DNA of 64,000 nucleotides from positions 32,001-96,000 of IMG/VR virus record IMGVR_UViG_3300035703_000020; one strand, given 5' to 3'. Under the pieces are notes generated by a model, which saw nothing but the letters and a program-made list of their open reading frames with translations, searched no databases and was not told the origin of the DNA. A program made the position numbers and the translations under genes. Below, piece by piece: positions 1-64,000 of the stretch (within the stretch, counting starts at the first letter, position 1; the number at the start of each line of letters is the position of its first letter). This stretch comes from a virus.

Positions 1-7483: not shown

Positions 7484-7499
7484 AGACACAGACACAACG

Positions 7500-8162
7500 A
7501 TGAGAATCAAACTCTCCGAATTCGAGCTCCCGGGCAACCCCGGAGTCGAGGGCGAGGTCGTCTACAAGGCCATCGACTTCGACATCAACTCCGGCACCGA
7601 CCCCAATAACCCGGACTCGTGCACCTACATGGTGTGCGGCTGGCGGGAGGACGATGGGGCCGGCGTCCTCATCCACGGGACCCAGCGCGGCGGCACCGGC
7701 CGGTACCAGTGGCGAGTGCCCCGGCTGCTGAGCGCGCCGAACGACGAGGCCGGTGGCATCACGGTCACCCGCACCGAGTTCCACAACGTCGAGGCCCTCG
7801 AGGCGCCTTACATCCGGCTGGTGGGCTGCGTGCTGACAGAGGAGCGGCCCGAGCGGCGCGCGGGCTTCTTCTACGAGGGCTGGATGGACGGCTCCGGCGA
7901 CTGGTACCCGATCGCCGTGCCCGACCGCGAGGAGACCGTCGTCAAGGCGTCGAAGGCTGGCATCCTGGTCTGCTCCGACCCGTCGGAGACCGACGCCGTC
8001 CACGTGTACTGCCTGGAGAACCACGCCTGGAAGGAGCTCCGGACCGGCTACGCCGACCCCTGGGACGTGGACGAGATCATCCCGGCCGGGGACCTCTACG
8101 TCATCCGCCTGCTCCACTCCGACGGCAAGCGCTCGGACCTCTCCTACGCGCCGAAGAAGTGA
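7500..8162 (+). CDS. hypothetical protein
   Basis: 220-aa ORF with typical codon usage. Confidence 0.65.
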   Translation: MRIKLSEFELPGNPGVEGEVVYKAIDFDINSGTDPNNPDSCTYMVCGWREDDGAGVLIHGTQRGGTGRYQWRVPRLLSAPNDEAGGITVTRTEFHNVEALEAPYIRLVGCVLTEERPERRAGFFYEGWMDGSGDWYPIAVPDREETVVKASKAGILVCSDPSETDAVHVYCLENHAWKELRTGYADPWDVDEIIPAGDLYVIRLLHSDGKRSDLSYAPKK

Positions 8163-8263
8163 TGACGGACCCGGTCTGGCCGCTCATGGCCTTCATCGGC
8201 GTCGGGCTGCTGTTCGTCGTCGGGGTCATCGCGGTCATCCTGATCGAGGCGACCAGCGAGTGA
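8162..8263 (+). CDS. tiny membrane protein (MTDPVWPLMAFIGVGLL...)
   Basis: TGATG coupling; single transmembrane helix. Confidence 0.55.
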   Translation: MTDPVWPLMAFIGVGLLFVVGVIAVILIEATSE

Positions 8264-8314
8264 AGCGTCACAAGGGGGGTCCCGGAGGGGCCCCCTTCCC
8301 CGTATGATGGATCC

Positions 8315-9403
8315 ATGAGAAACGAATCCGTCCTGTTCCTGGAGTCGTGGCTGAACCGCCACGGGCTGCCCGCCCTGGCCGAACACGGCGTCCGCGTGAC
8401 GTCCGACGACCGCTACCCCGGCCTCTACTGCCTGAAGTACGGCCCGACGGCCGACAAGTCCTCCGACATCGTGCGGGTCTGCCGCGGCGCGGTGGTCGAG
8501 CTGAGCGAGGCCGACGGCCACCGCGTGGTCGCCTACGCGTTCGACCGCTTCTTCAACGCCGGCGAGCAGCAGGCGGCCGAGATCGACTGGGAGTCCGCCC
8601 GCGTGTTCGAGAAGCACGACGGCAGCCTGATCAAGCTGTTCCACCTCGACGGCCGCGGCTGGATCGTGTCCACCTCCGGCACGGTCGGGGCCGACATCCG
8701 CTTCGGCGAGATGGGCATGACGTTCGAGCAGCTGTTCTGGCGTGCGTTCAAGGCCAACTACGGCGACCCCGGCGAGAAGCTCGACCCCGGAGTCGTCTAC
8801 GTCTTCGAGCTGTGCACGCCCGACAACAAGGTCGTGGTCGACCACAAGTTCGACTACCTGCCGCTGCTGGCGGCGCGCGACGCCGCGACGATGGAGGAGA
8901 TCTACGTCGAGTCGTTCTCAGGCCAGTTCGCGATCGCGACCGAGTACGGCCACTGGTCGGACATCGGCCGCCTGATCGAGTGGGCCAACGAGCGCAAGGG
9001 CTCCGAGCACGAGGGCTTCATCGTCGTCGACAAGCACTGGAACCGCATCAAGGTGAAGGGCGAGTCGTACGTCCAGATGCACCGCGTCAAGGGCAACGGC
9101 GATCCCAGCTTCTTCGAGCTGTGGCGGAACGACGACCTGGTCGAGTTCTGGACCTACTTCCCCGAGTACAAGGAGCGGTTCCAACGCAGGCTGGCCCGCA
9201 TCGAGGACACGGCGTTCTTCGTCGAGGGCTTCGTGCGCGAGTACTCCCACATGGACCAGAAGCAGTTCGCGGCCCAGGTGCTGCAGCGCCACCCCAAGGT
9301 GAGCGGCGCCATGTTCTCGATCCGGTCCGGCAAGGCCGACGGGTTCGTCGGGTGGCTGATGCAGCAGAATGAGAAGAAGTTCGAGGAGATCTTCGGTGAG
9401 TGA
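8315..9403 (+). CDS. T4 Rnl1-like RNA ligase
   Basis: FDRFFNAGE, motif I EKHDGSL, FELC, EGFIV, RIKVK. Confidence 0.88.
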   Translation: MRNESVLFLESWLNRHGLPALAEHGVRVTSDDRYPGLYCLKYGPTADKSSDIVRVCRGAVVELSEADGHRVVAYAFDRFFNAGEQQAAEIDWESARVFEKHDGSLIKLFHLDGRGWIVSTSGTVGADIRFGEMGMTFEQLFWRAFKANYGDPGEKLDPGVVYVFELCTPDNKVVVDHKFDYLPLLAARDAATMEEIYVESFSGQFAIATEYGHWSDIGRLIEWANERKGSEHEGFIVVDKHWNRIKVKGESYVQMHRVKGNGDPSFFELWRNDDLVEFWTYFPEYKERFQRRLARIEDTAFFVEGFVREYSHMDQKQFAAQVLQRHPKVSGAMFSIRSGKADGFVGWLMQQNEKKFEEIFGE

Positions 9404-9638
9404 AGTCAACGTGCCCGACCTCTGGGGAAACAAACCAGAAGTGAACGAGAGCATCGCCCTGCAGCCCGAGGTCAACAGCTGGCAACCGACCAGCAGCTCG
9501 TTCAACATCAGTGTCCCGCAACACGTCGGTCATTGGGTCATCTCGGGTAACTTCCACGTCTATGTCAAGAAACGTCCCAACCGCCTCAACCGCTTCATGA
9601 CAAGGGTGCTGCTCGGGTGGGAGTGGGCAGACGCGTGA
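9396..9638 (+). CDS. hypothetical protein
   Basis: Overlap-coupled ORF ending KRPNRLNRFMTRVLLGWEW. Confidence 0.5.
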   Translation: MSEVNVPDLWGNKPEVNESIALQPEVNSWQPTSSSFNISVPQHVGHWVISGNFHVYVKKRPNRLNRFMTRVLLGWEWADA

Positions 9639-9787
9639 CTGAAGACCTGAAGTCTGAACCTAAAGTCACTAGGGTTGAGGTCATCGACCACGAAGGCCGA
9701 TCCTATGTCAACTGGGACGAGCGTAACAGGGTCGAACTCTCGTACCAGGATGATGGACGCACACTCAAGATCTTCATAAGCCGGTGA
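9635..9787 (+). CDS. small conserved phage protein (VTRVEVIDHEGRSYVNW...QDDGRTLKIFI)
   Basis: Hand-translated 50-aa ORF; GTGA overlaps on both sides. Confidence 0.65.
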   Translation: MTEDLKSEPKVTRVEVIDHEGRSYVNWDERNRVELSYQDDGRTLKIFISR

Positions 9788-10413
9788 CGACTGTCCGCTT
9801 CATCGGGGACGTCCACGGAAAGTGGACTCGCTACAAGAAACTCATCAAAAGCTGCCCAAGGTCGATCCAAGTCGGTGACTTCGGAGTAGGATTCTACAAC
9901 CCGCGCACGGAGTCCTACAGCCGTCCGCCGTACGACTCGATGTGCAAGGGCGACCACAAGTTCATCAGAGGCAACCATGATAACCCCACGCAGTGCCGTT
10001 CTCATCCGTTTTGGATCGCTGACGGCTCGCTTCTCGACGGCCGCGTGTTCTGCGTTGGCGGCGCTATGTCGATCGACAAGCACCTCCGCACGGAAGGCTG
10101 GGACTGGTGGCCGGACGAGGAGCTCAGCTACGCCCAGTTCCTCGAACTCATTCAGGCGTACGAGGAGGCCCGCCCGAGCGTGGTGGTCTCGCACGAGTGC
10201 CCGGAGACCGTCGTGAACCATGTGCTCGCCGCCAAGGGCAAGTACAAGTACGACATCCCGAGCATCACCCGGCAGTTCTTCGACAACCTCCTCCACGTCC
10301 ACAAACCCGAGCTGTGGATCCACGGCCACTGGCACTTCGACCACCACACCGTGTTCGACGGGGTCGAGTTCGTGGGCCTCGGGGAGCTATCCCACCTGGA
10401 CCTGGAGGTCTGA
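9784..10413 (+). CDS. calcineurin-like metallophosphoesterase
   Basis: GDVHG, GDFG, RGNHD, SHECP, HGHWH. Confidence 0.9.
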   Translation: MTTVRFIGDVHGKWTRYKKLIKSCPRSIQVGDFGVGFYNPRTESYSRPPYDSMCKGDHKFIRGNHDNPTQCRSHPFWIADGSLLDGRVFCVGGAMSIDKHLRTEGWDWWPDEELSYAQFLELIQAYEEARPSVVVSHECPETVVNHVLAAKGKYKYDIPSITRQFFDNLLHVHKPELWIHGHWHFDHHTVFDGVEFVGLGELSHLDLEV

Positions 10414-10595
10414 TGGACACCATCCACAAGGCGATCTACGCCGTTGACCACTATCAGATGACACGCAAGCAGCAGCTCTGGGGCGACGTCTACCGCTGCG
10501 CCTTCTACCGCTGGAAGGCCTCCGACTACCGTTCCGAGGGCGACTACGCCACGATGGTCGCCGCCCTCGGCCTCGGGGACCGGTTCTGGGAGTGA
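10413..10595 (+). CDS. hypothetical protein
   Basis: TGATG-coupled 60-aa ORF. Confidence 0.5.
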   Translation: MDTIHKAIYAVDHYQMTRKQQLWGDVYRCAFYRWKASDYRSEGDYATMVAALGLGDRFWE

Positions 10596-10657
10596 CACGG
10601 AGCACCCCTCACCGCCCCGGCGCCAGAAGCACAATACACCAAGAGAAAACCAACACC

Positions 10658-11056
10658 ATGCGAAGCAACGAGTCCCAGGGCATCGTCATCATCGGCCTGC
10701 TGGGCGCGATCGTCGTCGGCGGCCTCGCGTTCGGCCTGCCCCAGTACGGCGTCTACACCAAGACCCTGAACGGCAAGGCCCAGCTGCAGGAAGCCGAGTT
10801 CACCCGCCAGGTGGCGGTGCTCGAGGCCAAGGCCAAGCTCGACTCCGCGAAGGAGCTGGCCCAGGCCGAGGTCGAGCGCGCCAAGGGCGTCGCCCAGGCC
10901 AACCAGATCATCGGCGACAGCCTCAAGGGCAACCGCGAGTACCTCCAGTACCTCTACATCACCGGCCTCGAGGAGGGCAGCCAGAAGGGCAACGTGACGA
11001 TCTACGTGCCGACCGAGGGCGGCATGCCGGTGCCCACCCTCCAGATGAACAAGTGA
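10658..11056 (+). CDS. membrane-anchored coiled-coil protein (SPFH/prohibitin-like phage family)
   Basis: N-terminal TM; AEVERAKGVAQANQIIGDSL...YLQYL...IYVPTE. Confidence 0.7.
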   Translation: MRSNESQGIVIIGLLGAIVVGGLAFGLPQYGVYTKTLNGKAQLQEAEFTRQVAVLEAKAKLDSAKELAQAEVERAKGVAQANQIIGDSLKGNREYLQYLYITGLEEGSQKGNVTIYVPTEGGMPVPTLQMNK

Positions 11057-11673
11057 GGGACCTCGAGATAGCGGCCCGCCTGGCTTCACCCCGGAGGAGT
11101 TCGAGAAGCTTCTCGAGGAACACATCGCGAAGGCCATGTTCGACGCGATCGTCTCCTACCTGAAGAAGACCGCCGACATCATGGACGAGACCGGGCTGAG
11201 GGCGATGACGGCGGACGACCTCCGCCGCGTCGCGCTGGAAATGTCAGTACAAGGCTACGAACCGCAATGACTGGATACACATTCGAGGTGTGGGCCGACC
11301 ATACCATGTCGGGGGCGGACGGCAGGGCCGTCTACGTCGCGCGGGTTGCCGATCCGTTCGGGCTCGTGATAGGCGAGGTGAGGAGCCTCTCCGAGGACAC
11401 AACGCTGAGGCTGGCAAATGAGCTTAAGAAGGGGGACAAGGGGCGCTACGCCGCTGACCACGGTCTCTGCGCCTGAGATGACCCGCATGCAGGAGCTCTG
11501 GGATGTCATGAACGACGTCGGGATCGCCAGTATGACGGTCAACGAGCTCGAGGAGTGGTCGTACCTGATGGCCAAGAGCCTCGAGGGCAAGGGCGACCCC
11601 ACCCACGACGTGCCAGTCAAGTAAGCGCACGCCAAATGACCGGAGTCCCGCGCGAGCGCGGTAGAATTCGGCT

Positions 11674-12420
11674 ATGAGACTGAGAGATCAAACCAACAAG
11701 ATGCCGATCCCAATGGGACCAGCCCCGCCGCGCGAGCAGCGGGGCATTTTACTTACGGACCACCGGCTCGACGAGCGCTCGGTGGTCGTCATCGGCGACG
11801 TGCACGGCTGCGCGCAGGCGCTGCGCGACCTGCTCGTCGACGTCGTCAACACCGGCTGCCAGGTCGTCTTCGTGGGCGACCTGATGGACAGGGGCACCCA
11901 CTTCAAGTCGGTGCTCACGATCGTGCACTCGATGTGCACTGACCCAGAGAAGTGGGGCGTCAGCCGCGCCACGTGCCTGATGGGCAACCACGAGCGGATG
12001 ATCCTCGACGCCTACTCGAACTCGTGGGACGACGGGTGGAGGCTCTGGATGCGGAACGGCGGGCTCGTCGAGGACTTCCAGTACATCAGCGATTCCGGCC
12101 GCTGGGGCTGGCTCAACGGCCTCCCGCTCTGGTACGAGCACGAGAAAAGGGTGGAGTGGGAGGGGGAGGCCTTGCAGCTGCTGGTCACCCACGGGTCGGT
12201 CGAGCCGGGGAAGCCCTTGCGGCAGCAGGACCCGGAGACGCTCTACTGGGGCCGTGCCATCCGCGGCTACTCCCGCGACCACCTGACCGTCCACGGCCAC
12301 ACGATCTGCCACGGCGGCGAGCCGATGCAGTACGACACCGAGACCGGCAAGGTCGTCCGGATCGACACCGGCTCCTACATGACCGGCATCGTGACCGGGC
12401 TGGCGCTGAGGGAGGCGTGA
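11674..12420 (+). CDS. Ser/Thr phosphatase-like metallophosphoesterase (lambda-PP/ApaH-like)
   Basis: GDVHG, GDLMDRG, GNHE, HGHT, IDTG. Confidence 0.9.
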   Translation: MRLRDQTNKMPIPMGPAPPREQRGILLTDHRLDERSVVVIGDVHGCAQALRDLLVDVVNTGCQVVFVGDLMDRGTHFKSVLTIVHSMCTDPEKWGVSRATCLMGNHERMILDAYSNSWDDGWRLWMRNGGLVEDFQYISDSGRWGWLNGLPLWYEHEKRVEWEGEALQLLVTHGSVEPGKPLRQQDPETLYWGRAIRGYSRDHLTVHGHTICHGGEPMQYDTETGKVVRIDTGSYMTGIVTGLALREA

Positions 12421-12890
12421 TGTTCGACCTCTCGCGCTACGAGCTCATGTGCGAGCTCACGCCCGACGGCGGTAAGCTGCGGCCGTCGTGGGACCGCGCC
12501 TTCTGGGCCAAGAAGGTCCTCAGCAAGCCGCGCTCCGTCGTGTACGTCATCACGATAGGCGACGAGGTGTACAAGATCGGGATGACCGACTGCAACGTCT
12601 CGATGATCATCAACGGCTACTGCAAGAGCGACTTCCTTAGGGACCGGGCCGCGCACCGCGAGGTCCTGGCCGCGGCGGTCGCCGCCGGCGTGCCGGTGCG
12701 CTTCCACGGCTACCTCGTCGAGATGCCCCCGGTGGCCGTCACGCTCCCGAGCGGCGAGACCGCGCAGGTCAGGCCCAGGTGCGGCGGGGAGCTGGAGAGG
12801 GACGCCCTGAGGGCCTACGAGGCGGCCCACGGCGAGCTCCCGAGGGGCAACCACTTCGAGCGGGCGCCCAAGGGCCGGCGTGCCAATTGA
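12420..12890 (+). CDS. GIY-YIG nuclease resembling T4 endonuclease II (DenA)
   Basis: SVVYVITIGDEVYKIGMT matches the recalled DenA NVIYAIAINDELVYIGKT; later ELE and PxxN motifs. Confidence 0.6.
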   Translation: MFDLSRYELMCELTPDGGKLRPSWDRAFWAKKVLSKPRSVVYVITIGDEVYKIGMTDCNVSMIINGYCKSDFLRDRAAHREVLAAAVAAGVPVRFHGYLVEMPPVAVTLPSGETAQVRPRCGGELERDALRAYEAAHGELPRGNHFERAPKGRRAN

Positions 12891-12953
12891 CGAGGTGCAC
12901 ACCTTTTTAACCGGAGGGTCCCCGGGCGGCCTATGATACTTGTATCGAAACGA

Positions 12954-13163
12954 ATGAGACAAGTGAACGCCATCCAGATCCCCGCCCACGTCAAGAACGC
13001 CCGCCGCGCCGAGAAGCTCGCGGCCGACGAGTTCTGGGCCTACCACGCCGAGATCGCGGGCAAGAAGCCCGTCGACGCCAAGTACAATGCGCTCTTCGAG
13101 AGCATGAATGCCGCGCGCGTCCGCCGCGTCGAGGCCGTCCGCCAGTTCACCCTGGGGCTGTGA
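12954..13163 (+). CDS. hypothetical early protein
   Basis: Follows the composite promoter at 12880-12943. Confidence 0.6.
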   Translation: MRQVNAIQIPAHVKNARRAEKLAADEFWAYHAEIAGKKPVDAKYNALFESMNAARVRRVEAVRQFTLGL

Positions 13164-13600
13164 TGCTGATCGCCCACGTGATGATCGGGGCCCCGGGCTC
13201 CGGCAAGTCGACCTCGGCCTCGACGCTGGCCGCGATGTTCGACTCCGTCGTCGTGTCCACCGACGCCGTCCGCGCCGAGCTGTGGGGCGACGAGTCGGTC
13301 CAGGGCGACTGGGCCGAGGTGTCCCGCGAGGTTAACCGGCGCATACGCTGCGCAGCCGCCGCCGGCCGCAACGTCGTGCTCGACGCCACCCACGCCAAGC
13401 GCGCCTACCGCCGCCGCGCGGTCGAGATGCTCCGCGATTCGGGCTACGAGTCCGTCGTGCCCATGCTGGTGCACCCGCCCCTCGAGACGTGCCTGGGCCG
13501 CAACGAGCGGCGCGATCGCGTCGTCCCCGCCGACGTCGTCGAGCGGATGTGGCGCGCGATCGAGCAGAACAAGAACGATATTCAACAGGACTTCGAATGA
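13160..13600 (+). CDS. polynucleotide kinase (P-loop, AAA_33-like)
   Basis: GAPGSGKST, STDAVR, VLDATH, RNERRDRVVP. Confidence 0.88.
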   Translation: MMLIAHVMIGAPGSGKSTSASTLAAMFDSVVVSTDAVRAELWGDESVQGDWAEVSREVNRRIRCAAAAGRNVVLDATHAKRAYRRRAVEMLRDSGYESVVPMLVHPPLETCLGRNERRDRVVPADVVERMWRAIEQNKNDIQQDFE

Positions 13601-14292
13601 TGACCGAGACATTCCTCATAGGCGACGTGCACTCGCAGGCCGACAACCTCGAGCGGGCCCTGGCGCACGTGCTGAACAGCGGCGGCGAGAGCGCGCGCGT
13701 GATCTTCCTCGGCGACCTCTTCGACTCGCGCTGCGCGACGTCCCAGTCCGCGGAGGTGTACGGCATCGTCCGCTCCTTCCAGGACGCCTACGGCGCCACG
13801 GTGCTCAACTCGAACCACCAGGACAAGCTGCGGCGCTACCTATCCGGGTCGCCGGTGCGGGTCGACCTCGTGCCCGAGCTCGGGCGCACCATCCGCGAGT
13901 TCGAGGAGACCAACATCGACCGCGACGAGCTGCTGGGCTGGCTCGAGTCGTGCCCCTACGGCTACGTCTTCAACGACAGCTCGGGCCGCGAGTACCGCTG
14001 CGCCCACGCCTACTTCCCCAGCTGGGTCGAGCCCGACGGCGCCGTCGTGACCGGCGAGGGCCTGCCCCGCAAGGCGAGGGACCTCATGCTCTACGGCAAG
14101 CGCGACCACGAGACCAAGCAGCGGGTCCGCTGGTGGGAGCACGAGAGCCGCGTGCCCTGGACCCGCGTGTCCGGCCACTACCACTGCGTGCACCTCTCGG
14201 AGCGTTCGCTCGTCCTCGATGGGCAGTGCGGCAACGAGGGCGGCCAGCTGCCGGTCTACGAGGTGAACGCTGGACGCCTCACGTACTTCTGA
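13597..14292 (+). CDS. Pnkp-like metallophosphoesterase (candidate 2',3'-cyclic/3'-phosphatase)
   Basis: GDVHS, GDLFD, SNHQDKLRRYL, HA, GHYH, LD; coupled to the kinase. Confidence 0.8.
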   Translation: MMTETFLIGDVHSQADNLERALAHVLNSGGESARVIFLGDLFDSRCATSQSAEVYGIVRSFQDAYGATVLNSNHQDKLRRYLSGSPVRVDLVPELGRTIREFEETNIDRDELLGWLESCPYGYVFNDSSGREYRCAHAYFPSWVEPDGAVVTGEGLPRKARDLMLYGKRDHETKQRVRWWEHESRVPWTRVSGHYHCVHLSERSLVLDGQCGNEGGQLPVYEVNAGRLTYF

Positions 14293-14327
14293 TCCGCGTA
14301 AAATCAAAGGAGGAGCCCAGGCCGACC

Positions 14328-14906
14328 ATGGAAACAAAGCAGATCATCTACCCCACGGAGCGGCTACTCGCGAACCCGAGGATCTTCATGGCCATCGCCA
14401 GGGAGTTCGACGGTCCCGACTGGGAGACCATCGCAGGGGCGTTCTACGACCTGATCGAGCACGACATCCTCCACGAGGAGGACCCCGAGGACGTGGCGTT
14501 CAACGCACCAGAGGTGTGCTTCCGGCTGAAGCCGGGGGCGGAGGAGGTTGTACAGATCATCCTACCCGACGGCAACGCGGTCGAGCTGCACCCCACCGCC
14601 TCGTCCACGGAGGACGGCGAGGAGTACTACGCCGCCGTGAAGACGGAGGAGGACTTCGCGATCACGTCCACGATCAACGCCAGGCTGATCAGGGCGATCG
14701 AGGAGGCAGCGCCCGAGGTCGCGGGCGACGTCGCCCTGTGCGAGCCGCCGACGCCGGCCAACGAGTTCCTGCGCGACTCCTCCGATGACTGCTTCCGCGG
14801 GCAGTTCCACCTGCTGTCGGACCCGGATCGGGTCTTCGACTTTCGCGTGGAGGTCGTCGATCTGAACACCGACGAGCTCAGGGCGCAGGTGCGCCCGATA
14901 AAATGA
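14328..14906 (+). CDS. acidic hypothetical protein
   Basis: GGAGG upstream; typical codon usage. Confidence 0.65.
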   Translation: METKQIIYPTERLLANPRIFMAIAREFDGPDWETIAGAFYDLIEHDILHEEDPEDVAFNAPEVCFRLKPGAEEVVQIILPDGNAVELHPTASSTEDGEEYYAAVKTEEDFAITSTINARLIRAIEEAAPEVAGDVALCEPPTPANEFLRDSSDDCFRGQFHLLSDPDRVFDFRVEVVDLNTDELRAQVRPIK

Positions 14907-14924
14907 CCAGGCGGAGCAAGTTCG

Positions 14925-15563
14925 ATGTCGGAAACCAACCACGACCAGACGAATTCCTCCAGTCCCTACGTGTACGGGGGCTGGCTGATACAGGAGCAAC
15001 TACCAACCCAATGGCACCTACTAGTAGCGGCAATCCTCCTAAACCAGAGCAAAAGGTCCCCGGCCTGGGACCTGTCGCTCTCCGAGCTGTTCTCGCGCTG
15101 GCCCAGCCCCTCCGCCCTCGCATCCGCTGACGGGTCGCTGGAGGAGCTGCTGACCCCGCAGGGGTTCGGCAACGTGAAGGCAAAGCGCCTCAGGCGCATG
15201 TCGGAAGATTACCAATCCTGGGACGGCCAGGACCCGAGAGTCCTCTACGGTTGCGGGCAGTACGCCTACGACTCGTGGAGGATCTTCGTCAGGGGCGACC
15301 GCCCCGCGCCCGAGGAGGTCAACGACGGGGTGCTTGTAAAATTCCTCGAGAGATGCCGTGAGGGATGGCGAATTGGACTACCTCTACCACAGGTGGTCGG
15401 GGATAGCGTGGGAGCGTGGTCTGCTGAACGAGTTCGAGACCCGCTACCGCCACTACAGACAGAGATGCTGGTCGAGAAGAGAGTGTATTCTCGCCGCGGC
15501 AACAGAGCTGAACCTACCGGGCTGGCCCTGAGCGCACGATCGTTGAAACCACTGCGAGAATGA
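14925..15563 (+). CDS. MBD4-like HhH-GPD DNA glycosylase
   Basis: LIQE..WHLLVAAILLNQ..FSRWPSP..LYGCGQYAYDSWRIF aligns with the recalled MBD4 catalytic domain (LVQE..WKLLIATIFLNR..LHGIGKYGNDSYRIF). Confidence 0.82.
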   Translation: MSETNHDQTNSSSPYVYGGWLIQEQLPTQWHLLVAAILLNQSKRSPAWDLSLSELFSRWPSPSALASADGSLEELLTPQGFGNVKAKRLRRMSEDYQSWDGQDPRVLYGCGQYAYDSWRIFVRGDRPAPEEVNDGVLVKFLERCREGWRIGLPLPQVVGDSVGAWSAERVRDPLPPLQTEMLVEKRVYSRRGNRAEPTGLALSARSLKPLRE

Positions 15564-16423
15564 ACCACCTAGTCGACGCCGAGCTGCGCCGCCTCGCGCG
15601 GCAGAAGGACCTCCTCATGGAGGGTGTACGGGACATGGAGCTGGACTTCCAGGCCAAGATCCGCAAGATCGAGGAGGCCTCGGCCAAGCTCGACGAGATG
15701 CAGGACCGCGTCGCGGTGGCCCTGGACACGTTCAAGTACCGCATCGAGCGCACGGCCAACGCCGAGCTCAAGCGGTCGCAGAAGCGCGTCAAGGAGCTCG
15801 AGGCCAAGCTGGCCGAGGTCGGCGACGTGCAGGCGCGCAGGGCCGTCGACCACGAGATCGTGTCCAGGGCGAAGACGATTGCCATCTTCGACGCGATCCT
15901 GTTCAACATCTGCAACTGGTCGACGGCGGGCGACACGGCCCCGGACTTCGAGCTGGCTTCGCAGGCGATCCTCTTCCCGGCCGTCTACGAGCGGGTGATG
16001 AAGGGCGACGAGGAGGCCTACATCCTCGACGAGGTCCCGCCCAGCGCCATAGAGGTCGTCAGGCGCGGCCGCGAGTGGGTGAGGTACTTCCGCTCGGCGA
16101 TGGAGCTGTCGCTCGTCGACCCGTCAGTGTGGGAGCGCAGCATCGACGAGGTGGCGAAGTGGTGGACGTCTGATGCCCTGCCGCTGATCTACGGGTCGCG
16201 CGACCCCGACTGGGACCACGACGAGCCCTACTCGCTGTCGGAGATGATCGCGTGGCGGGACTACCCCGCGAACCGCGCGCTGTCCTTCCCGCTGATCTTC
16301 GACGGGATGGAGGCGGTCAACAAGCACTCCGACCGGATTCGCGAGGAGAGCGGGCTGCCACTATTCAACCAGCGAGCGGTGAGGACGCGGCTGGACCCGG
16401 ATGAACGACATCAGGAACCTTGA
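15560..16423 (+). CDS. coiled-coil hypothetical protein
   Basis: 287-aa ORF with an N-terminal heptad pattern. Confidence 0.7.
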   Translation: MNHLVDAELRRLARQKDLLMEGVRDMELDFQAKIRKIEEASAKLDEMQDRVAVALDTFKYRIERTANAELKRSQKRVKELEAKLAEVGDVQARRAVDHEIVSRAKTIAIFDAILFNICNWSTAGDTAPDFELASQAILFPAVYERVMKGDEEAYILDEVPPSAIEVVRRGREWVRYFRSAMELSLVDPSVWERSIDEVAKWWTSDALPLIYGSRDPDWDHDEPYSLSEMIAWRDYPANRALSFPLIFDGMEAVNKHSDRIREESGLPLFNQRAVRTRLDPDERHQEP

Positions 16424-16808
16424 GAACTGGGCGGCCGAGACCGTCAGCGAGAACCGCCGGCTGGGCGAGCTGAAGATGCAGGCCGGGCACGCCATCGTGG
16501 ACGCGCTCGAGTCCTATTACGCGCAGTGGCAGACGAAGCGCACCGACCGCGTGCGCAACGAGTACATGAAGTGGCGCGTCCGCCTGCACCGCAAGTGGAA
16601 CGACCACCCCGAGTTCCTCGAGGAGCTCAACGAGGCCTTCGACATCGGGCTCGACGACGACACCATAGGTAAAACACTCTGGGACATACCCGCGGAAGAC
16701 TCTGTCAACCTCTCTAATGGCTACAATTGGCGCCGAGACTCGGGCTACGCCCTCCGCGGAAGAAGCCGCCGGACGGCTGGAGCCGGTGCTCAAGATCTGG
16801 CGCAGTGA
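16401..16808 (+). CDS. hypothetical protein
   Basis: Typical codon usage. Confidence 0.55.
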   Translation: MNDIRNLENWAAETVSENRRLGELKMQAGHAIVDALESYYAQWQTKRTDRVRNEYMKWRVRLHRKWNDHPEFLEELNEAFDIGLDDDTIGKTLWDIPAEDSVNLSNGYNWRRDSGYALRGRSRRTAGAGAQDLAQ

Positions 16809-16965
16809 GCACGTTGACCAGTACCGCTGGGTCATGACGTTCGGCCCCGACGCCGAGCGCGATGTATTCCACGGCAACGCCACGACCCTCGAGCAGGCCA
16901 TGAGGGACGTCGAGCACTGCCGGCGGATCCACGAGGGCGCGGTCCCCGAAGCGCACGCCGGCTGA
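16717..16965 (+). CDS. hypothetical protein
   Basis: AGGTAAA upstream at 16667; typical codon usage. Confidence 0.5.
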   Translation: MATIGAETRATPSAEEAAGRLEPVLKIWRSEHVDQYRWVMTFGPDAERDVFHGNATTLEQAMRDVEHCRRIHEGAVPEAHAG

Positions 16966-17014
16966 GCCGGTCGGGGCCGGCCCGCGTTAGGATAGATTGT
17001 CCTCACGGGTCACA

Positions 17015-17182
17015 ATGGACTACATCGACACGGCCATCGACCGCATCCACTACCTCGTGGAGCGGGCAGAGGAGCTCTATGGCCACGGCCTACAGACCGA
17101 GGCCGCGCTGCTCCTGGAGCAGGCGTACGAGATCTCGCAGTCCATCAAGCAACCCACGCGCACCCCGGCACTCGCCGGCTAG
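17015..17182 (+). CDS. small helical hypothetical protein
   Basis: Follows the promoter copy at 16936-16993. Confidence 0.5.
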   Translation: MDYIDTAIDRIHYLVERAEELYGHGLQTEAALLLEQAYEISQSIKQPTRTPALAG

Positions 17183-17207
17183 AATACAGTTGAGCAAAAC
17201 CTATCAG

Positions 17208-20117
17208 ATGGCAACGTCTATGAAGCTGAACGAGCAAGGCTACCCCGTCCTCGAGGACGTGCTGCACAAGAAGCTCTTCGGCTCGGCACGCCGCCCCGCC
17301 CCCAAGAGCTCCACGCTCGAGAGGACGAGGCGGCTTCTCAGTAGGTTCGACATCCCGACCCCGGTCGACTACCCGGATGGGATGTACGACGGCGACCTGC
17401 CCTTCCCCGAGCTGACGGGCGGCTCCATCGAGTCGCACTTCGAGGCCATGGCGGCCGAGTTCGTCGACGACTACAAGGCGCTGGCGGAGGCGTTCGCGAC
17501 GGCGTCCCTGCCGGAGGCCCCGGGCTACGACGACTTCGTATTCCAGCCGGGCTGGACCCGCTATACCAAGGCCGGCGGCAAGTGGAAGACCGAGCTGGTG
17601 CCGCACCCGCTCGAGCGCGCGTTCACGTACGACACCGAGACCTTCGTGACCGCGGGCGCCTTCCCGGTGATCGGCACAGCCCTGTCGGCCGAGGCCGCGT
17701 ACGTGTGGCTCGCCGCCGAGATGTGCGACCCCACGCTGCCGGTCGAGGAGTGGACGCAGCACGACCTGATCCCCCTCGGCAGGGGCAACTTCGTCGTCGG
17801 ACACAACGTCTCCTACGACCGGGTGCGGGCGCGCGACGGCTACACGCTCGCCGAGACCGAGCCCGAGAACTTCTACTTCGACACGCTGTCGGCCCACATC
17901 GCGGTGTCCGGCCTGGCGTCCGGCCAGCGCTGGCTGTACGTGCTCGCCGGCAAGGACCCCGACTCGTTGACCGAGGAGGAGAAGAAGAAGCTGCGGTTCC
18001 GCCCGCGCTGGGCCGACGAGGGCGCGACCAATTCGCTGGTGAACGTCTACAACTTCCACGTCGCGGCCGTGCGCGAGTACTTCGGCGAGGAGGTCCACCG
18101 CATGCAGGACGCCGACAAGGAGATCCGGGACGTCTTCGTGAAGGCGACCGAGATCCACCAGCTCGCCAACCGCCGCGACCTGCTCGAGTACGCCATGCTC
18201 GACGCCTTCTACACCACCGAGCTGTTCCAGGCCATCTGGCCTAAGTACCTCGACTCGACCCCGTCGAAGGTGGCGCTGGCGGGCCACATGTTCCTCAACG
18301 GCTCCCGCATCCCGGTGCCCACCGACTGGCCCAAGTGGATCGAGCAGGCCGAGGAGGTTTTCGCCGAATACAACCGCGAGATGTCCGACATCTGCCACGG
18401 GCTGATCCGCAAGTACGTCGACGAGTGGCGCGCCCTGCTCGACGAAGACATCGCGGCCGTGCAGGCGGCGCTGGACGGCGACGAGCGTGTCAACATCATC
18501 GCGGCCGCCGGGCTCGAGAAGAAGAAGACCATCAAGATCACCGACGTCCTCAAGGGTCTCGACAAGAACGCCGACTTCCCGTGGAGGCACGAATCCAACC
18601 GCTGGGCCGAGCAAGACCCCTGGATGCGCCAGCTCGACTGGACCCCGAGGGCTTACGCAGGCAAGTACGCCTACATGCCCAAGTGGGCCAGCAAGTACCT
18701 GGCCGACGACTCCGAGCGCATCACCAACAAGGCCAACGTGTCGCACCTGCTGCTCAAGCTGAAGTGGGAGGGCTCGCCTGTCATCCTCACCAAGGGCGAC
18801 GGCTGGTGCTACCACAACGAGGAGGGCAAGCTAGAGAAGATCCCGCACCCGAAAGGCAATGGGGATAATGTGGGCGTGTTGCTGTCGAAGGATTTTTTGG
18901 TGGACATGGAGGTGGGGAGGCTAAGTAGCGACCTCCCCGAGGCTAAGCGCGCGCTCGACATCGCCAACGCCACGTCCTACTGGACGTCGGTCCGCAAGCG
19001 GGTCCACGACCGGATCTTCATGGACGTGGAGAACCCCCACGGCGAGGGCTGGTGCATGATGATGCCGGAGATCATCGCCCACGGCGCGGTGACCCGCCGC
19101 ACGGTGGAGTCACTGATGGTCACGATGTGCTCGACCAAGGGGCACCGCATCGGCACCGAGCTGAAGACTCGGATCCAGTGCCCGCCCGGCTGGAAGATCG
19201 TCGGAGCCGACTTCGACGGCCAGGAGCTGCAGATCGCGAGCATCTACGCCGACGCGTGGGAGGGCGGGTTTATCGGCGCCTCGCCAATGGCGCACACCGT
19301 GCTGTCCGGCTCGAAGGAGAAGGGCACCGATGCCCACACGAAGCTCGCTAAGGCCATCGACACCAACCGCGACGTCGCTAAGGGCGTCGGCTTCGCCATG
19401 CTCTACGGCGCCGGCGTGCGGACGATCGCCAACACGATCAAGAAGACGTACAAGGACCGGAGCGCGACCGAGCTGAGGCAGTTCGGCAACCGAGCCCTCG
19501 CCTTCAAGAAGGGCAAGAAGTCGCCCGACGGGTACTACGAGGGCGGCAGCGACAGCGGCTGCTACAACTACATGGAGGGCATCGCCCTGCGGACCAAGTG
19601 CCCGACGCTGCCCTGCCTTGGGACCAAGATCTCGACCGCCCTGCGGCCCTCCGCCGTGGGGGACGACTTCCACACCGGCCGCATCAACTGGACGATCCAG
19701 TCGTCCGGCGCAGAGATGCTCGCCGTGATCCTCACGGCCACGCACTGGCTGGCCCGCCGGTTCAAGATCCCGGCCCAGTTTATCCTCAGCATCCACGACG
19801 AGCTGTGGTGGATGGTGCCCGAGCGGTACGCCGAGAGCTTCTGTGTCGTCTTCCAGATGGCGCACCTGTACTCGTGGGCCCGCTTCCAGGCGAGCGTGGG
19901 CATGTGCGACGTGCCGCTCAGCCGCGCCTTCTTCTCGTCCGTCGCCATCGACGAGCGGCTGAGGAAGTCCGTGCACGAGTGCACCAAGACGCCGTCCAAC
20001 CCGGGCGGGGCGGACGAGCCCGACGGGGCCGAGTACTCGATGGCCCAGATGGCTGAGCTGGGCTGGATCAAGAAGCTCCGGACGCGGGGCGAGATGATCA
20101 CCAAGGGGCTGATTTGA
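17208..20117 (+). CDS. family A DNA polymerase, mitochondrial Pol-gamma-like
   Basis: Exo motifs YDTET, GHNVSYDR, FDTLSAHIAVSGL; pol motifs IVGADFDGQEL, RDVAKGVGFAMLYGAG, RINWTIQSSG, LSIHDEL; gamma-type blocks GAVTRR, RIGTELK, GGSDS. Confidence 0.92.
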   Translation: MATSMKLNEQGYPVLEDVLHKKLFGSARRPAPKSSTLERTRRLLSRFDIPTPVDYPDGMYDGDLPFPELTGGSIESHFEAMAAEFVDDYKALAEAFATASLPEAPGYDDFVFQPGWTRYTKAGGKWKTELVPHPLERAFTYDTETFVTAGAFPVIGTALSAEAAYVWLAAEMCDPTLPVEEWTQHDLIPLGRGNFVVGHNVSYDRVRARDGYTLAETEPENFYFDTLSAHIAVSGLASGQRWLYVLAGKDPDSLTEEEKKKLRFRPRWADEGATNSLVNVYNFHVAAVREYFGEEVHRMQDADKEIRDVFVKATEIHQLANRRDLLEYAMLDAFYTTELFQAIWPKYLDSTPSKVALAGHMFLNGSRIPVPTDWPKWIEQAEEVFAEYNREMSDICHGLIRKYVDEWRALLDEDIAAVQAALDGDERVNIIAAAGLEKKKTIKITDVLKGLDKNADFPWRHESNRWAEQDPWMRQLDWTPRAYAGKYAYMPKWASKYLADDSERITNKANVSHLLLKLKWEGSPVILTKGDGWCYHNEEGKLEKIPHPKGNGDNVGVLLSKDFLVDMEVGRLSSDLPEAKRALDIANATSYWTSVRKRVHDRIFMDVENPHGEGWCMMMPEIIAHGAVTRRTVESLMVTMCSTKGHRIGTELKTRIQCPPGWKIVGADFDGQELQIASIYADAWEGGFIGASPMAHTVLSGSKEKGTDAHTKLAKAIDTNRDVAKGVGFAMLYGAGVRTIANTIKKTYKDRSATELRQFGNRALAFKKGKKSPDGYYEGGSDSGCYNYMEGIALRTKCPTLPCLGTKISTALRPSAVGDDFHTGRINWTIQSSGAEMLAVILTATHWLARRFKIPAQFILSIHDELWWMVPERYAESFCVVFQMAHLYSWARFQASVGMCDVPLSRAFFSSVAIDERLRKSVHECTKTPSNPGGADEPDGAEYSMAQMAELGWIKKLRTRGEMITKGLI

Positions 20118-20293
20118 CCAAGCTGGAACGAGCCATAGACGCCCTCTACCGCGGGCGCTGCAACCTGATCCAGGCGTGCCAGCTGGCCGAGATCGACCAG
20201 GAGACGATGAAGCGCCTCCTGCTCGACAAGGTCCGATGCGCGCCGTCCCACCCCATCCAACTGACCTTTGACCTCCGGAGCGACGACCAATGA
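20114..20293 (+). CDS. small HTH-like protein
   Basis: Hand-translated, TTG start: AIDALYRGRCNLIQACQLAEID. Confidence 0.5.
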   Translation: MTKLERAIDALYRGRCNLIQACQLAEIDQETMKRLLLDKVRCAPSHPIQLTFDLRSDDQ

Positions 20294-20466
20294 GCAAGAA
20301 GAAGGCCTGCTTCTACACCATCCACCAACTGGCCGCGAACCGCCCGTACGTGACCATCGAGTTCTACGACCACAAGGAGCGGCGCATGCTCAGCTCCGTG
20401 GACGTCGTGCTCAACCTGGAGTACCATGACGATCACCAGATCGGCTCGTTCGTGACCTCACGCTGA
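20290..20466 (+). CDS. hypothetical protein
   Basis: ATGA-coupled 58-aa ORF. Confidence 0.5.
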   Translation: MSKKKACFYTIHQLAANRPYVTIEFYDHKERRMLSSVDVVLNLEYHDDHQIGSFVTSR

Positions 20467-20504
20467 GCGCCCGCGAGCACAATAGACCCAGGAAAAACCG
20501 CACC

Positions 20505-21074
20505 ATGCTCATCATCGTCTCCGGCCCCGACCGCGTCGGCAAGTCGACCCTGATCAACGCCATGGCCGAGGAGCTCGGCCGCGACATCACCTACGTCGCC
20601 CACCACGGCCCGCCGCCAAAGACCAACGACAACATCTTCGACGTCTACCGCGACACCATCCAGGACTGGAAGTGGTCCGGCAAGCCGTACGCGATCTTCG
20701 ACCGCGCGTACCCCTGCAGCTACATCCTCGAGCAGCACCGCCGGCGCAACGCGGGCCACTTCGAGGACGTCATCGACTTCGAGATCGAGCTGATGGACGC
20801 CGTCGACTCCGTCGTGCACCTCGGCGTCTTCCGGCCCTGGCACTGGTCGGCGCCGCTGCACGTCGAGGAGGTCCGCGAGGAGAACCCCGGCGCCGCCCCG
20901 TGGCTGATCCGCGACGAGTACATCGCCCGCATGCAGGAGCACCAGATCTACACCGAGCAGCTCCTCAACTTCTACGACAACATCTCGATGTTCCCCAACG
21001 CCCGCATCGAGAACGAGGAGACGGTCGGGTCGATGGCGCTCGCCCGCTGCCGCGAGGCGCTGCGGAGGTCCTGA
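20505..21074 (+). CDS. dNMP/thymidylate kinase-like P-loop kinase
   Basis: IVSGPDRVGKST, IFDR; next to the ThyA-like gene. Confidence 0.8.
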   Translation: MLIIVSGPDRVGKSTLINAMAEELGRDITYVAHHGPPPKTNDNIFDVYRDTIQDWKWSGKPYAIFDRAYPCSYILEQHRRRNAGHFEDVIDFEIELMDAVDSVVHLGVFRPWHWSAPLHVEEVREENPGAAPWLIRDEYIARMQEHQIYTEQLLNFYDNISMFPNARIENEETVGSMALARCREALRRS

Positions 21075-21295
21075 TGCCCTTCCCGATGCCGCAGGACCCG
21101 GGATTCCTGCTCGAGTACTGCCGGGAGTGGATCGACGACGCCAACGAGCGATACGACAAGGGCATGAGAGCCATGGCCCAGGAGAGCATGCGCTCGGCCG
21201 CCCAGCTCTACATCCAGCTCCCCCGCGGCTACAGCAACCCCGAGCTGGAAAAATACTACCAGGAGACCCTCAAGAAGGTGTACGGACAAGTATGA
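21074..21295 (+). CDS. hypothetical protein
   Basis: Coupled between the kinase and ThyA-like genes. Confidence 0.55.
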   Translation: MPFPMPQDPGFLLEYCREWIDDANERYDKGMRAMAQESMRSAAQLYIQLPRGYSNPELEKYYQETLKKVYGQV

Positions 21296-22194
21296 TCATC
21301 CGCGAAATGAGCAAGAAACCCGCGCACGTCGTCCACTTCGGCGATCACGTCATCAAGAGCGAAAACTGGGACTACGTCTATGGCGAGTACCTGTTCGACA
21401 TCATGACCCACGGCGAGCAGTTCGTCGGACGCAACGGCGAGACGAAGGCCGCCTTCGGCTGCTCGGCGCGCGTCGACCTGCGCTGCGGGTTCCCGCTCAC
21501 CAGGCTCCGCAAGATGCCGTGGAAGAACCTCGTCCGCGAGTTCCTCTTCGACGTCGGCTTCAACACCAACGTCGAGGCGCTCGGCCCCGCCAAGCACTTC
21601 TGGGACTTCCTCGCCGACGAGAACGGCGAGCTCGGCGCGTCGGCCTACTGCAGGCAGTGGCGCCAGTGGCCGCCCTCTGCCCAGGGCGCGGAGGTGCCCA
21701 ACGAGACGCTCGAGACCGGGCGGCCGGTCGACCAGCTCCGGGACGTCGTCCACCTGCTGAACAACCACCCCAACTCCAGGCAGGCGACCGTCATCACCCA
21801 CAACCCCACCGCGATCGACCCCGCCTGCCCTCCCTGCCACATCGCGATGCAGTTCGCGCCGTCCAAGGACGGGTGGCTCGACCTGATGGTCCCGGCCCGC
21901 TCCAACGACATGGTGGTCGGCTTCCCGCTGGACATCGCCCGCTACGCGCTGATCCTCAAGGCGGTCGCGATGATGACCTGCAAGGCGGCCCGCTACGTGT
22001 ACATGCCGAGCGCCAACTCGCACATCTACGAGAACTGCTACGATCTCGTCGACGAAATGATCGAGCGCGAGCCCAAGCCGGAGTGCCAGGTGCGGCTGAC
22101 CCACGCGCCGCTCAGCTTCAAGGAGCTGACGCTCGACAGCTTCGAGCTGACGGGCTACGACCCGCACCCGGCCATCAAGGTCGCCGTCAACTGA
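21292..22194 (+). CDS. thymidylate synthase-fold enzyme with Asp at the Asn177 position (possible dCMP methylase/hydroxymethylase)
   Basis: GFPL, FWDFLADENGELG, PPCH, RSNDMVVGFPLDI, HIY, YDPHPAIK. Confidence 0.88.
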   Translation: MIIREMSKKPAHVVHFGDHVIKSENWDYVYGEYLFDIMTHGEQFVGRNGETKAAFGCSARVDLRCGFPLTRLRKMPWKNLVREFLFDVGFNTNVEALGPAKHFWDFLADENGELGASAYCRQWRQWPPSAQGAEVPNETLETGRPVDQLRDVVHLLNNHPNSRQATVITHNPTAIDPACPPCHIAMQFAPSKDGWLDLMVPARSNDMVVGFPLDIARYALILKAVAMMTCKAARYVYMPSANSHIYENCYDLVDEMIEREPKPECQVRLTHAPLSFKELTLDSFELTGYDPHPAIKVAVN

Positions 22195-22241
22195 GCCCCC
22201 CGGGGTAAGACCGGATCACCAGGGAACAAACCCGATACAAC

Positions 22242-22595
22242 ATGGAAGAGCAGACCAACCCACGAGTCAAAGTGATGCGCCAGGGCGACGCCCAGCCCGG
22301 CCCTGAGCCAGCGATGTACGAGCAGGAGGACCAGGCCTTCGGCACCACACTCACCAGCGGCCGATACGTCGAGCTGCGGGAGATGAACGCCGGCGACCTG
22401 CTGTACCTGGAGAAGACGCTTGGCAACGTCGGCGACATGGAGCGCTCGATGAAGCTGGCCTCGCGGCTCTCGACGCAGAACGGCAAAATCACGTTCGAGG
22501 AGCTGCAGAAGCTCAAGATGAAGGACCTGAAGAAGGTCACAGGCCTGCTCGGCAAGGCCGGCGGGACCGACGAAGACGAAGAGGACCCAAACTGA
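22242..22595 (+). CDS. tail assembly chaperone (G-like)
   Basis: Acidic C-terminus ending in slippery C CCA AAC; located before tail genes. Confidence 0.65.
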   Translation: MEEQTNPRVKVMRQGDAQPGPEPAMYEQEDQAFGTTLTSGRYVELREMNAGDLLYLEKTLGNVGDMERSMKLASRLSTQNGKITFEELQKLKMKDLKKVTGLLGKAGGTDEDEEDPN

Positions 22596-23041
22596 TAAGG
22601 GTCACCTCCCTGGAGGACTTCAAGTACGAGGTGGTCGTCGGTGGCGGCCGCCTCGCTTTGACGTTCAGGGAGCTGACCCCGCGGGACTATTACTTCTTCA
22701 ACCTCGTCGAGAACGACTACAAGGACATCACGCAGACCCACCTCTCGCTGCTGATCCTGATGCGCCTGGGCGACCTGGACGAAACCGACCTGGACCTCGT
22801 CCCGGCGAAGTACGTCAAGCCGATCACCGACTGGATCGGCCCGGAGCTGCTGCAGGAGAAGATCATGAAGGTCGAGCAGTGGCTCGAGATGGCCTTCCAC
22901 TTGTGCAAGCAGCGCTGGGACCAGTCGATCGACTGGCTCGAGCGCCAGCCGGTGTCGAAGATCCTGCTGATGGCGCACCTGCAGTCGCAGTTCGTCGACA
23001 AGCAGAACGAGGAGTCCAAGAAGGCAGCCCGCAGACGATGA
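22586..23041 (+). CDS. tail assembly chaperone extension (GT-like, reached by -1 frameshift)
   Basis: -1 frame open from the slippery heptamer at 22586-22592 to the stop at 23041. Confidence 0.65.
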   Translation, partial: PKLIRVTSLEDFKYEVVVGGGRLALTFRELTPRDYYFFNLVENDYKDITQTHLSLLILMRLGDLDETDLDLVPAKYVKPITDWIGPELLQEKIMKVEQWLEMAFHLCKQRWDQSIDWLERQPVSKILLMAHLQSQFVDKQNEESKKAARRR

Positions 23042-23433
23042 TCAAGTTCAAGCTCACGGTACCGGCGGTAAGCACCAACTGGTGGGAGCCGTCCAAGAAC
23101 AAGATCGCGGCCATCCTGCTGGAGGAGAACCGGGCCGACTGGGCCGCCGAGCGCGACCCGAACACCGGGTCGAGGTGGGCGCCGCGGAAGCAGCCGACGG
23201 GCGGCTGGCCCATCCTGCGTCGGACGGGCACCATGCAGGACCGCACGCGCATCAAGCCCGGGGGCACCGGCCTGTTCTCGGCCGCGACCGTGAGCTACGG
23301 GCCGTTCCACCAGACGGGCACCAGCCGCATGGTCGCCCGCCCGTGGCTCGGGGTCCCCGACCGCTCCCTGCCGAGGGCCGCCGAGGTCATCGCCCGCAAC
23401 ATCTTCCGAGGCCGCAGCCGGACGTTCTCATGA
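23038..23433 (+). CDS. virion morphogenesis protein (Mu gpG/P2 gpS-like)
   Basis: DPNTGSRWAPRK, ILRRTG, YGPFHQTGT, ARPWLG. Confidence 0.8.
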   Translation: MIKFKLTVPAVSTNWWEPSKNKIAAILLEENRADWAAERDPNTGSRWAPRKQPTGGWPILRRTGTMQDRTRIKPGGTGLFSAATVSYGPFHQTGTSRMVARPWLGVPDRSLPRAAEVIARNIFRGRSRTFS

Positions 23434-23834
23434 CCGCCATTAAAATCTCGAGGCCCGGCGACACCTGGAACGGCGTCGCGTACACCTACTACAACGACTC
23501 GAGAGAGTTCAGGACCATCCTCGGCCTGAACCCCGGATACGACATCCGGAGCTTCCCCGCCCCTGGGCTGCCCATGCAGATCCAGGAGCTTGGAGGTATA
23601 ACTACTACAGGCTCCGCGTCCATCGGATCTCTGATCCAGCAGGACACAAACATCGACCTCCGCGCGGGATCGCCCGCGAACGTGACGCCGGAGAGCATAT
23701 TCCCCTGGAGCACCGTCGAGGCCTACGAGGCCAGGCGGGCGGACTACGTTCCAGCGACCTTGGCCGAGGTTAACAGGCTGAACGGGTTCACGCTTGACAC
23801 CAGTCAGGCTCAGACCGGGAATCAGAGTGGTTGA
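23430..23834 (+). CDS. tail protein X/LysM-like baseplate protein
   Basis: SRPGDTWNGVAYTYY...ILGLNP. Confidence 0.65.
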   Translation: MTAIKISRPGDTWNGVAYTYYNDSREFRTILGLNPGYDIRSFPAPGLPMQIQELGGITTTGSASIGSLIQQDTNIDLRAGSPANVTPESIFPWSTVEAYEARRADYVPATLAEVNRLNGFTLDTSQAQTGNQSG

Positions 23835-23912
23835 GCGCCCCTGCGGGGACCACGGGTGGACAGTCCGAAGCCACCAGTCGCTCAAACCCAAAAGAAGGAG
23901 TTGAAACTCTAA

Positions 23913-26900
23913 ATGGCTACCATCACCCTCGGAGGCGCCCGCGGCGGTACTCCGGGAACCTTCATCTACGAGGCCGCCCGCGCCACGCGCACGGCGGCCG
24001 CCAGCTTCAGCACCGTCTACATGCTCGTGGACGCGCCCGAAGCCGCCTCGGTGATCCGGTTCCCCTACAACCGCCCGGTCTTCGTCTCCAGCCTCAACGA
24101 GTACGAGAACCTGATCGGCTCGCTGCCCACCAGCGGCCCAGAGCTGGATTCCTACTTCGCTGTGAAGGCCTTCTTCCAGCAGTGCACGATCGGCGACCTG
24201 CGCGTGACCCGCGTCGGCACCCCGACGAACATCGTCCGCATCGGCTTCGACCCGTCCGCCAACAAGGACAACGGTGCCTCCGCGCCCAGCTCCCTGAAGC
24301 GCGGCGACAAGGTCTTCATCAAGCTCGAGATCAACGGCATCCAGCTTGGCGCTAAGACCCCCGCCGGAGCGTGGCTCGGCGTCGAGGTGACCATCCCCGT
24401 CGACTACATCGCGGGCGACGAGGCCAACAACCTCAAGATCGCCAACGAGATCCGCGATGAGGTGGCCAACGCCATCCGCGCCAACGCCGACATCAACGCG
24501 GGCGCCTACATCCGCGTCGAGGACAGCGTCGGCGAGATCGCCTACTTTGACATCACCGGCCGCGTGTTCAACGCGCCCGTCGAGGTCGTCAACAGCAACG
24601 ACATCACCGGCAACCAGTACATCCTGTCCGCCGCTGGCTACGCCATCGCGCAGGTGACCGAGGCCAACGAGACGGTCTTCGACTGGATCCAGACCGTCCG
24701 CTGCGCGTTCAACGACCCCCAGCTGCCCGCCGGCTATATGATCGCCCCCGCGGCGTTCAAGCAATTCAAGAAGACGCAGCGCGTCAACCTCGGCCAGAGC
24801 ATGGAAGAGGTGTGCAGCGACTTCCTGCACAAATGGATGGCGCTGGTCGACTGCGGCCCGTTCGACGTCACCTCGATCAACGAGTACAAGGAGTTCGTCC
24901 CCCACGACCCCGCCAACGGCTTCGGCGTGGACGAGGAGGTGCTCGTCGACAACGGCATCTACCTCTGGACCGACACCAGCCCGCTGCGCTTCACCGCGGC
25001 CAACTACGAGGCCAACAACCCCGCCGCCTGCGCCAACTCGCTCTACAGCGCCGGCCAGCGCGTCGGCCTGAAGGACGACCAGCAGATCCTCGTTAGCGTC
25101 GCGGCCAACACGACCACCGACGTGATCACCCTGGCCGAGGACTGGCCCGTCGACGCCCTCGGCACCGGCACCGCCATCGTGTTCGAGCTCGGCGACAACC
25201 CCGGCAACTCGCCCACCCCGCCCCTCTACACCGACGTCAACACCGGCGTCACCAACGAGGAGCTCCTGGGCGGCGGCTTCTTCGTGATCGCCAACGACGT
25301 CGACACGAGCCTGGACATCAACCAGATCCGCGTCGCCACCAGCCGCACCCGCGCCTTCTCCAACGAGGCCGTCAACATCGTCACCGCCGGCACCCCGCAG
25401 GGCGGCGTGATGCTGAACGTGACCTACAGCGACCCCGCCTGGAAGTTCGAGGTGGAGATCAAGGGCAAGATCAGCGACCTGGTCGAGGCCGCCAACGGCG
25501 CCGACCCGGCCTCGTTCAACACCCTGCACATCCCCGCGACGTTCCAGGATCCCACCCAGACGTTCGAGTACAAGGCGATCACCCGCCAGATTACCGATCC
25601 ATCCCAGGCGATCGCGACCGGTGGCCTCAAGCTCCTGTACTTCAACGCTGGCGACGTGAACGTCGGCGCCGACCAGATCCTGGTCCCCGCCCACGGCTTC
25701 AGCACCGGCGACGCCGTCCACGTGTCCGCCATCCCGAGCGCCATCGCGCCCGGCGGCCTGACCTCCGGCAATCAGTACTTCGTGATCGTCGTCGACGACA
25801 ACACGATCCAGCTGGCCAACTCGCTGGCTAACGCCAACGCGGGCACCCAGGTGATCCTCGGCGACGCGGGCACCGACTCCGGCACCATCCTCAATCCGCT
25901 CGGCGCCCCCGCCCAGTCGATCATCACGATCGGCGGCGACTGCATGCTGATGATCGCGGACCACGGCCTGCAGACCGCCGACAAGGTGTTCTTCGACGGT
26001 GACATCCTGTCCGGCACGCCCGACTTCATCTTCCGCGGCACGACCGACACCGCGACCACGGTGTACTTCGTCGACCGCGTCGACCGCAACATCATCCGCC
26101 TGGCTCGCAGCTCCAGCGACCTCGCCTCCGGCGCGTTCGTGGACTTCCCGACCAGCGGCATCGCGACGACCACCTCCACCCGCATCTACAAGAAGCTCTC
26201 CTACGCCGTCTCCGGCGGCGGCTTCACCGACGCGGGCGTGCAGCGGTTCATCCGCGGTCGCAAGTACCAGATGGACGTCAACCTCGCCGTCTACGGTGTG
26301 CGCGATGAGGCCAACGTGCAGATCGTCAACGGCCAGACGGACCCCTACGGCGTCCTCTACACCGCCGACATCAGCACCGACATCCGCCTCTCCTACGCTG
26401 AGGTCCCCGGCACCATCGACGTGTACAGCGTCGCGGCGGCCGACGTGGACGCGAGCGGTGACGAGCTCACCGTGACCAACCACGGCTACGTGACCGGCAC
26501 CGAGGTGGTGGTGAACACCGCCGCGCTTGCGACGCTGGCCGCGGGTCTGACCGACTCCGTGCGCTACTTCGTGATCAACACGGGCACGAACACCTTCCAG
26601 CTGGCAGAGACGGCCGCCAACGCCGCCCTCGGCGTGCCGGTGGACATCACGACCGCCGGCGTGGACAACGCCGCGGGCGTCGAGTTCACCGTGACCGCGG
26701 CCAGCAACCCGTTCACCTTCGCCTACACCGAGGACGCGATCGCGAACCCCCTCAACGCCGCGATGGACTTCGCCGGCGACGAGAACTTCTACTGCGTCCC
26801 CCTGAGCGACGGCGGCGATCTGTACGGTGACGAGCTCACCAACACGATCCCCGAGGTGTTCATCCACACCGTGCTGCAGGTCGGAACGACCTTCACCCCG

Positions 26901-27827
26901 CTGTACGGCGCCCAGATCCTCAACGAGTTCCTGGAGCCCTCCGGCGACGTCCCCTCCACCCTGTGGAACTGGGAGTGCGTCAGCTCCGCCGACCTGATCG
27001 GCGAGGCCCTGCGCGGCGTGAACAACGGCGGCATCCCCCAGGTGAAGACCCTCGAGGTCGGCATGGACAACCACAGCCGCCTCTTCGCGGAGTCCCAGTC
27101 GTACTTCACGACCCAGGGCTTCCTCGCCTACTACGCCCCGTACATCAAGAACGACGTCGAGTACTTCATCGCGCCGTCCTCGTTCGCGGCAGGCCTGGCG
27201 ATCCGCCGCTACCGCGACTCCGCCGCCGGCTTCCGCCTGCCGCCCGCAGGCGTCAAGTACAGCCTGGCCGGCGCCCGCGGGTGCCAGATCCAGATCACCA
27301 GCGCCCAGCAGGAGGTCAGCAACCCCGCCGGCATGAACAGCCTGCGGCAGCTGCCCGGCTACAGCACCATCGACCCCGACACCGGCGAGATCTTCGGTCC
27401 CGTCTTCGTCTGGGGCAGCCGCACCCGCGTGAACCGCGGCAACGCGACCCAGGCGCTGTACCAGTTCGTGAACACCCGCGTGATCATGAACGTCATCTAC
27501 CACACGCTGAAGCAGGCCTTCGACGGCCAGATCTTCAACGTGATCGACGGCCAGGCCGTGACGTTCAACCAGATCCGCGCCATCGCGTCGAACACTCTGT
27601 ACGAGCAGTTCTACGTCCCCGGCGCGCTGTTCGGCGCGACGCCGGCAGACGCCTTCCAGGTGATCTGCGACGACCGGAACAACCCCCCGGGCAACCTCGA
27701 CAACGGCTTCGTGAACGTGAAGATCTACGTGGTCCCCGTTCCGACGCTCGAGCGCATCGAGATCGACCTGGTCCGCGTCGGCATCGGCAGCATCCCAGAG
27801 GTGCTGTCCCAGGACGGCTTCGCCTGA
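23913..27827 (+). CDS. contractile tail sheath protein with inserted beta-domains (1304 aa)
   Basis: N-terminal PGTFIYE; C-terminal VWGSRT, FVNTRVI, FQVICDDRNN, VPVPTLERIEI. Confidence 0.9.
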   Translation: MATITLGGARGGTPGTFIYEAARATRTAAASFSTVYMLVDAPEAASVIRFPYNRPVFVSSLNEYENLIGSLPTSGPELDSYFAVKAFFQQCTIGDLRVTRVGTPTNIVRIGFDPSANKDNGASAPSSLKRGDKVFIKLEINGIQLGAKTPAGAWLGVEVTIPVDYIAGDEANNLKIANEIRDEVANAIRANADINAGAYIRVEDSVGEIAYFDITGRVFNAPVEVVNSNDITGNQYILSAAGYAIAQVTEANETVFDWIQTVRCAFNDPQLPAGYMIAPAAFKQFKKTQRVNLGQSMEEVCSDFLHKWMALVDCGPFDVTSINEYKEFVPHDPANGFGVDEEVLVDNGIYLWTDTSPLRFTAANYEANNPAACANSLYSAGQRVGLKDDQQILVSVAANTTTDVITLAEDWPVDALGTGTAIVFELGDNPGNSPTPPLYTDVNTGVTNEELLGGGFFVIANDVDTSLDINQIRVATSRTRAFSNEAVNIVTAGTPQGGVMLNVTYSDPAWKFEVEIKGKISDLVEAANGADPASFNTLHIPATFQDPTQTFEYKAITRQITDPSQAIATGGLKLLYFNAGDVNVGADQILVPAHGFSTGDAVHVSAIPSAIAPGGLTSGNQYFVIVVDDNTIQLANSLANANAGTQVILGDAGTDSGTILNPLGAPAQSIITIGGDCMLMIADHGLQTADKVFFDGDILSGTPDFIFRGTTDTATTVYFVDRVDRNIIRLARSSSDLASGAFVDFPTSGIATTTSTRIYKKLSYAVSGGGFTDAGVQRFIRGRKYQMDVNLAVYGVRDEANVQIVNGQTDPYGVLYTADISTDIRLSYAEVPGTIDVYSVAAADVDASGDELTVTNHGYVTGTEVVVNTAALATLAAGLTDSVRYFVINTGTNTFQLAETAANAALGVPVDITTAGVDNAAGVEFTVTAASNPFTFAYTEDAIANPLNAAMDFAGDENFYCVPLSDGGDLYGDELTNTIPEVFIHTVLQVGTTFTPLYGAQILNEFLEPSGDVPSTLWNWECVSSADLIGEALRGVNNGGIPQVKTLEVGMDNHSRLFAESQSYFTTQGFLAYYAPYIKNDVEYFIAPSSFAAGLAIRRYRDSAAGFRLPPAGVKYSLAGARGCQIQITSAQQEVSNPAGMNSLRQLPGYSTIDPDTGEIFGPVFVWGSRTRVNRGNATQALYQFVNTRVIMNVIYHTLKQAFDGQIFNVIDGQAVTFNQIRAIASNTLYEQFYVPGALFGATPADAFQVICDDRNNPPGNLDNGFVNVKIYVVPVPTLERIEIDLVRVGIGSIPEVLSQDGFA

Positions 27828-27845
27828 TCCTGAACGGGGGTCCGC

Positions 27846-28139
27846 ATGCCGAAGGAAGTCATCTCTTTCGAGGTCGATGCGGACCTCCGCCAATCGCTGG
27901 TGGAGGAGGCGCGCGAGCGCGACGTCCAGTTCGAGGACCTGTGCCACGCCCTCCTCTCCGTCGCCCTGTCCGACCACGGTCGGGCGGGGGTTAAAGATCG
28001 GGAGCCGAAGCTCCTGTCGTACGCGCCGCTCACCCTCCTGCGGGACGAGATCCGCCGCGTCGAGTTGGAAAAGCCAGACGGCTGGAAGTCGACACTGGCA
28101 CACCTCAATATGGAAGTCTCGAAGAGGTTCAGGGTCTGA
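27846..28139 (+). CDS. small ribbon-helix-helix-like protein
   Basis: VISFEVDADLRQSLVEEARER. Confidence 0.5.
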   Translation: MPKEVISFEVDADLRQSLVEEARERDVQFEDLCHALLSVALSDHGRAGVKDREPKLLSYAPLTLLRDEIRRVELEKPDGWKSTLAHLNMEVSKRFRV

Positions 28140-28492
28140 TGGCGTTCATCCGCGGGCTCACGTATCCGCTGCAGGTTGCGAACGGGCAGCTGGTGCTGAG
28201 CGAGGATAACGACCTCATCGCGCAGCACATCTACTCCGTCCTCGAGACGCGCCCGTACGAGCGCGTGATGCGGGCCGACTACGGCCTGCAGGACCGCACC
28301 TTCGAGACGATGGACCCGACCGCCATCAACGCGAAGATCACCGCCGCGATCAACGACGCCGTCACCGGCATCCAGAACCTGCGCGTCAGCGGATCGTGGC
28401 AGAAGGGGGACTCCGGGCAGTACAAGGTAAGAATAACGTATGACGTCAATGGCGTGCCGCAGCCGCCGCTATCGCTGAGCCTGGTGATCTGA
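28139..28492 (+). CDS. baseplate wedge gp25/GPW-like
   Basis: GLTYPL, LETRPYERVMRADYG. Confidence 0.85.
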   Translation: MAFIRGLTYPLQVANGQLVLSEDNDLIAQHIYSVLETRPYERVMRADYGLQDRTFETMDPTAINAKITAAINDAVTGIQNLRVSGSWQKGDSGQYKVRITYDVNGVPQPPLSLSLVI

Positions 28493-29892
28493 TGGCCAAG
28501 AGATTCGCAATACCGGCCGTGCCCAAGGGCGAGGTCGCCCAGTACACGACCGACCCGTACCTCTGGCCCATCTCGTACGGGCACCTGCCGGTCGAGGGGA
28601 ACTACGGGACGCTCGTGCGCCCGCAGGACGACCTCCTCATGCAGAAGGGGGGCGCCCAGGCCCTCAACATCTACCAGCGGCTGCTGTTCGACTCGAACGT
28701 CCAGGCGGCGTGGCTTAAGGTCACCCAGGAGATCACGTCGCGCGACCTGCTGGTCGAGGCAGCCTCGGAGCTGCCCGGCGACATGGCCGTCAAGGAGTTC
28801 GTCGAGGAGCAGCTGAAGGACCTCGCGATGGACGAGATCTTCCGCGGGCTGCTCGAGGCCTACATCACGGGCTTCTCGGTCGGCGAGGTCATGTGGCGCC
28901 GGACCACCTCGGGCATTAAGGCATTCGACGTGCGCATGCGCGACATCCGCCGCTTCCGCTTCGAGGAGAACGAGGACGCCGACATGGGCTTCTCGATGCG
29001 GATGGTGACCCGCAAGGACATGTACCTCGGCGACGAGCTGCCCGCGCGCAAGTTTGTCACCTTCCGCTACTGGGCGCAGGCCAATGGCGACCCGTACGGC
29101 TGCGGCCTCGGGCGCATCCTCTACCCGCTGGTGAAGTTCAAGCGCCGCGCCCTGGAGTCGCAGCTGCTGTACTCCGACCGCTTCGCCAACCCCACCGCCG
29201 TCGCCACGGCCCCGCTCTCCGCCACGACGCAGGAGATCGACACGCTGTACAACCACCTGTCCAACCTGTCCCAGGAGACCGCGCTGGTACTGCCCGAGGG
29301 CTATCAGCTCGAGTTCATCAACCCCTCGGGCTCGCCCGACACCTTCACGACGATCCGCGACTCCATCATCAAGGAGATCAACGTCCTGGTCACGGGCGAG
29401 GACGAGACGGGCAACGCCGACGCCGGCTCGAGGGCGTCGTCCGAGGTCGCCCTGCAGGTGCGCGAGGTGCGGGCCAAGGAGCTGTCCGAGCTTGTCTGCG
29501 AGACGCTCAACGAGTCGCTGGTCCGCTGGATCGTCGACCTCAACTACGGCACCAGCGTGGTCGCCCCCAAGATCCGCCGCGACTTCAAGCTGGAGGAGGG
29601 CAGCAAGCTGACGATGACGGACGTCGGCACGATGATCGAGAAGGTCGGGTTCCGCCCGACGCGCGACTGGATCCAGGACACCTACAAAGTCGAGCTGGAG
29701 GAGCCCGAGGAGACCGAGGCCCCGCCGGCAGTGGAGCAGGCCGCCCCGGAAATTCCCGCGGAGGCGGGCCCGATGCAGGAGGGCCAGCCGGCCCCCGAGA
29801 TCCCGGCCGGGCAGGCGCCCGAGGCTGGCACCGAGAGCGTGTCCGACGATGAGCTCGACGCGCTGATCGACGAGGTGCTAGGCCTGCAGTAG
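28492..29892 (+). CDS. portal protein (Mu gp29/DUF935-like)
   Basis: GFSVGEVMW, PYGCGLGRILY, RFANPTAV, GSRASSEV, LVRWIVDLNY. Confidence 0.85.
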   Translation: MAKRFAIPAVPKGEVAQYTTDPYLWPISYGHLPVEGNYGTLVRPQDDLLMQKGGAQALNIYQRLLFDSNVQAAWLKVTQEITSRDLLVEAASELPGDMAVKEFVEEQLKDLAMDEIFRGLLEAYITGFSVGEVMWRRTTSGIKAFDVRMRDIRRFRFEENEDADMGFSMRMVTRKDMYLGDELPARKFVTFRYWAQANGDPYGCGLGRILYPLVKFKRRALESQLLYSDRFANPTAVATAPLSATTQEIDTLYNHLSNLSQETALVLPEGYQLEFINPSGSPDTFTTIRDSIIKEINVLVTGEDETGNADAGSRASSEVALQVREVRAKELSELVCETLNESLVRWIVDLNYGTSVVAPKIRRDFKLEEGSKLTMTDVGTMIEKVGFRPTRDWIQDTYKVELEEPEETEAPPAVEQAAPEIPAEAGPMQEGQPAPEIPAGQAPEAGTESVSDDELDALIDEVLGLQ

Positions 29893-29934
29893 TGCGGGTA
29901 AAACGTTACGAGGCTGTCCCCAGCCGAGACTGAG

Positions 29935-32049
29935 ATGATCAAAGAAGTCAACATCTTCAAGGCCGGGACGCAGACCTCGGCCCAGGGGATCACCAGGGAG
30001 TTCACCAAGAGCGACCTGAAGCAGATCGCCGACTCCTACACACCCGACGTCCACGAGGCCCCGATCCGAATCGGGCACGAGGACAACGACAAGGTGCCAG
30101 CGTGGGGCTGGGTTAAAGGTGTCAAGGTGCGGGGCGACGAGCTCTTCGCCGAGATCGAGTTCTCCCCGCTCGCCGAGGAGTACATCAAGAACGGGCTGTA
30201 CAAGAAGGTCAGCGCGTCGTTCTACTCCCCAGACTCTAAAATCAACCCCGAGCCGGGCAAGTGGTCCCTGCGCCACGTGGCGCTCCTGGGAGCCCAGCCC
30301 CCGGCCGTAAAGGGCCTCAAGGGCTTCGCGTACGAGGAGGGTGCCGACGGCGTCCTCGACTTCGCTGTCGCGACGCTCTCGCCCGAAGCCGTGTTCGACG
30401 ACGAGCTCGGACCAACACTCAAGCGGGACGTGGGACCGCTGGAGATCCTTAAAGAAAAACTCGACGAGGCCCGTTCACAAATGACAGCCGAACAGCAAGC
30501 AGCCGCGCCGGAGCAGGAGCTCGAGGCGCAGACCCAACCCGAAGAGGTGACCGCCAAGGAGGAATTCGGCGAGAAGCCCGCCTTCCTGTCGAAGGGCAAG
30601 AAGGTCAAGGGCGAAAAGATGGGCGAGGAGGAGGAGTCCGACGAGGAGGAGGAGGACGACACCATGATGGCGGCCGAGATGGCCGACAGCAAGCTCCCCG
30701 ACGCCCTCAAGAAGAACGCCGCCAAGAAGATGGCCAAAAAGCGCGGGATCTCCGAGGAGGAGGCCATGGAGGAGAAGTCCGACTACGGGTCCTGCGGCAA
30801 GAAGGGCATGAGTTACGAGGAGTCAGACTCCGAGGAGCACGGCGAGTCCGAGGCGATGCACGACGGCAAGGTCAAGGGCCTGAAGGCCCCGGCCGCCAAG
30901 GGCATGTCCGGCATGTCCCCCGAGGAGGTGGACGGCGAGGGCCCCGTGGCCTCGAAGGTCAAGAAGAACGCCAAGTCCGGCGCCTGCGACCCCGAGTGCG
31001 AAGACGACGACAAGAAGTTCGAGGAGCCCACGATGGAGGCCTCCAAGCAGAAGCGCGGCACCGACGGCCTTAACAGCACCGGCGCCGGCGTCAAGGAGAC
31101 CGAGGGCGGCCCGGGCGGCCTGGTCCGCACCCGCTCCACCTCCAAGGGCGTCAACCTCGGCTTCGAGGAGGCCGACGAGCTCGAGGACGACGACGAGCAG
31201 CACGTCGAGACCGACGACAACAACTACGTCGGCAAGACCACCAAGCCCAAGCACGGCCACGACGGCAAGTCCGGCCGCAAGTCCAGCCCCTTCAACGACC
31301 AGTCCGGCCGTGGTGAGGTCGGCAAGGCCGGCGCCGACGGCGAGACCGGCCGCGGCAAGACCGGCAAGGCGCCCGAGATCAACGGCTACCCCGGCGCCAA
31401 GGGCGACGCCAGCAAGGTGGGCAAGGACGACGAGGACATGGAGGAGAACTACCACGGCAAGACCGGGAAGTCCTCCGCCCAGGACGCCGATCGCAAGAAG
31501 GTCGGTAAGCACGGGGACTCCAAGGGCTACCCCGAGAAGTACATGACCACCGGTCACGGCGGCGGCAGCGGCAAGCAGATCAAGGGCGGCAAGGTCCGCG
31601 TCATGGAGGTCAACCACTCCGAGGCCGATGACCGTCTCGGTCAGATGCTCGCCCGACTGGAGGAGCTCGAGGCCGCCAACGCCCGCCTCCGCGAGCAGGC
31701 CGAGTTCGCCGAGCGCCAGGCCAACCGCATGCGCCTGGAGCAGTTTGCCGAGGGTCTCTACGAGGCCGGCAAGCTGACCGAGGCCGTCGTCGGCATGGAC
31801 GAGCTCGTGGACTACATGGAGGGCCTCGAGCACGGCACCCTCGAGTTCGCCGAGGGCGAGAGCGCGGCCACGCCCCTGATCAAGATCCTGAGCAACCTGC
31901 CCTCGCAGGTCTGCTTCGAGGAGCTTGCCGGCGGTGAGGTCGTCGTGTCCGACGAGGCGCTCGACCCGCACGAGAGGGCGCTCAAGATGTCCAAGGAGCA
32001 GGACATCAGCTACACCGAGGCGCTGAAGCAGGTCCTCTACACGGCCTGA
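29935..32049 (+). CDS. prohead protease/scaffold (Mu gpI/Z-like) with long charged low-complexity insert
   Basis: IFKAG, APIRIGH, AWGWV, YKKVSASFY, LRHVALLGAQPPAVKGL; C-terminal ISYTEAL. Confidence 0.85.
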   Translation: MIKEVNIFKAGTQTSAQGITREFTKSDLKQIADSYTPDVHEAPIRIGHEDNDKVPAWGWVKGVKVRGDELFAEIEFSPLAEEYIKNGLYKKVSASFYSPDSKINPEPGKWSLRHVALLGAQPPAVKGLKGFAYEEGADGVLDFAVATLSPEAVFDDELGPTLKRDVGPLEILKEKLDEARSQMTAEQQAAAPEQELEAQTQPEEVTAKEEFGEKPAFLSKGKKVKGEKMGEEEESDEEEEDDTMMAAEMADSKLPDALKKNAAKKMAKKRGISEEEAMEEKSDYGSCGKKGMSYEESDSEEHGESEAMHDGKVKGLKAPAAKGMSGMSPEEVDGEGPVASKVKKNAKSGACDPECEDDDKKFEEPTMEASKQKRGTDGLNSTGAGVKETEGGPGGLVRTRSTSKGVNLGFEEADELEDDDEQHVETDDNNYVGKTTKPKHGHDGKSGRKSSPFNDQSGRGEVGKAGADGETGRGKTGKAPEINGYPGAKGDASKVGKDDEDMEENYHGKTGKSSAQDADRKKVGKHGDSKGYPEKYMTTGHGGGSGKQIKGGKVRVMEVNHSEADDRLGQMLARLEELEAANARLREQAEFAERQANRMRLEQFAEGLYEAGKLTEAVVGMDELVDYMEGLEHGTLEFAEGESAATPLIKILSNLPSQVCFEELAGGEVVVSDEALDPHERALKMSKEQDISYTEALKQVLYTA

Positions 32050-32053
32050 CCAG

Positions 32054-32773
32054 ATGGAGCTCCTGACATTCGTTGGTCAGGCGGCCAGGCGCAAGGGCGA
32101 CTACGTTGATCGCGCCGAGGGCCTGGCCGAGTCCGCTGGATCGCTCGAGAAGCTCGAGGAGGAGATGAACGGGAGGGCCGACGCGCTCTCCCGCAAGCTC
32201 GCCCTCGGCAAGATCACGCTCTCGGAGTTCCAGAGGGCCGCCGCGGAGGACACGCTCGTCAGCTCGCTCGCCGCCGTGCAGCTCGGCTACGGGCGCAAGT
32301 CCGGGCTCACCGACTCGGCCTACGCCGAGACGATGGGCGCCATGCAGTACCTGTGGCGGTTCTTCGAGGACATTAAAAGGGCGCTCGCGGAGGGTAAAAT
32401 CGAGTACGGCTCGGTCGGGCAAGACTTTGCTGACGCCGAGGAGACAGAGGACAGCATCCTCGACGAGATACCCGAGTCCGCGCTATCGCCCAAGCCAGGC
32501 GCCTCCATCCCGGCAACGTGGGGAGGGGTCAGGGAGCGCGTGAAACGCTACCTGGTCACGCCGGCCTACCGCTGGCACAACGCCGGCCGCATGGCCCGCC
32601 GGCAGGAGCTGGGCGCCAAGGAGATGCGCCGTGTGGCCCGCCGCGACAAGCGGACGTGCCGCGACTGCCTCGACTACGACGCCTCGGGGTGGCAGCCCAT
32701 AGGAAGCCTGCCCGTCCCCGGCACCCGCTGCAGATGCCACGACCGCTGCAGGTGCGTCCTAGAGTTCCGCTAG
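32054..32773 (+). CDS. head morphogenesis protein (Mu gpF/SPP1 gp7-like)
   Basis: C-terminal DKRTCRDC...PG..CRCHDRCRC. Confidence 0.65.
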   Translation: MELLTFVGQAARRKGDYVDRAEGLAESAGSLEKLEEEMNGRADALSRKLALGKITLSEFQRAAAEDTLVSSLAAVQLGYGRKSGLTDSAYAETMGAMQYLWRFFEDIKRALAEGKIEYGSVGQDFADAEETEDSILDEIPESALSPKPGASIPATWGGVRERVKRYLVTPAYRWHNAGRMARRQELGAKEMRRVARRDKRTCRDCLDYDASGWQPIGSLPVPGTRCRCHDRCRCVLEFR

Positions 32774-32838
32774 CGGGTAAATCGTAACAAAGAGAACCCC
32801 TCACGGGGCCAGATTGAAACCCATTCGCCAAGTATAAA

Positions 32839-33279
32839 ATGGCTTCTCCCGTCTACGGCAAGCAGTACATCCGCTTTGCCGAAACCTTCCAGGTCGCCCA
32901 GGGCACCGTCGTCAACGAGTTCCGCGTGGTCGGCCTGACCGGCGCCCCCGGCGCTCACCCTCCCCTGCTCGTCGAGCAGTCCGGCGGCGGTGAGGCCGTC
33001 GGCGTGGCCCAGTACACCCTGAACGACAACGTGCCCCCGACCGGCTTCGCAACCGACGAGGTGCGCATGCTGACCGTGGCCACCAGCGGCCTGCTGCTGG
33101 TCGCCGGCGACGGCACCAACGTGGCCGGCGACATCGGCCAGCCCCTCGAGGTGGACGCCGACGGCCAGGCTACCCTGACCGGCTCCGGCAGCGGCGTGCT
33201 GATGAACGGCACCACCCCCATCGTTCGCGACGTGATCGCGATCGGCGGCGAGGCCTTCGTGCTCGCAAGCTTCAACTGA
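32839..33279 (+). CDS. head decoration/cement protein
   Basis: Small Gly/Val-rich gene directly before the major capsid gene. Confidence 0.65.
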   Translation: MASPVYGKQYIRFAETFQVAQGTVVNEFRVVGLTGAPGAHPPLLVEQSGGGEAVGVAQYTLNDNVPPTGFATDEVRMLTVATSGLLLVAGDGTNVAGDIGQPLEVDADGQATLTGSGSGVLMNGTTPIVRDVIAIGGEAFVLASFN

Positions 33280-33370
33280 TCATAGCTGATCCTGTCCTGG
33301 CCTTGGCTTCGGTCGCACCGTGTAAGCCCAAGGCCGTCTCTAACCTTCTGCAGAAGGAGACTTAAAGTCA

Positions 33371-34426
33371 ATGATGAATCTTCGTGACACCTACGGTGGT
33401 GTCGACCCTATTCTGACTACGCTGGCGCAGGGCTTCATGCTGCCCGAGACCAGCATCGCCAACTTCATCGCTCCCGTGGTGGACACCCCCACCCGGGCCG
33501 GTAAGATCCTGCGCTTCGGCAAGGAAGCCTTCGCGATCCAGGACTACCGCCGCGCCTACGGCACCAACATCCCCGCCGTCCAGAGCCGCTTCGACACCGA
33601 CGCGTACGCCCTGGAGCAGGAAGTGATCGCTTGGGAACTGCCCGAGGAAGTGATCGAGAACGCTGGTGAGGGCCCTGCTCAGGTCGACCTGCGCGCCATC
33701 GAGACGCGCAACGCCATGAGCCGCCTCATGAACAGCTACGAGGTGACCGTGGCCAGCGCCGTGGCTACCACCGGCAACTACGAGCCCGGCGTGATCGCTC
33801 CCGGCGGCACCCTGGGCCTCGGCTACGCCGACTGGACCACCTACGCCGCTGACGCGACCGCGATCGGCATCAACAATGGCGGCAACCCCTGGGGCACCGG
33901 CGTCAACAACCCGATTGTCGACGTCCTGAACTGGAAGCGCGCCGTCTCCAACCAGATCGGCATCCGCCCCAACAGCGCTGTGATCGGCACCGCTGTGTTC
34001 GACAGCCTGCTGACCAACGCCGCGATCCTGGACCGCATCCAGTTCACCACGGCTGACAGCATCGACGTCGACGTGCTGGCCCGCTACTTCGGCCTCGAGC
34101 GCGGCATCCGCGTCGCCGAGGGTCGTCGCCTGGCCGATGACGGCACGCTGACCCCCGTGTTCCCCGAGAACGCCGTCCTGCTGTTCTACAGCCCGCTGGC
34201 CGCGTCCGAGTCCGTGATGCCCGCCGGCGGTGCCAACGCCGCCACCCCCGCCTTCGCGTACACGTACCAGCTGACCGGCACCCCAGCCGTCCGCCCCGAG
34301 TACTACATCCGCGAGCGTCGCGTGGTGCGCGCTGAGATCACTGTCGAGCGCGCGGTGAACATCACCGGCCTCGGTGCAACTGGTGCCTTCGGTTCTGGCT
34401 TCTACATCGACGACGTGTTCGCCTGA
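33371..34426 (+). CDS. major capsid protein
   Basis: VDPILTTLAQGF, IGIRPNSAVIG; strongly biased codons; position in the head module. Confidence 0.85.
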   Translation: MMNLRDTYGGVDPILTTLAQGFMLPETSIANFIAPVVDTPTRAGKILRFGKEAFAIQDYRRAYGTNIPAVQSRFDTDAYALEQEVIAWELPEEVIENAGEGPAQVDLRAIETRNAMSRLMNSYEVTVASAVATTGNYEPGVIAPGGTLGLGYADWTTYAADATAIGINNGGNPWGTGVNNPIVDVLNWKRAVSNQIGIRPNSAVIGTAVFDSLLTNAAILDRIQFTTADSIDVDVLARYFGLERGIRVAEGRRLADDGTLTPVFPENAVLLFYSPLAASESVMPAGGANAATPAFAYTYQLTGTPAVRPEYYIRERRVVRAEITVERAVNITGLGATGAFGSGFYIDDVFA

Positions 34427-34461
34427 TCCTTCTTTACTCTCACCCCTAAAGGAGGATCCCG

Positions 34462-34884
34462 ATGCCCATTCTAGTACCCATTCCGAAGTCCGCCTTTATC
34501 GTCACCATCTCCGGGATGGAGACGATCTGGACGACCTTCTCCGGGATCTCGGATACCGCTGAGAGCGGTCAGTACGCCAACGCAACCGGCAATCGGATCT
34601 ACAAAGTTGTCGGGCCGCGGTCCGTCGACGATGTGACCCTCTCGGCCCCATACGATCCCGCCCTCGCGTCTGCCATCGAGCAGATCTGGCTCAACTACAA
34701 CTGTGAGTTCCTCACGATCACGGTCCAGCCCACGACCTGTAACGGCACCTCCAACAACGGTTCCGCCTACACGCTCAACGGCGTCCAGCTCCAGCAGCTG
34801 ACCGTGGCCGAGATGGACCGCGAGTCAGGCGACGTGGGCACCATCGAACTGGTGTTCACCGTCAACTCCTGGACCCGCGCCTGA
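34462..34884 (+). CDS. tail tube protein
   Basis: 140-aa beta-rich protein (TFSGI, DVTLSAPYD, EMDRESGDVGTIELVF); AAGGAGG RBS. Confidence 0.75.
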   Translation: MPILVPIPKSAFIVTISGMETIWTTFSGISDTAESGQYANATGNRIYKVVGPRSVDDVTLSAPYDPALASAIEQIWLNYNCEFLTITVQPTTCNGTSNNGSAYTLNGVQLQQLTVAEMDRESGDVGTIELVFTVNSWTRA

Positions 34885-34907
34885 TCGACCGAGATCAACG
34901 CCCAGAC

Positions 34908-34932
34908 GGCCCCGCTCCGGCGGGGCCTTTTT
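34908..34932 (+). terminator. rho-independent terminator
   Basis: GGCCCCGC-TCCG-GCGGGGCC-TTTTT. Confidence 0.88.
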
Positions 34933-34975
34933 AGTTTCCGGGGTAAGACACCCCGAGAACACCTACACGCTAGGC

Positions 34976-35407
34976 ATGGCCAAAACCCTTTTCGGGCCTG
35001 GTGTCATCGTCACCTCCCAGTGGCTGAACGGCGCGCGCGACATCAAGTTCGACGGAGCCGACCTCGACTGGCACTACCCGCCGCTCAACGCGAGCGACAT
35101 CCAGCGCGGCGGCGAGGGCGGCCTGGACAACGTCTACGTCACGCTCAACACCGACCAGACGTACGGCTCGACCCCCGTCGTCGGCCCGAAGAGCTTCATG
35201 GGGCCGGTCGCGTTCGGCGATCAGGCCAACACGAACCCCAACTACGCGCCGCTCTCCTGGAACACGAACGCCAAGTTCAACCAGGGCGGCACGGAGCAGA
35301 ATTTCACGACCAAGTTCTCTCAGCTGACGGACGCCGACGTCGTCACGAAGGCCGTCCTGACCGAGCGCATCGCCAACTTCCCGATCATCGACGAAGGCTC
35401 CTTCTGA
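34976..35407 (+). CDS. virion structural protein ending IIDEGSF
   Basis: GGGTAAG at 34941; baseplate context. Confidence 0.65.
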   Translation: MAKTLFGPGVIVTSQWLNGARDIKFDGADLDWHYPPLNASDIQRGGEGGLDNVYVTLNTDQTYGSTPVVGPKSFMGPVAFGDQANTNPNYAPLSWNTNAKFNQGGTEQNFTTKFSQLTDADVVTKAVLTERIANFPIIDEGSF

Positions 35408-35408
35408 C

Positions 35409-38400
35409 ATGCCGCAGTACGCACCGCTCCCCAACATCGAGCTCGACCCACGCAACGAGACCGAGCTCGTGGCGGCCGCGGCGCAGAGGGTCTTCGAGGC
35501 GTCCGGCTCCACGATCAACGACTTCTCGGCCGGGTCGCCGATAGCGGCCCTGCTCGAGGGCCAGGCTTTCGCGCAGGCCGAGTTCCTGCAGTTCGCCAAC
35601 CAGTTCCCAGAGTCCGTCCTCGTCGAGTGGATCGGCCCGTTCCTCGGCGCGCAAAGGCGCGCGGGCGCGGGCGCCACCGTATCGCTGGAGTTCTCCATCG
35701 TCCCCCGCGACAGCGAGTTCGTCGTCTTCCCGGGCTTCGAGGTGTCGACCGACTCGAACCTGACGGGCGGCCAGTCGATCACCTTCATCACGACCGAGCA
35801 GGTCACCATCCCGGCCGGCGAGAGCACCGGCCGCGGCACCGCCCTGTCCCTGCTCAAGGGCGCCGCGATGAATGTCGCCGCGAACACGATCACCAGGGTG
35901 CTCACGAGCCTTGACGGCGTCGAGTCCGTCGTCAACCCCGAGCCCGCCTACGGCGGGGAGGACCCGGAGCTCCTGGACGAGGTCAAGCAGCGTTTCTTCA
36001 CGCTGATCCGCCGCCGCAACCCCGTCTCCGCCGAGGACTGGCAGAGCTTCTTCGAGGACGCGCTGGGCGCTGGCGCCGCCGTCAACGTGCTCCCGCGCCG
36101 CTCGGAGAAGGAGGTCTACCGCTACGAGGCGGACTACGTCACCTCCAACCCCTCGGTCTCGTTCTTCGCGCTCAACCCCGACGGGACCCCGCTCACACTC
36201 GCGCAGCGCAACGGGCTGCAGAACCTGATCAAATTCAGCCTCCCGATCGAGTTCACCGGCAACGTGTACTCGATGGAGGTCGACGACGTTGACGTGAACA
36301 TCACGATCGCGTACGACCCAGCCAAGAATTACGCCACCGACCTGCGCAACTTCAGCCGCACGGTGCGGGACAGCCTGTTCGGGATCATGACGCCGAACGC
36401 GGTGTTCCCCATCAGCTACGCCCCGTCGGTGTCGGACGTCGAGGGCGCCCTGACCAACTCCTTCCCGGCCGTGTTCGGCTCGGGCAACCAGTTCGTCGAC
36501 CCGGACGTCGAGGCGATCTACGCCTACTACACGCCGCGGAACATGTCCTCGGCGACCTTCACCCGCGTCGTCCCCAAGCCGTTCGTCACGGACTACTCGC
36601 TGAACCAGAACGACCTGGTGGTGGACGCGACCGGCGTCGAGCAGAGGTTCTATCCTGTTGCTACGGGCTTCAACCCCGTCACGGGCTCCAAGGTCTACCA
36701 TAACAACCTCGGGGACCTGTCGCTGGTCATCATCCAGGACCTGACCGCGTCGACCTACAGCACGGGCGACGTGATCTCCATCGGCATCGAGGGCGACGCC
36801 ACGCTGCACGTGGTGCTCGCGCCGTTCACCTACAACGCCAGGAAGACTATCCCCCAGCTCGTCTCCGAGGGCCTGCTCAGCGAGGCCAAGGAGTTCACCG
36901 AGTTCCTGGTCAACAACGAGTACGTGGCGACCGACTCGCAGGGGCGGTACAACCCGCAGCTCATAGAGTTCGAGCGCGGCGACACCGACTTCGAGACGTT
37001 CGAGCCGCGCAACCCGGCCGGCGTCCCGCCGTCCAGACGCGCGGGGTGGCCCGTGTGGGTCGTGGCGCGCAACTTCACGCGCGTGACCAACACGACCAAC
37101 CTCTCGACCGCCCAGGCCGAGGGCTTCGTGTCAACCTTCCCCGAGGAGGTCCTGCTGCTCGAGCCTGGCGTCGAGTACGTCGCCGGGGCGTACGTGTCGA
37201 CCCCCTCGCCCGAGGAGGCGCTGCTGCGATCCATCCTCGCCGAGGTGTGCTATACCGACGTCCTGCGCGGCGCCGCCAAGGTGTACGCCAAGGTGCTCAA
37301 CACCTTCACCTTCACGCTGGGCGCGGACCAGACCTACAAGGAGGAGATCGACGGCCTCGTCGCGGCGGGCATCATCGAGATCATCGACGTCGTCGACTTC
37401 GTGGACTGCGCCGGCAGGTCCTCGTTCAAGGACCGCCCGTTCCGCTACTCGGCCAGGTTCCGCACAGGCGAGTACCTCCGCTACCGCCCCGAGGGCGGGT
37501 TCGACGCGAAGCAGCTCGAGGAGTGCTTCCGCGAGTCCGCGACCTGCCCCAACCTCTCGTCCGGCTGCAAGCGGCTGATCGAGCAGAACCTCCCGCTCCC
37601 GTCGTACTACTACGTCCTCAAGGACTTCACGCCGAACACGGTGAGCATCAAGGACCTGGTCGACCAGGGCCTGATCATCGAGGTCCCGTCCACCTACTTC
37701 TTCACCAAGTACGCGGTCACCGTGTCGACGGCGACGGAGCTGGTCACGGCCGAGATGATCACCAACCTGATGATCTCACAGGGGCTGATCGACAGCACCT
37801 CCGACCTGTCCGTCGGCGATAACGTGACGCTCAAGGACATCTCCGGGCGCGACGTCAGGATCTACTTCTGGGACGGCGAGAGCTGGAGCATGGACGTCGG
37901 CGGGATCCCGACCTACCGCGACATCTTCCGCTTCGCGCCGCGCGACGCGGCCAGCTTCCGCAGTGGGAGCGTCGTCCGCCAGTACGAGGCGACACAGCAC
38001 GTCACCCCGATCCTCGACCTGGAGACCTACTACGACAACGGGGTCTTCGTCGCGTCCGAGCGCACCGAGAACGTCAAGTACACCGACCCGCTCTACCACT
38101 ACGAGGACGTTGTCGCCGACGTCACGGACAAGCAGGCCCGGTTCTACAGGGCGATCAGGTCGTTCACGCCGCCAGCCACCGTCACGACGTGGGTCGGCCC
38201 GGATCAGCCCAACACCGAGCGGGTGGAGGAGGTCTTCGGCAACCTACTCAAGTTCGTCGTGCAGGCCGAGGGCCAGGACGACATCTACTCCAGGCTCGGC
38301 CCGCAGGTGTCCACCACGAAGCTGGGCGTGGCCAACATCAAGCTGCGCTCGCAGGCCAACAAGAACCCGGAGAACAACTTTGTGTGGGAGTCGACTGACG

Positions 38401-38492
38401 CCGCGCTGACGCCGCCGCAGCTGTCGTTCTTCACCGGCACTCAGTTCCAGTACAAACCAGTCGACTACGGCAGCGGCACGCTCGCCCTATGA
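35409..38492 (+). CDS. baseplate J-like protein (extended)
   Basis: LDPRNE, DFSAGSP, NPEPAYGGEDPE, VSAEDW. Confidence 0.82.
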   Translation: MPQYAPLPNIELDPRNETELVAAAAQRVFEASGSTINDFSAGSPIAALLEGQAFAQAEFLQFANQFPESVLVEWIGPFLGAQRRAGAGATVSLEFSIVPRDSEFVVFPGFEVSTDSNLTGGQSITFITTEQVTIPAGESTGRGTALSLLKGAAMNVAANTITRVLTSLDGVESVVNPEPAYGGEDPELLDEVKQRFFTLIRRRNPVSAEDWQSFFEDALGAGAAVNVLPRRSEKEVYRYEADYVTSNPSVSFFALNPDGTPLTLAQRNGLQNLIKFSLPIEFTGNVYSMEVDDVDVNITIAYDPAKNYATDLRNFSRTVRDSLFGIMTPNAVFPISYAPSVSDVEGALTNSFPAVFGSGNQFVDPDVEAIYAYYTPRNMSSATFTRVVPKPFVTDYSLNQNDLVVDATGVEQRFYPVATGFNPVTGSKVYHNNLGDLSLVIIQDLTASTYSTGDVISIGIEGDATLHVVLAPFTYNARKTIPQLVSEGLLSEAKEFTEFLVNNEYVATDSQGRYNPQLIEFERGDTDFETFEPRNPAGVPPSRRAGWPVWVVARNFTRVTNTTNLSTAQAEGFVSTFPEEVLLLEPGVEYVAGAYVSTPSPEEALLRSILAEVCYTDVLRGAAKVYAKVLNTFTFTLGADQTYKEEIDGLVAAGIIEIIDVVDFVDCAGRSSFKDRPFRYSARFRTGEYLRYRPEGGFDAKQLEECFRESATCPNLSSGCKRLIEQNLPLPSYYYVLKDFTPNTVSIKDLVDQGLIIEVPSTYFFTKYAVTVSTATELVTAEMITNLMISQGLIDSTSDLSVGDNVTLKDISGRDVRIYFWDGESWSMDVGGIPTYRDIFRFAPRDAASFRSGSVVRQYEATQHVTPILDLETYYDNGVFVASERTENVKYTDPLYHYEDVVADVTDKQARFYRAIRSFTPPATVTTWVGPDQPNTERVEEVFGNLLKFVVQAEGQDDIYSRLGPQVSTTKLGVANIKLRSQANKNPENNFVWESTDAALTPPQLSFFTGTQFQYKPVDYGSGTLAL

Positions 38493-40159
38493 CCGAAGCA
38501 CTCCCACAGTCGCAGATAGGGCCGCTGGCAACGACCCTCTACGCCGAGACGCAGCCCGTTGTAAAATTCCTCAACCCCGACGCAGCGAGGGTCATCGGCT
38601 TCTCGCCCGTCCCCACAGTCTGGGGGAGGGCGACCGGACGCCCCATATACGACCGCCTGCCGTCCGCGAGCGAGGCCTACGTCACAGACTACGAGGCCGG
38701 GAACAGGGTCAAGATCTTCATTGGCGACCAGAACGTCGCCACCGGCTCGGGCACGCTCCAGGTCGGAGCTTGGCAGCCCGATCCAGGCATCCTGGTCGTC
38801 CAGAGCGGCACCCTCGTGTGGAGGAACGGCCCGGTCGACGTCGAAGCCCTCGCGATCAAGCTCTCGGCCCTCAACGAGGGCGGCGGGCTGCAGGACGGCG
38901 AGTACCAGGTCGGCTACATCATGCGGTACGAGGCGGACACGTCCGCCAAGTACAAGGAGTACAAGGTCGAGGACTACTCCCTGGCCGCCAGCGCGACCGT
39001 GTACGGCGCGACGGCCGCCGCCGAGCAGTACCCGGTGGAGGTGGCGTTTACCGACGAGCTCGACACGAGCTGGAGGCCCTCGGACAGCGGGTACGTCGGC
39101 GGTTACGACGACGGCCAGGCGCTCATCCTCGACTTCACGCAGCCCGTCAAGGCCGAGAGGTTCACGCTGACCGCCTCGGCGGTCGAGTACGCCACCGCGA
39201 AGTGCTCGGCCTACTGGTCCGACGACGGCATCATCTGGCACCTCGACGACAGGGTGTGGGAGCCCAAGGGCGGCCGGTGGGACATCACCGTGTCCACGCA
39301 GGAGCGCCATAGGTATTGGCGCCTGTACTTCTGGTCCGGCGTCGTCGACGTGCAGCAGTTCGCGTACACCGGGACCGCGCTGTACGCCGACCAGCGCCGC
39401 ACCGGCGCGGTGTCGGTCGCGGAGCCGTACCTGGACGAGCTCTACGAGCAGGTCGACGGCGCGCACATCATGCTGGCCGCGATCGAGGTCCGCGGCAACG
39501 AGGTCGTGCGCGTCGAGGACTACCGCCTCTCGCAGATCACCTACCAGCAGTTTCAGCCGGTGGCGTCCTGGATCACGTCGTTCCAGGACGAGTCGCTGCG
39601 CAGGTACTTCACCGACGTGGAGAAGTACGCGGAGCGGTGGATGGCCCCTCCCACGGCGGCGTACGGGATCTACGACGAGCTGCTGTACGACAACACGTTC
39701 GAGATCGGGTCAGACCTCGACTATCCGAGGTTGGAGCTGCCGTCGGTGGTCCGCCTCGAGGCCGGGTACTACTTCACGTACGACGACATAGACATCCGGA
39801 TAGACGGGGAGCAGAACTACTACCAGAACCCGGTCCTGCTCGACATCCCGACGCCGGAGATAACGACGGAGACCGGCATCCCGATCGCCACGACCGACAA
39901 CCGGGCCCTCGCGATCGACCGGCCAAGGTCGACGATGATGTACTCGTTCAAGGGTAAGAGTGATTCGCTCGGCCTTGCGACCAACCCCGGCGATCTCCAG
40001 ATCCAGGGCGATGAGGTCACCGTGTACGAATCGTCAAGCGCGATCGCACCGTACCACGTGACCAACGTCGCGGCCCCAGAGGACGACAGCGACCTGTCCA
40101 CGAAAGCGTACGTGGACGCCGCACTCATCGTGAATATGGACAATGGCGCATACGACTGA
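38489..40159 (+). CDS. baseplate/tail protein with discoidin-like domain
   Basis: LILDF..WSDDGIIW..HRYWRL; ends DNGAYD. Confidence 0.6.
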   Translation: MTEALPQSQIGPLATTLYAETQPVVKFLNPDAARVIGFSPVPTVWGRATGRPIYDRLPSASEAYVTDYEAGNRVKIFIGDQNVATGSGTLQVGAWQPDPGILVVQSGTLVWRNGPVDVEALAIKLSALNEGGGLQDGEYQVGYIMRYEADTSAKYKEYKVEDYSLAASATVYGATAAAEQYPVEVAFTDELDTSWRPSDSGYVGGYDDGQALILDFTQPVKAERFTLTASAVEYATAKCSAYWSDDGIIWHLDDRVWEPKGGRWDITVSTQERHRYWRLYFWSGVVDVQQFAYTGTALYADQRRTGAVSVAEPYLDELYEQVDGAHIMLAAIEVRGNEVVRVEDYRLSQITYQQFQPVASWITSFQDESLRRYFTDVEKYAERWMAPPTAAYGIYDELLYDNTFEIGSDLDYPRLELPSVVRLEAGYYFTYDDIDIRIDGEQNYYQNPVLLDIPTPEITTETGIPIATTDNRALAIDRPRSTMMYSFKGKSDSLGLATNPGDLQIQGDEVTVYESSSAIAPYHVTNVAAPEDDSDLSTKAYVDAALIVNMDNGAYD

Positions 40160-40349
40160 GGTAGTTTCCGCGGACGTCCAGGTGACTGGCGTCCTCGACA
40201 TGCGCACGAACCGCATCACCGGGCTCGATCTGGACCTCGACTTCTACCCGCAGCTCCCAGAGGACGGCGCGAGCAAGAAGTACGTCGACTTCACGCGCAA
40301 CGCGATCATAGAGGCTCTGCCAGCACTCGTCAACAACGGGACGTTCTGA
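40143..40349 (+). CDS. small tail-fibre-like protein
   Basis: LDMRTNRITGL..DGASKKYVD; ends VNNGTF. Confidence 0.55.
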   Translation: MAHTTEVVSADVQVTGVLDMRTNRITGLDLDLDFYPQLPEDGASKKYVDFTRNAIIEALPALVNNGTF

Positions 40350-40353
40350 AGAG

Positions 40354-43300
40354 ATGCCTCGCCAGATATTTGATGTAGAGCAATACGAACTCCGCGGGAC
40401 GCTCCCGCAGACCTACACCGAGGGCCAGAAGACGGTTCTCAACAGGGTCGTCTCGCGCGTAAACGGCCAGCTCGACTGGACCGCCCAGCTGCTCGGCTTC
40501 AACGGCCCGCGCTACTGGGGCAACGCGTCCACCGACGCCGAGGGCAACTACGAGTTCATCGGCCTGCCGCAGACGGTCGCGGAGAAGCGCGCGCTGCAGG
40601 TCGGCGCGTTTGGCGTCTACAGTAAGGACAAGCCGTACGAGTCCTGGCCGGCGCCGTTCAACCGCAAGGCCGTCGGCGCGTCGGCCGACCTGACCTTCTC
40701 GGCGGAGGACCGCGACGGGCAGGTAGCCGTCTGGCCGTTCGCCCAGGACCGCAATTTCACCTTCGAGAAGTCCCCCTACCTGGTGGTGGGCGGGGCCTAC
40801 ACGTTCGACCAGCTCGTCGACGTCTCGGTCTTCAACGCCGACCCCGACACGGTCGAGGTCATCCAGGATCTCGACCAACGCGTGACGCGCGTCCGCGTCC
40901 TGAGCGACGACGTCCAGTTCATCTCGGTGTTCCTGACCGAGTCGCCCGACGCCAAGCCCTTCACCTTCACCACGCGAAAGTGGGAGGACCCGTCCGACTG
41001 GGACGACGACCAGGTCCGGGAGCAATTCCTAGGCGCCTGGGGCAGCAAGGGCAACCAGCTGTCGATGCACTTCGCGTTCGACGCCCTCGACCTGCACGGC
41101 TTCAACGAGGTCGAGGCGCTCTCGCTCGACAAGATCACCGGGGCGCTCAAGATCGAGCGGCTGCTCGGGCTGATCGGACTCAAGCCAGGGCCGATGGCCG
41201 CCCTGGTCTCCGCCCCGTACGCGTTCGAGGTCGAGGGCTGCGAGGTGACGGGGCCCTTCAGCCCGTCCGTCGACTTCGAGTCCACGTCGGTCACGATCAC
41301 CACCAATGACTTCTTCGACATCGTCACGGAGGACGGCCGCGTCATAGCCACCGACGAGGGGTCGTGCGGCGTCCAGGATTACATCTTCATGCTCACCGAC
41401 GGCAACGACGGCGAGGGCGGGCTGGTAGACTTCGACAACGGCTTCTTCCCCGACGAGGGGAACGTGGGCTGCTTCACCGATAACGGGACGCTCGAGCTGC
41501 CGGGGTCGGCCACCGGCGAGATGAACAACGGGGAGTACGAGCTGATCGGCGACTTCCCGACAGAGGCCAACGGGATATACGACCAGAACCCACTCTCGAT
41601 CTGCCAGACAGACCCCGACACAACCCCGACAGGTACCCTGTCCAACGGCGAGTACCCGGGCGACTACTACCCCAACCCCGGCGGCTCGGTCGATAACGAC
41701 GGCACCTACGACATCAGCATCGAGCAGCTGATGACGGAGGACCTGAGGCTCATCTCCGCCAACAACGAGTCCTTCGACTACAGCGGCTGCTACAGGGAGC
41801 CCGACGAGACCTACGGGGTCTGCGAGACCTGCGACTACACCCTCACGCTGCGCCAGACGTACGACACGACCCCGAACGAGATCGCGACGGACCCCGGCCC
41901 CGAGGCCAGCATCCCGATCGGACTCAACGGGTTCATGCGCGACGAGCCGATCTCCTGCGGGCTGGACAACGGCACGTTCGAGGACGCGGTCCTGACGAAC
42001 TTCTACCTCGACCGCGCGCGGACGGTCCTCTGGGAGGACATCGTGCCGGTGAACTCCTTCACCGTCGAGACAAGGGCGCAGGGCACGTTCACCATCACCG
42101 AGGTCGGGGGCCTGTTCGAGTTCCTGGCGCGCGACCGCTTCGTGGCTATCCCACCGCCCTCAAACGCTACGAACGGCGGGGTCGTCGACGACGGCTCCTA
42201 CGGGGATCTCAACCCGAACGCGCTGACGCGCTTCGACCTCAACCTGCCGGACCAGGACATCTTCGGGGGCATCCTCGACCTGGGCGACCTGTCGCCCGCG
42301 GTCGGCACCACCGCGTGGGACTGGGGCGTCGTCTACACGGTGCCGTTCAACGGCGTGGTCGACCAGCAGCAGGCGGACTACGCCATCTACGACGGCATCT
42401 ACGACCAGGACCCGGCGCTCAACTGCCCCGAGCCGCAGGCGCCCGAGATCAACATTAACTACTTCGACCTGGTCACCGACGTGCTCGGCGAGCCGGGCCC
42501 CATCCTCGTGTCCGACTCCGGGGTGGACAACGAGATCGTGCTCACCGCGTCCGGGGACGAGGAGGACGGGTACGACGGGATGACCATCGCCTTCGACGGC
42601 CTGGAGCTCGCCGAGCTCGCCTTCGACTACGAGGCGAAGACGCCGTTCGCGATGACGGAGTTCCCGTCCATCGAATGGGTGGTCGACCTGCAGTTGAACA
42701 ACGGGACCTTCTACCCCGTATCCGACCAGGGGGCGTGGATGGGCACCGACGACGGAGACTTCGACGAGCGCATGGAGTTCGTGCAGCTCGGCTCCATCGC
42801 GTCCGAGTTCGACTCAGAGCTCGACGCCATAGGCCTGAACTTCCGCGGCGGCCTCCTGACCTTCGACGACGGCGAGTTCGACCAGCTCGTCGAGCCCAAC
42901 TGCGACTTCGAGGGCGGCAGCCCGTGCGCGCTCGTCGACGGAGGGGTCCTCATCGAGGGCGTCGACTACAATGAGCCCGACACGAACTGCTTCGAGGAGT
43001 GCGGCAAGATCGACAGCGGCCTGTACCAGTTCTACGGCTTCATCCCGCCGGCCTTCCCGGTCATCGACGGCCAGGGGTCGCGGGTCATCCCGGACTCCTG
43101 CGTCCTGTACGACAACTCGACCTACGACCGCGTCCCGCGCCCTGACGTGGCCGGGGGCGGTTACTACTCGTGCACCACGTACGACAACTCCGTCTACCCG
43201 TTCACCGGGATCTACGACTGCAACCTCGAGGAGTGGGGCGAGTTCGGGCTCAGCCCGAGCGGCGTCTACGCGGACCAGGGCGAGTACACCGACGCGTTCC

Positions 43301-45411
43301 CCGAGAGCTGCGCGCCGTGCGGCTCGGACGAGGAGGGTTTCGACTGCTACGTCAACAACGGCACGATGGAGGACGTGATCCCGTCCTTCACGGCCGACGA
43401 GGGCTTCTACGACAACGCGTTCGAGATCTGCACGCCGTGCACCGCCGAGCCTGAGCCCGTGGTGCCGTGCTACGTGCCGCCCGTCCGCGTGCGGCTGGAC
43501 AAGGTCGTCTATGCCAGCCCCCTCTGGAAGTTCAATCCCTCGGTGATGAATTCCACCACGCCCCTGAGGGTGTGGAAGAACCACGTGCTGGAGGTGGTGG
43601 ACGACGCGTCGGACGAGATCTCGAACGAGAACGTCTCAGAATTCCTGGAGTCCAAGGCGTACCACAACGCGCTCGTTGCCGACCACAACACAGGGCCGGA
43701 GCGGGAGAACTCCTACCGGTACTTCGTGCGCCTCCCGGCCGAGTACTCGAGGAACAGCCGCCAGTGGAACAAGGCGACGAACATCGTCGGCTCGTACGGC
43801 TACTTCTCCTCGGTCTACCCGCTCGCGGACACCGCGGTCAGGCCCTACGACCTGCGCCCGTACCTGTACGACGACGTCTACTGCCAGTGCGCCGCGGACC
43901 TGCCAGACTACGCGATCTTCTACCAGGAGGACTACCTGGTCTCGACGATCAAGGAGGCCCGCATCAACGCCCAGGCCGGCTTCGCCGACTCGCGCATAGA
44001 GTTCGAGGACGCGGCCGAGGTCTTCCCGTTCCAGGCAGGGCTCATCACTGAGTACGACGCGTACGACGAGCGCGAGATAGTTAACGGCGACGGCGAGTGG
44101 GCGGGTACCTACTTCAAGTGGCAGCGGCGTGGCCCGCTGACCGGCTACCTGATCACGGACGTCCTCGACAGCCGCATCCGCGCGGTGGAGTACTCCGAGC
44201 AGCCGGAGGGCGACTACTCGTTCATCAAGGCGCCGAACACGGAGTTCCCGGACGACGTCGACGTGGCGAACTTCGCCAACTACGTGGTCGGCTACGCGTA
44301 CTTCACCGCCGACCTGTCGGCGGCGGACGAGCCCGTGTTCGACCCGGCCGTCAAGTACAGCTGGCGCGAGTGCAACATCCCCAAGTGCGACGACGCGACG
44401 CCGGTGTTTGCCACGGACATCACCAATCTGGAGATCCTCACGGAGGGCGGCTTCAGTATCGGCATCGGCGGCCCGCCGGTCTACGTCGAGGGCGCGGTGG
44501 AGTCTCGCACGGCGTACCTGCTGAACAGGTGCGAGAAGTTCGAGGCCCCGGAGGTCAACATCCAGCAGATCATCGAGCAGCCGTTCTCAGGCGGCAGGCC
44601 GGGTCAGCAGGGGCCCGCCCCGCGGCCCACTGCTCCCCCGTCTGTGTCCATCGACGCCCTGCCCAACGGAGAGCTAAGCGGCCCGGCGCTTTTGACCGGC
44701 TCCGTCTCCGACGCCGGCTCCGTCGACCTCTGGATAGGGACCGACGTGCAGGCGGCCATCTCCGGCTCCTCGTGGTCGTACCAGATGACCAACGAGGACT
44801 TCAACGCCATGCTCGCCCTCGCGCAGGGCAACCCGGCCGAGTTCACCATCCAGGCGACCGCGACGTCGGCCACCGACGCCCGCAGCGCTAAGGCGCGCTA
44901 CAAGGTGGTCGTCAAGCAGCCGGCGGCGCAGGCCGACTTCTTCGTCATCACCTACGGCTTCACCAACGGCAGCGACCTCGACACGCGCACCGGCTTCGTC
45001 GACCCGGTGATCCCTGGATACGTGGGCTGGGGGCAGGGTACCAACCTTGCCCAGCTGACCTGGGGCGGAGACAACACGGGCACGGGCGTGGAGAGCGTCC
45101 TGTTCGACCGCGACACCTTCGAGGCCCAGAACCCCGGCCGCACGACGGTCTCGCTCGACCTCAGGGCGATGTGGTACGGCCCCGTCGGCACCGACCCCGT
45201 GACGATCACCGTGACATCGTACAAGGGCGGCCAGATGGTCAAGAGCGGCCTCACGTGGACCAACCCGACCGCGGAGGCGACCTACACGAACTTCACGTCG
45301 ACCGCGAAGGTCATCAACCTGTTCTCGCGCCAGGGCAGCAACATCGGCCAGCGGGTGGCTATAATCGATCTGGACTACGTGGCCGGCACGGTAAATTACA
45401 GGGACTCGTGA
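40354..45411 (+). CDS. giant acidic virion protein (1685 aa) with about 20 D/N-x-G-x-Y/F repeats
   Basis: Long ORF, very Asp/Glu-rich, in the baseplate region. Confidence 0.75.
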   Translation: MPRQIFDVEQYELRGTLPQTYTEGQKTVLNRVVSRVNGQLDWTAQLLGFNGPRYWGNASTDAEGNYEFIGLPQTVAEKRALQVGAFGVYSKDKPYESWPAPFNRKAVGASADLTFSAEDRDGQVAVWPFAQDRNFTFEKSPYLVVGGAYTFDQLVDVSVFNADPDTVEVIQDLDQRVTRVRVLSDDVQFISVFLTESPDAKPFTFTTRKWEDPSDWDDDQVREQFLGAWGSKGNQLSMHFAFDALDLHGFNEVEALSLDKITGALKIERLLGLIGLKPGPMAALVSAPYAFEVEGCEVTGPFSPSVDFESTSVTITTNDFFDIVTEDGRVIATDEGSCGVQDYIFMLTDGNDGEGGLVDFDNGFFPDEGNVGCFTDNGTLELPGSATGEMNNGEYELIGDFPTEANGIYDQNPLSICQTDPDTTPTGTLSNGEYPGDYYPNPGGSVDNDGTYDISIEQLMTEDLRLISANNESFDYSGCYREPDETYGVCETCDYTLTLRQTYDTTPNEIATDPGPEASIPIGLNGFMRDEPISCGLDNGTFEDAVLTNFYLDRARTVLWEDIVPVNSFTVETRAQGTFTITEVGGLFEFLARDRFVAIPPPSNATNGGVVDDGSYGDLNPNALTRFDLNLPDQDIFGGILDLGDLSPAVGTTAWDWGVVYTVPFNGVVDQQQADYAIYDGIYDQDPALNCPEPQAPEININYFDLVTDVLGEPGPILVSDSGVDNEIVLTASGDEEDGYDGMTIAFDGLELAELAFDYEAKTPFAMTEFPSIEWVVDLQLNNGTFYPVSDQGAWMGTDDGDFDERMEFVQLGSIASEFDSELDAIGLNFRGGLLTFDDGEFDQLVEPNCDFEGGSPCALVDGGVLIEGVDYNEPDTNCFEECGKIDSGLYQFYGFIPPAFPVIDGQGSRVIPDSCVLYDNSTYDRVPRPDVAGGGYYSCTTYDNSVYPFTGIYDCNLEEWGEFGLSPSGVYADQGEYTDAFPESCAPCGSDEEGFDCYVNNGTMEDVIPSFTADEGFYDNAFEICTPCTAEPEPVVPCYVPPVRVRLDKVVYASPLWKFNPSVMNSTTPLRVWKNHVLEVVDDASDEISNENVSEFLESKAYHNALVADHNTGPERENSYRYFVRLPAEYSRNSRQWNKATNIVGSYGYFSSVYPLADTAVRPYDLRPYLYDDVYCQCAADLPDYAIFYQEDYLVSTIKEARINAQAGFADSRIEFEDAAEVFPFQAGLITEYDAYDEREIVNGDGEWAGTYFKWQRRGPLTGYLITDVLDSRIRAVEYSEQPEGDYSFIKAPNTEFPDDVDVANFANYVVGYAYFTADLSAADEPVFDPAVKYSWRECNIPKCDDATPVFATDITNLEILTEGGFSIGIGGPPVYVEGAVESRTAYLLNRCEKFEAPEVNIQQIIEQPFSGGRPGQQGPAPRPTAPPSVSIDALPNGELSGPALLTGSVSDAGSVDLWIGTDVQAAISGSSWSYQMTNEDFNAMLALAQGNPAEFTIQATATSATDARSAKARYKVVVKQPAAQADFFVITYGFTNGSDLDTRTGFVDPVIPGYVGWGQGTNLAQLTWGGDNTGTGVESVLFDRDTFEAQNPGRTTVSLDLRAMWYGPVGTDPVTITVTSYKGGQMVKSGLTWTNPTAEATYTNFTSTAKVINLFSRQGSNIGQRVAIIDLDYVAGTVNYRDS

Positions 45412-45412
45412 T

Positions 45413-46054
45413 ATGAAGGGCGGGCGCAATCTGGAACTCCTCGGCAGGCTGCTCAACAACTACAACCAGGCCGCCCAGTACGCCCGCGATAACGCGGGCA
45501 AGCTGCAGGAGACCGTCGGCCGCGTGGTCGACGTCGATGACCCGAAGGAGGAGGGGCGCATCAGGGTCGTGATCAACGAGGTCGACCCGAAGGTGCTCGA
45601 GGCGCAGGGCTTCCCGCAGGGCGACGCGAAGGAGACGGAGAGCGACTGGATCGAGCCGAACCCCGCGTTCAAGGGCAAGCAGCCCAAGTCGCTCGTCGGC
45701 CTGAAGGTGAAGATCCAACCCAAGCAGGGCGACCCGAACCAGATGGTGTTCGGCGACGTCGTGTACGACAAGGCCGACGACCCAAAGGCCAAGATGCCGG
45801 ACTCGTCGAACATGACGAGGCTCCCGGTGTACAAGGCGGGCGAGCTACCGCCGGCGACCAAGGAGAACGTGGGCTGCGTGATCGTCGAGAGTGGCGGGCC
45901 GCAGGGCTACGACTGGCTCATGGTGTGCCTCAACCGCGGCGGTTACAAGTGGGTCAGGCACATCGATAGGCTGCACATCCACCAGAGCCAGGAGCCTGAC
46001 AGCCACGGGGACAGCGAGGGCAAGGTCAACGACGACGTCGAGGCGACGACCTGA
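45413..46054 (+). CDS. baseplate spike (gpV/gp5 OB-fold-like)
   Basis: GRVVDVDDPKEEGRIRV, SDWI, C-terminal HIH. Confidence 0.7.
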   Translation: MKGGRNLELLGRLLNNYNQAAQYARDNAGKLQETVGRVVDVDDPKEEGRIRVVINEVDPKVLEAQGFPQGDAKETESDWIEPNPAFKGKQPKSLVGLKVKIQPKQGDPNQMVFGDVVYDKADDPKAKMPDSSNMTRLPVYKAGELPPATKENVGCVIVESGGPQGYDWLMVCLNRGGYKWVRHIDRLHIHQSQEPDSHGDSEGKVNDDVEATT

Positions 46055-46097
46055 CCCCGTCGGGTAAATCCAAGGGGACAGACCGTCCGACCGTGAC

Positions 46098-47090
46098 GTG
46101 CGCAATAAGTACGCGGTAGACCCGGACGACACCACCTCGGCGGCCCGGGTCAAGTGGTGGGAGACCCTCCCGCTCAATGACGCCGAGCCATACGCCACCG
46201 CCGCCTGGGCCTACACCCAGACCGTGGTCGAGGTGGAAGAGGACTCCGACGAGCCGGGCCCGCTCGGCGACCAGGACGACCTCGACGTTGAAGGAACCCC
46301 GTGGTGGGAGACCATCGGCGGGGAGGGGCCGAAGCCCTACGCGGCGGCGGCGTGGACTTACATCTACGACTCGGACCTCGTCATCGAGCTGGTCGCGGTC
46401 TCCACCACGGAGCTGACCAGGATCGACGCGGGCTACGTCGACGACCCCGAATTCCGCGGGGACTACGACGCCGGGACGTTCGGCAACCCCGCCGACATCT
46501 ACATCGACGGGGTCTTCTACACATCGACGGGGTACGCGATAGAGGTGAAGCGCACATTCGCCGAGATCAAGGTATACGACTCGCTGGCGTCGTCCCCGGG
46601 GCCGCTGCCACTGATCGCCGAGCCCATCGGCAACCTCGTGACCGAGCCCAACGGCGGCGGGGACATCGTTCTCCTCGACCCGTCCACGCTCGGCGACACG
46701 GACCTCGGGACGGACCCGAACGTAGTCCAGCTGGAGACCGACATCCCGCCGCTGGAGTCCCAGGAGGTGCTGGTCAACGGCGGCGGATTCGACGGCTTCG
46801 CCATCGAGTTCCAGCGCCCCTCAACCAGTCAGGACGACATCCCGCCGGGCCAGCTGCTCGGCCAGATCAACTACGAGATATTCGGCTCCGTGGCCACGGT
46901 GACCTCCTGGGAGCACTACAACTGGGAGGACGACACGCCCATCCGCAAGGCCGTCGAGGCGATGCTGAACGGGCTGCCGGAGTCGGTGATCGAGGTCCGG
47001 GTGCTCGACGACCCGACGGCGTTCTGGCAGTCGCTGGGCTTCAACAGGGCCTACAAGGGCGACCCGTACATCCACTACTTCCCGGGCTGA
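46098..47090 (+). CDS. acidic virion-associated hypothetical protein
   Basis: GGGTAAA at 46062; duplicated WWET..PYA.AAW.Y motif. Confidence 0.6.
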   Translation: MRNKYAVDPDDTTSAARVKWWETLPLNDAEPYATAAWAYTQTVVEVEEDSDEPGPLGDQDDLDVEGTPWWETIGGEGPKPYAAAAWTYIYDSDLVIELVAVSTTELTRIDAGYVDDPEFRGDYDAGTFGNPADIYIDGVFYTSTGYAIEVKRTFAEIKVYDSLASSPGPLPLIAEPIGNLVTEPNGGGDIVLLDPSTLGDTDLGTDPNVVQLETDIPPLESQEVLVNGGGFDGFAIEFQRPSTSQDDIPPGQLLGQINYEIFGSVATVTSWEHYNWEDDTPIRKAVEAMLNGLPESVIEVRVLDDPTAFWQSLGFNRAYKGDPYIHYFPG

Positions 47091-47093
47091 CGA

Positions 47094-48137
47094 ATGGCCG
47101 CTCCGCAACTCTCAGAAGCTATCGTCAGGGACCAGACCAAGGTGCGTCTGGTGTTCGACCAGGCGCTTGACAGCACCGTAGCCGTGCCGGCGACGTGCTT
47201 CCAGATCAACTACGGCAAGACCCCGATCGCCGACCGGAGGTACGTCGACACCAACGAGCTCGAGCTCGTGCTCTCGCGCAATCTCACGCCGGGCGACAAG
47301 GTCTTCCTCAACTACACGCCGCCCGACGACGTCAACCTCGCGCTCAGGGCACCGGTGAAGCAGGGCGCCAGCGTGGCCACCATCAGGCGCAACGTCGTCA
47401 GGGCCCTGTTCAAGTTCCCCTGCCGCAACTTCCTCAAGATCAACGAGAAGTCCGCCGGGTGGGACGCCGACTCGAACCTCGGGGCATACGCCGACGGCAA
47501 GCCATACTCCAGGCGCGACCGCCCGGCCAACCCGCGCTCGGCAGGCGTGGACGACTTTGTCCTGGCCTTCGGCCTGAAGGAGGCGATCCAGATCACCAAC
47601 ATCGACGACGCCGACGCGACCCAGCCGAACGAGGTGCGGCTGATGATGGCGATCCAGGACGCGAACGCGCTGATCGACTCCTACATCAACCAGTCGACGA
47701 AGGCCGGCAAGCTGCTCGTCAGCTCCAACCGCCGTCGGACGTCGCTGATCATCGCCAGGTACTACCTGGACTCCGTGCGCCGCCGCGAGGACGTCCTCAA
47801 GGACTACGAGCGCTGCATCAAGGAGCTCGAGGCCGCGACCACCTACAATATGGCGGTCAGGCCCGACGCCGAGATGGCGATCAACTCCAAGGCCGGGCTC
47901 CTGCGCTCCTGGCGCATCCCCCAGTACTACAACGGCGTCAGCGGCAAGGGCCTGAGTGGCTGGTGGACCGACTCCGCCGCCGACATGACGCGCGACTGGC
48001 GCTACAACCGGATCAACGCGGAGGTCAACAACCGCGAGAACAACTGGCGCGCCGAGCCAACGAACGAGGGCCGCACGCCGGAGCAGCCCGCGGACGACTC
48101 CGCGACGATCGTGTCCGGCAACTCACAGACATCCTGA
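47094..48137 (+). CDS. head-tail adaptor (Mu gp36/DUF1320-like) with N-terminal Ig-like domain
   Basis: AIQDANALIDSYI..IARYYL..DYERCIKEL. Confidence 0.7.
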   Translation: MAAPQLSEAIVRDQTKVRLVFDQALDSTVAVPATCFQINYGKTPIADRRYVDTNELELVLSRNLTPGDKVFLNYTPPDDVNLALRAPVKQGASVATIRRNVVRALFKFPCRNFLKINEKSAGWDADSNLGAYADGKPYSRRDRPANPRSAGVDDFVLAFGLKEAIQITNIDDADATQPNEVRLMMAIQDANALIDSYINQSTKAGKLLVSSNRRRTSLIIARYYLDSVRRREDVLKDYERCIKELEAATTYNMAVRPDAEMAINSKAGLLRSWRIPQYYNGVSGKGLSGWWTDSAADMTRDWRYNRINAEVNNRENNWRAEPTNEGRTPEQPADDSATIVSGNSQTS

Positions 48138-48143
48138 CGCAAG

Positions 48144-48560
48144 ATGGCCCTCAACTTCCCGTCCAGCCCGGTCAACGGGCAGATCTACACCGTCGGCGAC
48201 CAGTCGTGGCAGTACAGCGCCGCGACGACCAGCTGGAACGTCGTATCGCAGGCCGAGGCCCTAGGCCCGGTCTACATCGGCTCCCTCCCGCCCACGTCGC
48301 CCGTCGAGGGCGGCCTGTGGTGGAATTCCAACAGCGGCCAGCTGTACATCCGGTACGTCGACGACGACGGCGGCCAGTGGGTCAGCGCGACCGTCAACCC
48401 GCCGGTCACCAACCTGGACTCAGACGCGGTGGTCGACGCGCTGGTGGGGGAGCTCACGCAGTACGCTGATCAGGCGGCGGCGGTCGCCGGCGGCGTGCCG
48501 CTCGGCGGCCTGTACCGCGTCGCCGGGTCCGGCGTCGGCTGCATCCGAGTCGTTGTCTGA
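48144..48560 (+). CDS. tail-fibre-associated protein
   Basis: MALNFPSSPVNGQIY; GGLWWNS..GQLYI..QWV. Confidence 0.7.
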   Translation: MALNFPSSPVNGQIYTVGDQSWQYSAATTSWNVVSQAEALGPVYIGSLPPTSPVEGGLWWNSNSGQLYIRYVDDDGGQWVSATVNPPVTNLDSDAVVDALVGELTQYADQAAAVAGGVPLGGLYRVAGSGVGCIRVVV

Positions 48561-48575
48561 TCCTGGAGGTAGGGG

Positions 48576-49250
48576 ATGACCCTCGCGGCTGTTCAAAATC
48601 TTCGCTCCTTCACGCAGGACGAGCACCCCACGGACCTGGAGCCGGGCCAGATCGCCTTCAATCTGGCTCAGGGCAACATCAACCTCAGCGAGGGCGACGC
48701 CAACATCTACATGTACGTCGGCAACCAGTCCGACATCAGGATGGACGAGGACGGCACGGTCCTCGTCGGCGGCGGCACCGCGGGCAAGGGCTGGATCAGG
48801 TACAGTCTCCGCGGGACTAGGGTCACGGGCGACTCCATCTACGGCGATCTGGACATCATCGGCGCTAGCGTAAAAATACGGAAGAGCGGCCCCGACTACG
48901 CCGAGCTCGTCATCCCAAAAGTAGCCGACACACCGTCCTCGAGCTCCGAGGTCGGGTCGATCCGTTGGAATTCCAACTTCGGAAAGCTACAAGCGTGGGA
49001 CGGCGCCAAGTGGGACAACACCTCGAAGGTGTTCGTGGACACCGTAGCGCCGGCAAACCCCTCGAACGGCGACCTGTGGCTCAGCCCGTCGCCGATAGCC
49101 ACCCTCTACGTCTACGTCGTCCCGACATCGGGCCCCGCGGCGTGGGTGGTTACGTCCAGCGCGGCGTCGGTCACTGCCCTGCAGCCCGGCAACGGCGTGA
49201 CGGCCAACGCCTCCAACGAGATTGACATCATCGACCAAGGACCCTTCTAA
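48576..49250 (+). CDS. tail-fibre-associated protein
   Basis: LEPGQIAFN, GSIRWN, PSNGDLW; ends IIDQGPF. Confidence 0.7.
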   Translation: MTLAAVQNLRSFTQDEHPTDLEPGQIAFNLAQGNINLSEGDANIYMYVGNQSDIRMDEDGTVLVGGGTAGKGWIRYSLRGTRVTGDSIYGDLDIIGASVKIRKSGPDYAELVIPKVADTPSSSSEVGSIRWNSNFGKLQAWDGAKWDNTSKVFVDTVAPANPSNGDLWLSPSPIATLYVYVVPTSGPAAWVVTSSAASVTALQPGNGVTANASNEIDIIDQGPF

Positions 49251-49255
49251 AAGCC

Positions 49256-51430
49256 ATGGCAGTTAAGATTCAACATCTACGCTCCGACGTAGCAAGCAAG
49301 AGGCCTACAGGCGCGGGTCTGTTGGCCGGTGAGATCGCGCTCAACATCGACAGCGGTACCCCGGGTGCCTTCTTCAAGGACGAGCTCGGTGGTATCATTA
49401 AAGTCGGCCCCGCTGAGGTGGGCAGCTCCGCCCCCAACGCCTCTCCGGCGTCTGGCGGGTCGAGCGGCAATACCACCGGTGAGTTTTGGTACGACACGTC
49501 TAACACCGGGGGCAACAGCCAGGCGGCGCTGAAGGTCTACAACGGCTCGGCCTTCGCCTACATCGGCAAGGTGACCATCGGCAGCACGAACATCGAGCTC
49601 GGCGCCGCCGCGACCACGACGATCACCGGTTTGACGTCGCTGACCTCAGCCACGCTCGACGCGACAACCAGCGTCGATCTGGAGAACCAGGCGGACCTGC
49701 GATTCTTCGAGGCCACGGCCAACGGCTCGAACTACGTCGGCTTCCAGGCGCCATCGGCCATCACGACGAACGTCCTGTGGACGCTCCCCGGCGCCGATGG
49801 TACGGCCAACCAGGTCCTGACCACGGACGGCGCGGGCGCCCTGAGCTGGACCGAGGCCCGCACCAATGACATCACGCAGGGCAACACCAGTGTCACCGTC
49901 ACCGACACTGGTGTCGACGGCACGGTGACCTTCGTGACCGAGGGCTCCACCCGCTGGACGATGAGCTCCGCGGGCCACCTCCTGCCAGGCGCCGACTCCA
50001 CCTACAACATCGGCGCGAGCGGCAACGAGGTCAGCAACATCTACGTCGACACGCTGAACGTCGGCGCGATCACCGCCAGCGGCACCCTGACGCTCAACGG
50101 CGACGTCGACCTGGGCAACGCGACCACCGACACCGTGACCTTCACGGCACGGGTCGACTCCAACATCCTGCCCTCCGCCGACAACACCTACACCCTCGGC
50201 ACCGCGGCCAACCGCTGGTCCGAGGTGCGCGCGACCACCCTCTACGGCACGGTCAACGAGGTCACCGTCGTCAAGTCGATCACCGGCGACAGCGGCACGG
50301 CGACCCCGACCGCCCAGACCTTCAAGATCTCCGGCGGCACCGGCCTGACGTCCACCGCCGGTAGTACCACGGTCACGATCGACCTGGACAACACCGCGGT
50401 CACGCCGGCCGCCTACGGCTCGGCCTCCCAGGTGGCGACCTTCACCGTCGACGCCCAGGGCAGACTGACCGCGGCCGCGAACACGTCGATCAGCATCACG
50501 GCGTCGCAGGTCTCCGACTTTAACACCGCCGTCCGGACGAACCGCCTCGACCAGATGGCGGCCCCAACCGCCGCGGTCTCGCTGAACAGCCAGAAGATCA
50601 CCAACCTGGCGACCCCGACCCTCGACACCGACGCCGCCAACAAGGGCTACGTCGACAGCGTGGCGCAGGGCATCGACGTCAAGGGCTCCTGCCGCGTGGC
50701 GACCACGGCCGCGCTGCCCACGGTCACCTACGCTAACGGCTCCTCCGGCGTCGGCGCCACCCTGACCGCCTCCGCGGTTGGCGTCCTGACGATCGACGGC
50801 GTGGCGACGGTCCTCGGCGACCGCATCCTGGTGAAGAACCAGGCGTCGCAGCTGCAGAACGGCATCTACACCGTGACGACGGCCGGCGCGGCGGGCACGG
50901 CGTTCGTGCTGACCCGCTCGACCGACATGGACCTGGCGGCCGAGTTCCCCTCGGCGTTCACGTTCATCGAGGAGGGCACCACCAACGCCGACAGCGGCTG
51001 GGTGTGCACCACCAACGCCCCGGTGACGGTCGGCACGTCGAACATCACGTTCGACCAGTTCTCCGGCGCCGGCCAGATCACTGCCGGGAACGGCCTCTCG
51101 AAGACCGGCAACACGCTGGACGTCAATGTCGACTCCCGCGCGTCCGGCACCAAGACGACCGCGATCGTGTCCGACGAGGTCCGGATCGACTCGGCGTGGA
51201 CCGGCCAGACGTCCCTGACGACTCTCGGCACGATCACGACGGGCACCTGGAACGGCACCATTATCGGCCGGGCCTACGGCGGCACCGGCGTGGACAACAC
51301 CTCCATCGCCCAGAACTACGCCTACCTTGGCCCCAACACCGGCGGTGCTGGCACGCCGACCTGGCGCGAGATCCTGACCAGCGACATCGCCCCGGTCACA
51401 GGCGGCAGCTTCGACGCCGGCACCTACTGA
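49256..51430 (+). CDS. tail fibre protein
   Basis: Thr/Gly-rich; GEIALN, DAANKGYVD, GDRILVKNQ..NGIY; ends FDAGTY. Confidence 0.85.
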   Translation: MAVKIQHLRSDVASKRPTGAGLLAGEIALNIDSGTPGAFFKDELGGIIKVGPAEVGSSAPNASPASGGSSGNTTGEFWYDTSNTGGNSQAALKVYNGSAFAYIGKVTIGSTNIELGAAATTTITGLTSLTSATLDATTSVDLENQADLRFFEATANGSNYVGFQAPSAITTNVLWTLPGADGTANQVLTTDGAGALSWTEARTNDITQGNTSVTVTDTGVDGTVTFVTEGSTRWTMSSAGHLLPGADSTYNIGASGNEVSNIYVDTLNVGAITASGTLTLNGDVDLGNATTDTVTFTARVDSNILPSADNTYTLGTAANRWSEVRATTLYGTVNEVTVVKSITGDSGTATPTAQTFKISGGTGLTSTAGSTTVTIDLDNTAVTPAAYGSASQVATFTVDAQGRLTAAANTSISITASQVSDFNTAVRTNRLDQMAAPTAAVSLNSQKITNLATPTLDTDAANKGYVDSVAQGIDVKGSCRVATTAALPTVTYANGSSGVGATLTASAVGVLTIDGVATVLGDRILVKNQASQLQNGIYTVTTAGAAGTAFVLTRSTDMDLAAEFPSAFTFIEEGTTNADSGWVCTTNAPVTVGTSNITFDQFSGAGQITAGNGLSKTGNTLDVNVDSRASGTKTTAIVSDEVRIDSAWTGQTSLTTLGTITTGTWNGTIIGRAYGGTGVDNTSIAQNYAYLGPNTGGAGTPTWREILTSDIAPVTGGSFDAGTY

Positions 51431-51512
51431 TAGGCGCCCGCTCACAATCTGGGTAAGTCACGGGGGAGCTACATAGCTCCCTCTTTTCGTAAGCCCCTAC
51501 ATAGGGCCGAGC

Positions 51513-52523
51513 ATGGCAATCAATTTCCTGCTGAAGCGGTCAGCGGTCGCGAGCAAGCGCCCGACGCCCGCGCAGCTAGACATAGGCGAGCTCTCGCTGA
51601 ACTACGACCAGGGGACGCCAGGCCTCTTCTTCGAGGACGACGCGGGCGCGGTCCGGAAGATCGGCCCGACGGAGGTCGGCGGCACCGCCCCCAACGTGTC
51701 CCCTGCCGGCCAGTCCGGCAACAGCATCGGCGAGATGTGGCTCGACACGTCCGTCACGATCCCGCTGCTCAAGACGTGGGACGGGTCCGCGTGGAAGGTC
51801 CCGGGCGCGACCACGATCGGATCGACCTCCATCTCCGTCGGCTCGACGTCCACGACGCTCGCGGGCCTGACGTCGGTGACCTCGGCCGACATCAACGCGA
51901 CGACGTCCGTCGACCTCGAGAACCGGGCCGACCTCCGCTTCTTCGAGGCCACGGCCAACGGCGCCAACTACGTGGGCTTCCAGGCGCCGGCGGCGATCGG
52001 GTCGGACGTCCTGTGGACGCTTCCCTCGGCCGACGGGACTACGGGCCAGGTCCTCAGAACCGACGGGGCCGGCGTGCTGAGCTGGGTCAGCCCCGGGGCG
52101 GCGTCGGCCGGCGGCTCGAACACGCAGATTCAATACAACAGCACGGGCACGCTCGCGGGCTCAGCCAACTTCACTTTCGACGGGTCCAATGTCCAGATCG
52201 GGGCCCAAGGCGACCTGAGACTGGCGGACTCCGACTCGTCCCACTACGTGGCCCTGCAGGCGCCGGCGACGGTCGCGGCGAGCATCACCTTCACCCTGCC
52301 GTCCGCCGACGGAACGAGCGGGCAGGTCCTGACGACGAACGGGAGCGGCGCGCTCTCCTTCCAGTCGATCAACCAGAACTACCTTCAGAGCACGAAGGTG
52401 GTGTCGTCCAACACGACCGTGCCCACTGCCGGTTACAACCAGGCGGCGCTCTACGATTTGGAGATCGCCTCCGGGGTCACATTCGAGGTCTCCGCCGGGG
52501 AGACATTCGCGATCATCGACTAA
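51513..52523 (+). CDS. tail fibre protein (paralog of 49256)
   Basis: Shares its N-terminus and TLPxADGxxGQVLxTDG modules with 49256. Confidence 0.82.
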   Translation: MAINFLLKRSAVASKRPTPAQLDIGELSLNYDQGTPGLFFEDDAGAVRKIGPTEVGGTAPNVSPAGQSGNSIGEMWLDTSVTIPLLKTWDGSAWKVPGATTIGSTSISVGSTSTTLAGLTSVTSADINATTSVDLENRADLRFFEATANGANYVGFQAPAAIGSDVLWTLPSADGTTGQVLRTDGAGVLSWVSPGAASAGGSNTQIQYNSTGTLAGSANFTFDGSNVQIGAQGDLRLADSDSSHYVALQAPATVAASITFTLPSADGTSGQVLTTNGSGALSFQSINQNYLQSTKVVSSNTTVPTAGYNQAALYDLEIASGVTFEVSAGETFAIID

Positions 52524-52529
52524 TTAACC

Positions 52530-52922
52530 ATGCCATACGGAACACTCAAGGCGGACACGATCGAGAGCACCGCCGGCCTAACGCTCACCCAGAGCGGCAC
52601 GAACAAGGTGCTGACCCTGGGAGGCAACCTCACGACCTCCGGCGCCTTCGCGACGACGCTCACCGTCACCGGCACGACCAACGTGACCCTGCCGACGAGC
52701 GGCACGCTGCTGTCGGACACTTCGATCATCACCGGGGCGCAGGGCGGCACCGGCGTCAACAACTCAGGTAAAACCATCACACTGGACGGCAATCTGACAA
52801 CGTCCGGCGCCTTCGCGTGCACTCTCACGCTGACTGGCTCTACCAACGTGACACTCCCGACCAGCGGCACCCTCGGCACGAAGGGCCTCACGGCGGCCTT
52901 CGGCATCATCTTCGGCTTCTGA
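52530..52922 (+). CDS. short fibre protein with internal duplication
   Basis: TLxGNLTTSGAFAxTLTxTGxTNVTLPTSGTL present twice. Confidence 0.75.
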   Translation: MPYGTLKADTIESTAGLTLTQSGTNKVLTLGGNLTTSGAFATTLTVTGTTNVTLPTSGTLLSDTSIITGAQGGTGVNNSGKTITLDGNLTTSGAFACTLTLTGSTNVTLPTSGTLGTKGLTAAFGIIFGF

Positions 52923-52933
52923 TCTGACGCGCT

Positions 52934-53572
52934 ATGCCAACACAGGTACAGTTCAGGCGGGGGACCACCGCCGAGAACCTGGCGTTCGCCGGGGCTCCCG
53001 GCGAGATCACCGTCGACACGAGCATCAACACCGTCCGCGTGCACAACGGGGCCACGGCCGGCGGGTTCGAGCTGGCCTCGTGCGTGGCGGCGCAGACACT
53101 CACCAACAAGGTGCTGCAGAGCCCGCTGATGCAGACCCCGTCCGTCACGGGCGACGGGATGAACTTCCAGGGGTCGACCAGCGGCGTCATGCGGTTGAAG
53201 GCGCAGGCGATCACCGCGACCGGCACCATCTTCCTCCCGAGCTCCGGCGGCACCCTGCTGACGACGGGCGGGATCGGGAGTATCACGGGCTCGATGATCG
53301 CGAACGACACGATCACGGACGCCAACATCAGCGTGTCGGCCGCCATCTCCAGCTCGAAGCTCAGCTTCGACGCGGACGTCCTGCCCGACGCCGACAACAC
53401 GATCAACCTCGGGTCCCCGTCGCTCCGCTTCGCCAACATCTACACCGGCGACCTGCACCTGCGCAACGACCGCGGCGACTGGACCGTGGTGGAGGAGGAG
53501 CACGCCCTGACGCTCCGGAACAACAAGACGGGCAAGCGATACGAGTTCGTCCTGAAGGAGATCGAAGACTGA
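52934..53572 (+). CDS. tail fibre protein (Mtd-N-like N-terminus)
   Basis: QFRRGTT..GEITVDT; C-terminal GDLHLRNDRGDWT. Confidence 0.8.
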   Translation: MPTQVQFRRGTTAENLAFAGAPGEITVDTSINTVRVHNGATAGGFELASCVAAQTLTNKVLQSPLMQTPSVTGDGMNFQGSTSGVMRLKAQAITATGTIFLPSSGGTLLTTGGIGSITGSMIANDTITDANISVSAAISSSKLSFDADVLPDADNTINLGSPSLRFANIYTGDLHLRNDRGDWTVVEEEHALTLRNNKTGKRYEFVLKEIED

Positions 53573-53576
53573 CGCC

Positions 53577-55493
53577 ATGGCAAACCGCTTCCCGCTCACG
53601 CTAGACCCAATCGCGCAGCAGATCCGGGAGATCTCTGTAGGCGACAGCTTCGACCTCACGGGCAACACGGTCTCGTCCGACCTCATCCCGCTGATCCCCA
53701 ACACGTACAGCATAGGCGGCGTCGGGTTCCAGTGGCTCGACGTGCACGCCCAGAACATCTACGGCGCGCTGCAGACCGGGTCGCAGCCGTCGATCTTCGA
53801 GGTCGGCACGATCAGCGCCGGGCAGTGGCAGGCCAGCCCGGTCTCGACGCAGTACGGGGGCACCGGCGGGGCCCTGTCCCCGGTCGCCGGCGCGGTCCTG
53901 TACTCGCAGGCGGGCCAATTCAACGTGACGGCCGTCGGGGCCAGCGGGCAGGTGCTGAGATCCAACGGCGGCGCTGCCCCAAGCTGGACGAGCTCGCTCG
54001 ACCTGACCGACCTGAACATCTCATCGTCCCTGCACCTGCTTGACCAGAAGGCGATCCGGTTCTACGAGGGCGGCGGCGGGCCGAACTACGTCGAGATGCG
54101 GGCGCCCCTGACGATCGGCTCGGACTACGTGCTGACGCTCCCGGCCGACGACGGCAATCCCGGCGAGGTCATGGCGACCGACGGCTCCGGCAACCTGTCC
54201 TGGACGAGCCCGGTCGGCACCTTCATCTCGGCCGGCGACTCCGGCGTCTACGTGACGGACCCGGGCGTCGGCGGCCAGATCGCGTTCAAGACCGACAACC
54301 TCACCCGCTGGGAGCTCAACACTGCTGGGCACCTCATCCCGAGCACCGACAGCACCTACGACCTCGGCCTAAACGGCCAGCGCGTCGCGAACGTCTACGC
54401 AGACAGCTACCACGGCGAGATCGCGACCAACAACCAGCCGAACATCACCGGGCTCGGGACCGTCTCCAGCGGCACGTGGAGCGCGACGGTCATCGACCCG
54501 CTGTACGGCGGGACCGGCGTGTCCAACCCGTCCGGGCGCACGATCACGCTCGGTGGATCGATCACGACCGCCAACTCGTTCCAGACGTCGGGCAACTTCC
54601 CCATCACCCTGACGGCCACCGGCAACACGAGCATCACGCTGCCCACGAGCGGCACGCTGGTGTCGTCGTCGGTCACGACGCTCAGCAGCCTGACCACCGT
54701 CGGCAGCCTGCTCAGCCTGACGTGCCAGGGGACGACCAACCTGCAGGCCGGCGTGACCCTGGGCAGCAATGCCACCGACACGCTCACGATCAACAGCCGC
54801 CTGGCCTCGGACATCATCCCGAGCACGGACAACGCCAGGGACCTCGGCGGCGCCGGCTACCGCTTCGCGGAGGTTTGGGCTAGCCTGGCCTACCTCAACG
54901 AGGTCCGCCTCCCGACCGAGGGCCCGGTCAAGTTCTACGAGGCGGCGGTCAACGGCACCGACTATGTGGGCTTCCAGGCCCCGACGAGCATCACTGGGAC
55001 CGTCATCTGGAAGCTGCCGCCCGCGGACGGCGGCGCCAACCAGGTGCTGAAGACGGACGGCGCTGGCAACCTCTCCTGGGCAGCGGGCAGCGCGGTCGCG
55101 GCGGGCGGCTCCACCACGCAGGTCCAGTACAACTCGGGCGGATCGCTGACCGGCTCCGCGAACATGACGTTCGACGGGTCGACGCTGACCGTGCTTGGGC
55201 TGACTGTCAACAACGCCGCCAGCTTCAACGGTTCCACGACCACGTTCGGCAACGCCACGAGCGACGCCGTCGTCTTCAACGCGCGGGTCAACTCCGACCT
55301 CCTCCCCAGCACGGACAACACGCGCAACCTCGGCAGCGCGTCCAACCGCTGGGCGAACATCTACACCGGCGACCTCCACCTCAAGAACGAGAGGGGAGAC
55401 TGGACGATCATCGAGGAGGAGGACGCGCTGACCATCCGCAATAACAAGACGGGCAGGGTCTACGACATCATGATGACGCCGAGGGGGTCCTGA
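53577..55493 (+). CDS. tail fibre protein
   Basis: MANRFPL; mosaic of modules shared with neighbouring fibres. Confidence 0.82.
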   Translation: MANRFPLTLDPIAQQIREISVGDSFDLTGNTVSSDLIPLIPNTYSIGGVGFQWLDVHAQNIYGALQTGSQPSIFEVGTISAGQWQASPVSTQYGGTGGALSPVAGAVLYSQAGQFNVTAVGASGQVLRSNGGAAPSWTSSLDLTDLNISSSLHLLDQKAIRFYEGGGGPNYVEMRAPLTIGSDYVLTLPADDGNPGEVMATDGSGNLSWTSPVGTFISAGDSGVYVTDPGVGGQIAFKTDNLTRWELNTAGHLIPSTDSTYDLGLNGQRVANVYADSYHGEIATNNQPNITGLGTVSSGTWSATVIDPLYGGTGVSNPSGRTITLGGSITTANSFQTSGNFPITLTATGNTSITLPTSGTLVSSSVTTLSSLTTVGSLLSLTCQGTTNLQAGVTLGSNATDTLTINSRLASDIIPSTDNARDLGGAGYRFAEVWASLAYLNEVRLPTEGPVKFYEAAVNGTDYVGFQAPTSITGTVIWKLPPADGGANQVLKTDGAGNLSWAAGSAVAAGGSTTQVQYNSGGSLTGSANMTFDGSTLTVLGLTVNNAASFNGSTTTFGNATSDAVVFNARVNSDLLPSTDNTRNLGSASNRWANIYTGDLHLKNERGDWTIIEEEDALTIRNNKTGRVYDIMMTPRGS

Positions 55494-56674
55494 TGGAGCT
55501 CCGGTCGATCACGAAGATCGAGCAGTTCATGACCAACGCGCTGCTGTCCTCGCCGCTCGTCCCGCTCGGGGTGAACGTGGTGAGGCTGGCGGACGTGTCC
55601 GACGAGGAGGGCATCTTCCAGATGGTCAACTCGATGGTCGTGCGCTACACCGACTCGAGCGTGAACATCGTCAGCCGCGCACCACTCTCGATGGAGCGCA
55701 CGCTGAACTTCGAGGTGAACATCGCCTGCCAGAGCTACCTCAGCAACTCCGGGCACGATTTCGCCGTGCAGCTGCTGGCCGCGGCCCACGAGACGCTGAT
55801 CAACCAGGTGCCGTGCGACACCGGCCTGGAGGTGATCGAGCCGCTGGTGATGTCGAGCGAGCGCTTCACCGGGCTCACGGACTCCACGCACTACACCTAC
55901 ACGCAGACCTGGTCGCTGGTGGTGCAGGACTACTACCGCGGCATCGCCCTCGACCCGTGCGTCGCCCGCGGCAACTGCAGCAAGCTGTGGCCGGCGTACC
56001 TCAACCAGAGGCTCCTCCCCGGCGAGTTCGTCGCGAGCGGCAGGATCACCGCCCCGGTGCTGCCGCCGCCGAACGACTCGATCGACTACGACTGCGAGTA
56101 CGCCGGCGTCGTGGTGAACGAGGCGGGCGACTGGGTCTACAAGTGGGACCCCACCAAGGTGTTCATGTCCGCCGGCGAGATCGCGAACTGCGAGGTCATC
56201 TACACCGGCCAGACGGACGAGTCGGGCAAGTTCTACATCTATAACATCAAGTGCGGCGGCGAGTTCGTCAGGTTCTTCTTCGCCTGCGACACCGGCAAGA
56301 GGCTGCTGCAGGTGAGCGAGACCCTGTTCAGGTCGCCGAACCAGCTCGTCGGGCTGCCGCGGGTCTCGGATCCAGGAGAGAGGATCGTGCCCAACACGCT
56401 GCTGCCCCGCAACGGGTACGGCTTCGTGGCGCCGGCCAAGGCGTTCATCTACAAGGACCCGACCGACCCCGACGCCATCGCCATCCTCGTGCAGAACGGC
56501 GACCTGTTCCCGACCGAGGAGGGCACGGTGCTGGCGGTCGACGACGCCTCGTACTACCGCATCGGCGGCACCCCGATTGGCAAGGCCTGGATCGACACGC
56601 GCGACTTCAGCCTGCTCGAGCCGAACCAATACCTGCCCCGGGTGGACGCGTCCGGGCCGGAGATCGAGGAGTAG
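55493..56674 (+). CDS. tail terminator-like (Mu gp37-like) protein with C-terminal extension
   Basis: N-terminal about 150-aa alpha/beta pattern; neck context. Confidence 0.5.
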   Translation: MELRSITKIEQFMTNALLSSPLVPLGVNVVRLADVSDEEGIFQMVNSMVVRYTDSSVNIVSRAPLSMERTLNFEVNIACQSYLSNSGHDFAVQLLAAAHETLINQVPCDTGLEVIEPLVMSSERFTGLTDSTHYTYTQTWSLVVQDYYRGIALDPCVARGNCSKLWPAYLNQRLLPGEFVASGRITAPVLPPPNDSIDYDCEYAGVVVNEAGDWVYKWDPTKVFMSAGEIANCEVIYTGQTDESGKFYIYNIKCGGEFVRFFFACDTGKRLLQVSETLFRSPNQLVGLPRVSDPGERIVPNTLLPRNGYGFVAPAKAFIYKDPTDPDAIAILVQNGDLFPTEEGTVLAVDDASYYRIGGTPIGKAWIDTRDFSLLEPNQYLPRVDASGPEIEE

Positions 56675-56688
56675 GGTAAGAGCCGCTG

Positions 56689-56904
56689 ATGGGAACAGCC
56701 GCGCGGGTGGACCTCTCCGACCTGAGCAACGAAGTGGACGCATCGCGCTACAGGCGCATGAGGCGGACCTACATCAACATGCTGGCCTCGGAGGTCCCCG
56801 AGTCCTTCCTCCTCCGCTTCGACAGCGAGGAGACGGCGCTCGAGGAGCTGCTAGACGCCATCTACGGCACAATGGAGGCGGACGACGATGAACAACGGGC
56901 GTGA
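56689..56904 (+). CDS. hypothetical protein
   Basis: GGGTAAG 9 nt upstream of the ATG. Confidence 0.5.
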   Translation: MGTAARVDLSDLSNEVDASRYRRMRRTYINMLASEVPESFLLRFDSEETALEELLDAIYGTMEADDDEQRA

Positions 56905-57073
56905 CATCCTCTGGAAGGAGTACTACGCCGCGGTCAAGGCCGGCAACGCCGACCGCGCCAAGCTGATTCTGAAGAAGCTGCACTCGGGCCCCTCCGGGAC
57001 GTCCGGGTCGGTGTACATGCCCAACGGCGCGCAGGCGCCGGGTGGGTGCAAGCGATGCAGGAGGACGATCTGA
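56888..57073 (+). CDS. small basic protein ending GCKRCRR
   Basis: Overlap-coupled ORF. Confidence 0.5.
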   Translation: MNNGRDILWKEYYAAVKAGNADRAKLILKKLHSGPSGTSGSVYMPNGAQAPGGCKRCRRTI

Positions 57074-57366
57074 TGGCCGACAGGAACGAGCGGATCATCG
57101 AGCAGAAGAGCAAGCTCGCCGAGAAGGTGCTGAAGGTGGCCGAGCAGGCGCTCGGCGACATCGAGGCGACCATGGGCGAGGCGCCCGTGCGCGACCTGAT
57201 CAGCATCTTCAACTCCTCGATCAAGGTCCACCGCGACCTCATGAGCGACATCGTCGCCATCCAGGAGAGCGAGACGAAGGCCGAGAAGGAGCTGGCCAAG
57301 GACAAGGAGTACACCTCCAAGGTCGACGACCTGCTCAAGAAGCTGGGGCAGGGCAAGCAGGAATGA
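57073..57366 (+). CDS. helical protein, candidate terminase small subunit
   Basis: Coupled immediately upstream of the large terminase. Confidence 0.45.
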   Translation: MADRNERIIEQKSKLAEKVLKVAEQALGDIEATMGEAPVRDLISIFNSSIKVHRDLMSDIVAIQESETKAEKELAKDKEYTSKVDDLLKKLGQGKQE

Positions 57367-59051
57367 GGCCCATCATCACGCACGCGTCGCAGCTGGAGGA
57401 GCACTCGAGCTGGCGCGTGTACAAGCGCGGGCTCCGCGAGCTGGAGCTCATGGAGGCGCCGAAGAGCGTGCTGCAGGACTACAGGTTCCGCGCGGCGCGC
57501 TCTTGCTTTCTGGCGTTCGCGGACGTCATGCTCGACGGCAAGCTGCAGGTCGCCGACTTCCACGAGATCATCGGCTCCGCGTTCGAGGACGTCGCCCAGC
57601 TGCGCTACCAGAGGCTGATCGTCAGCTGCGCGCCGCGCTCGGGCAAGTCAATGCTCGCCCAGCTGTTCGTCGCATGGCTCCTCGGCCACGACGAGCAGAC
57701 GCAGCACATCATCGCGTCGTACGGCCAGCTCCTCTCGAACAAGTTCAACCGCGGGGTCAACGGCTACCTCCGCCACAAGCACTTCCAGCGCATCTTCCCC
57801 GAGTGGAGCGGCTTCCACCCGGACTCCAAGTACGACATGCGCGGCGGCGGGTTCATCCTCGCGACGTCCGTCGGCGGGGTGCTCACAGGCTTCACGGCCG
57901 GGACGCCGCACGAGGACAGCCCCGGCGTCGGCGCGATGGTCATCGACGACCCGCTGAAGGGCTCGGACTCCCGCGCCGCGTTCGAGGAGTTAGAGGACTG
58001 GTGGGGCGAGCAGGCGTCCACCCGGCGCACGAACCGCTGGGCCCAGCTCGTCATCGGCACCCGCTTCGGCGAGAAGGACCTCCACGGCCTCCTGATGGAC
58101 GGCGACGGCCTCTGGGACCCCGACGACAACCCGAAGGGCTGGCGGTGGGTGAACATCGAGGCGCTCTGCGAGAACGAGGCGACCGACATCCTCGGCCGGA
58201 AGAACGGCGAGTCGCACTGGCCCGGTAACGGCACCTTCACCGTCGACATGCTCCTCTCGCAGAAGAGGATCATGGGCTCGGACAAGTTCTCCGCGCTCTA
58301 CCAGGGCAGGCCGACGGCGCAGGAGGGCTCGATCGTCAAGGCGGGCTGGATCAGCGTGAAAAGGCCCGAGGACTGCCCGGAGTTCGACATCACCTACCTG
58401 TCGCTCGACACGGCGTTCTCCGAGAAGCAGAGCGCGGACGAAAGCGTGATCGCGGTGATGGGCTACTCGCGCAAGCACAAGGACGACGTCTACGTCCGCG
58501 AGATCATCAGCGGGCGGTGGGGCTTCCCAGACCTGCTCGCCATGCTCGAGCAGACGCGGAAATACTATGGGGCGAAGTTCCTCACGATCGAGCAGGCGGC
58601 GTCCGGCCAGTCGCTGATCCAGATGCTCGAGCGGGAGAGCAAGATACACATCCACGGATTCAAGCCGCTGCGGTCCAAGACGATCCGCCTGCAGACGGTG
58701 TCCCCGCTGTGGGAGGCCGGGCGCGTGCACTTCGTCGAGGGCGCCTGGACGGACGACTTCATTAAGGAGCTCACGGCCTTCCCCTTCGTGCCGCACGACG
58801 ACCGGACTGACGCGGTCGTTTACGGGTTGACGTACTACATGTTCCACCTCGACGGTGGAACGCACGGCGACACGCTCCAGGCGATTGTCGGCGCCAAGGG
58901 CAAGTCACCAGGCCGCGGGCAGCTCACGGGCGAGTTCACGGAGCTGCGGAGCGGCAGGAAGCGCGAGCTGCTGACGCACGGCGAGAGGGCACTGTACTTC
59001 GGCAAAGGCGGCAAGCGGTCGGGGCTCTCGTACGACATAGGCATGGACTGA
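57363..59051 (+). CDS. terL: terminase large subunit
   Basis: Walker A APRSGKS, Walker B VIDDP, GTRF, LYQGRP, LDTA, HDDRTDA. Confidence 0.93.
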   Translation: MRPIITHASQLEEHSSWRVYKRGLRELELMEAPKSVLQDYRFRAARSCFLAFADVMLDGKLQVADFHEIIGSAFEDVAQLRYQRLIVSCAPRSGKSMLAQLFVAWLLGHDEQTQHIIASYGQLLSNKFNRGVNGYLRHKHFQRIFPEWSGFHPDSKYDMRGGGFILATSVGGVLTGFTAGTPHEDSPGVGAMVIDDPLKGSDSRAAFEELEDWWGEQASTRRTNRWAQLVIGTRFGEKDLHGLLMDGDGLWDPDDNPKGWRWVNIEALCENEATDILGRKNGESHWPGNGTFTVDMLLSQKRIMGSDKFSALYQGRPTAQEGSIVKAGWISVKRPEDCPEFDITYLSLDTAFSEKQSADESVIAVMGYSRKHKDDVYVREIISGRWGFPDLLAMLEQTRKYYGAKFLTIEQAASGQSLIQMLERESKIHIHGFKPLRSKTIRLQTVSPLWEAGRVHFVEGAWTDDFIKELTAFPFVPHDDRTDAVVYGLTYYMFHLDGGTHGDTLQAIVGAKGKSPGRGQLTGEFTELRSGRKRELLTHGERALYFGKGGKRSGLSYDIGMD

Positions 59052-59144
59052 TCCCCCTTCACATGCTTAGCCGACGAGCGGGGCATCTTATTCAATAAGT
59101 AAAAGAAGACATGGGTAATATAATGACGTTCGCGTCTTACACTC

Positions 59145-59441
59145 GTGCCGAATAATAGATTCCAGAAGAAACGCACCTTCATGAAGACTCAGCCAATGGA
59201 CGACCGATTCATAGAGGAGCGCATCCCCGTAGAGGCCAAACCACCGCGTAATTACCTTCGTGATCGCGGCAAGCGACTCACTAATCGAGCCACCGGACGC
59301 CGCATAACCGTGCAGGGCGGTGTCGGTTGGAAAGAGATCTGCGAAGAGATCCTCCGCGATGGTACGCATCCGAAATCACTCGCCCAGGTTGCGGCTGGAA
59401 AATGGAAAACTGCCAATGGGTGGGAGGTCGAGGTATTGTGA
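59145..59441 (+). CDS. small basic protein, NUMOD1-like HTH end
   Basis: PKSLAQVAAGKWKTANGW; AT-richer DNA. Confidence 0.5.
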   Translation: MPNNRFQKKRTFMKTQPMDDRFIEERIPVEAKPPRNYLRDRGKRLTNRATGRRITVQGGVGWKEICEEILRDGTHPKSLAQVAAGKWKTANGWEVEVL

Positions 59442-59875
59442 AACACAAGCACAGAATCACGCCAGGCTACGAAGGTGGTGAGTACGTAGAGGGGAATGTA
59501 GTCGAGCTGACACCGACGCAGCACGCAATGTGGCATTTCGCCGAATGGCAACGCAAAGGCAATTGGCAAGATAGATTAGCGTGGCAGTGCTTGACCGCGC
59601 AATGCACGAGGGGGGAAGCTGTAAGAAAAGCTCAATCAGAAGGCGGTAAACTGGGAGGCAGATCAAGACCATCGGCTGAAGCTAGAGAGAAAATGAGCGC
59701 GTGGCAACGTGGTGAAAGGAGCCCGAGTTACGGAAAATGTAAGAGCGAGGAAACGCGGAGGAAAATTTCGGCAAGTAGCAAGGGAAAGAAACTGAGCGAG
59801 GAAACACGCCGCAAAATAAGCGAGGCCAGTAAAGGTAGAACACCATGGAATAAGGGCTTGCGTCTGCGGGGGTAA
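59438..59875 (+). mobile_element. free-standing HNH homing endonuclease with NUMOD3 repeats
   Basis: HKHRITP..GG..N..LTPTQHAMWH; SEETRRKIS repeats; PWNKG; markedly lower GC. Confidence 0.85.
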
Positions 59876-59905
59876 GCTCGGGACATACCTTGGCAAGAAT
59901 ATGCC

Positions 59906-60706
59906 ATGGCAAAAATTAAAGGGGGTGAGCCGCATGATCACCTAGAGTTCGCATTGGTCGAATCTCAAACCTTTGTCACCGATACAATGCCAGCTTGCAA
60001 AGAGCGTCGCAAGGAACGCAGGGCTAACGTGGCCCGCGCCGAGCTCGACACCCACCGCAACATGGACCTCATGCCGTTCATCCCGAGGACGGACAGGCAG
60101 GAGGAGCTCTGGACATGCCTCAACAAGAACACCGTCACGATCGCCGTCGGCCCGGCCGGCGTCGGTAAGACCCTCGTGGCCCTGCACTGGGGCCTCAGCT
60201 CGATCAGGGTCAACCAGATCGACAAGATCTACTACCTGCGCTCCGACGTCGGGGTCATGCACCAGCGGGGCCGCGGCGCGCTGCCGGGCACGATGGAGGA
60301 GAAGATGGCGCCGCTCGTCGGCCCGGTCTTCGACAACCTCAACGTGATCATGCGGTCGCACGGCGCCGCCGAGTACCTCGTCAACAAGAAGGTCGTCGAG
60401 CCGATCCTGCTCGAGGACGTCCGCGGCCGCTCGCTGTCGAACTGCCTGATCGTCTTTGACGAGGCGCAGAACGCCACGCCCGACCAGTGCAAGACCGTGC
60501 TGAGTCGCGTCGGCGAGAACGCCAAGGTGGTCCTCACGGGCGACACCAGGCAGATCGACCTCGACGTGTTCCAGACCAACTGCGGGCTGATCGACGCCTA
60601 CCAGCGCCTCGCGGGGCTCGACCAGGTCGGCAGGGTCCGGTTCACGGCCGACGACATCGTGCGCAACTCGGTGATCGCACACATCCTCAGAAGGTATGAC
60701 GACTGA
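59906..60706 (+). CDS. phoH: PhoH family ATPase
   Basis: GPAGVGKT, LPG, RGRSL, DEAQN, GDTRQID, DIVRN. Confidence 0.93.
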   Translation: MAKIKGGEPHDHLEFALVESQTFVTDTMPACKERRKERRANVARAELDTHRNMDLMPFIPRTDRQEELWTCLNKNTVTIAVGPAGVGKTLVALHWGLSSIRVNQIDKIYYLRSDVGVMHQRGRGALPGTMEEKMAPLVGPVFDNLNVIMRSHGAAEYLVNKKVVEPILLEDVRGRSLSNCLIVFDEAQNATPDQCKTVLSRVGENAKVVLTGDTRQIDLDVFQTNCGLIDAYQRLAGLDQVGRVRFTADDIVRNSVIAHILRRYDD

Positions 60707-61472
60707 CGCGGACAGGTACGCATCCTCGTTCGACGGTGGGTCCCGGGAGGTTCTCGGGGCCCTCTTCGACTTCGCGGCGTGCGAGAGGCCGGACGGGTCC
60801 CGCTACGGGATCGCGGCCGGCAGGCGGTGCAGGAAGGGCCGCGAGGTCGACATCGAGGGCGCCGAGTGGGAGTACCTCACGAAGGGCAACTACGGGGCCG
60901 TCGAGATCGACCGAAAGCAGGGGCTGATCCGCAAGACCAACGTGCCGGGCCGGAGCTTCGGCGAGCACGAGGCGGAGCTGCAGAGGATGATGGGCGACGC
61001 GGGCCACAGCCCGAAGCTCCACAGGGCGTCCGACAGCGAGATCGTCATGGACCTGGCGCCCGGGAAGACGATCTGGAAGGACTACAGGCCGTCCGAGGGC
61101 GAGAAGGGCGTGAGGTTCAACGAGGCGCAGGCCTCGGCCGCGGCGAAGGCCGTGCTGTTCCTCCACCGCAAGGGCTTCTACCACGGCGACATGCACAGCC
61201 TGCAGTGGATGGTGGACGGCGACAGGCCCATGCTGATCGACTTCGGCCTGAGCGGTAAAACGGCCTCGGACCCGAGGAAGGCGCTGCAGGACTGGACGAA
61301 GGGCGCGGCGTTCATGAACCTCGACGCCGTCGGCGGGGAGGGCGGCAGGCGCGTCCGGGACTACGTCGGGCGGTACAGGGAGGCGGGGGCGTCCAAGCCC
61401 GCGAAGGACAGGCAGGCCAAGCAGGAGCAGGTCGCCAGGGAGTACCTGGACTGGGTCGGCTCGCTCGGGTAA
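60696..61472 (+). CDS. protein-kinase-like enzyme fused to the N-terminal Cys module
   Basis: DFAACERPDGSRYG..CRKG, then LTKGNYGAV, HGDMH, LIDFGLS. Confidence 0.8.
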   Translation: MTTDADRYASSFDGGSREVLGALFDFAACERPDGSRYGIAAGRRCRKGREVDIEGAEWEYLTKGNYGAVEIDRKQGLIRKTNVPGRSFGEHEAELQRMMGDAGHSPKLHRASDSEIVMDLAPGKTIWKDYRPSEGEKGVRFNEAQASAAAKAVLFLHRKGFYHGDMHSLQWMVDGDRPMLIDFGLSGKTASDPRKALQDWTKGAAFMNLDAVGGEGGRRVRDYVGRYREAGASKPAKDRQAKQEQVAREYLDWVGSLG

Positions 61473-61515
61473 ACCCTACGAGGCGGGCTCCCGTCCCGCG
61501 TTAAAGCAGACTGCC

Positions 61516-62124
61516 ATGAGAAAAGACCGCTTCACCGACGAGGCCCTGCGGAACGCGCGGGCGCTCGCCGAACTGAAATACTCCGAGAACCCCGAGGAGC
61601 AGACGGCCTTCGCGGAGGCCTACGACTTCGCGCGCTGCCAGCGGCCCGACGGCACCTTCTACGGCACCAGCGGCCAGTGCCGCAAGGGCCAGGAGGCCGG
61701 CGCCAACAAGAAGCTCAAGACGGACTTCCGCAAGGAGGTGGCCGCCGGCGCCGCCAAGCGCAAGGTGCGGGACGAAAAGATCACGGCCAGGCAGGGCCGC
61801 GACGCCGAGCTGCGGACGCAGATCCGCGACGCGATCGTCGCGCAGCGCCCGATCAAGGCCGAGCTCGACCGCCGCGAGCGGGCCCTCCGCGAGGTGGAGC
61901 GCCGCGTGAAGAAGGACCCCTCGAAGGAGAACAGGGCCAACATGAGGACGCTCGCCGCCGCCGTGCGGGAGAAGGAGCGCGAGTACAACAAGGCCGAGCG
62001 GGAGATCGAGAAGATGGCGCGCGAGCGGGCGCGCCTCGAGCGGCAGCGGCAGCGCGAGCTGATGACCCCGGCCCAGAGGGCCGAGGAGCGCCGCGTCGGC
62101 AAGATCATCAAGGAGCGCGGCTGA
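61516..62124 (+). CDS. Cys-module protein with basic coiled-coil cargo
   Basis: YDFARCQRPDGTFYGTSGQCRKG. Confidence 0.8.
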   Translation: MRKDRFTDEALRNARALAELKYSENPEEQTAFAEAYDFARCQRPDGTFYGTSGQCRKGQEAGANKKLKTDFRKEVAAGAAKRKVRDEKITARQGRDAELRTQIRDAIVAQRPIKAELDRRERALREVERRVKKDPSKENRANMRTLAAAVREKEREYNKAEREIEKMARERARLERQRQRELMTPAQRAEERRVGKIIKERG

Positions 62125-62717
62125 TGGCCAGGGTACACAGCAACATCTTCGACAACTTCAGCGAGGAGGCCCTCGAGGCGCTGGACTTCGCCCGTTGCCA
62201 GCGGGCCGACGGCTCCTACTACGGGACCTCGGGCCAGTGCCGCAAGGGCAAGGAGGCGGGCGACAAGACAGCTGAGCAAAAGAAAGTTCCAACGGCGAAG
62301 CCCAGCGGAGTAAGCAACGAGCAGGCGATGAAGCTCCGCGCCTCCCTCACCAAGCAGATCGGCGACGCAGCAAAGTCCCGCGACCTGAACAAGACCAACA
62401 ATCTGATGCAGGCGCTCGCGGCCGTCGAAGGTCAGCTCAAGGCCAGAGGCGTTAATCTCGCCGGAGGCGGGGCGATGGCCGAGGCCAAGGCCGGCGAGCG
62501 CGAGATCGCCCGCGGCGAGAAGTTCATCGGCCGCGCCCGCGTCGCGATGAAGAAGCTCTCCAACGAGCGCAATGTCGCCCAGATGCGCCTGCAGATCGGG
62601 CGCATGAACCAGATCGACGAGGCCATGAAGCGCCTCCGCAAGAAGGCTGAGCAGGTCGGCGGGCGGCTCGACGAGCTGACCGGCACCAAGGGCCAGGGCA
62701 AGTACTACGTCCCCTGA
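62124..62717 (+). CDS. Cys-module protein with basic helical cargo
   Basis: FSEEALEALDFARCQRADGSYYGTSGQCRKG. Confidence 0.8.
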   Translation: MARVHSNIFDNFSEEALEALDFARCQRADGSYYGTSGQCRKGKEAGDKTAEQKKVPTAKPSGVSNEQAMKLRASLTKQIGDAAKSRDLNKTNNLMQALAAVEGQLKARGVNLAGGGAMAEAKAGEREIARGEKFIGRARVAMKKLSNERNVAQMRLQIGRMNQIDEAMKRLRKKAEQVGGRLDELTGTKGQGKYYVP

Positions 62718-62863
62718 GGCCGGCATGGCGATACACGACAACATCTTCGACAACTTCAGCGAGGAGGCCCTCGAGGCGCTGGACTTCGCCCGTTGCCAGC
62801 GGGCCGACGGCTCCTACTACGGGACCTCGGGCCAGTGCCGCAAGGGCAAGGAGGCGGGCGACA
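62141..62863 (+). repeat. 125-bp identical direct repeat (62141-62265 and 62739-62863)
   Basis: Base-by-base identity over the module-coding region. Confidence 0.92.
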
Positions 62864-63243
62864 GGCCGGCCGAGGCGCCCAAGGGCGACCGGGCGCCGGT
62901 GCTCAAGGACCGCATCGCCAAGGCTAAGGCGTCAGGTGACAAGAAGAAGCCTGAGATCGACGAGAGCAAGCTCTACAGGCTGAATCAGAAGCAGAACCAG
63001 CTGGCCGAGAGAATCGGGCGCGAGCGGTCCATGCTGGCCCGCATGAGCACGGGCAAGGCGGCTGCCGAGCTCCGCAAGCGGCGCGAGGACCGCATCAAGA
63101 AGCTCTCGCGGTCGCTCAAGCGGCTGGGCGAGCTGCGAACCGAGGCGAACAGGCGGCTCGACAAGGGCGCCAGGAAGTCCGGCAGGCCGAGGCCGCTGAT
63201 GGCCCCCAACTGGGGTACCAGCCCCGGGAGACCCACCAAGTAG
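62725..63243 (+). CDS. Cys-module protein with basic cargo
   Basis: Same module as 62124, unrelated C-terminus. Confidence 0.8.
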   Translation: MAIHDNIFDNFSEEALEALDFARCQRADGSYYGTSGQCRKGKEAGDRPAEAPKGDRAPVLKDRIAKAKASGDKKKPEIDESKLYRLNQKQNQLAERIGRERSMLARMSTGKAAAELRKRREDRIKKLSRSLKRLGELRTEANRRLDKGARKSGRPRPLMAPNWGTSPGRPTK

Positions 63244-63247
63244 GCCC

Positions 63248-63667
63248 ATGAACAACTTCGGACGCATCAACCCCGAGGCCCTCGAGTGGGCCGAGAACCC
63301 CGAGTGGGCCGAGAAGTACGGCGGCATCGACTTCCGCCCGCCCCAGTCCGTGGCTGACGCGGCGGCGCGCGGGCTCGAGCTGCGCAAGAAGACGGGCCGC
63401 GGCGGCTTCAGCACGAAGCAGGCGGCCGCCGAGGGCGTGGGCTCCGGCGTGCAGCGCGCCGCGTCGCTGAAGAACAGGCAGTCGCTGTCGCCGGCGACCA
63501 TCGGCCGCATGGTGAGCTTCTTCGCCCGCCACTCGGCGTACAAGAAGGACCACACGACGGACCCCCCGTCCAACAGCCTCATCTCGTGGCTGCTCTGGGG
63601 CGGCGACCCGGGCAGGGCCTGGGCCGAGAAGGTCAAGGCGCAGATGGACCGGGCCGATGAGAAGTAG
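63248..63667 (+). CDS. conserved phage head-associated domain protein
   Basis: AARGLELR..RMVSFFARH..ISWLLWGGDPGRAWA. Confidence 0.7.
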   Translation: MNNFGRINPEALEWAENPEWAEKYGGIDFRPPQSVADAAARGLELRKKTGRGGFSTKQAAAEGVGSGVQRAASLKNRQSLSPATIGRMVSFFARHSAYKKDHTTDPPSNSLISWLLWGGDPGRAWAEKVKAQMDRADEK

Positions 63668-64000
63668 GCTACCGCAGCACGGCGGCTGGGACACCGGCCT
63701 CGAGGCGAAGGCCAGGGAGGTCCTCGCGCTCCGCTACTCTGAGTCGAACGGGCACCTGGACTACACGATCTGCCAGCGCGCGGACGACTCCCGGTACGGG
63801 ATCGGCGAGGGCAAGGAGTGCCGCAAGGGGAAGGAGGTCAGTCGCGAGGAGGTGCTCACGATGCTGACGCGCGAGGGGCTCGTGCGCACGGACAAGCAGC
63901 GCGAGAGGCTCAGGCAGCTCGACGACAAGACCCTTGCGAAGGTCGCCGACAGGGCGGTCACCCGCGCCGAGCAGGGCACGCTGAAGATCGCCGGGAAGAT
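63657..64000 (+). CDS. Cys-module protein, 3'-truncated (absent from the ORF track)
   Basis: Hand translation: MRSRLPQHGGW...YSE..LDYTICQRADDSRYGIGEGKECRKGKE. Confidence 0.75.
   Translation, partial: MRSRLPQHGGWDTGLEAKAREVLALRYSESNGHLDYTICQRADDSRYGIGEGKECRKGKEVSREEVLTMLTREGLVRTDKQRERLRQLDDKTLAKVADRAVTRAEQGTLKIAGK

Follow-up and report, generated by a model that had tools for sequence, protein, structure and literature searches.

A candidate cytosine-modification cassette, encoding a dCMP-type ThyA homologue and a nucleotide kinase-like protein, in a psbA- and psbD-carrying cyanophage

What does a ThyA homologue do in a phage that already encodes an intact ThyX, when the residue at its dUMP/dCMP switch has been exchanged and a kinase-like gene lies just upstream of it? 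We addressed this question in a window of 64,000 nucleotides (positions 32,001 to 96,000 of IMG/VR record IMGVR_UViG_3300035703_000020), to which all coordinates below refer. The whole record, of 149,878 bp (~150 kb) and 65% GC, is that of a cyanophage carrying both psbA and psbD. CheckV rates it as 69% complete despite terminal repeats, so that gene absences in this genome are no proof. No match to the cassette region was found by blastn in 50,697 phage records, its relatives being found at the protein level only, and more than 260 related ThyA clusters occur in metagenomes.

The answer that we favour, with a probability of roughly 0.78, is that the region 20505-22194 is a pre-replicative cytosine-modification module, in which a dCMP-specific C5 one-carbon transferase and a nucleotide kinase would feed modified deoxycytidine into replication. 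There is precedent for this idea, since Asn177Asp homologues of ThyA are already established markers of cytosine-modified phage DNA (PMC8670742; bioRxiv 10.1101/2024.12.05.627091; PMC13326640). The metavirome enzymes of the first two studies (MetaGPA in the case of PMC8670742) have the same residue, lie on viral metagenome contigs and co-occur with dCMP-deaminase-family genes, as is the case here; the accessible parts of these two sources do not describe the clade, the Cys143 signature, the kinase coupling or the coexistence with ThyX reported below. The features concerned are:

6285..7202, + strand: HMUDK_hel/aGPT-Pplase-like helical protein, 305 aa (PF18723 over the whole domain, 3.5e-21)
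17205..20117, + strand: family A DNA polymerase with a Pol-gamma-type exonuclease domain (PF18136, 5.7e-58; PF00476, 6.5e-11)
20505..21074, + strand: P-loop nucleotide kinase-like protein, 189 aa, first gene of the cassette (Walker A motif, AF2 fold)
21074..21295, + strand: conserved 73-aa ORF, middle gene of the cassette (no Pfam match)
21292..22194, + strand: ThyA-fold enzyme with Asp177, 300 aa (PF00303, 2.7e-55), a predicted dCMP C5 one-carbon transferase

An earlier sequence-only reading had placed a kinase and a ThyA-fold enzyme here and had noted Asp where E. coli ThyA has Asn177, with PCH, FWD and the ThyA C-terminus kept. Both frames are indeed present on the + strand, and the residues are borne out when the protein is aligned to chains of E. 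coli ThyA with HMMER and with MAFFT, which agree (E. coli ThyA numbering is used throughout). The gene caller starts the ThyA homologue at the ATG at 21292; a longer frame from a GTG at 21127 runs over the conserved small ORF, and both frames end at 22194. The protein is 34% identical to E. coli ThyA and covers positions 3-264 of the 266 of PF00303 with 187.8 bits (cut-off 24.3). This whole-domain match, together with Cys146 and the residues that bind phosphate and base (Arg166, Ser167, Tyr94, Glu58, His207 and Tyr209), places it in the thymidylate synthase superfamily. Also retained are His147 (PCH comprising Cys146-His147), Trp80 (in FWD), Asp169 and the C-terminal tail (Ile258, Lys259, Val262), where GYDPHPAIKVAVN is the counterpart of E. 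coli GYDPHPGIKAPVAI. Five positions are substituted: Asn177Asp, Gln165Ala, Leu143Cys, Trp83Leu and Cys168Asn, the stretch RSNDMVVGFPLDI of the window aligning with E. coli RSCDVFLGLPFNI such that residues 177 and 168 differ and Asp169 is unchanged. As for the active-site seal for hydride transfer (Leu143 and Trp83 plus the tail), the tail is present but the two residues are Cys143 and Leu83.

The signature Asp177, Cys143, Asn168, Asp169 and Ala165 is invariant in 120/120 homologues with at least 60% identity to the window enzyme, which argues that Asp177 is no chance substitution. Among the 150 best cluster representatives out of 1.8 billion proteins, Asn177 is the commoner state (120), and Asp177 occurs in 25. 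Most of the Asp177 representatives have also replaced Gln165 (four in the tree keep it), as have the three characterised dCMP enzymes, from Xp12, T4 and RB69. A FastTree phylogeny puts the window enzyme in a large Asp177 clade with that of cyanophage S-TIM5, the Xp12, T4 and RB69 enzymes falling outside. RL38J1 gp166, considered as a reference for 5hodCMP synthases, was rejected in that role, being a canonical ThyA (Leu143, Asn177, 56% identity to E. coli, adjoining DHFR), and was kept as a canonical ThyA control.

Residue 177 is the dUMP/dCMP switch of the ThyA fold (PMC8670742; PMC13326640). Canonical dTMP synthases read the O4/N3 face of uracil with Asn177 and Gln165, for which the window enzyme has Asp177 and Ala165; Asp is likewise the residue of Xp12, T4 gp42 and RB69 gp48. 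We propose that Cys146 and methylene-tetrahydrofolate would deliver a one-carbon unit to C5 of dCMP, not dUMP, the N3/N4 face of cytosine probably being read by Asp177 in combination with the Gln165 to Ala exchange.

The same gene could be taken for an ordinary thymidylate synthase that converts dUMP to dTMP and tolerates Asp177, paired with a thymidylate kinase so that the two boost dTTP supply. After all, none of the other non-canonical enzymes in the comparison is as ThyA-like as that of the window (34% identity to E. coli; tail, Trp80, His147 and Asp169 kept), and the fold matches of the neighbouring kinase-like protein include thymidylate kinases. Such a role is nonetheless improbable, given that Asp177 and the replacement of Gln165 are invariant across the clade, that engineered Asn-to-Asp mutants turn ThyA to dCMP (according to work cited in PMC8670742) and that a genome of 65% GC has a comparatively low need for dTTP. 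In addition, the genome encodes a separate, intact ThyX (PF02511, 1.9e-40, with the RHRS motif), as does that of S-TIM5, so that the ThyA homologue would be dispensable for dTMP.

The kinase-like protein has its Walker A motif (GPDRVGKST) at residues 7-15 and a confidently modelled structure (AF2 pLDDT 94.7), whose best Foldseek matches in the PDB are PPK2, thymidylate kinase, deoxynucleoside kinase and guanylate kinase (E 2e-5 to 6e-4, TM 0.4-0.64). With an N-terminal Walker A and an NMP-kinase fold it thus resembles dNMP and thymidylate kinases, and the description as a "dedicated dNMP kinase" in the sequence-only reading stands as far as the thymidylate-kinase/PPK2/deoxynucleoside-kinase fold class; the family assignment does not, since no Pfam family above cut-off is matched and the P-loop is all that is recognised. 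A match to phrog_761 ("thymidylate kinase") is restricted to the N-terminus, and a PDB sequence search returned nothing at E<=1. A profile built on this protein weakly matches RB69 gp45 and a kinase on contig L039, RB69 gp45 being the only match among reference kinases, and has no similarity to the 5-HMUDK kinase domains of MP1412 and PhiJL001. The possibility that a 5-HMUDK has been split in this phage, with the cassette protein as its kinase part, was rejected for this lack of likeness. To judge from fold and position only, its substrate would be modified dCMP.

The arrangement of the cassette points the same way. The stop codon of the kinase gene overlaps the start of the 73-aa ORF (TGATG), whose stop in turn overlaps the start of the ThyA homologue (ATGA), so that the three genes are translationally coupled. 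The 73-aa ORF is 52-93% identical across 9 related contigs, and its neighbours in the atlas are all hypothetical proteins of viruses. The cassette is found in 11/11 related contigs that extend upstream, the kinase lying directly upstream of the ThyA homologue, and the two genes also adjoin in contigs L014 and L036, whose layout and other neighbours differ. The same order, kinase then ThyA homologue, recurs in a T4-type dCMP hydroxymethylase operon (contig L050). Directly 5' of the cassette in related contigs lies the family A polymerase gene, its product being 49% identical to the polymerase of S-CBWM1 and 36% identical to that of S-TIM5. S-CBWM1, the closest isolate, has the same layout from polymerase to structural genes and lacks the whole cassette.

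From these elements a pathway can be proposed. The co-translated P-loop kinase would phosphorylate the modified dCMP, a host NDP kinase would complete the triphosphate, and the Pol-gamma-like phage polymerase, which would need to accept modified dCTP, would incorporate it into DNA. Thymidylate would come from the phage ThyX, probably fed by the product of a dCMP deaminase-family gene situated ~78 kb from the cassette; a ribonucleotide reductase is also encoded in the genome. The conclusion of the sequence-only reading, a dCMP methylase or hydroxymethylase together with a kinase, is supported by the exchange of residues 177 and 165, the separate ThyX, the coupled kinase and the cassette-free genome of S-CBWM1, and seems likely on these sequence-based grounds. 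Searches for dCTPase-type enzymes in the genome found neither MazG nor a trimeric dUTPase, and tblastn with T4 gp56 was empty, which leaves the route of dCTP exclusion unexplained; replacement of cytosine may be partial.

The deaminase suggests a variant of this pathway in which 5-methyl-dCMP is chiefly a precursor of dTTP, 5mdCTP being deaminated as proposed for Xp12-like phages, with little or no modified cytosine in virion DNA. The closest solved relative of the deaminase is the PBCV-1 dCMP/dCTP deaminase (7fh4, 1.5e-25), the enzyme that comes closest in structure to a 5mC-selective deaminase according to 10.1101/2024.12.05.627091, and the residues of the ThyA homologue are methylase-like. 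We give this variant very little credence: the presence of ThyX makes a bypass to dTTP unnecessary, the deaminase gene is far from the cassette, and 5mC also fully replaces cytosine in DNA in described cases.

A comparably slight chance attaches to a flavin-dependent 5-hydroxy-dCMP synthase of the RB69 gp48/DLP3 gp80 type, or to some other C5 chemistry. Those enzymes (PMC13326640) share with the window enzyme the ThyA fold, Asp177 and a dedicated nucleotide kinase, RB69 gp45 being the "thymidylate kinase" of the RB69 gp48 cluster, and the invariant Cys143 lies outside both the Leu (methyl) and the Asp/Glu (hydroxymethyl) rules. They are however characterised by Asp169Asn, which is diagnostic of 5-hydroxy-dCMP synthases (PMC13326640), and by Leu143Glu, neither of which occurs in the window enzyme, Asp169 being present in 120/120 homologues; the window enzyme also keeps Trp80 and the folate-closing tail, both missing from RB69 gp48. 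No glycosyltransferase turned up in ~100 scanned ORFs or in tblastn searches with five such queries, which also speaks against this chemistry.

The remaining alternative, a dUMP hydroxymethylase initiating thymidine hypermodification with the HMUDK_hel-like protein acting downstream, as in M6, PaMx11, SP10 and phiW-14, is the least credible of all, for although the genome encodes a PF18723 protein with a fold closest to PaMx11 gp46 and dUMP hydroxymethylases of the ThyA family are found along with the characterised 5-HMUDK systems (PMC5889632), the homologues of MP1412, Nachito and PhiJL001 (phage clusters of the 5-hmdU type) have Asn177, Asp143, Asn147, Met80 and a long, different C-terminus, none of which is found here, the helical protein is not joined by a P-loop DNA-kinase domain, and the nearest homologues of that protein outside the group accompany dCMP-type enzymes with Asp177.

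If the cassette does modify dCMP, two products have to be weighed, and here the evidence is contradictory, residue signatures pointing to methyl and gene context to hydroxymethyl. Taking the dCMP-specific reading as given, we put 5-hydroxymethyl-dCMP a little short of an even chance and 5-methyl-dCMP somewhat lower; any other product is doubtful.

The case for a methylase begins at position 143. In T4 dCMP hydroxymethylase, as in MilA and dUMP hydroxymethylases, an acidic residue three positions before the catalytic Cys activates the substrate water, and the T4 mutant D145N formed no 5hm-dCMP (PMC6400193). Asp or Glu occupies this position in the enzymes of T4, RB69, MP1412, Nachito, PhiJL001 and contig L039; the residue is Cys in 120/120 homologues of the window enzyme and in S-TIM5. 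The tail, lost in T4-type hydroxymethylases, is present, and together with Trp80, His147 and Asp169 it would fit a methylase. The 5-methyl-dCMP synthase of Xp12 (QNN97214), a phage in which 5mC fully replaces cytosine, has the same fold, Asp177, a replaced Gln165, Asp169, a likewise non-acidic residue 143 and a partly kept C-terminal segment, and its genome also encodes a dCMP deaminase; this combination of Asp177, non-acidic 143 and Asp169 is permissive for a methylase, not exclusive to it. Xp12 differs at positions 143, 147 and 83 (Asn, Pro and Phe, against Cys, His and Leu in the window enzyme) and in its gene context, DHFR and deaminase genes adjoining its ThyA gene and no ThyX being annotated, as opposed to ThyX, a coupled kinase and no DHFR found in the window phage. 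Five of the seven tested deaminase-linked Asn177Asp ThyA homologues made 5mdCMP (bioRxiv 10.1101/2024.12.05.627091).

The case for a hydroxymethylase rests on neighbours and relatives. No DHFR was detected in the phage genome, tblastn with the Xp12 DHFR being also empty, and we count this toward hydroxymethyl. The HMUDK_hel-like gene at 6285..7202 is kept in the relatives that bear the cassette, is absent from S-CBWM1 and S-TIM5, and has homologues (39-43% identity) in or near T4-type dCMP hydroxymethylase operons (contigs L039 and L050), which fits a hydroxymethylated product. Its AF2 model (pLDDT 83) has as best PDB fold the PaMx11 gp46 5-PmdU glycinyltransferase (8z2m; probability 0.99 and TM 0.48-0.50, but E 0.09), followed by MutY/Ogg glycosylases, and its profile matches the "aGPT-Pplase clade 1" protein of Nachito (3e-16, in a small database). 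The protein consists of the helical domain, without the P-loop kinase domain that 5-HMUDK combines with it. It is a candidate enzyme acting on 5-hydroxymethylpyrimidine in DNA, and would probably decorate the DNA if the product is 5-hydroxymethyl-dCMP. Its gene lies 14 kb away from the cassette, so that a functional link between the two, which we infer, depends on their co-occurrence in a few lineages.

Among characterised systems, T4 follows the same logic, an Asp177-equivalent ThyA homologue (gp42 dCMP hydroxymethylase), then a kinase (gp1 dNMP kinase) and the phage polymerase. Its hydroxymethylase differs, with Asp143 (its Asp145), Thr147 and no tail in place of Cys143, His147 and a full tail, and the T4 dCTPase (gp56) and glucosyltransferases have no counterparts found in the window genome, in which searches for T4 alpha- and beta-glucosyltransferases, TET/JBP and C5 DNA methylase, and for the Xp12 HAD hydrolase by tblastn, were all negative. 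The thymidine hypermodification systems of M6/PaMx11, SP10 and phiW-14 (PMC5889632, PMC8989533), which combine a dUMP hydroxymethylase, 5-HMUDK and aGPT-Pplase, resemble the window genome in joining a PF18723 protein with a PaMx11 gp46 fold to a ThyA-family enzyme and a nucleotide kinase; they differ in that the ThyA homologue here has the dCMP signature and no 5-HMUDK-type kinase is recognised.

Among phage isolates the best match to the window enzyme is the ThyA of S-TIM5 (YP_007006147), at 40.8% identity; it shares Cys143, His147, Ala165, Asn168, Asp169 and Asp177, its tail being of a divergent form (Val258, Arg259, Val262). A kinase homologue (29% identity), ThyX and a Pol-gamma-like polymerase are likewise encoded by S-TIM5, where the genes are dispersed and form no cassette. 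It encodes a C5 DNA methylase and a homologue of the T4 alpha-glucosyltransferase (PF11440, 5.7e-10; mentioned in the legend of Fig. 1 of PMC10087341) and no HMUDK_hel protein. By analogy, a glucosyltransferase homologue in a phage with the same ThyA signature would fit a hydroxymethylated cytosine in the window phage as well.

A bolder reading, speculative and in our view unlikely, is that the Cys143/Asp177 clade represents an unrecognised type of dCMP hydroxymethylase, with the tail kept and the acidic residue absent, and that 5hmC in DNA is processed further by the stand-alone enzyme at 6285-7202. If true, this would parallel for cytosine what is known as thymidine hypermodification, and hypermodified cytosine would be present in cyanophages that are abundant in freshwater and estuaries. 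Whatever the product, the invariant Cys143 fits no published residue rule for methyl, hydroxymethyl or hydroxy enzymes, and the clade thus tests those rules.

If the dCMP-specific reading is correct, widespread cyanophages with psbA and psbD swap some or all of their cytosine for a C5-modified form, which bears on the evasion of cyanobacterial restriction and CRISPR, on recovery in sequencing and PCR-based surveys, and on the drain of host nucleotide and folate pools during infection. The palindromes GATC, GGCC, CCGG, CGCG and GCGC show no avoidance over 150 kb (observed/expected 0.96-1.05), a result that is uninformative without a baseline from the host or an unmodified phage. A 2OG-Fe(II) oxygenase (5105-6013), whose gene immediately precedes that of the HMUDK_hel-like protein, was considered as a 5mC oxidase partnering the latter and given a low probability; the adjacency is not kept in the related contig L040, no TET/JBP domain is present, and the genome encodes at least six 2OG-Fe(II) oxygenases, a number consistent with functions other than DNA modification.

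Three related cyanophage lineages appear to carry three different toolkits: 1) an Asp177 ThyA with an HMUDK_hel-like protein in the phage described here; 2) an Asp177 ThyA with an alpha-glucosyltransferase homologue in S-TIM5; 3) a TET/JBP dioxygenase, not found in the window phage, with sugar-nucleotide genes in S-CBWM1. With this diversity, the group lends itself well to a comparison of the ways in which phages arrive at modified DNA.

The ThyA homologue is encoded in the window together with a P-loop protein, the putative kinase, and a short ORF:

20505-21074, P-loop protein, 189 aa
21074-21295, 73-aa ORF, between the P-loop protein and the ThyA homologue
21292-22194, ThyA homologue, 300 aa, beginning at the ATG at 21292, exactly as in database gene call P0001

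Since the start of the 73-aa ORF overlaps the kinase stop codon (TGATG) and its own stop overlaps the start of the ThyA homologue (ATGA), the three genes form one translationally coupled cassette. It is present in 11/11 related contigs that include the upstream DNA. In L014 and L036, two contigs with a different organisation, the kinase again immediately precedes the ThyA homologue. The 73-aa protein is conserved in 9 related contigs and missing from the more distant L014 cassette. We consider it probable (roughly 0.78) that this cassette produces a dCMP modified at C5 for incorporation into the phage's DNA. The main gap in this reading is that no recognisable dCTPase was found in the phage.

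The record (149,878 bp, of which the window is bases 32001-96000) has direct terminal repeats, 65% GC and nearly all of its genes on the + strand. Its source is a cyanophage, with both psbA and psbD among its genes (Photo_RC matches at 6.6e-91 and 1.5e-73). Its family A polymerase, with a Pol-gamma-type exonuclease domain, is 49% identical to that of Synechococcus phage S-CBWM1 and 36% to that of cyanophage S-TIM5. S-CBWM1 has the same polymerase-to-structural-gene layout but lacks the cassette, and gave no close match when the ThyA homologue was compared with phage records.

Alignments with E. coli ThyA, whose residue numbers are used here, bear out the sequence-only reading of a ThyA-fold enzyme with Asp in place of Asn177, in which the catalytic PCH, Trp80 (FWD) and the ThyA C-terminus are kept. 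The protein matches Pfam PF00303 across nearly the entire model (2.7e-55), and solved E. coli ThyA chains align with it end to end. It retains Glu58, Trp80, Tyr94, Cys146, His147, Arg166, Ser167, Asp169, His207 and Tyr209, along with the C-terminal Ile258, Lys259 and Val262, and carries five changes (Asn177Asp, Gln165Ala, Leu143Cys, Trp83Leu and Cys168Asn); these columns are invariant in 120 of 120 database homologues with at least 60% identity. When 1.8 billion cluster representatives were searched exhaustively, 7,652 relatives emerged. Among the best 150 of these, 25 have Asp177 and 120 Asn177, the clusters nearest the window enzyme are almost all Cys143/Asp177, and most Asp177 forms have Gln165 replaced. 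In a FastTree tree, read for topology only, the window enzyme groups with that of S-TIM5 inside a large Asp177 clade adjoining canonical ThyA, with Xp12, T4 gp42 and RB69 gp48 outside it.

Signature residues were compared with those of related enzymes whose phages have a known or strongly indicated modification.

Signature residues of the window enzyme and its relatives
Window enzyme and S-TIM5: Cys143, His147, Ala165, Asp169, Asp177; C-terminal tail kept
Xp12 5-methyl-dCMP synthase: Asn143, Pro147, Leu165, Asp169, Asp177; tail partly kept
T4 dCMP hydroxymethylase: Asp143, Thr147, Met165, Asp169, Asp177; tail absent
RB69 5-hydroxy-dCMP synthase: Glu143, Thr147, Met165, Asn169, Asp177; tail absent
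dUMP-hydroxymethylase homologues (MP1412, Nachito, PhiJL001): Asp143, Asn147, Asn165, Asp169, Asn177; tail long and different

The role of residue 177 in substrate specificity goes back to 1992 work, as cited in PMC8670742 and PMC13326640, and by published signatures the window enzyme would be of the dCMP type. It lacks the hydroxymethylase signature, which is an acidic side chain at the third position ahead of the Cys; even the conservative T4 mutant D145N makes no 5-hydroxymethyl-dCMP, and the ThyA tail closes the active site for hydride transfer (PMC6400193). Taken alone, the lack of that acidic residue and the retained tail would point to 5-methyl-dCMP as the product.

An ordinary thymidylate synthase is improbable here. 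The phage encodes a complete second thymidylate synthase, ThyX (record 117065-117880; PF02511, 1.9e-40, RHRS motif), a dCMP-deaminase-family protein with HAE and PCxxC motifs, whose nearest solved relative is the PBCV-1 dCMP/dCTP deaminase, and a ribonucleotide reductase fused to glutaredoxin; with these, dTMP synthesis would not need the ThyA homologue. S-TIM5 shares the combination of one Asp177 ThyA, a kinase homologue (29% identity) and ThyX. That 5-methyl-dCMP is made and serves dTTP supply only is quite improbable; the deaminase speaks for it, ThyX against it. We regard 5-hydroxy-dCMP or other chemistry at C5 as just as improbable: by the published signature, an enzyme that retains Asp169 is not a 5-hydroxy-dCMP synthase (PMC13326640). 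Least probable of all is a dUMP hydroxymethylase; the three homologues of this type that were compared carry Asn177.

The dedicated dNMP kinase of the sequence-only reading fared less evenly. The structure, predicted with confidence (pLDDT 94.7), best matches polyphosphate kinase 2, thymidylate kinase, deoxynucleoside kinases and guanylate kinase, but curated families gave nothing beyond the P-loop. Its homologues were combined into a profile, which gave a weak match to RB69 gp45, a 'thymidylate kinase' in the 5-hydroxy-dC cluster, and none to the 5-HMUDK kinase parts. The metagenomic contig L050 carries a TMPK-like kinase followed by a T4-gp42-like ThyA homologue (53% identity), a deaminase and a dUTPase_2-family protein, the kinase-then-ThyA order being that of the window cassette. 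From the structural matches, the gp45 match and this gene order, the predicted label of nucleotide kinase for modified dCMP is reasonable but unproven.

Within the modified-dCMP reading we would assign about 45% to 5-hydroxymethyl, 40% to 5-methyl and 15% to another product. Bearing on this choice is a further gene:

6285-7202, HMUDK_hel-like protein, 305 aa (PF18723, 3.5e-21)

The longer ORF from 6024 opens with an Arg/Pro/Gly-rich stretch that looks non-coding. Of 5-hmdU DNA kinase, the protein resembles the helical domain alone. The top PDB match of its model is PaMx11 gp46, a 5-phosphomethyl-dU glycinyltransferase, with HhH DNA glycosylases next (weak E-values of 0.09; probability 0.99, TM 0.5). 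Cassette-bearing relatives retain the gene, which is absent from S-CBWM1 and S-TIM5. Outside the phage group, two metagenomic phage contigs that are not related to each other pair a homologue with T4-type enzymes. In L039 a 43%-identical homologue comes right after a ThyA homologue that shows every T4-type feature (Asp143, Thr147, Met165, Asp177, no tail); next come genes for a P-loop kinase, a PRA-PH pyrophosphatase and a deaminase. In L050 the homologue is 39% identical and 5 kb away from the T4-gp42-like operon. These PF18723-only proteins occur in or near T4-type dCMP hydroxymethylase operons (L039:9151-12170; L050:4060-6143 and 10001-10930) whose other members are a P-loop kinase, a dCMP deaminase and an NTP pyrophosphatase of the PRA-PH or dUTPase_2 family. 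One branch of the 'thymidine hypermodification' domain family may, on this hint, act on cytosine-derived bases.

Enzymes of the HMUDK_hel and alpha-glucosyltransferase types require a hydroxyl handle on the base. S-TIM5 encodes a T4 alpha-glucosyltransferase homologue (PF11440, above cut-off), labelled 'DNA alpha-GT' in PMC10087341. A search for a phage DHFR in the window phage found none, which would suit a reaction without folate oxidation. The gene context, circumstantial and drawn from few lineages and putative enzyme substrates, pulls towards hydroxymethyl.

ThyA homologues with a natural Asn177Asp change already serve as in-silico markers for phage DNA with modified cytosine, and assays exist for several of them (PMC8670742; 10.1101/2024.12.05.627091; PMC13326640), so the window enzyme belongs to a known kind. 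What sets it apart is its uncharacterised cyanophage clade, in which Cys143 is invariant, together with its coupling to both a kinase and a conserved small protein, its coexistence with ThyX, and the possible link of the cassette to an HMUDK_hel-type DNA enzyme.

Other candidate modification genes occur in these cyanophages. In S-TIM5 (loci 137478-138380, L054, and 6802-7188, L032) a C5 DNA methylase lies 3 kb from the Asp177 ThyA, and the glucosyltransferase homologue sits elsewhere in the genome. No C5 DNA methylase was found in S-CBWM1, the closest isolate. Its locus L053:3729-7921 encodes a protein annotated 'SNF2 DNA repair' that has a TET/JBP dioxygenase domain (PF12851, 3.2e-20), and then phosphoheptose isomerase and glucose-1-phosphate thymidylyltransferase; the locus has the look of a distinct cluster for modifying DNA after replication.

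Dispersed over the phage genome are at least six genes for 2OG-Fe(II) oxygenases (PF13759/PF13640; L015 and L019 are segments of the record):

5105-6013 (window), abutting the HMUDK_hel-like gene, an adjacency that is not conserved
L015:5020-5610, 6165-6713 and 14727-15503
L019:10000-10632 and 11148-11738

A likely RNA-repair set occupies window positions 8315-14292, and the same genes recur in related contigs:

8315-9403, T4 Rnl1-type RNA ligase
9784-10413, 11674-12420 and 13489-14292, three metallophosphoesterases
13160-13600, PNK-like AAA_33 kinase

Two proteins weakly match the eukaryotic-type protein kinase/ABC1/APH fold (window 60696-61472; G000:C1:96406-99444, L017:406-3444), one of them 1,012 aa long. 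Outside the window, the record also encodes:

G000:C1:114660-116567 (L034), flavin-dependent tryptophan-halogenase family protein, 635 aa (PF04820, 4.8e-101)
G000:C1:135155-135727 (L018:19155-19727), pyrimidine-dimer DNA glycosylase (PF03013)
G000:C1:27101-29089 (L016:7101-9089), gyrase/topoisomerase IV subunit A homologue

Follow-up and report, generated by a model that had tools for sequence, protein, structure and literature searches.

The window, a stretch of 64,000 nt, lies in the genome (150 kb) of an S-CBWM1-like cyanomyovirus. Six genes of this genome share a two-Cys module at their N-terminus; five of them start within the window and the sixth just past it. They belong to a tightly coupled row of genes on the plus strand that is opened by a PhoH-like gene and preceded by the large terminase gene. 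The products of the Mu-type head genes (28492..34426, plus strand) would be the necessary targets of a loading signal, whatever its nature. The relevant features are listed below, in window positions unless marked otherwise.

495..1175, plus strand: gene of 226 aa with FSPEAL leader and variant two-Cys motif (C-GGSWIS-x4-C-LKGE, 552-611)
28492-29892, plus strand: Mu-type portal (PF06074, E 3e-66)
29935-32049, plus strand: Mu gpI-like protease/scaffold (PF10123, E 2e-5)
33371-34426, plus strand: major capsid protein (PF03864, E 9e-8)
57450..59051, plus strand: large terminase just upstream of the row (56% identity to S-CBWM1 TerL)
59906..60706, plus strand: PhoH-like gene, first of the row (PF02562, E 3.7e-50)
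60696..61472, plus strand: module with protein-kinase-like cargo, 258 aa (profile 49 bits; core 60768-60845, D25-E50)
61516..62124, plus strand: module with very basic helical tail, 202 aa (profile 77 bits; core 61624-61695)
62124..62717, plus strand: module with basic tail, 197 aa (profile 78 bits; core 62184-62255)
62725..63243, plus strand: module with another basic tail, 172 aa (profile 77 bits; core 62782-62853)
63248..63667, plus strand: gene of 139 aa with leader-like N-terminus INPEALEW, without the Cys core (phrog_2859, E 2.3e-10)
63657..64000 and on to genome position 97096, plus strand: module with putatively HNH-like cargo, 479 aa (profile 47 bits; core 63759-63836)
Genome positions 97099-99444, outside the window: sixth canonical module copy, found by the module profile

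The module consists of a short, amphipathic helical leader of the F-S-x-E-A-L type and a core of ~27 residues (DF-x-R-C-Q-R-P-D-G-S-x-Y-G-T-x-G-x-C-R-K-G), in which two invariant Cys are flanked by four conserved Arg/Lys. The original prediction had described it for five genes of the window, whose open reading frames do begin with a leader followed by D[FY]xxC[QE]RxD[GD][ST]xYG[TI]x(2-4)CRKGxE. This was confirmed using a profile built mostly from sequences of other phages, by which these five copies, and the sixth as well, score 46-78 bits (E 1e-15 to 2e-25). Downstream of the module the proteins of the row are divergent in sequence.

The coupling within the row is tight. The 3' end of the PhoH-like gene overlaps the start of gene 60696, and the start codon of gene 62124 overlaps the stop codon of gene 61516. 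In the 258-aa kinase-like protein Cys29 and Cys45 of the module are the only Cys. Gene 61516 has a long leader with a LAELKYSE insert and a tail with 32% K+R and a pI of 11.0. Across the basic proteins of the row the tails range from 20 to 32% K+R and from pI 10.4 to 11.5, as expected from the first inspection, which had called them highly basic. Genes 62124 and 62725 are 98.5% identical over their first 132 nt and show zero similarity beyond. Gene 63248, whose product has no Cys at all, is another cassette of the module row. For the 479-aa protein the HNH signals are weak (IscB HNH region, E 0.006; motif LDHK...NWIWISTASNQVKG) and BLASTP against S-CBWM1 gp106 was not significant; we therefore use HNH-like as a provisional label for this cargo.

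Gene 495 had been regarded as a degenerate copy of the module. The FSPEAL leader and the C-x10-C-LKGE pattern are indeed present but nothing else is in common, and the gene goes undetected by the canonical profile (E 0.41). The same profile also misses a variant at genome position 99639, which resembles the module at motif level only. Gene 495 thus appears related to the module genes in form only. Elsewhere (P0120), a homologue of it forms the upstream part of a fusion with a canonical module-kinase.

The motif GGGTAAR is found 14 times in the window (4.5 expected), and genome-wide 26 copies on the plus strand face 2 on the minus strand. It is often located 33-39 nt upstream of an ATG, including that of the prohead protease/scaffold gene; GGGTAAG precedes both gene 495 and the PhoH-like gene (59870-59876) by 36 nt. 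While enrichment and strand bias bear out part of what had been proposed, the designation as late-type is unproven, since the motif also precedes non-structural genes and the copy at 61467 overlaps the stop codon of kinase gene 60696. Its use as a late-promoter marker was dropped for the former reason.

A search of 1.84 billion representative proteins with the module profile yielded 1,056 protein clusters at E<=1e-3. Phage proteins make up nearly all of them. The module is mostly N-terminal, the first copy ending within 70 residues in 83% of 243 proteins. Across 36 viral contigs we found 110 copies, almost all directly after the start codon; where they are clustered, a locus has 3-9 of them. 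In 43 of the 243 proteins two to three units of module plus payload are fused into one polypeptide; in the present genome the units are separate genes. Owing to the internal copies in fused proteins, the module is not strictly an N-terminal tag. Among 185,579 species genomes there are only six module loci, five of which lie on MAG contigs with typical module genes and are read as phage-derived. The single match in a complete bacterial genome, that of Acidobacteria Mor1 (17 bits), appears to be due to chance.

No Pfam, NCBIfam or PHROGs family matches the module significantly, the only trace being phrog_5776 (E 0.067 over 11 residues), in agreement with the earlier view that it lies outside any named family. 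The region had zero matches when 50,697 phage records were searched by megablast, and tblastn of the 197-aa protein hit S-CBWM1 only. Most core positions of the module are conserved to >75%, compared to 53% for the portal and 44% for the protease in the same pair of phages. When phages of 65% and 46% GC are compared, only 33-62% of third codon positions are identical while the module residues are kept. The module is under selection at the protein level.

The structure of residues 1-50 of the gene 62124 product was predicted using AF2. It consists of a short helix followed by a beta hairpin, with a core pLDDT of 88-89. In both AF2 models a disordered leader is followed by a core predicted with confidence, as would be expected of a docking element. 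No meaningful match for the 50-residue model came from a Foldseek search of the PDB, from VIA-align over 48,161 chains or from the ESM Atlas; the model is too small for these tools, so that this result is uninformative on fold novelty. A zinc ribbon or zinc knuckle, in which two knuckles supply four Cys/His ligands, was rejected: there are only two invariant Cys, no conserved His and no fold match. Glu-ending motifs flank the module in 69-76% of copies. The same arrays contain a separate four-Cys head (C-x-KGK-x-C-G-x-x-C-[IV]-x5-C); profile comparison gave a probability of 1.4% and we do not claim homology of the two heads.

The 288 segments behind the modules fall into 84 cargo clusters. Together with the 1,056 module clusters, this catalogue, which had been suggested along with a profile search of phage proteins, bears out the notion of a portable N-terminal module on interchangeable cargoes. 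Pfam matches comprise Pkinase, APH, ABC1, ADP-ribosyltransferase, DUF3626 and DUF6496; a cytidylyltransferase is among the cargoes of S-CBWM1, and one cluster is possibly GNAT-like, judging by a motif only. The same cargo types occur behind different heads. Most members have a long basic or proline-rich linker between module and cargo, and helical tails without enzymatic function are numerous among the cargoes. The module of the 258-aa kinase is located ~10 residues before the glycine-rich loop. The protein-kinase-like domain predicted for this gene was verified: HxD and DFG are invariant in the alignment, the predicted structure (AF2) reaches a pLDDT of 81 and at least 500 Foldseek matches are kinases. 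The kinases of the present genome are most similar to the Rio-like and ChoK-like kinases of S-CBWM1.

The cargoes are extremely poor in Cys. They contain 0.078% Cys against a genome background of 1.02%, which is more than 10-fold lower; 91% of the segments are free of Cys, and kinase cargoes have none in 15,233 residues. The S-CBWM1 kinases listed as virion proteins in the secondary accounts of its proteome have 0-1 Cys outside their heads, compared to seven in the PknB-like kinase, which those lists do not name.

The Synechococcus phage S-CBWM1 is the nearest cultured relative, having two canonical module copies versus six in the present genome. One belongs to its single NMNAT locus, located among tRNA genes and small ORFs and not among structural genes, while gp165 consists of module and basic tail. 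According to the accounts in PMC10665884 and PMC9602691, the virion proteome of S-CBWM1 (Xu et al. 2018) includes NMNAT and the APH, ChoK and Rio2 kinases; both papers describe these proteins as virion-associated enzymes and make no mention of a common N-terminal module. The literature, as relayed there, hence supports virion presence for one module homologue, the NMNAT. The virion-reported Rio and ChoK kinases (PMC10665884) carry no module, which implies, as far as that account goes, that the module is neither required for entry into the particle nor the sole route.

The genomic setting is structural. The module genes lie between terminase/PhoH and tail-fibre genes, and the order TerL-PhoH-[module genes]-DUF5824-tail fibre is conserved in a 245-kb contig and in relatives of 46% GC. 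The MuF domain PF04233 is absent from the 150-kb genome at E<=0.1. A high-GC contig (L047) is the sole case with a MuF-like neighbour, a MuF-like head protein being encoded upstream of its module array.

We assume that the module is probably an address or handle for proteins that the virus carries into its host. Virion carriage is supported by the gene setting, the S-CBWM1 NMNAT in the form in which its proteome is relayed, the Cys-poor payloads and the scrambled synonymous sites. That the row encodes virion-carried proteins, with the module serving as loading handle into the Mu-type head, appears to us an even matter, and about the same holds for the module itself being the loading determinant. 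In this scenario the row from 60696 on would represent a polymorphic set of proteins carried in the particle and delivered with the DNA, comprising protein kinases, an HNH-like protein and helical proteins that are strongly basic and probably associated with DNA. The amphipathic leader and the two-Cys beta hairpin would form a common address bringing each cargo into the assembling head, comparable to what the MuF domain or, in T4, the capsid-targeting sequence does in other phages. The Cys pair might form a short-range disulfide or a metal staple inside the particle, and cargoes may be free of Cys so as to avoid crosslinks in an oxidising particle and to pass the tail channel. A more far-reaching version is tentative and clearly less probable: leader and hairpin would suffice by themselves as a transferable handle for loading into, and ejection from, MuF-less Mu-type heads, such that any Cys-free fusion is packed and injected, with the disulfide loop reduced on entry.

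Some observations run counter to loading. Conservation of the module above that of portal and protease would be easier to reconcile with a universal partner, for instance DNA, than with a scaffold that evolves fast. Further counter-points are the internal copies in the fused proteins and the position of the S-CBWM1 NMNAT outside the structural genes.

The best surviving alternative, which we nevertheless regard as rather unlikely, is that the proteins are carried in the virion but the module acts after ejection, as a hairpin binding nucleic acid or a host hub and holding the cargo on the incoming DNA or a conserved host structure, with loading achieved by the basic tails or by the leader alone. 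The Arg/Lys around the Cys pair, a conservation far above that of the head proteins, leader-only genes in the same row and the module-less kinases relayed as S-CBWM1 virion proteins (PMC10665884) agree with this, whereas the searches with the 50-residue model showed zero similarity to a known DNA-binding or other fold and a binding domain would not need such a strong bias to the extreme N-terminus.

The chances are lower still for the Cys pair being a redox latch, oxidised in the particle and reduced in the host cytoplasm, so that an enzyme is switched on only after delivery or the producer cell is protected. Nearly all members have no Cys other than the two invariant ones, and the short distance between module and glycine-rich loop in the 258-aa kinase would suit such a switch. 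The long linkers of most members and the many cargoes without enzymatic function speak against it, and the conserved leader would be left unexplained.

Homotypic association is improbable in our view. Paralogues would bind each other, perhaps via a common metal, and form one internal body of which one member is anchored to the capsid. Such a role would match the 3-9 paralogues per phage and the natural tandem fusions, and two Cys per chain could make up a four-ligand site in a dimer, but neither a conserved His nor a further ligand exists. Least credible is a common 5' segment that mainly acts as recombination handle for cassette shuffling without biochemical role of its own: the sharp identity boundary between genes 62124 and 62725 and the same cargo types behind different heads are outweighed by amino acids kept at randomised synonymous sites across phages of very different GC and by the confidently folded core predicted by AF2.

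Coming back to the loading reading, its relevance lies in the fact that injected phage proteins and their selection for packing are known in detail for very few systems. The module would mark candidate injected proteins in widespread aquatic cyanophages, with about a thousand clusters visible, and it groups 'virion-associated' kinases and NMNAT that previously seemed unrelated. As a small tag it is directly testable for loading of foreign proteins. Extreme scarcity of Cys may moreover characterise in general those proteins which have to wait in an oxidising particle before they pass the tail.

Short terminal elements or ordered partners are known to direct unrelated cargo into an HK97-fold shell, as in encapsulin cargo-loading peptides and phage P1 Dar; the module has no sequence or structural relation to either. 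MuF effector fusions and polyvalent proteins (Iyer et al. 2017, PMC5512222) resemble the module genes in their portal-terminase context, which for the module genes is putatively late, in their kinases, ADP-ribosyltransferases, nucleotidyltransferases and nucleases, in the joining of units into multi-domain proteins and in solo cassettes that cluster beside larger fusions. Several effector domains per polypeptide, in a putatively late context and with kinase, ADP-ribosyltransferase or nuclease cargo, are likewise found in the 43 fused module proteins. In contrast, each unit here has its own small head module and mostly its own gene, and no named packaging domain, PF04233 or other, occurs in protein or genome. 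We found no cysteine-based domain described in Iyer et al. 2017 (PMC5512222), where the word 'cysteine' is absent.

The closest parallel is the capsid-targeting sequence of T4, an N-terminal element common to proteins (IPI-III, Alt) that are otherwise unrelated, in many cases basic or modifying the host, and that enter the head during its assembly and are injected. The T4 label is a peptide of ~10 residues that attaches to the scaffold core (gp22) and is removed by gp21 at L/I-x-E (PMC3012670, PMC9026906). Such a peptide with gp22-type core and gp21-type protease was not found here; the module consists of leader and folded two-Cys hairpin without sequence similarity to the T4 label, it has internal copies, and the present head is Mu-type with a gpI-like instead of a gp21-like protease. 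In concept the analogy drawn by the original prediction is apt (PMC3012670, PMC9026906): in both systems a shared N-terminal element precedes otherwise unrelated, diverse payloads, an ADP-ribosyltransferase among them. If the proposed handle holds true, phages would have a second way, unrelated in structure, to achieve what the capsid-targeting sequence does in T4, and this one could be used to deliver proteins into cyanobacteria.

The viral record, of which the window covers bases 32001-96000, is 149,878 bp long and has 65% GC and direct terminal repeats. It encodes a large terminase 56% identical to TerL of the non-T4 cyanomyovirus S-CBWM1, a Synechococcus phage; no closer cultured relative was found. 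The genes from PhoH to the tail fibres form a row on one strand, with stop and start codons that abut or overlap. Its features are (window coordinates unless marked genome):

59906-60706, PhoH gene, heading the row
60696, 61516, 62124 and 62725, starts of four module genes (leader, then Cys motif)
63248-63667, leader-only gene inside the row
63657, start of the fifth module gene (479 aa; leader, then Cys motif), stop past the window end
genome 97099-99444, sixth module copy, at the N-terminus of a 781-aa kinase

The original prediction that five genes share a leader followed by a two-Cys motif, D[FY]xxC[QE]RxD[GD][ST]xYG[TI]x(2-4)CRKGxE, was correct, and the sixth copy is added here; all six score 46-78 bits against a profile built mainly from other phages. 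The row ends before the tail fibres with DUF6496 and DUF5824 genes (L007:10480-11094 and L007:11199-11546, L007 being a stretch of the present genome; genome 102480-103546). DUF6496 is fused immediately ahead of the module in P0011-type proteins from the module search, and DUF5824 matches the C-terminal part of phrog_3041 (profile positions 608-675 of 678), annotated as cytidyltransferase. Just past the window, genome 100281-101012 (L007:8281-9012) encodes a 243-aa leader-only protein (leader GSFSQEAYEQL, no Cys, pI 4.05, 44% Asp+Glu beyond residue 60) with GGGTAAG 36 nt upstream. Lying among the basic module proteins, it may act as a DNA mimic or as their counter-ion partner.

When 5.8 billion proteins were searched with a module profile, 681 of the 8,000 candidates scored were matches. 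An exhaustive profile search through 1.84 billion cluster representatives returned 1,056 at E<=1e-3, of which 711 reached E<=1e-10. The module is not covered by any Pfam, NCBIfam or PHROG model; the earlier view did not recognise it as a named family either, and no prior description as a domain was found in the family libraries or literature searched. In 36 IMG/VR loci 110 copies occur, 3-9 per locus where clustered and nearly always immediately behind the start codon. Of 243 proteins, 200 contain a single copy, 41 two and 2 three; in 83% the end of the first copy falls within 70 residues of the start. Each internal copy retains a leader-like stretch of its own, as if neighbouring cassettes had become fused. 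The core consensus of 273 distinct copies is E-x-[YL]-D-F-[AT]-R-C-Q-R-P-D-G-S-x-Y-G-T-x-G-x-C-R-K-G, most positions being 75-99% conserved. When phages of 65% GC are compared with phages of 46%, the residues are retained but the codons of conserved residues agree at the third position in only 33-62%; hence selection acts at the protein level. A scan of 185,579 prokaryotic species, one genome each, yielded six loci. Five lie on MAG contigs with typical module genes (one MAG assigned to Prochlorococcaceae) and are read as phage-derived; the sixth scored at chance level and was rejected.

AlphaFold2 on 72 aligned copies predicts a short helix followed by a beta hairpin (core pLDDT 88-89) behind a poorly ordered leader, a pattern repeated in the full-length kinase model. 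The module model matched no structural neighbour, being too small for such a search to inform.

Beyond the module the proteins are unrelated. The five window genes carry one kinase, three basic tails and one weakly HNH-like cargo. The kinase-like domain claimed earlier is supported by invariant HxD and DFG columns, an AlphaFold2 model of protein kinase fold with pLDDT 81, and at least 500 Foldseek matches that are kinases; the tails are indeed highly basic (K+R 20-32%, pI 10.4-11.5). Gene 62725 matches gene 62124 at 98.5% identity over 132 nt, and their similarity then stops; this sharp end at the module boundary indicates recent exchange there. Cutting the 243 proteins at their modules gave 288 segments in 84 BLAST clusters, the largest being basic helical tails (94 segments), a domain whose motif we read as GNAT-like (42), kinases (31) and an HNH-like domain (7). 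Pfam adds ADP-ribosyltransferase, DUF3626 and DUF6496, and S-CBWM1 a cytidylyltransferase annotated as NMNAT. The module-kinases of the present genome are closest to Rio-like and ChoK-like kinases of S-CBWM1.

Taken together, the products of the module genes are very probably a polymorphic family of effectors that the virion carries. A 245-kb contig and relatives of 46% GC repeat the order terminase, PhoH, module genes, DUF5824, tail fibre. In S-CBWM1 the sheath, portal and protease genes follow two genes downstream of gp165 (module plus basic tail), and the high-GC contig L047 has a canonical-type array close to a MuF-type head protein. PMC10665884 reports that S-CBWM1 virions contained APH, ChoK and Rio2 kinases as well as an NMNAT-like protein; PMC9602691 independently says the same of NMNAT. 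S-CBWM1 has a single cytidylyltransferase locus, whose ORF opens with the canonical module; its APH kinase opens with a different, four-Cys head.

Cargo segments contain 48 Cys in 61,479 residues (0.078%) and 91% have none, kinase cargoes 0 in 15,233, compared to 1.02% in the genome background and 0.70% in ORFs of structural-gene regions. In S-CBWM1 the virion-reported Rio, ChoK, APH and NMNAT contain 0-1 Cys apart from those in their heads, against 7 in the PknB-like kinase, which the virion-reported list does not include. Cysteines able to crosslink would be shunned in proteins that sit in an oxidising particle before being threaded through its tail; the one tolerated pair, 13-15 residues apart, might form only a small loop if closed.

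The original loading-tag proposal is supported in part: carriage is very probable, while the module as the loading signal itself stays a candidate. We regard the shared head as the best candidate for an address or handle of the effectors, at about even chances. Kinases without the module are reported in virions, and the leader-only genes (63248-63667; genome 100281) likewise count against a loading signal. So does conservation: in the same phage pair the portal (53%) and protease (44%) diverge more than the module does, a pattern that would suit a universal partner such as DNA. Of the rival readings, a binding role after ejection is considered unlikely, a redox latch more so, and homotypic assembly less probable still.

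The head genes (28492-34426) are of Mu type: the portal is a PF06074 protein and the protease/scaffold is gpI-like. No MuF domain occurs anywhere in the genome. T4 cleavage rules are hence not transferable. The protease/scaffold (704 aa) has a large insertion relative to S-CBWM1. Glu-ending motifs flank 69-76% of module copies versus 18% of control windows, a possible lead towards cleavage from sequence. Genome-wide, the + strand has 26 GGGTAAR copies and the - strand 2. About a dozen precede an ATG by 33-39 nt, among them those of the protease/scaffold gene, PhoH and gene 495. Positions in the window are:

459, 2210, 6247, 22203, 29896, 32775, 34941, 46062, 59870, 61467 and others, GGGTAAR sites

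It is likely a phage promoter or processing element. The motif formerly called late-type is real, strand-biased and promoter-like, but it also precedes non-structural genes and cannot date the row as late.

The gene at 495, formerly described as opening with a degenerate copy, does have a leader and a Cys pair; the spacing differs, however, and the canonical profile detects neither it nor genome 99639. With nothing beyond a leader and a differently spaced Cys pair in common with the module, both are counted as look-alikes, not proven homologues. In the metagenomic protein P0120 a homologue of the whole 495-1175 protein (variant Cys motif, Ala/Gly-rich helical domain) is fused ahead of a canonical module and kinase. 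This fusion ties gene 495 to the same cassette system despite 60 kb distance.

A second N-terminal head, C-x-KGK-x-C-G-x-x-C-[IV]-x5-C, opens kinase, HNH-like and further genes in the same arrays:

L050:26779-26913 (gp106) and L012:9808-9942 (APH kinase), S-CBWM1
L034:3173; L037:6752, 12339; L045:4714, 11883; L035:5998, 6981; L047:17057, other arrays

It has no Pfam match, and hhalign indicates no kinship with the two-Cys module (probability 1.4%). The S-CBWM1 APH kinase bearing it is virion-reported (PMC10665884). The high-GC IMG/VR contigs L035 and L047 (31-34 kb) hold arrays of 300-1,200-aa proteins that open with an RLDALE-type helix and carry one of three Cys motifs each (canonical-like, CG-x-GWIS or four-Cys). 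In both contigs, array proteins of 1,100-1,200 aa show a match to the C-terminal region of a 'portal' PHROG, and in L047 the gene of the MuF-type minor head protein precedes the module genes. These arrays look like a polyvalent-protein locus of a different phage lineage.

In concept the module fits the original comparison with the T4 capsid-targeting sequence (PMC3012670, PMC9026906), and it stands beside MuF and polyvalent effectors (PMC5512222). The effector repertoire matches what PMC5512222 describes for phage polyvalent proteins; packing and injection are predicted for those.
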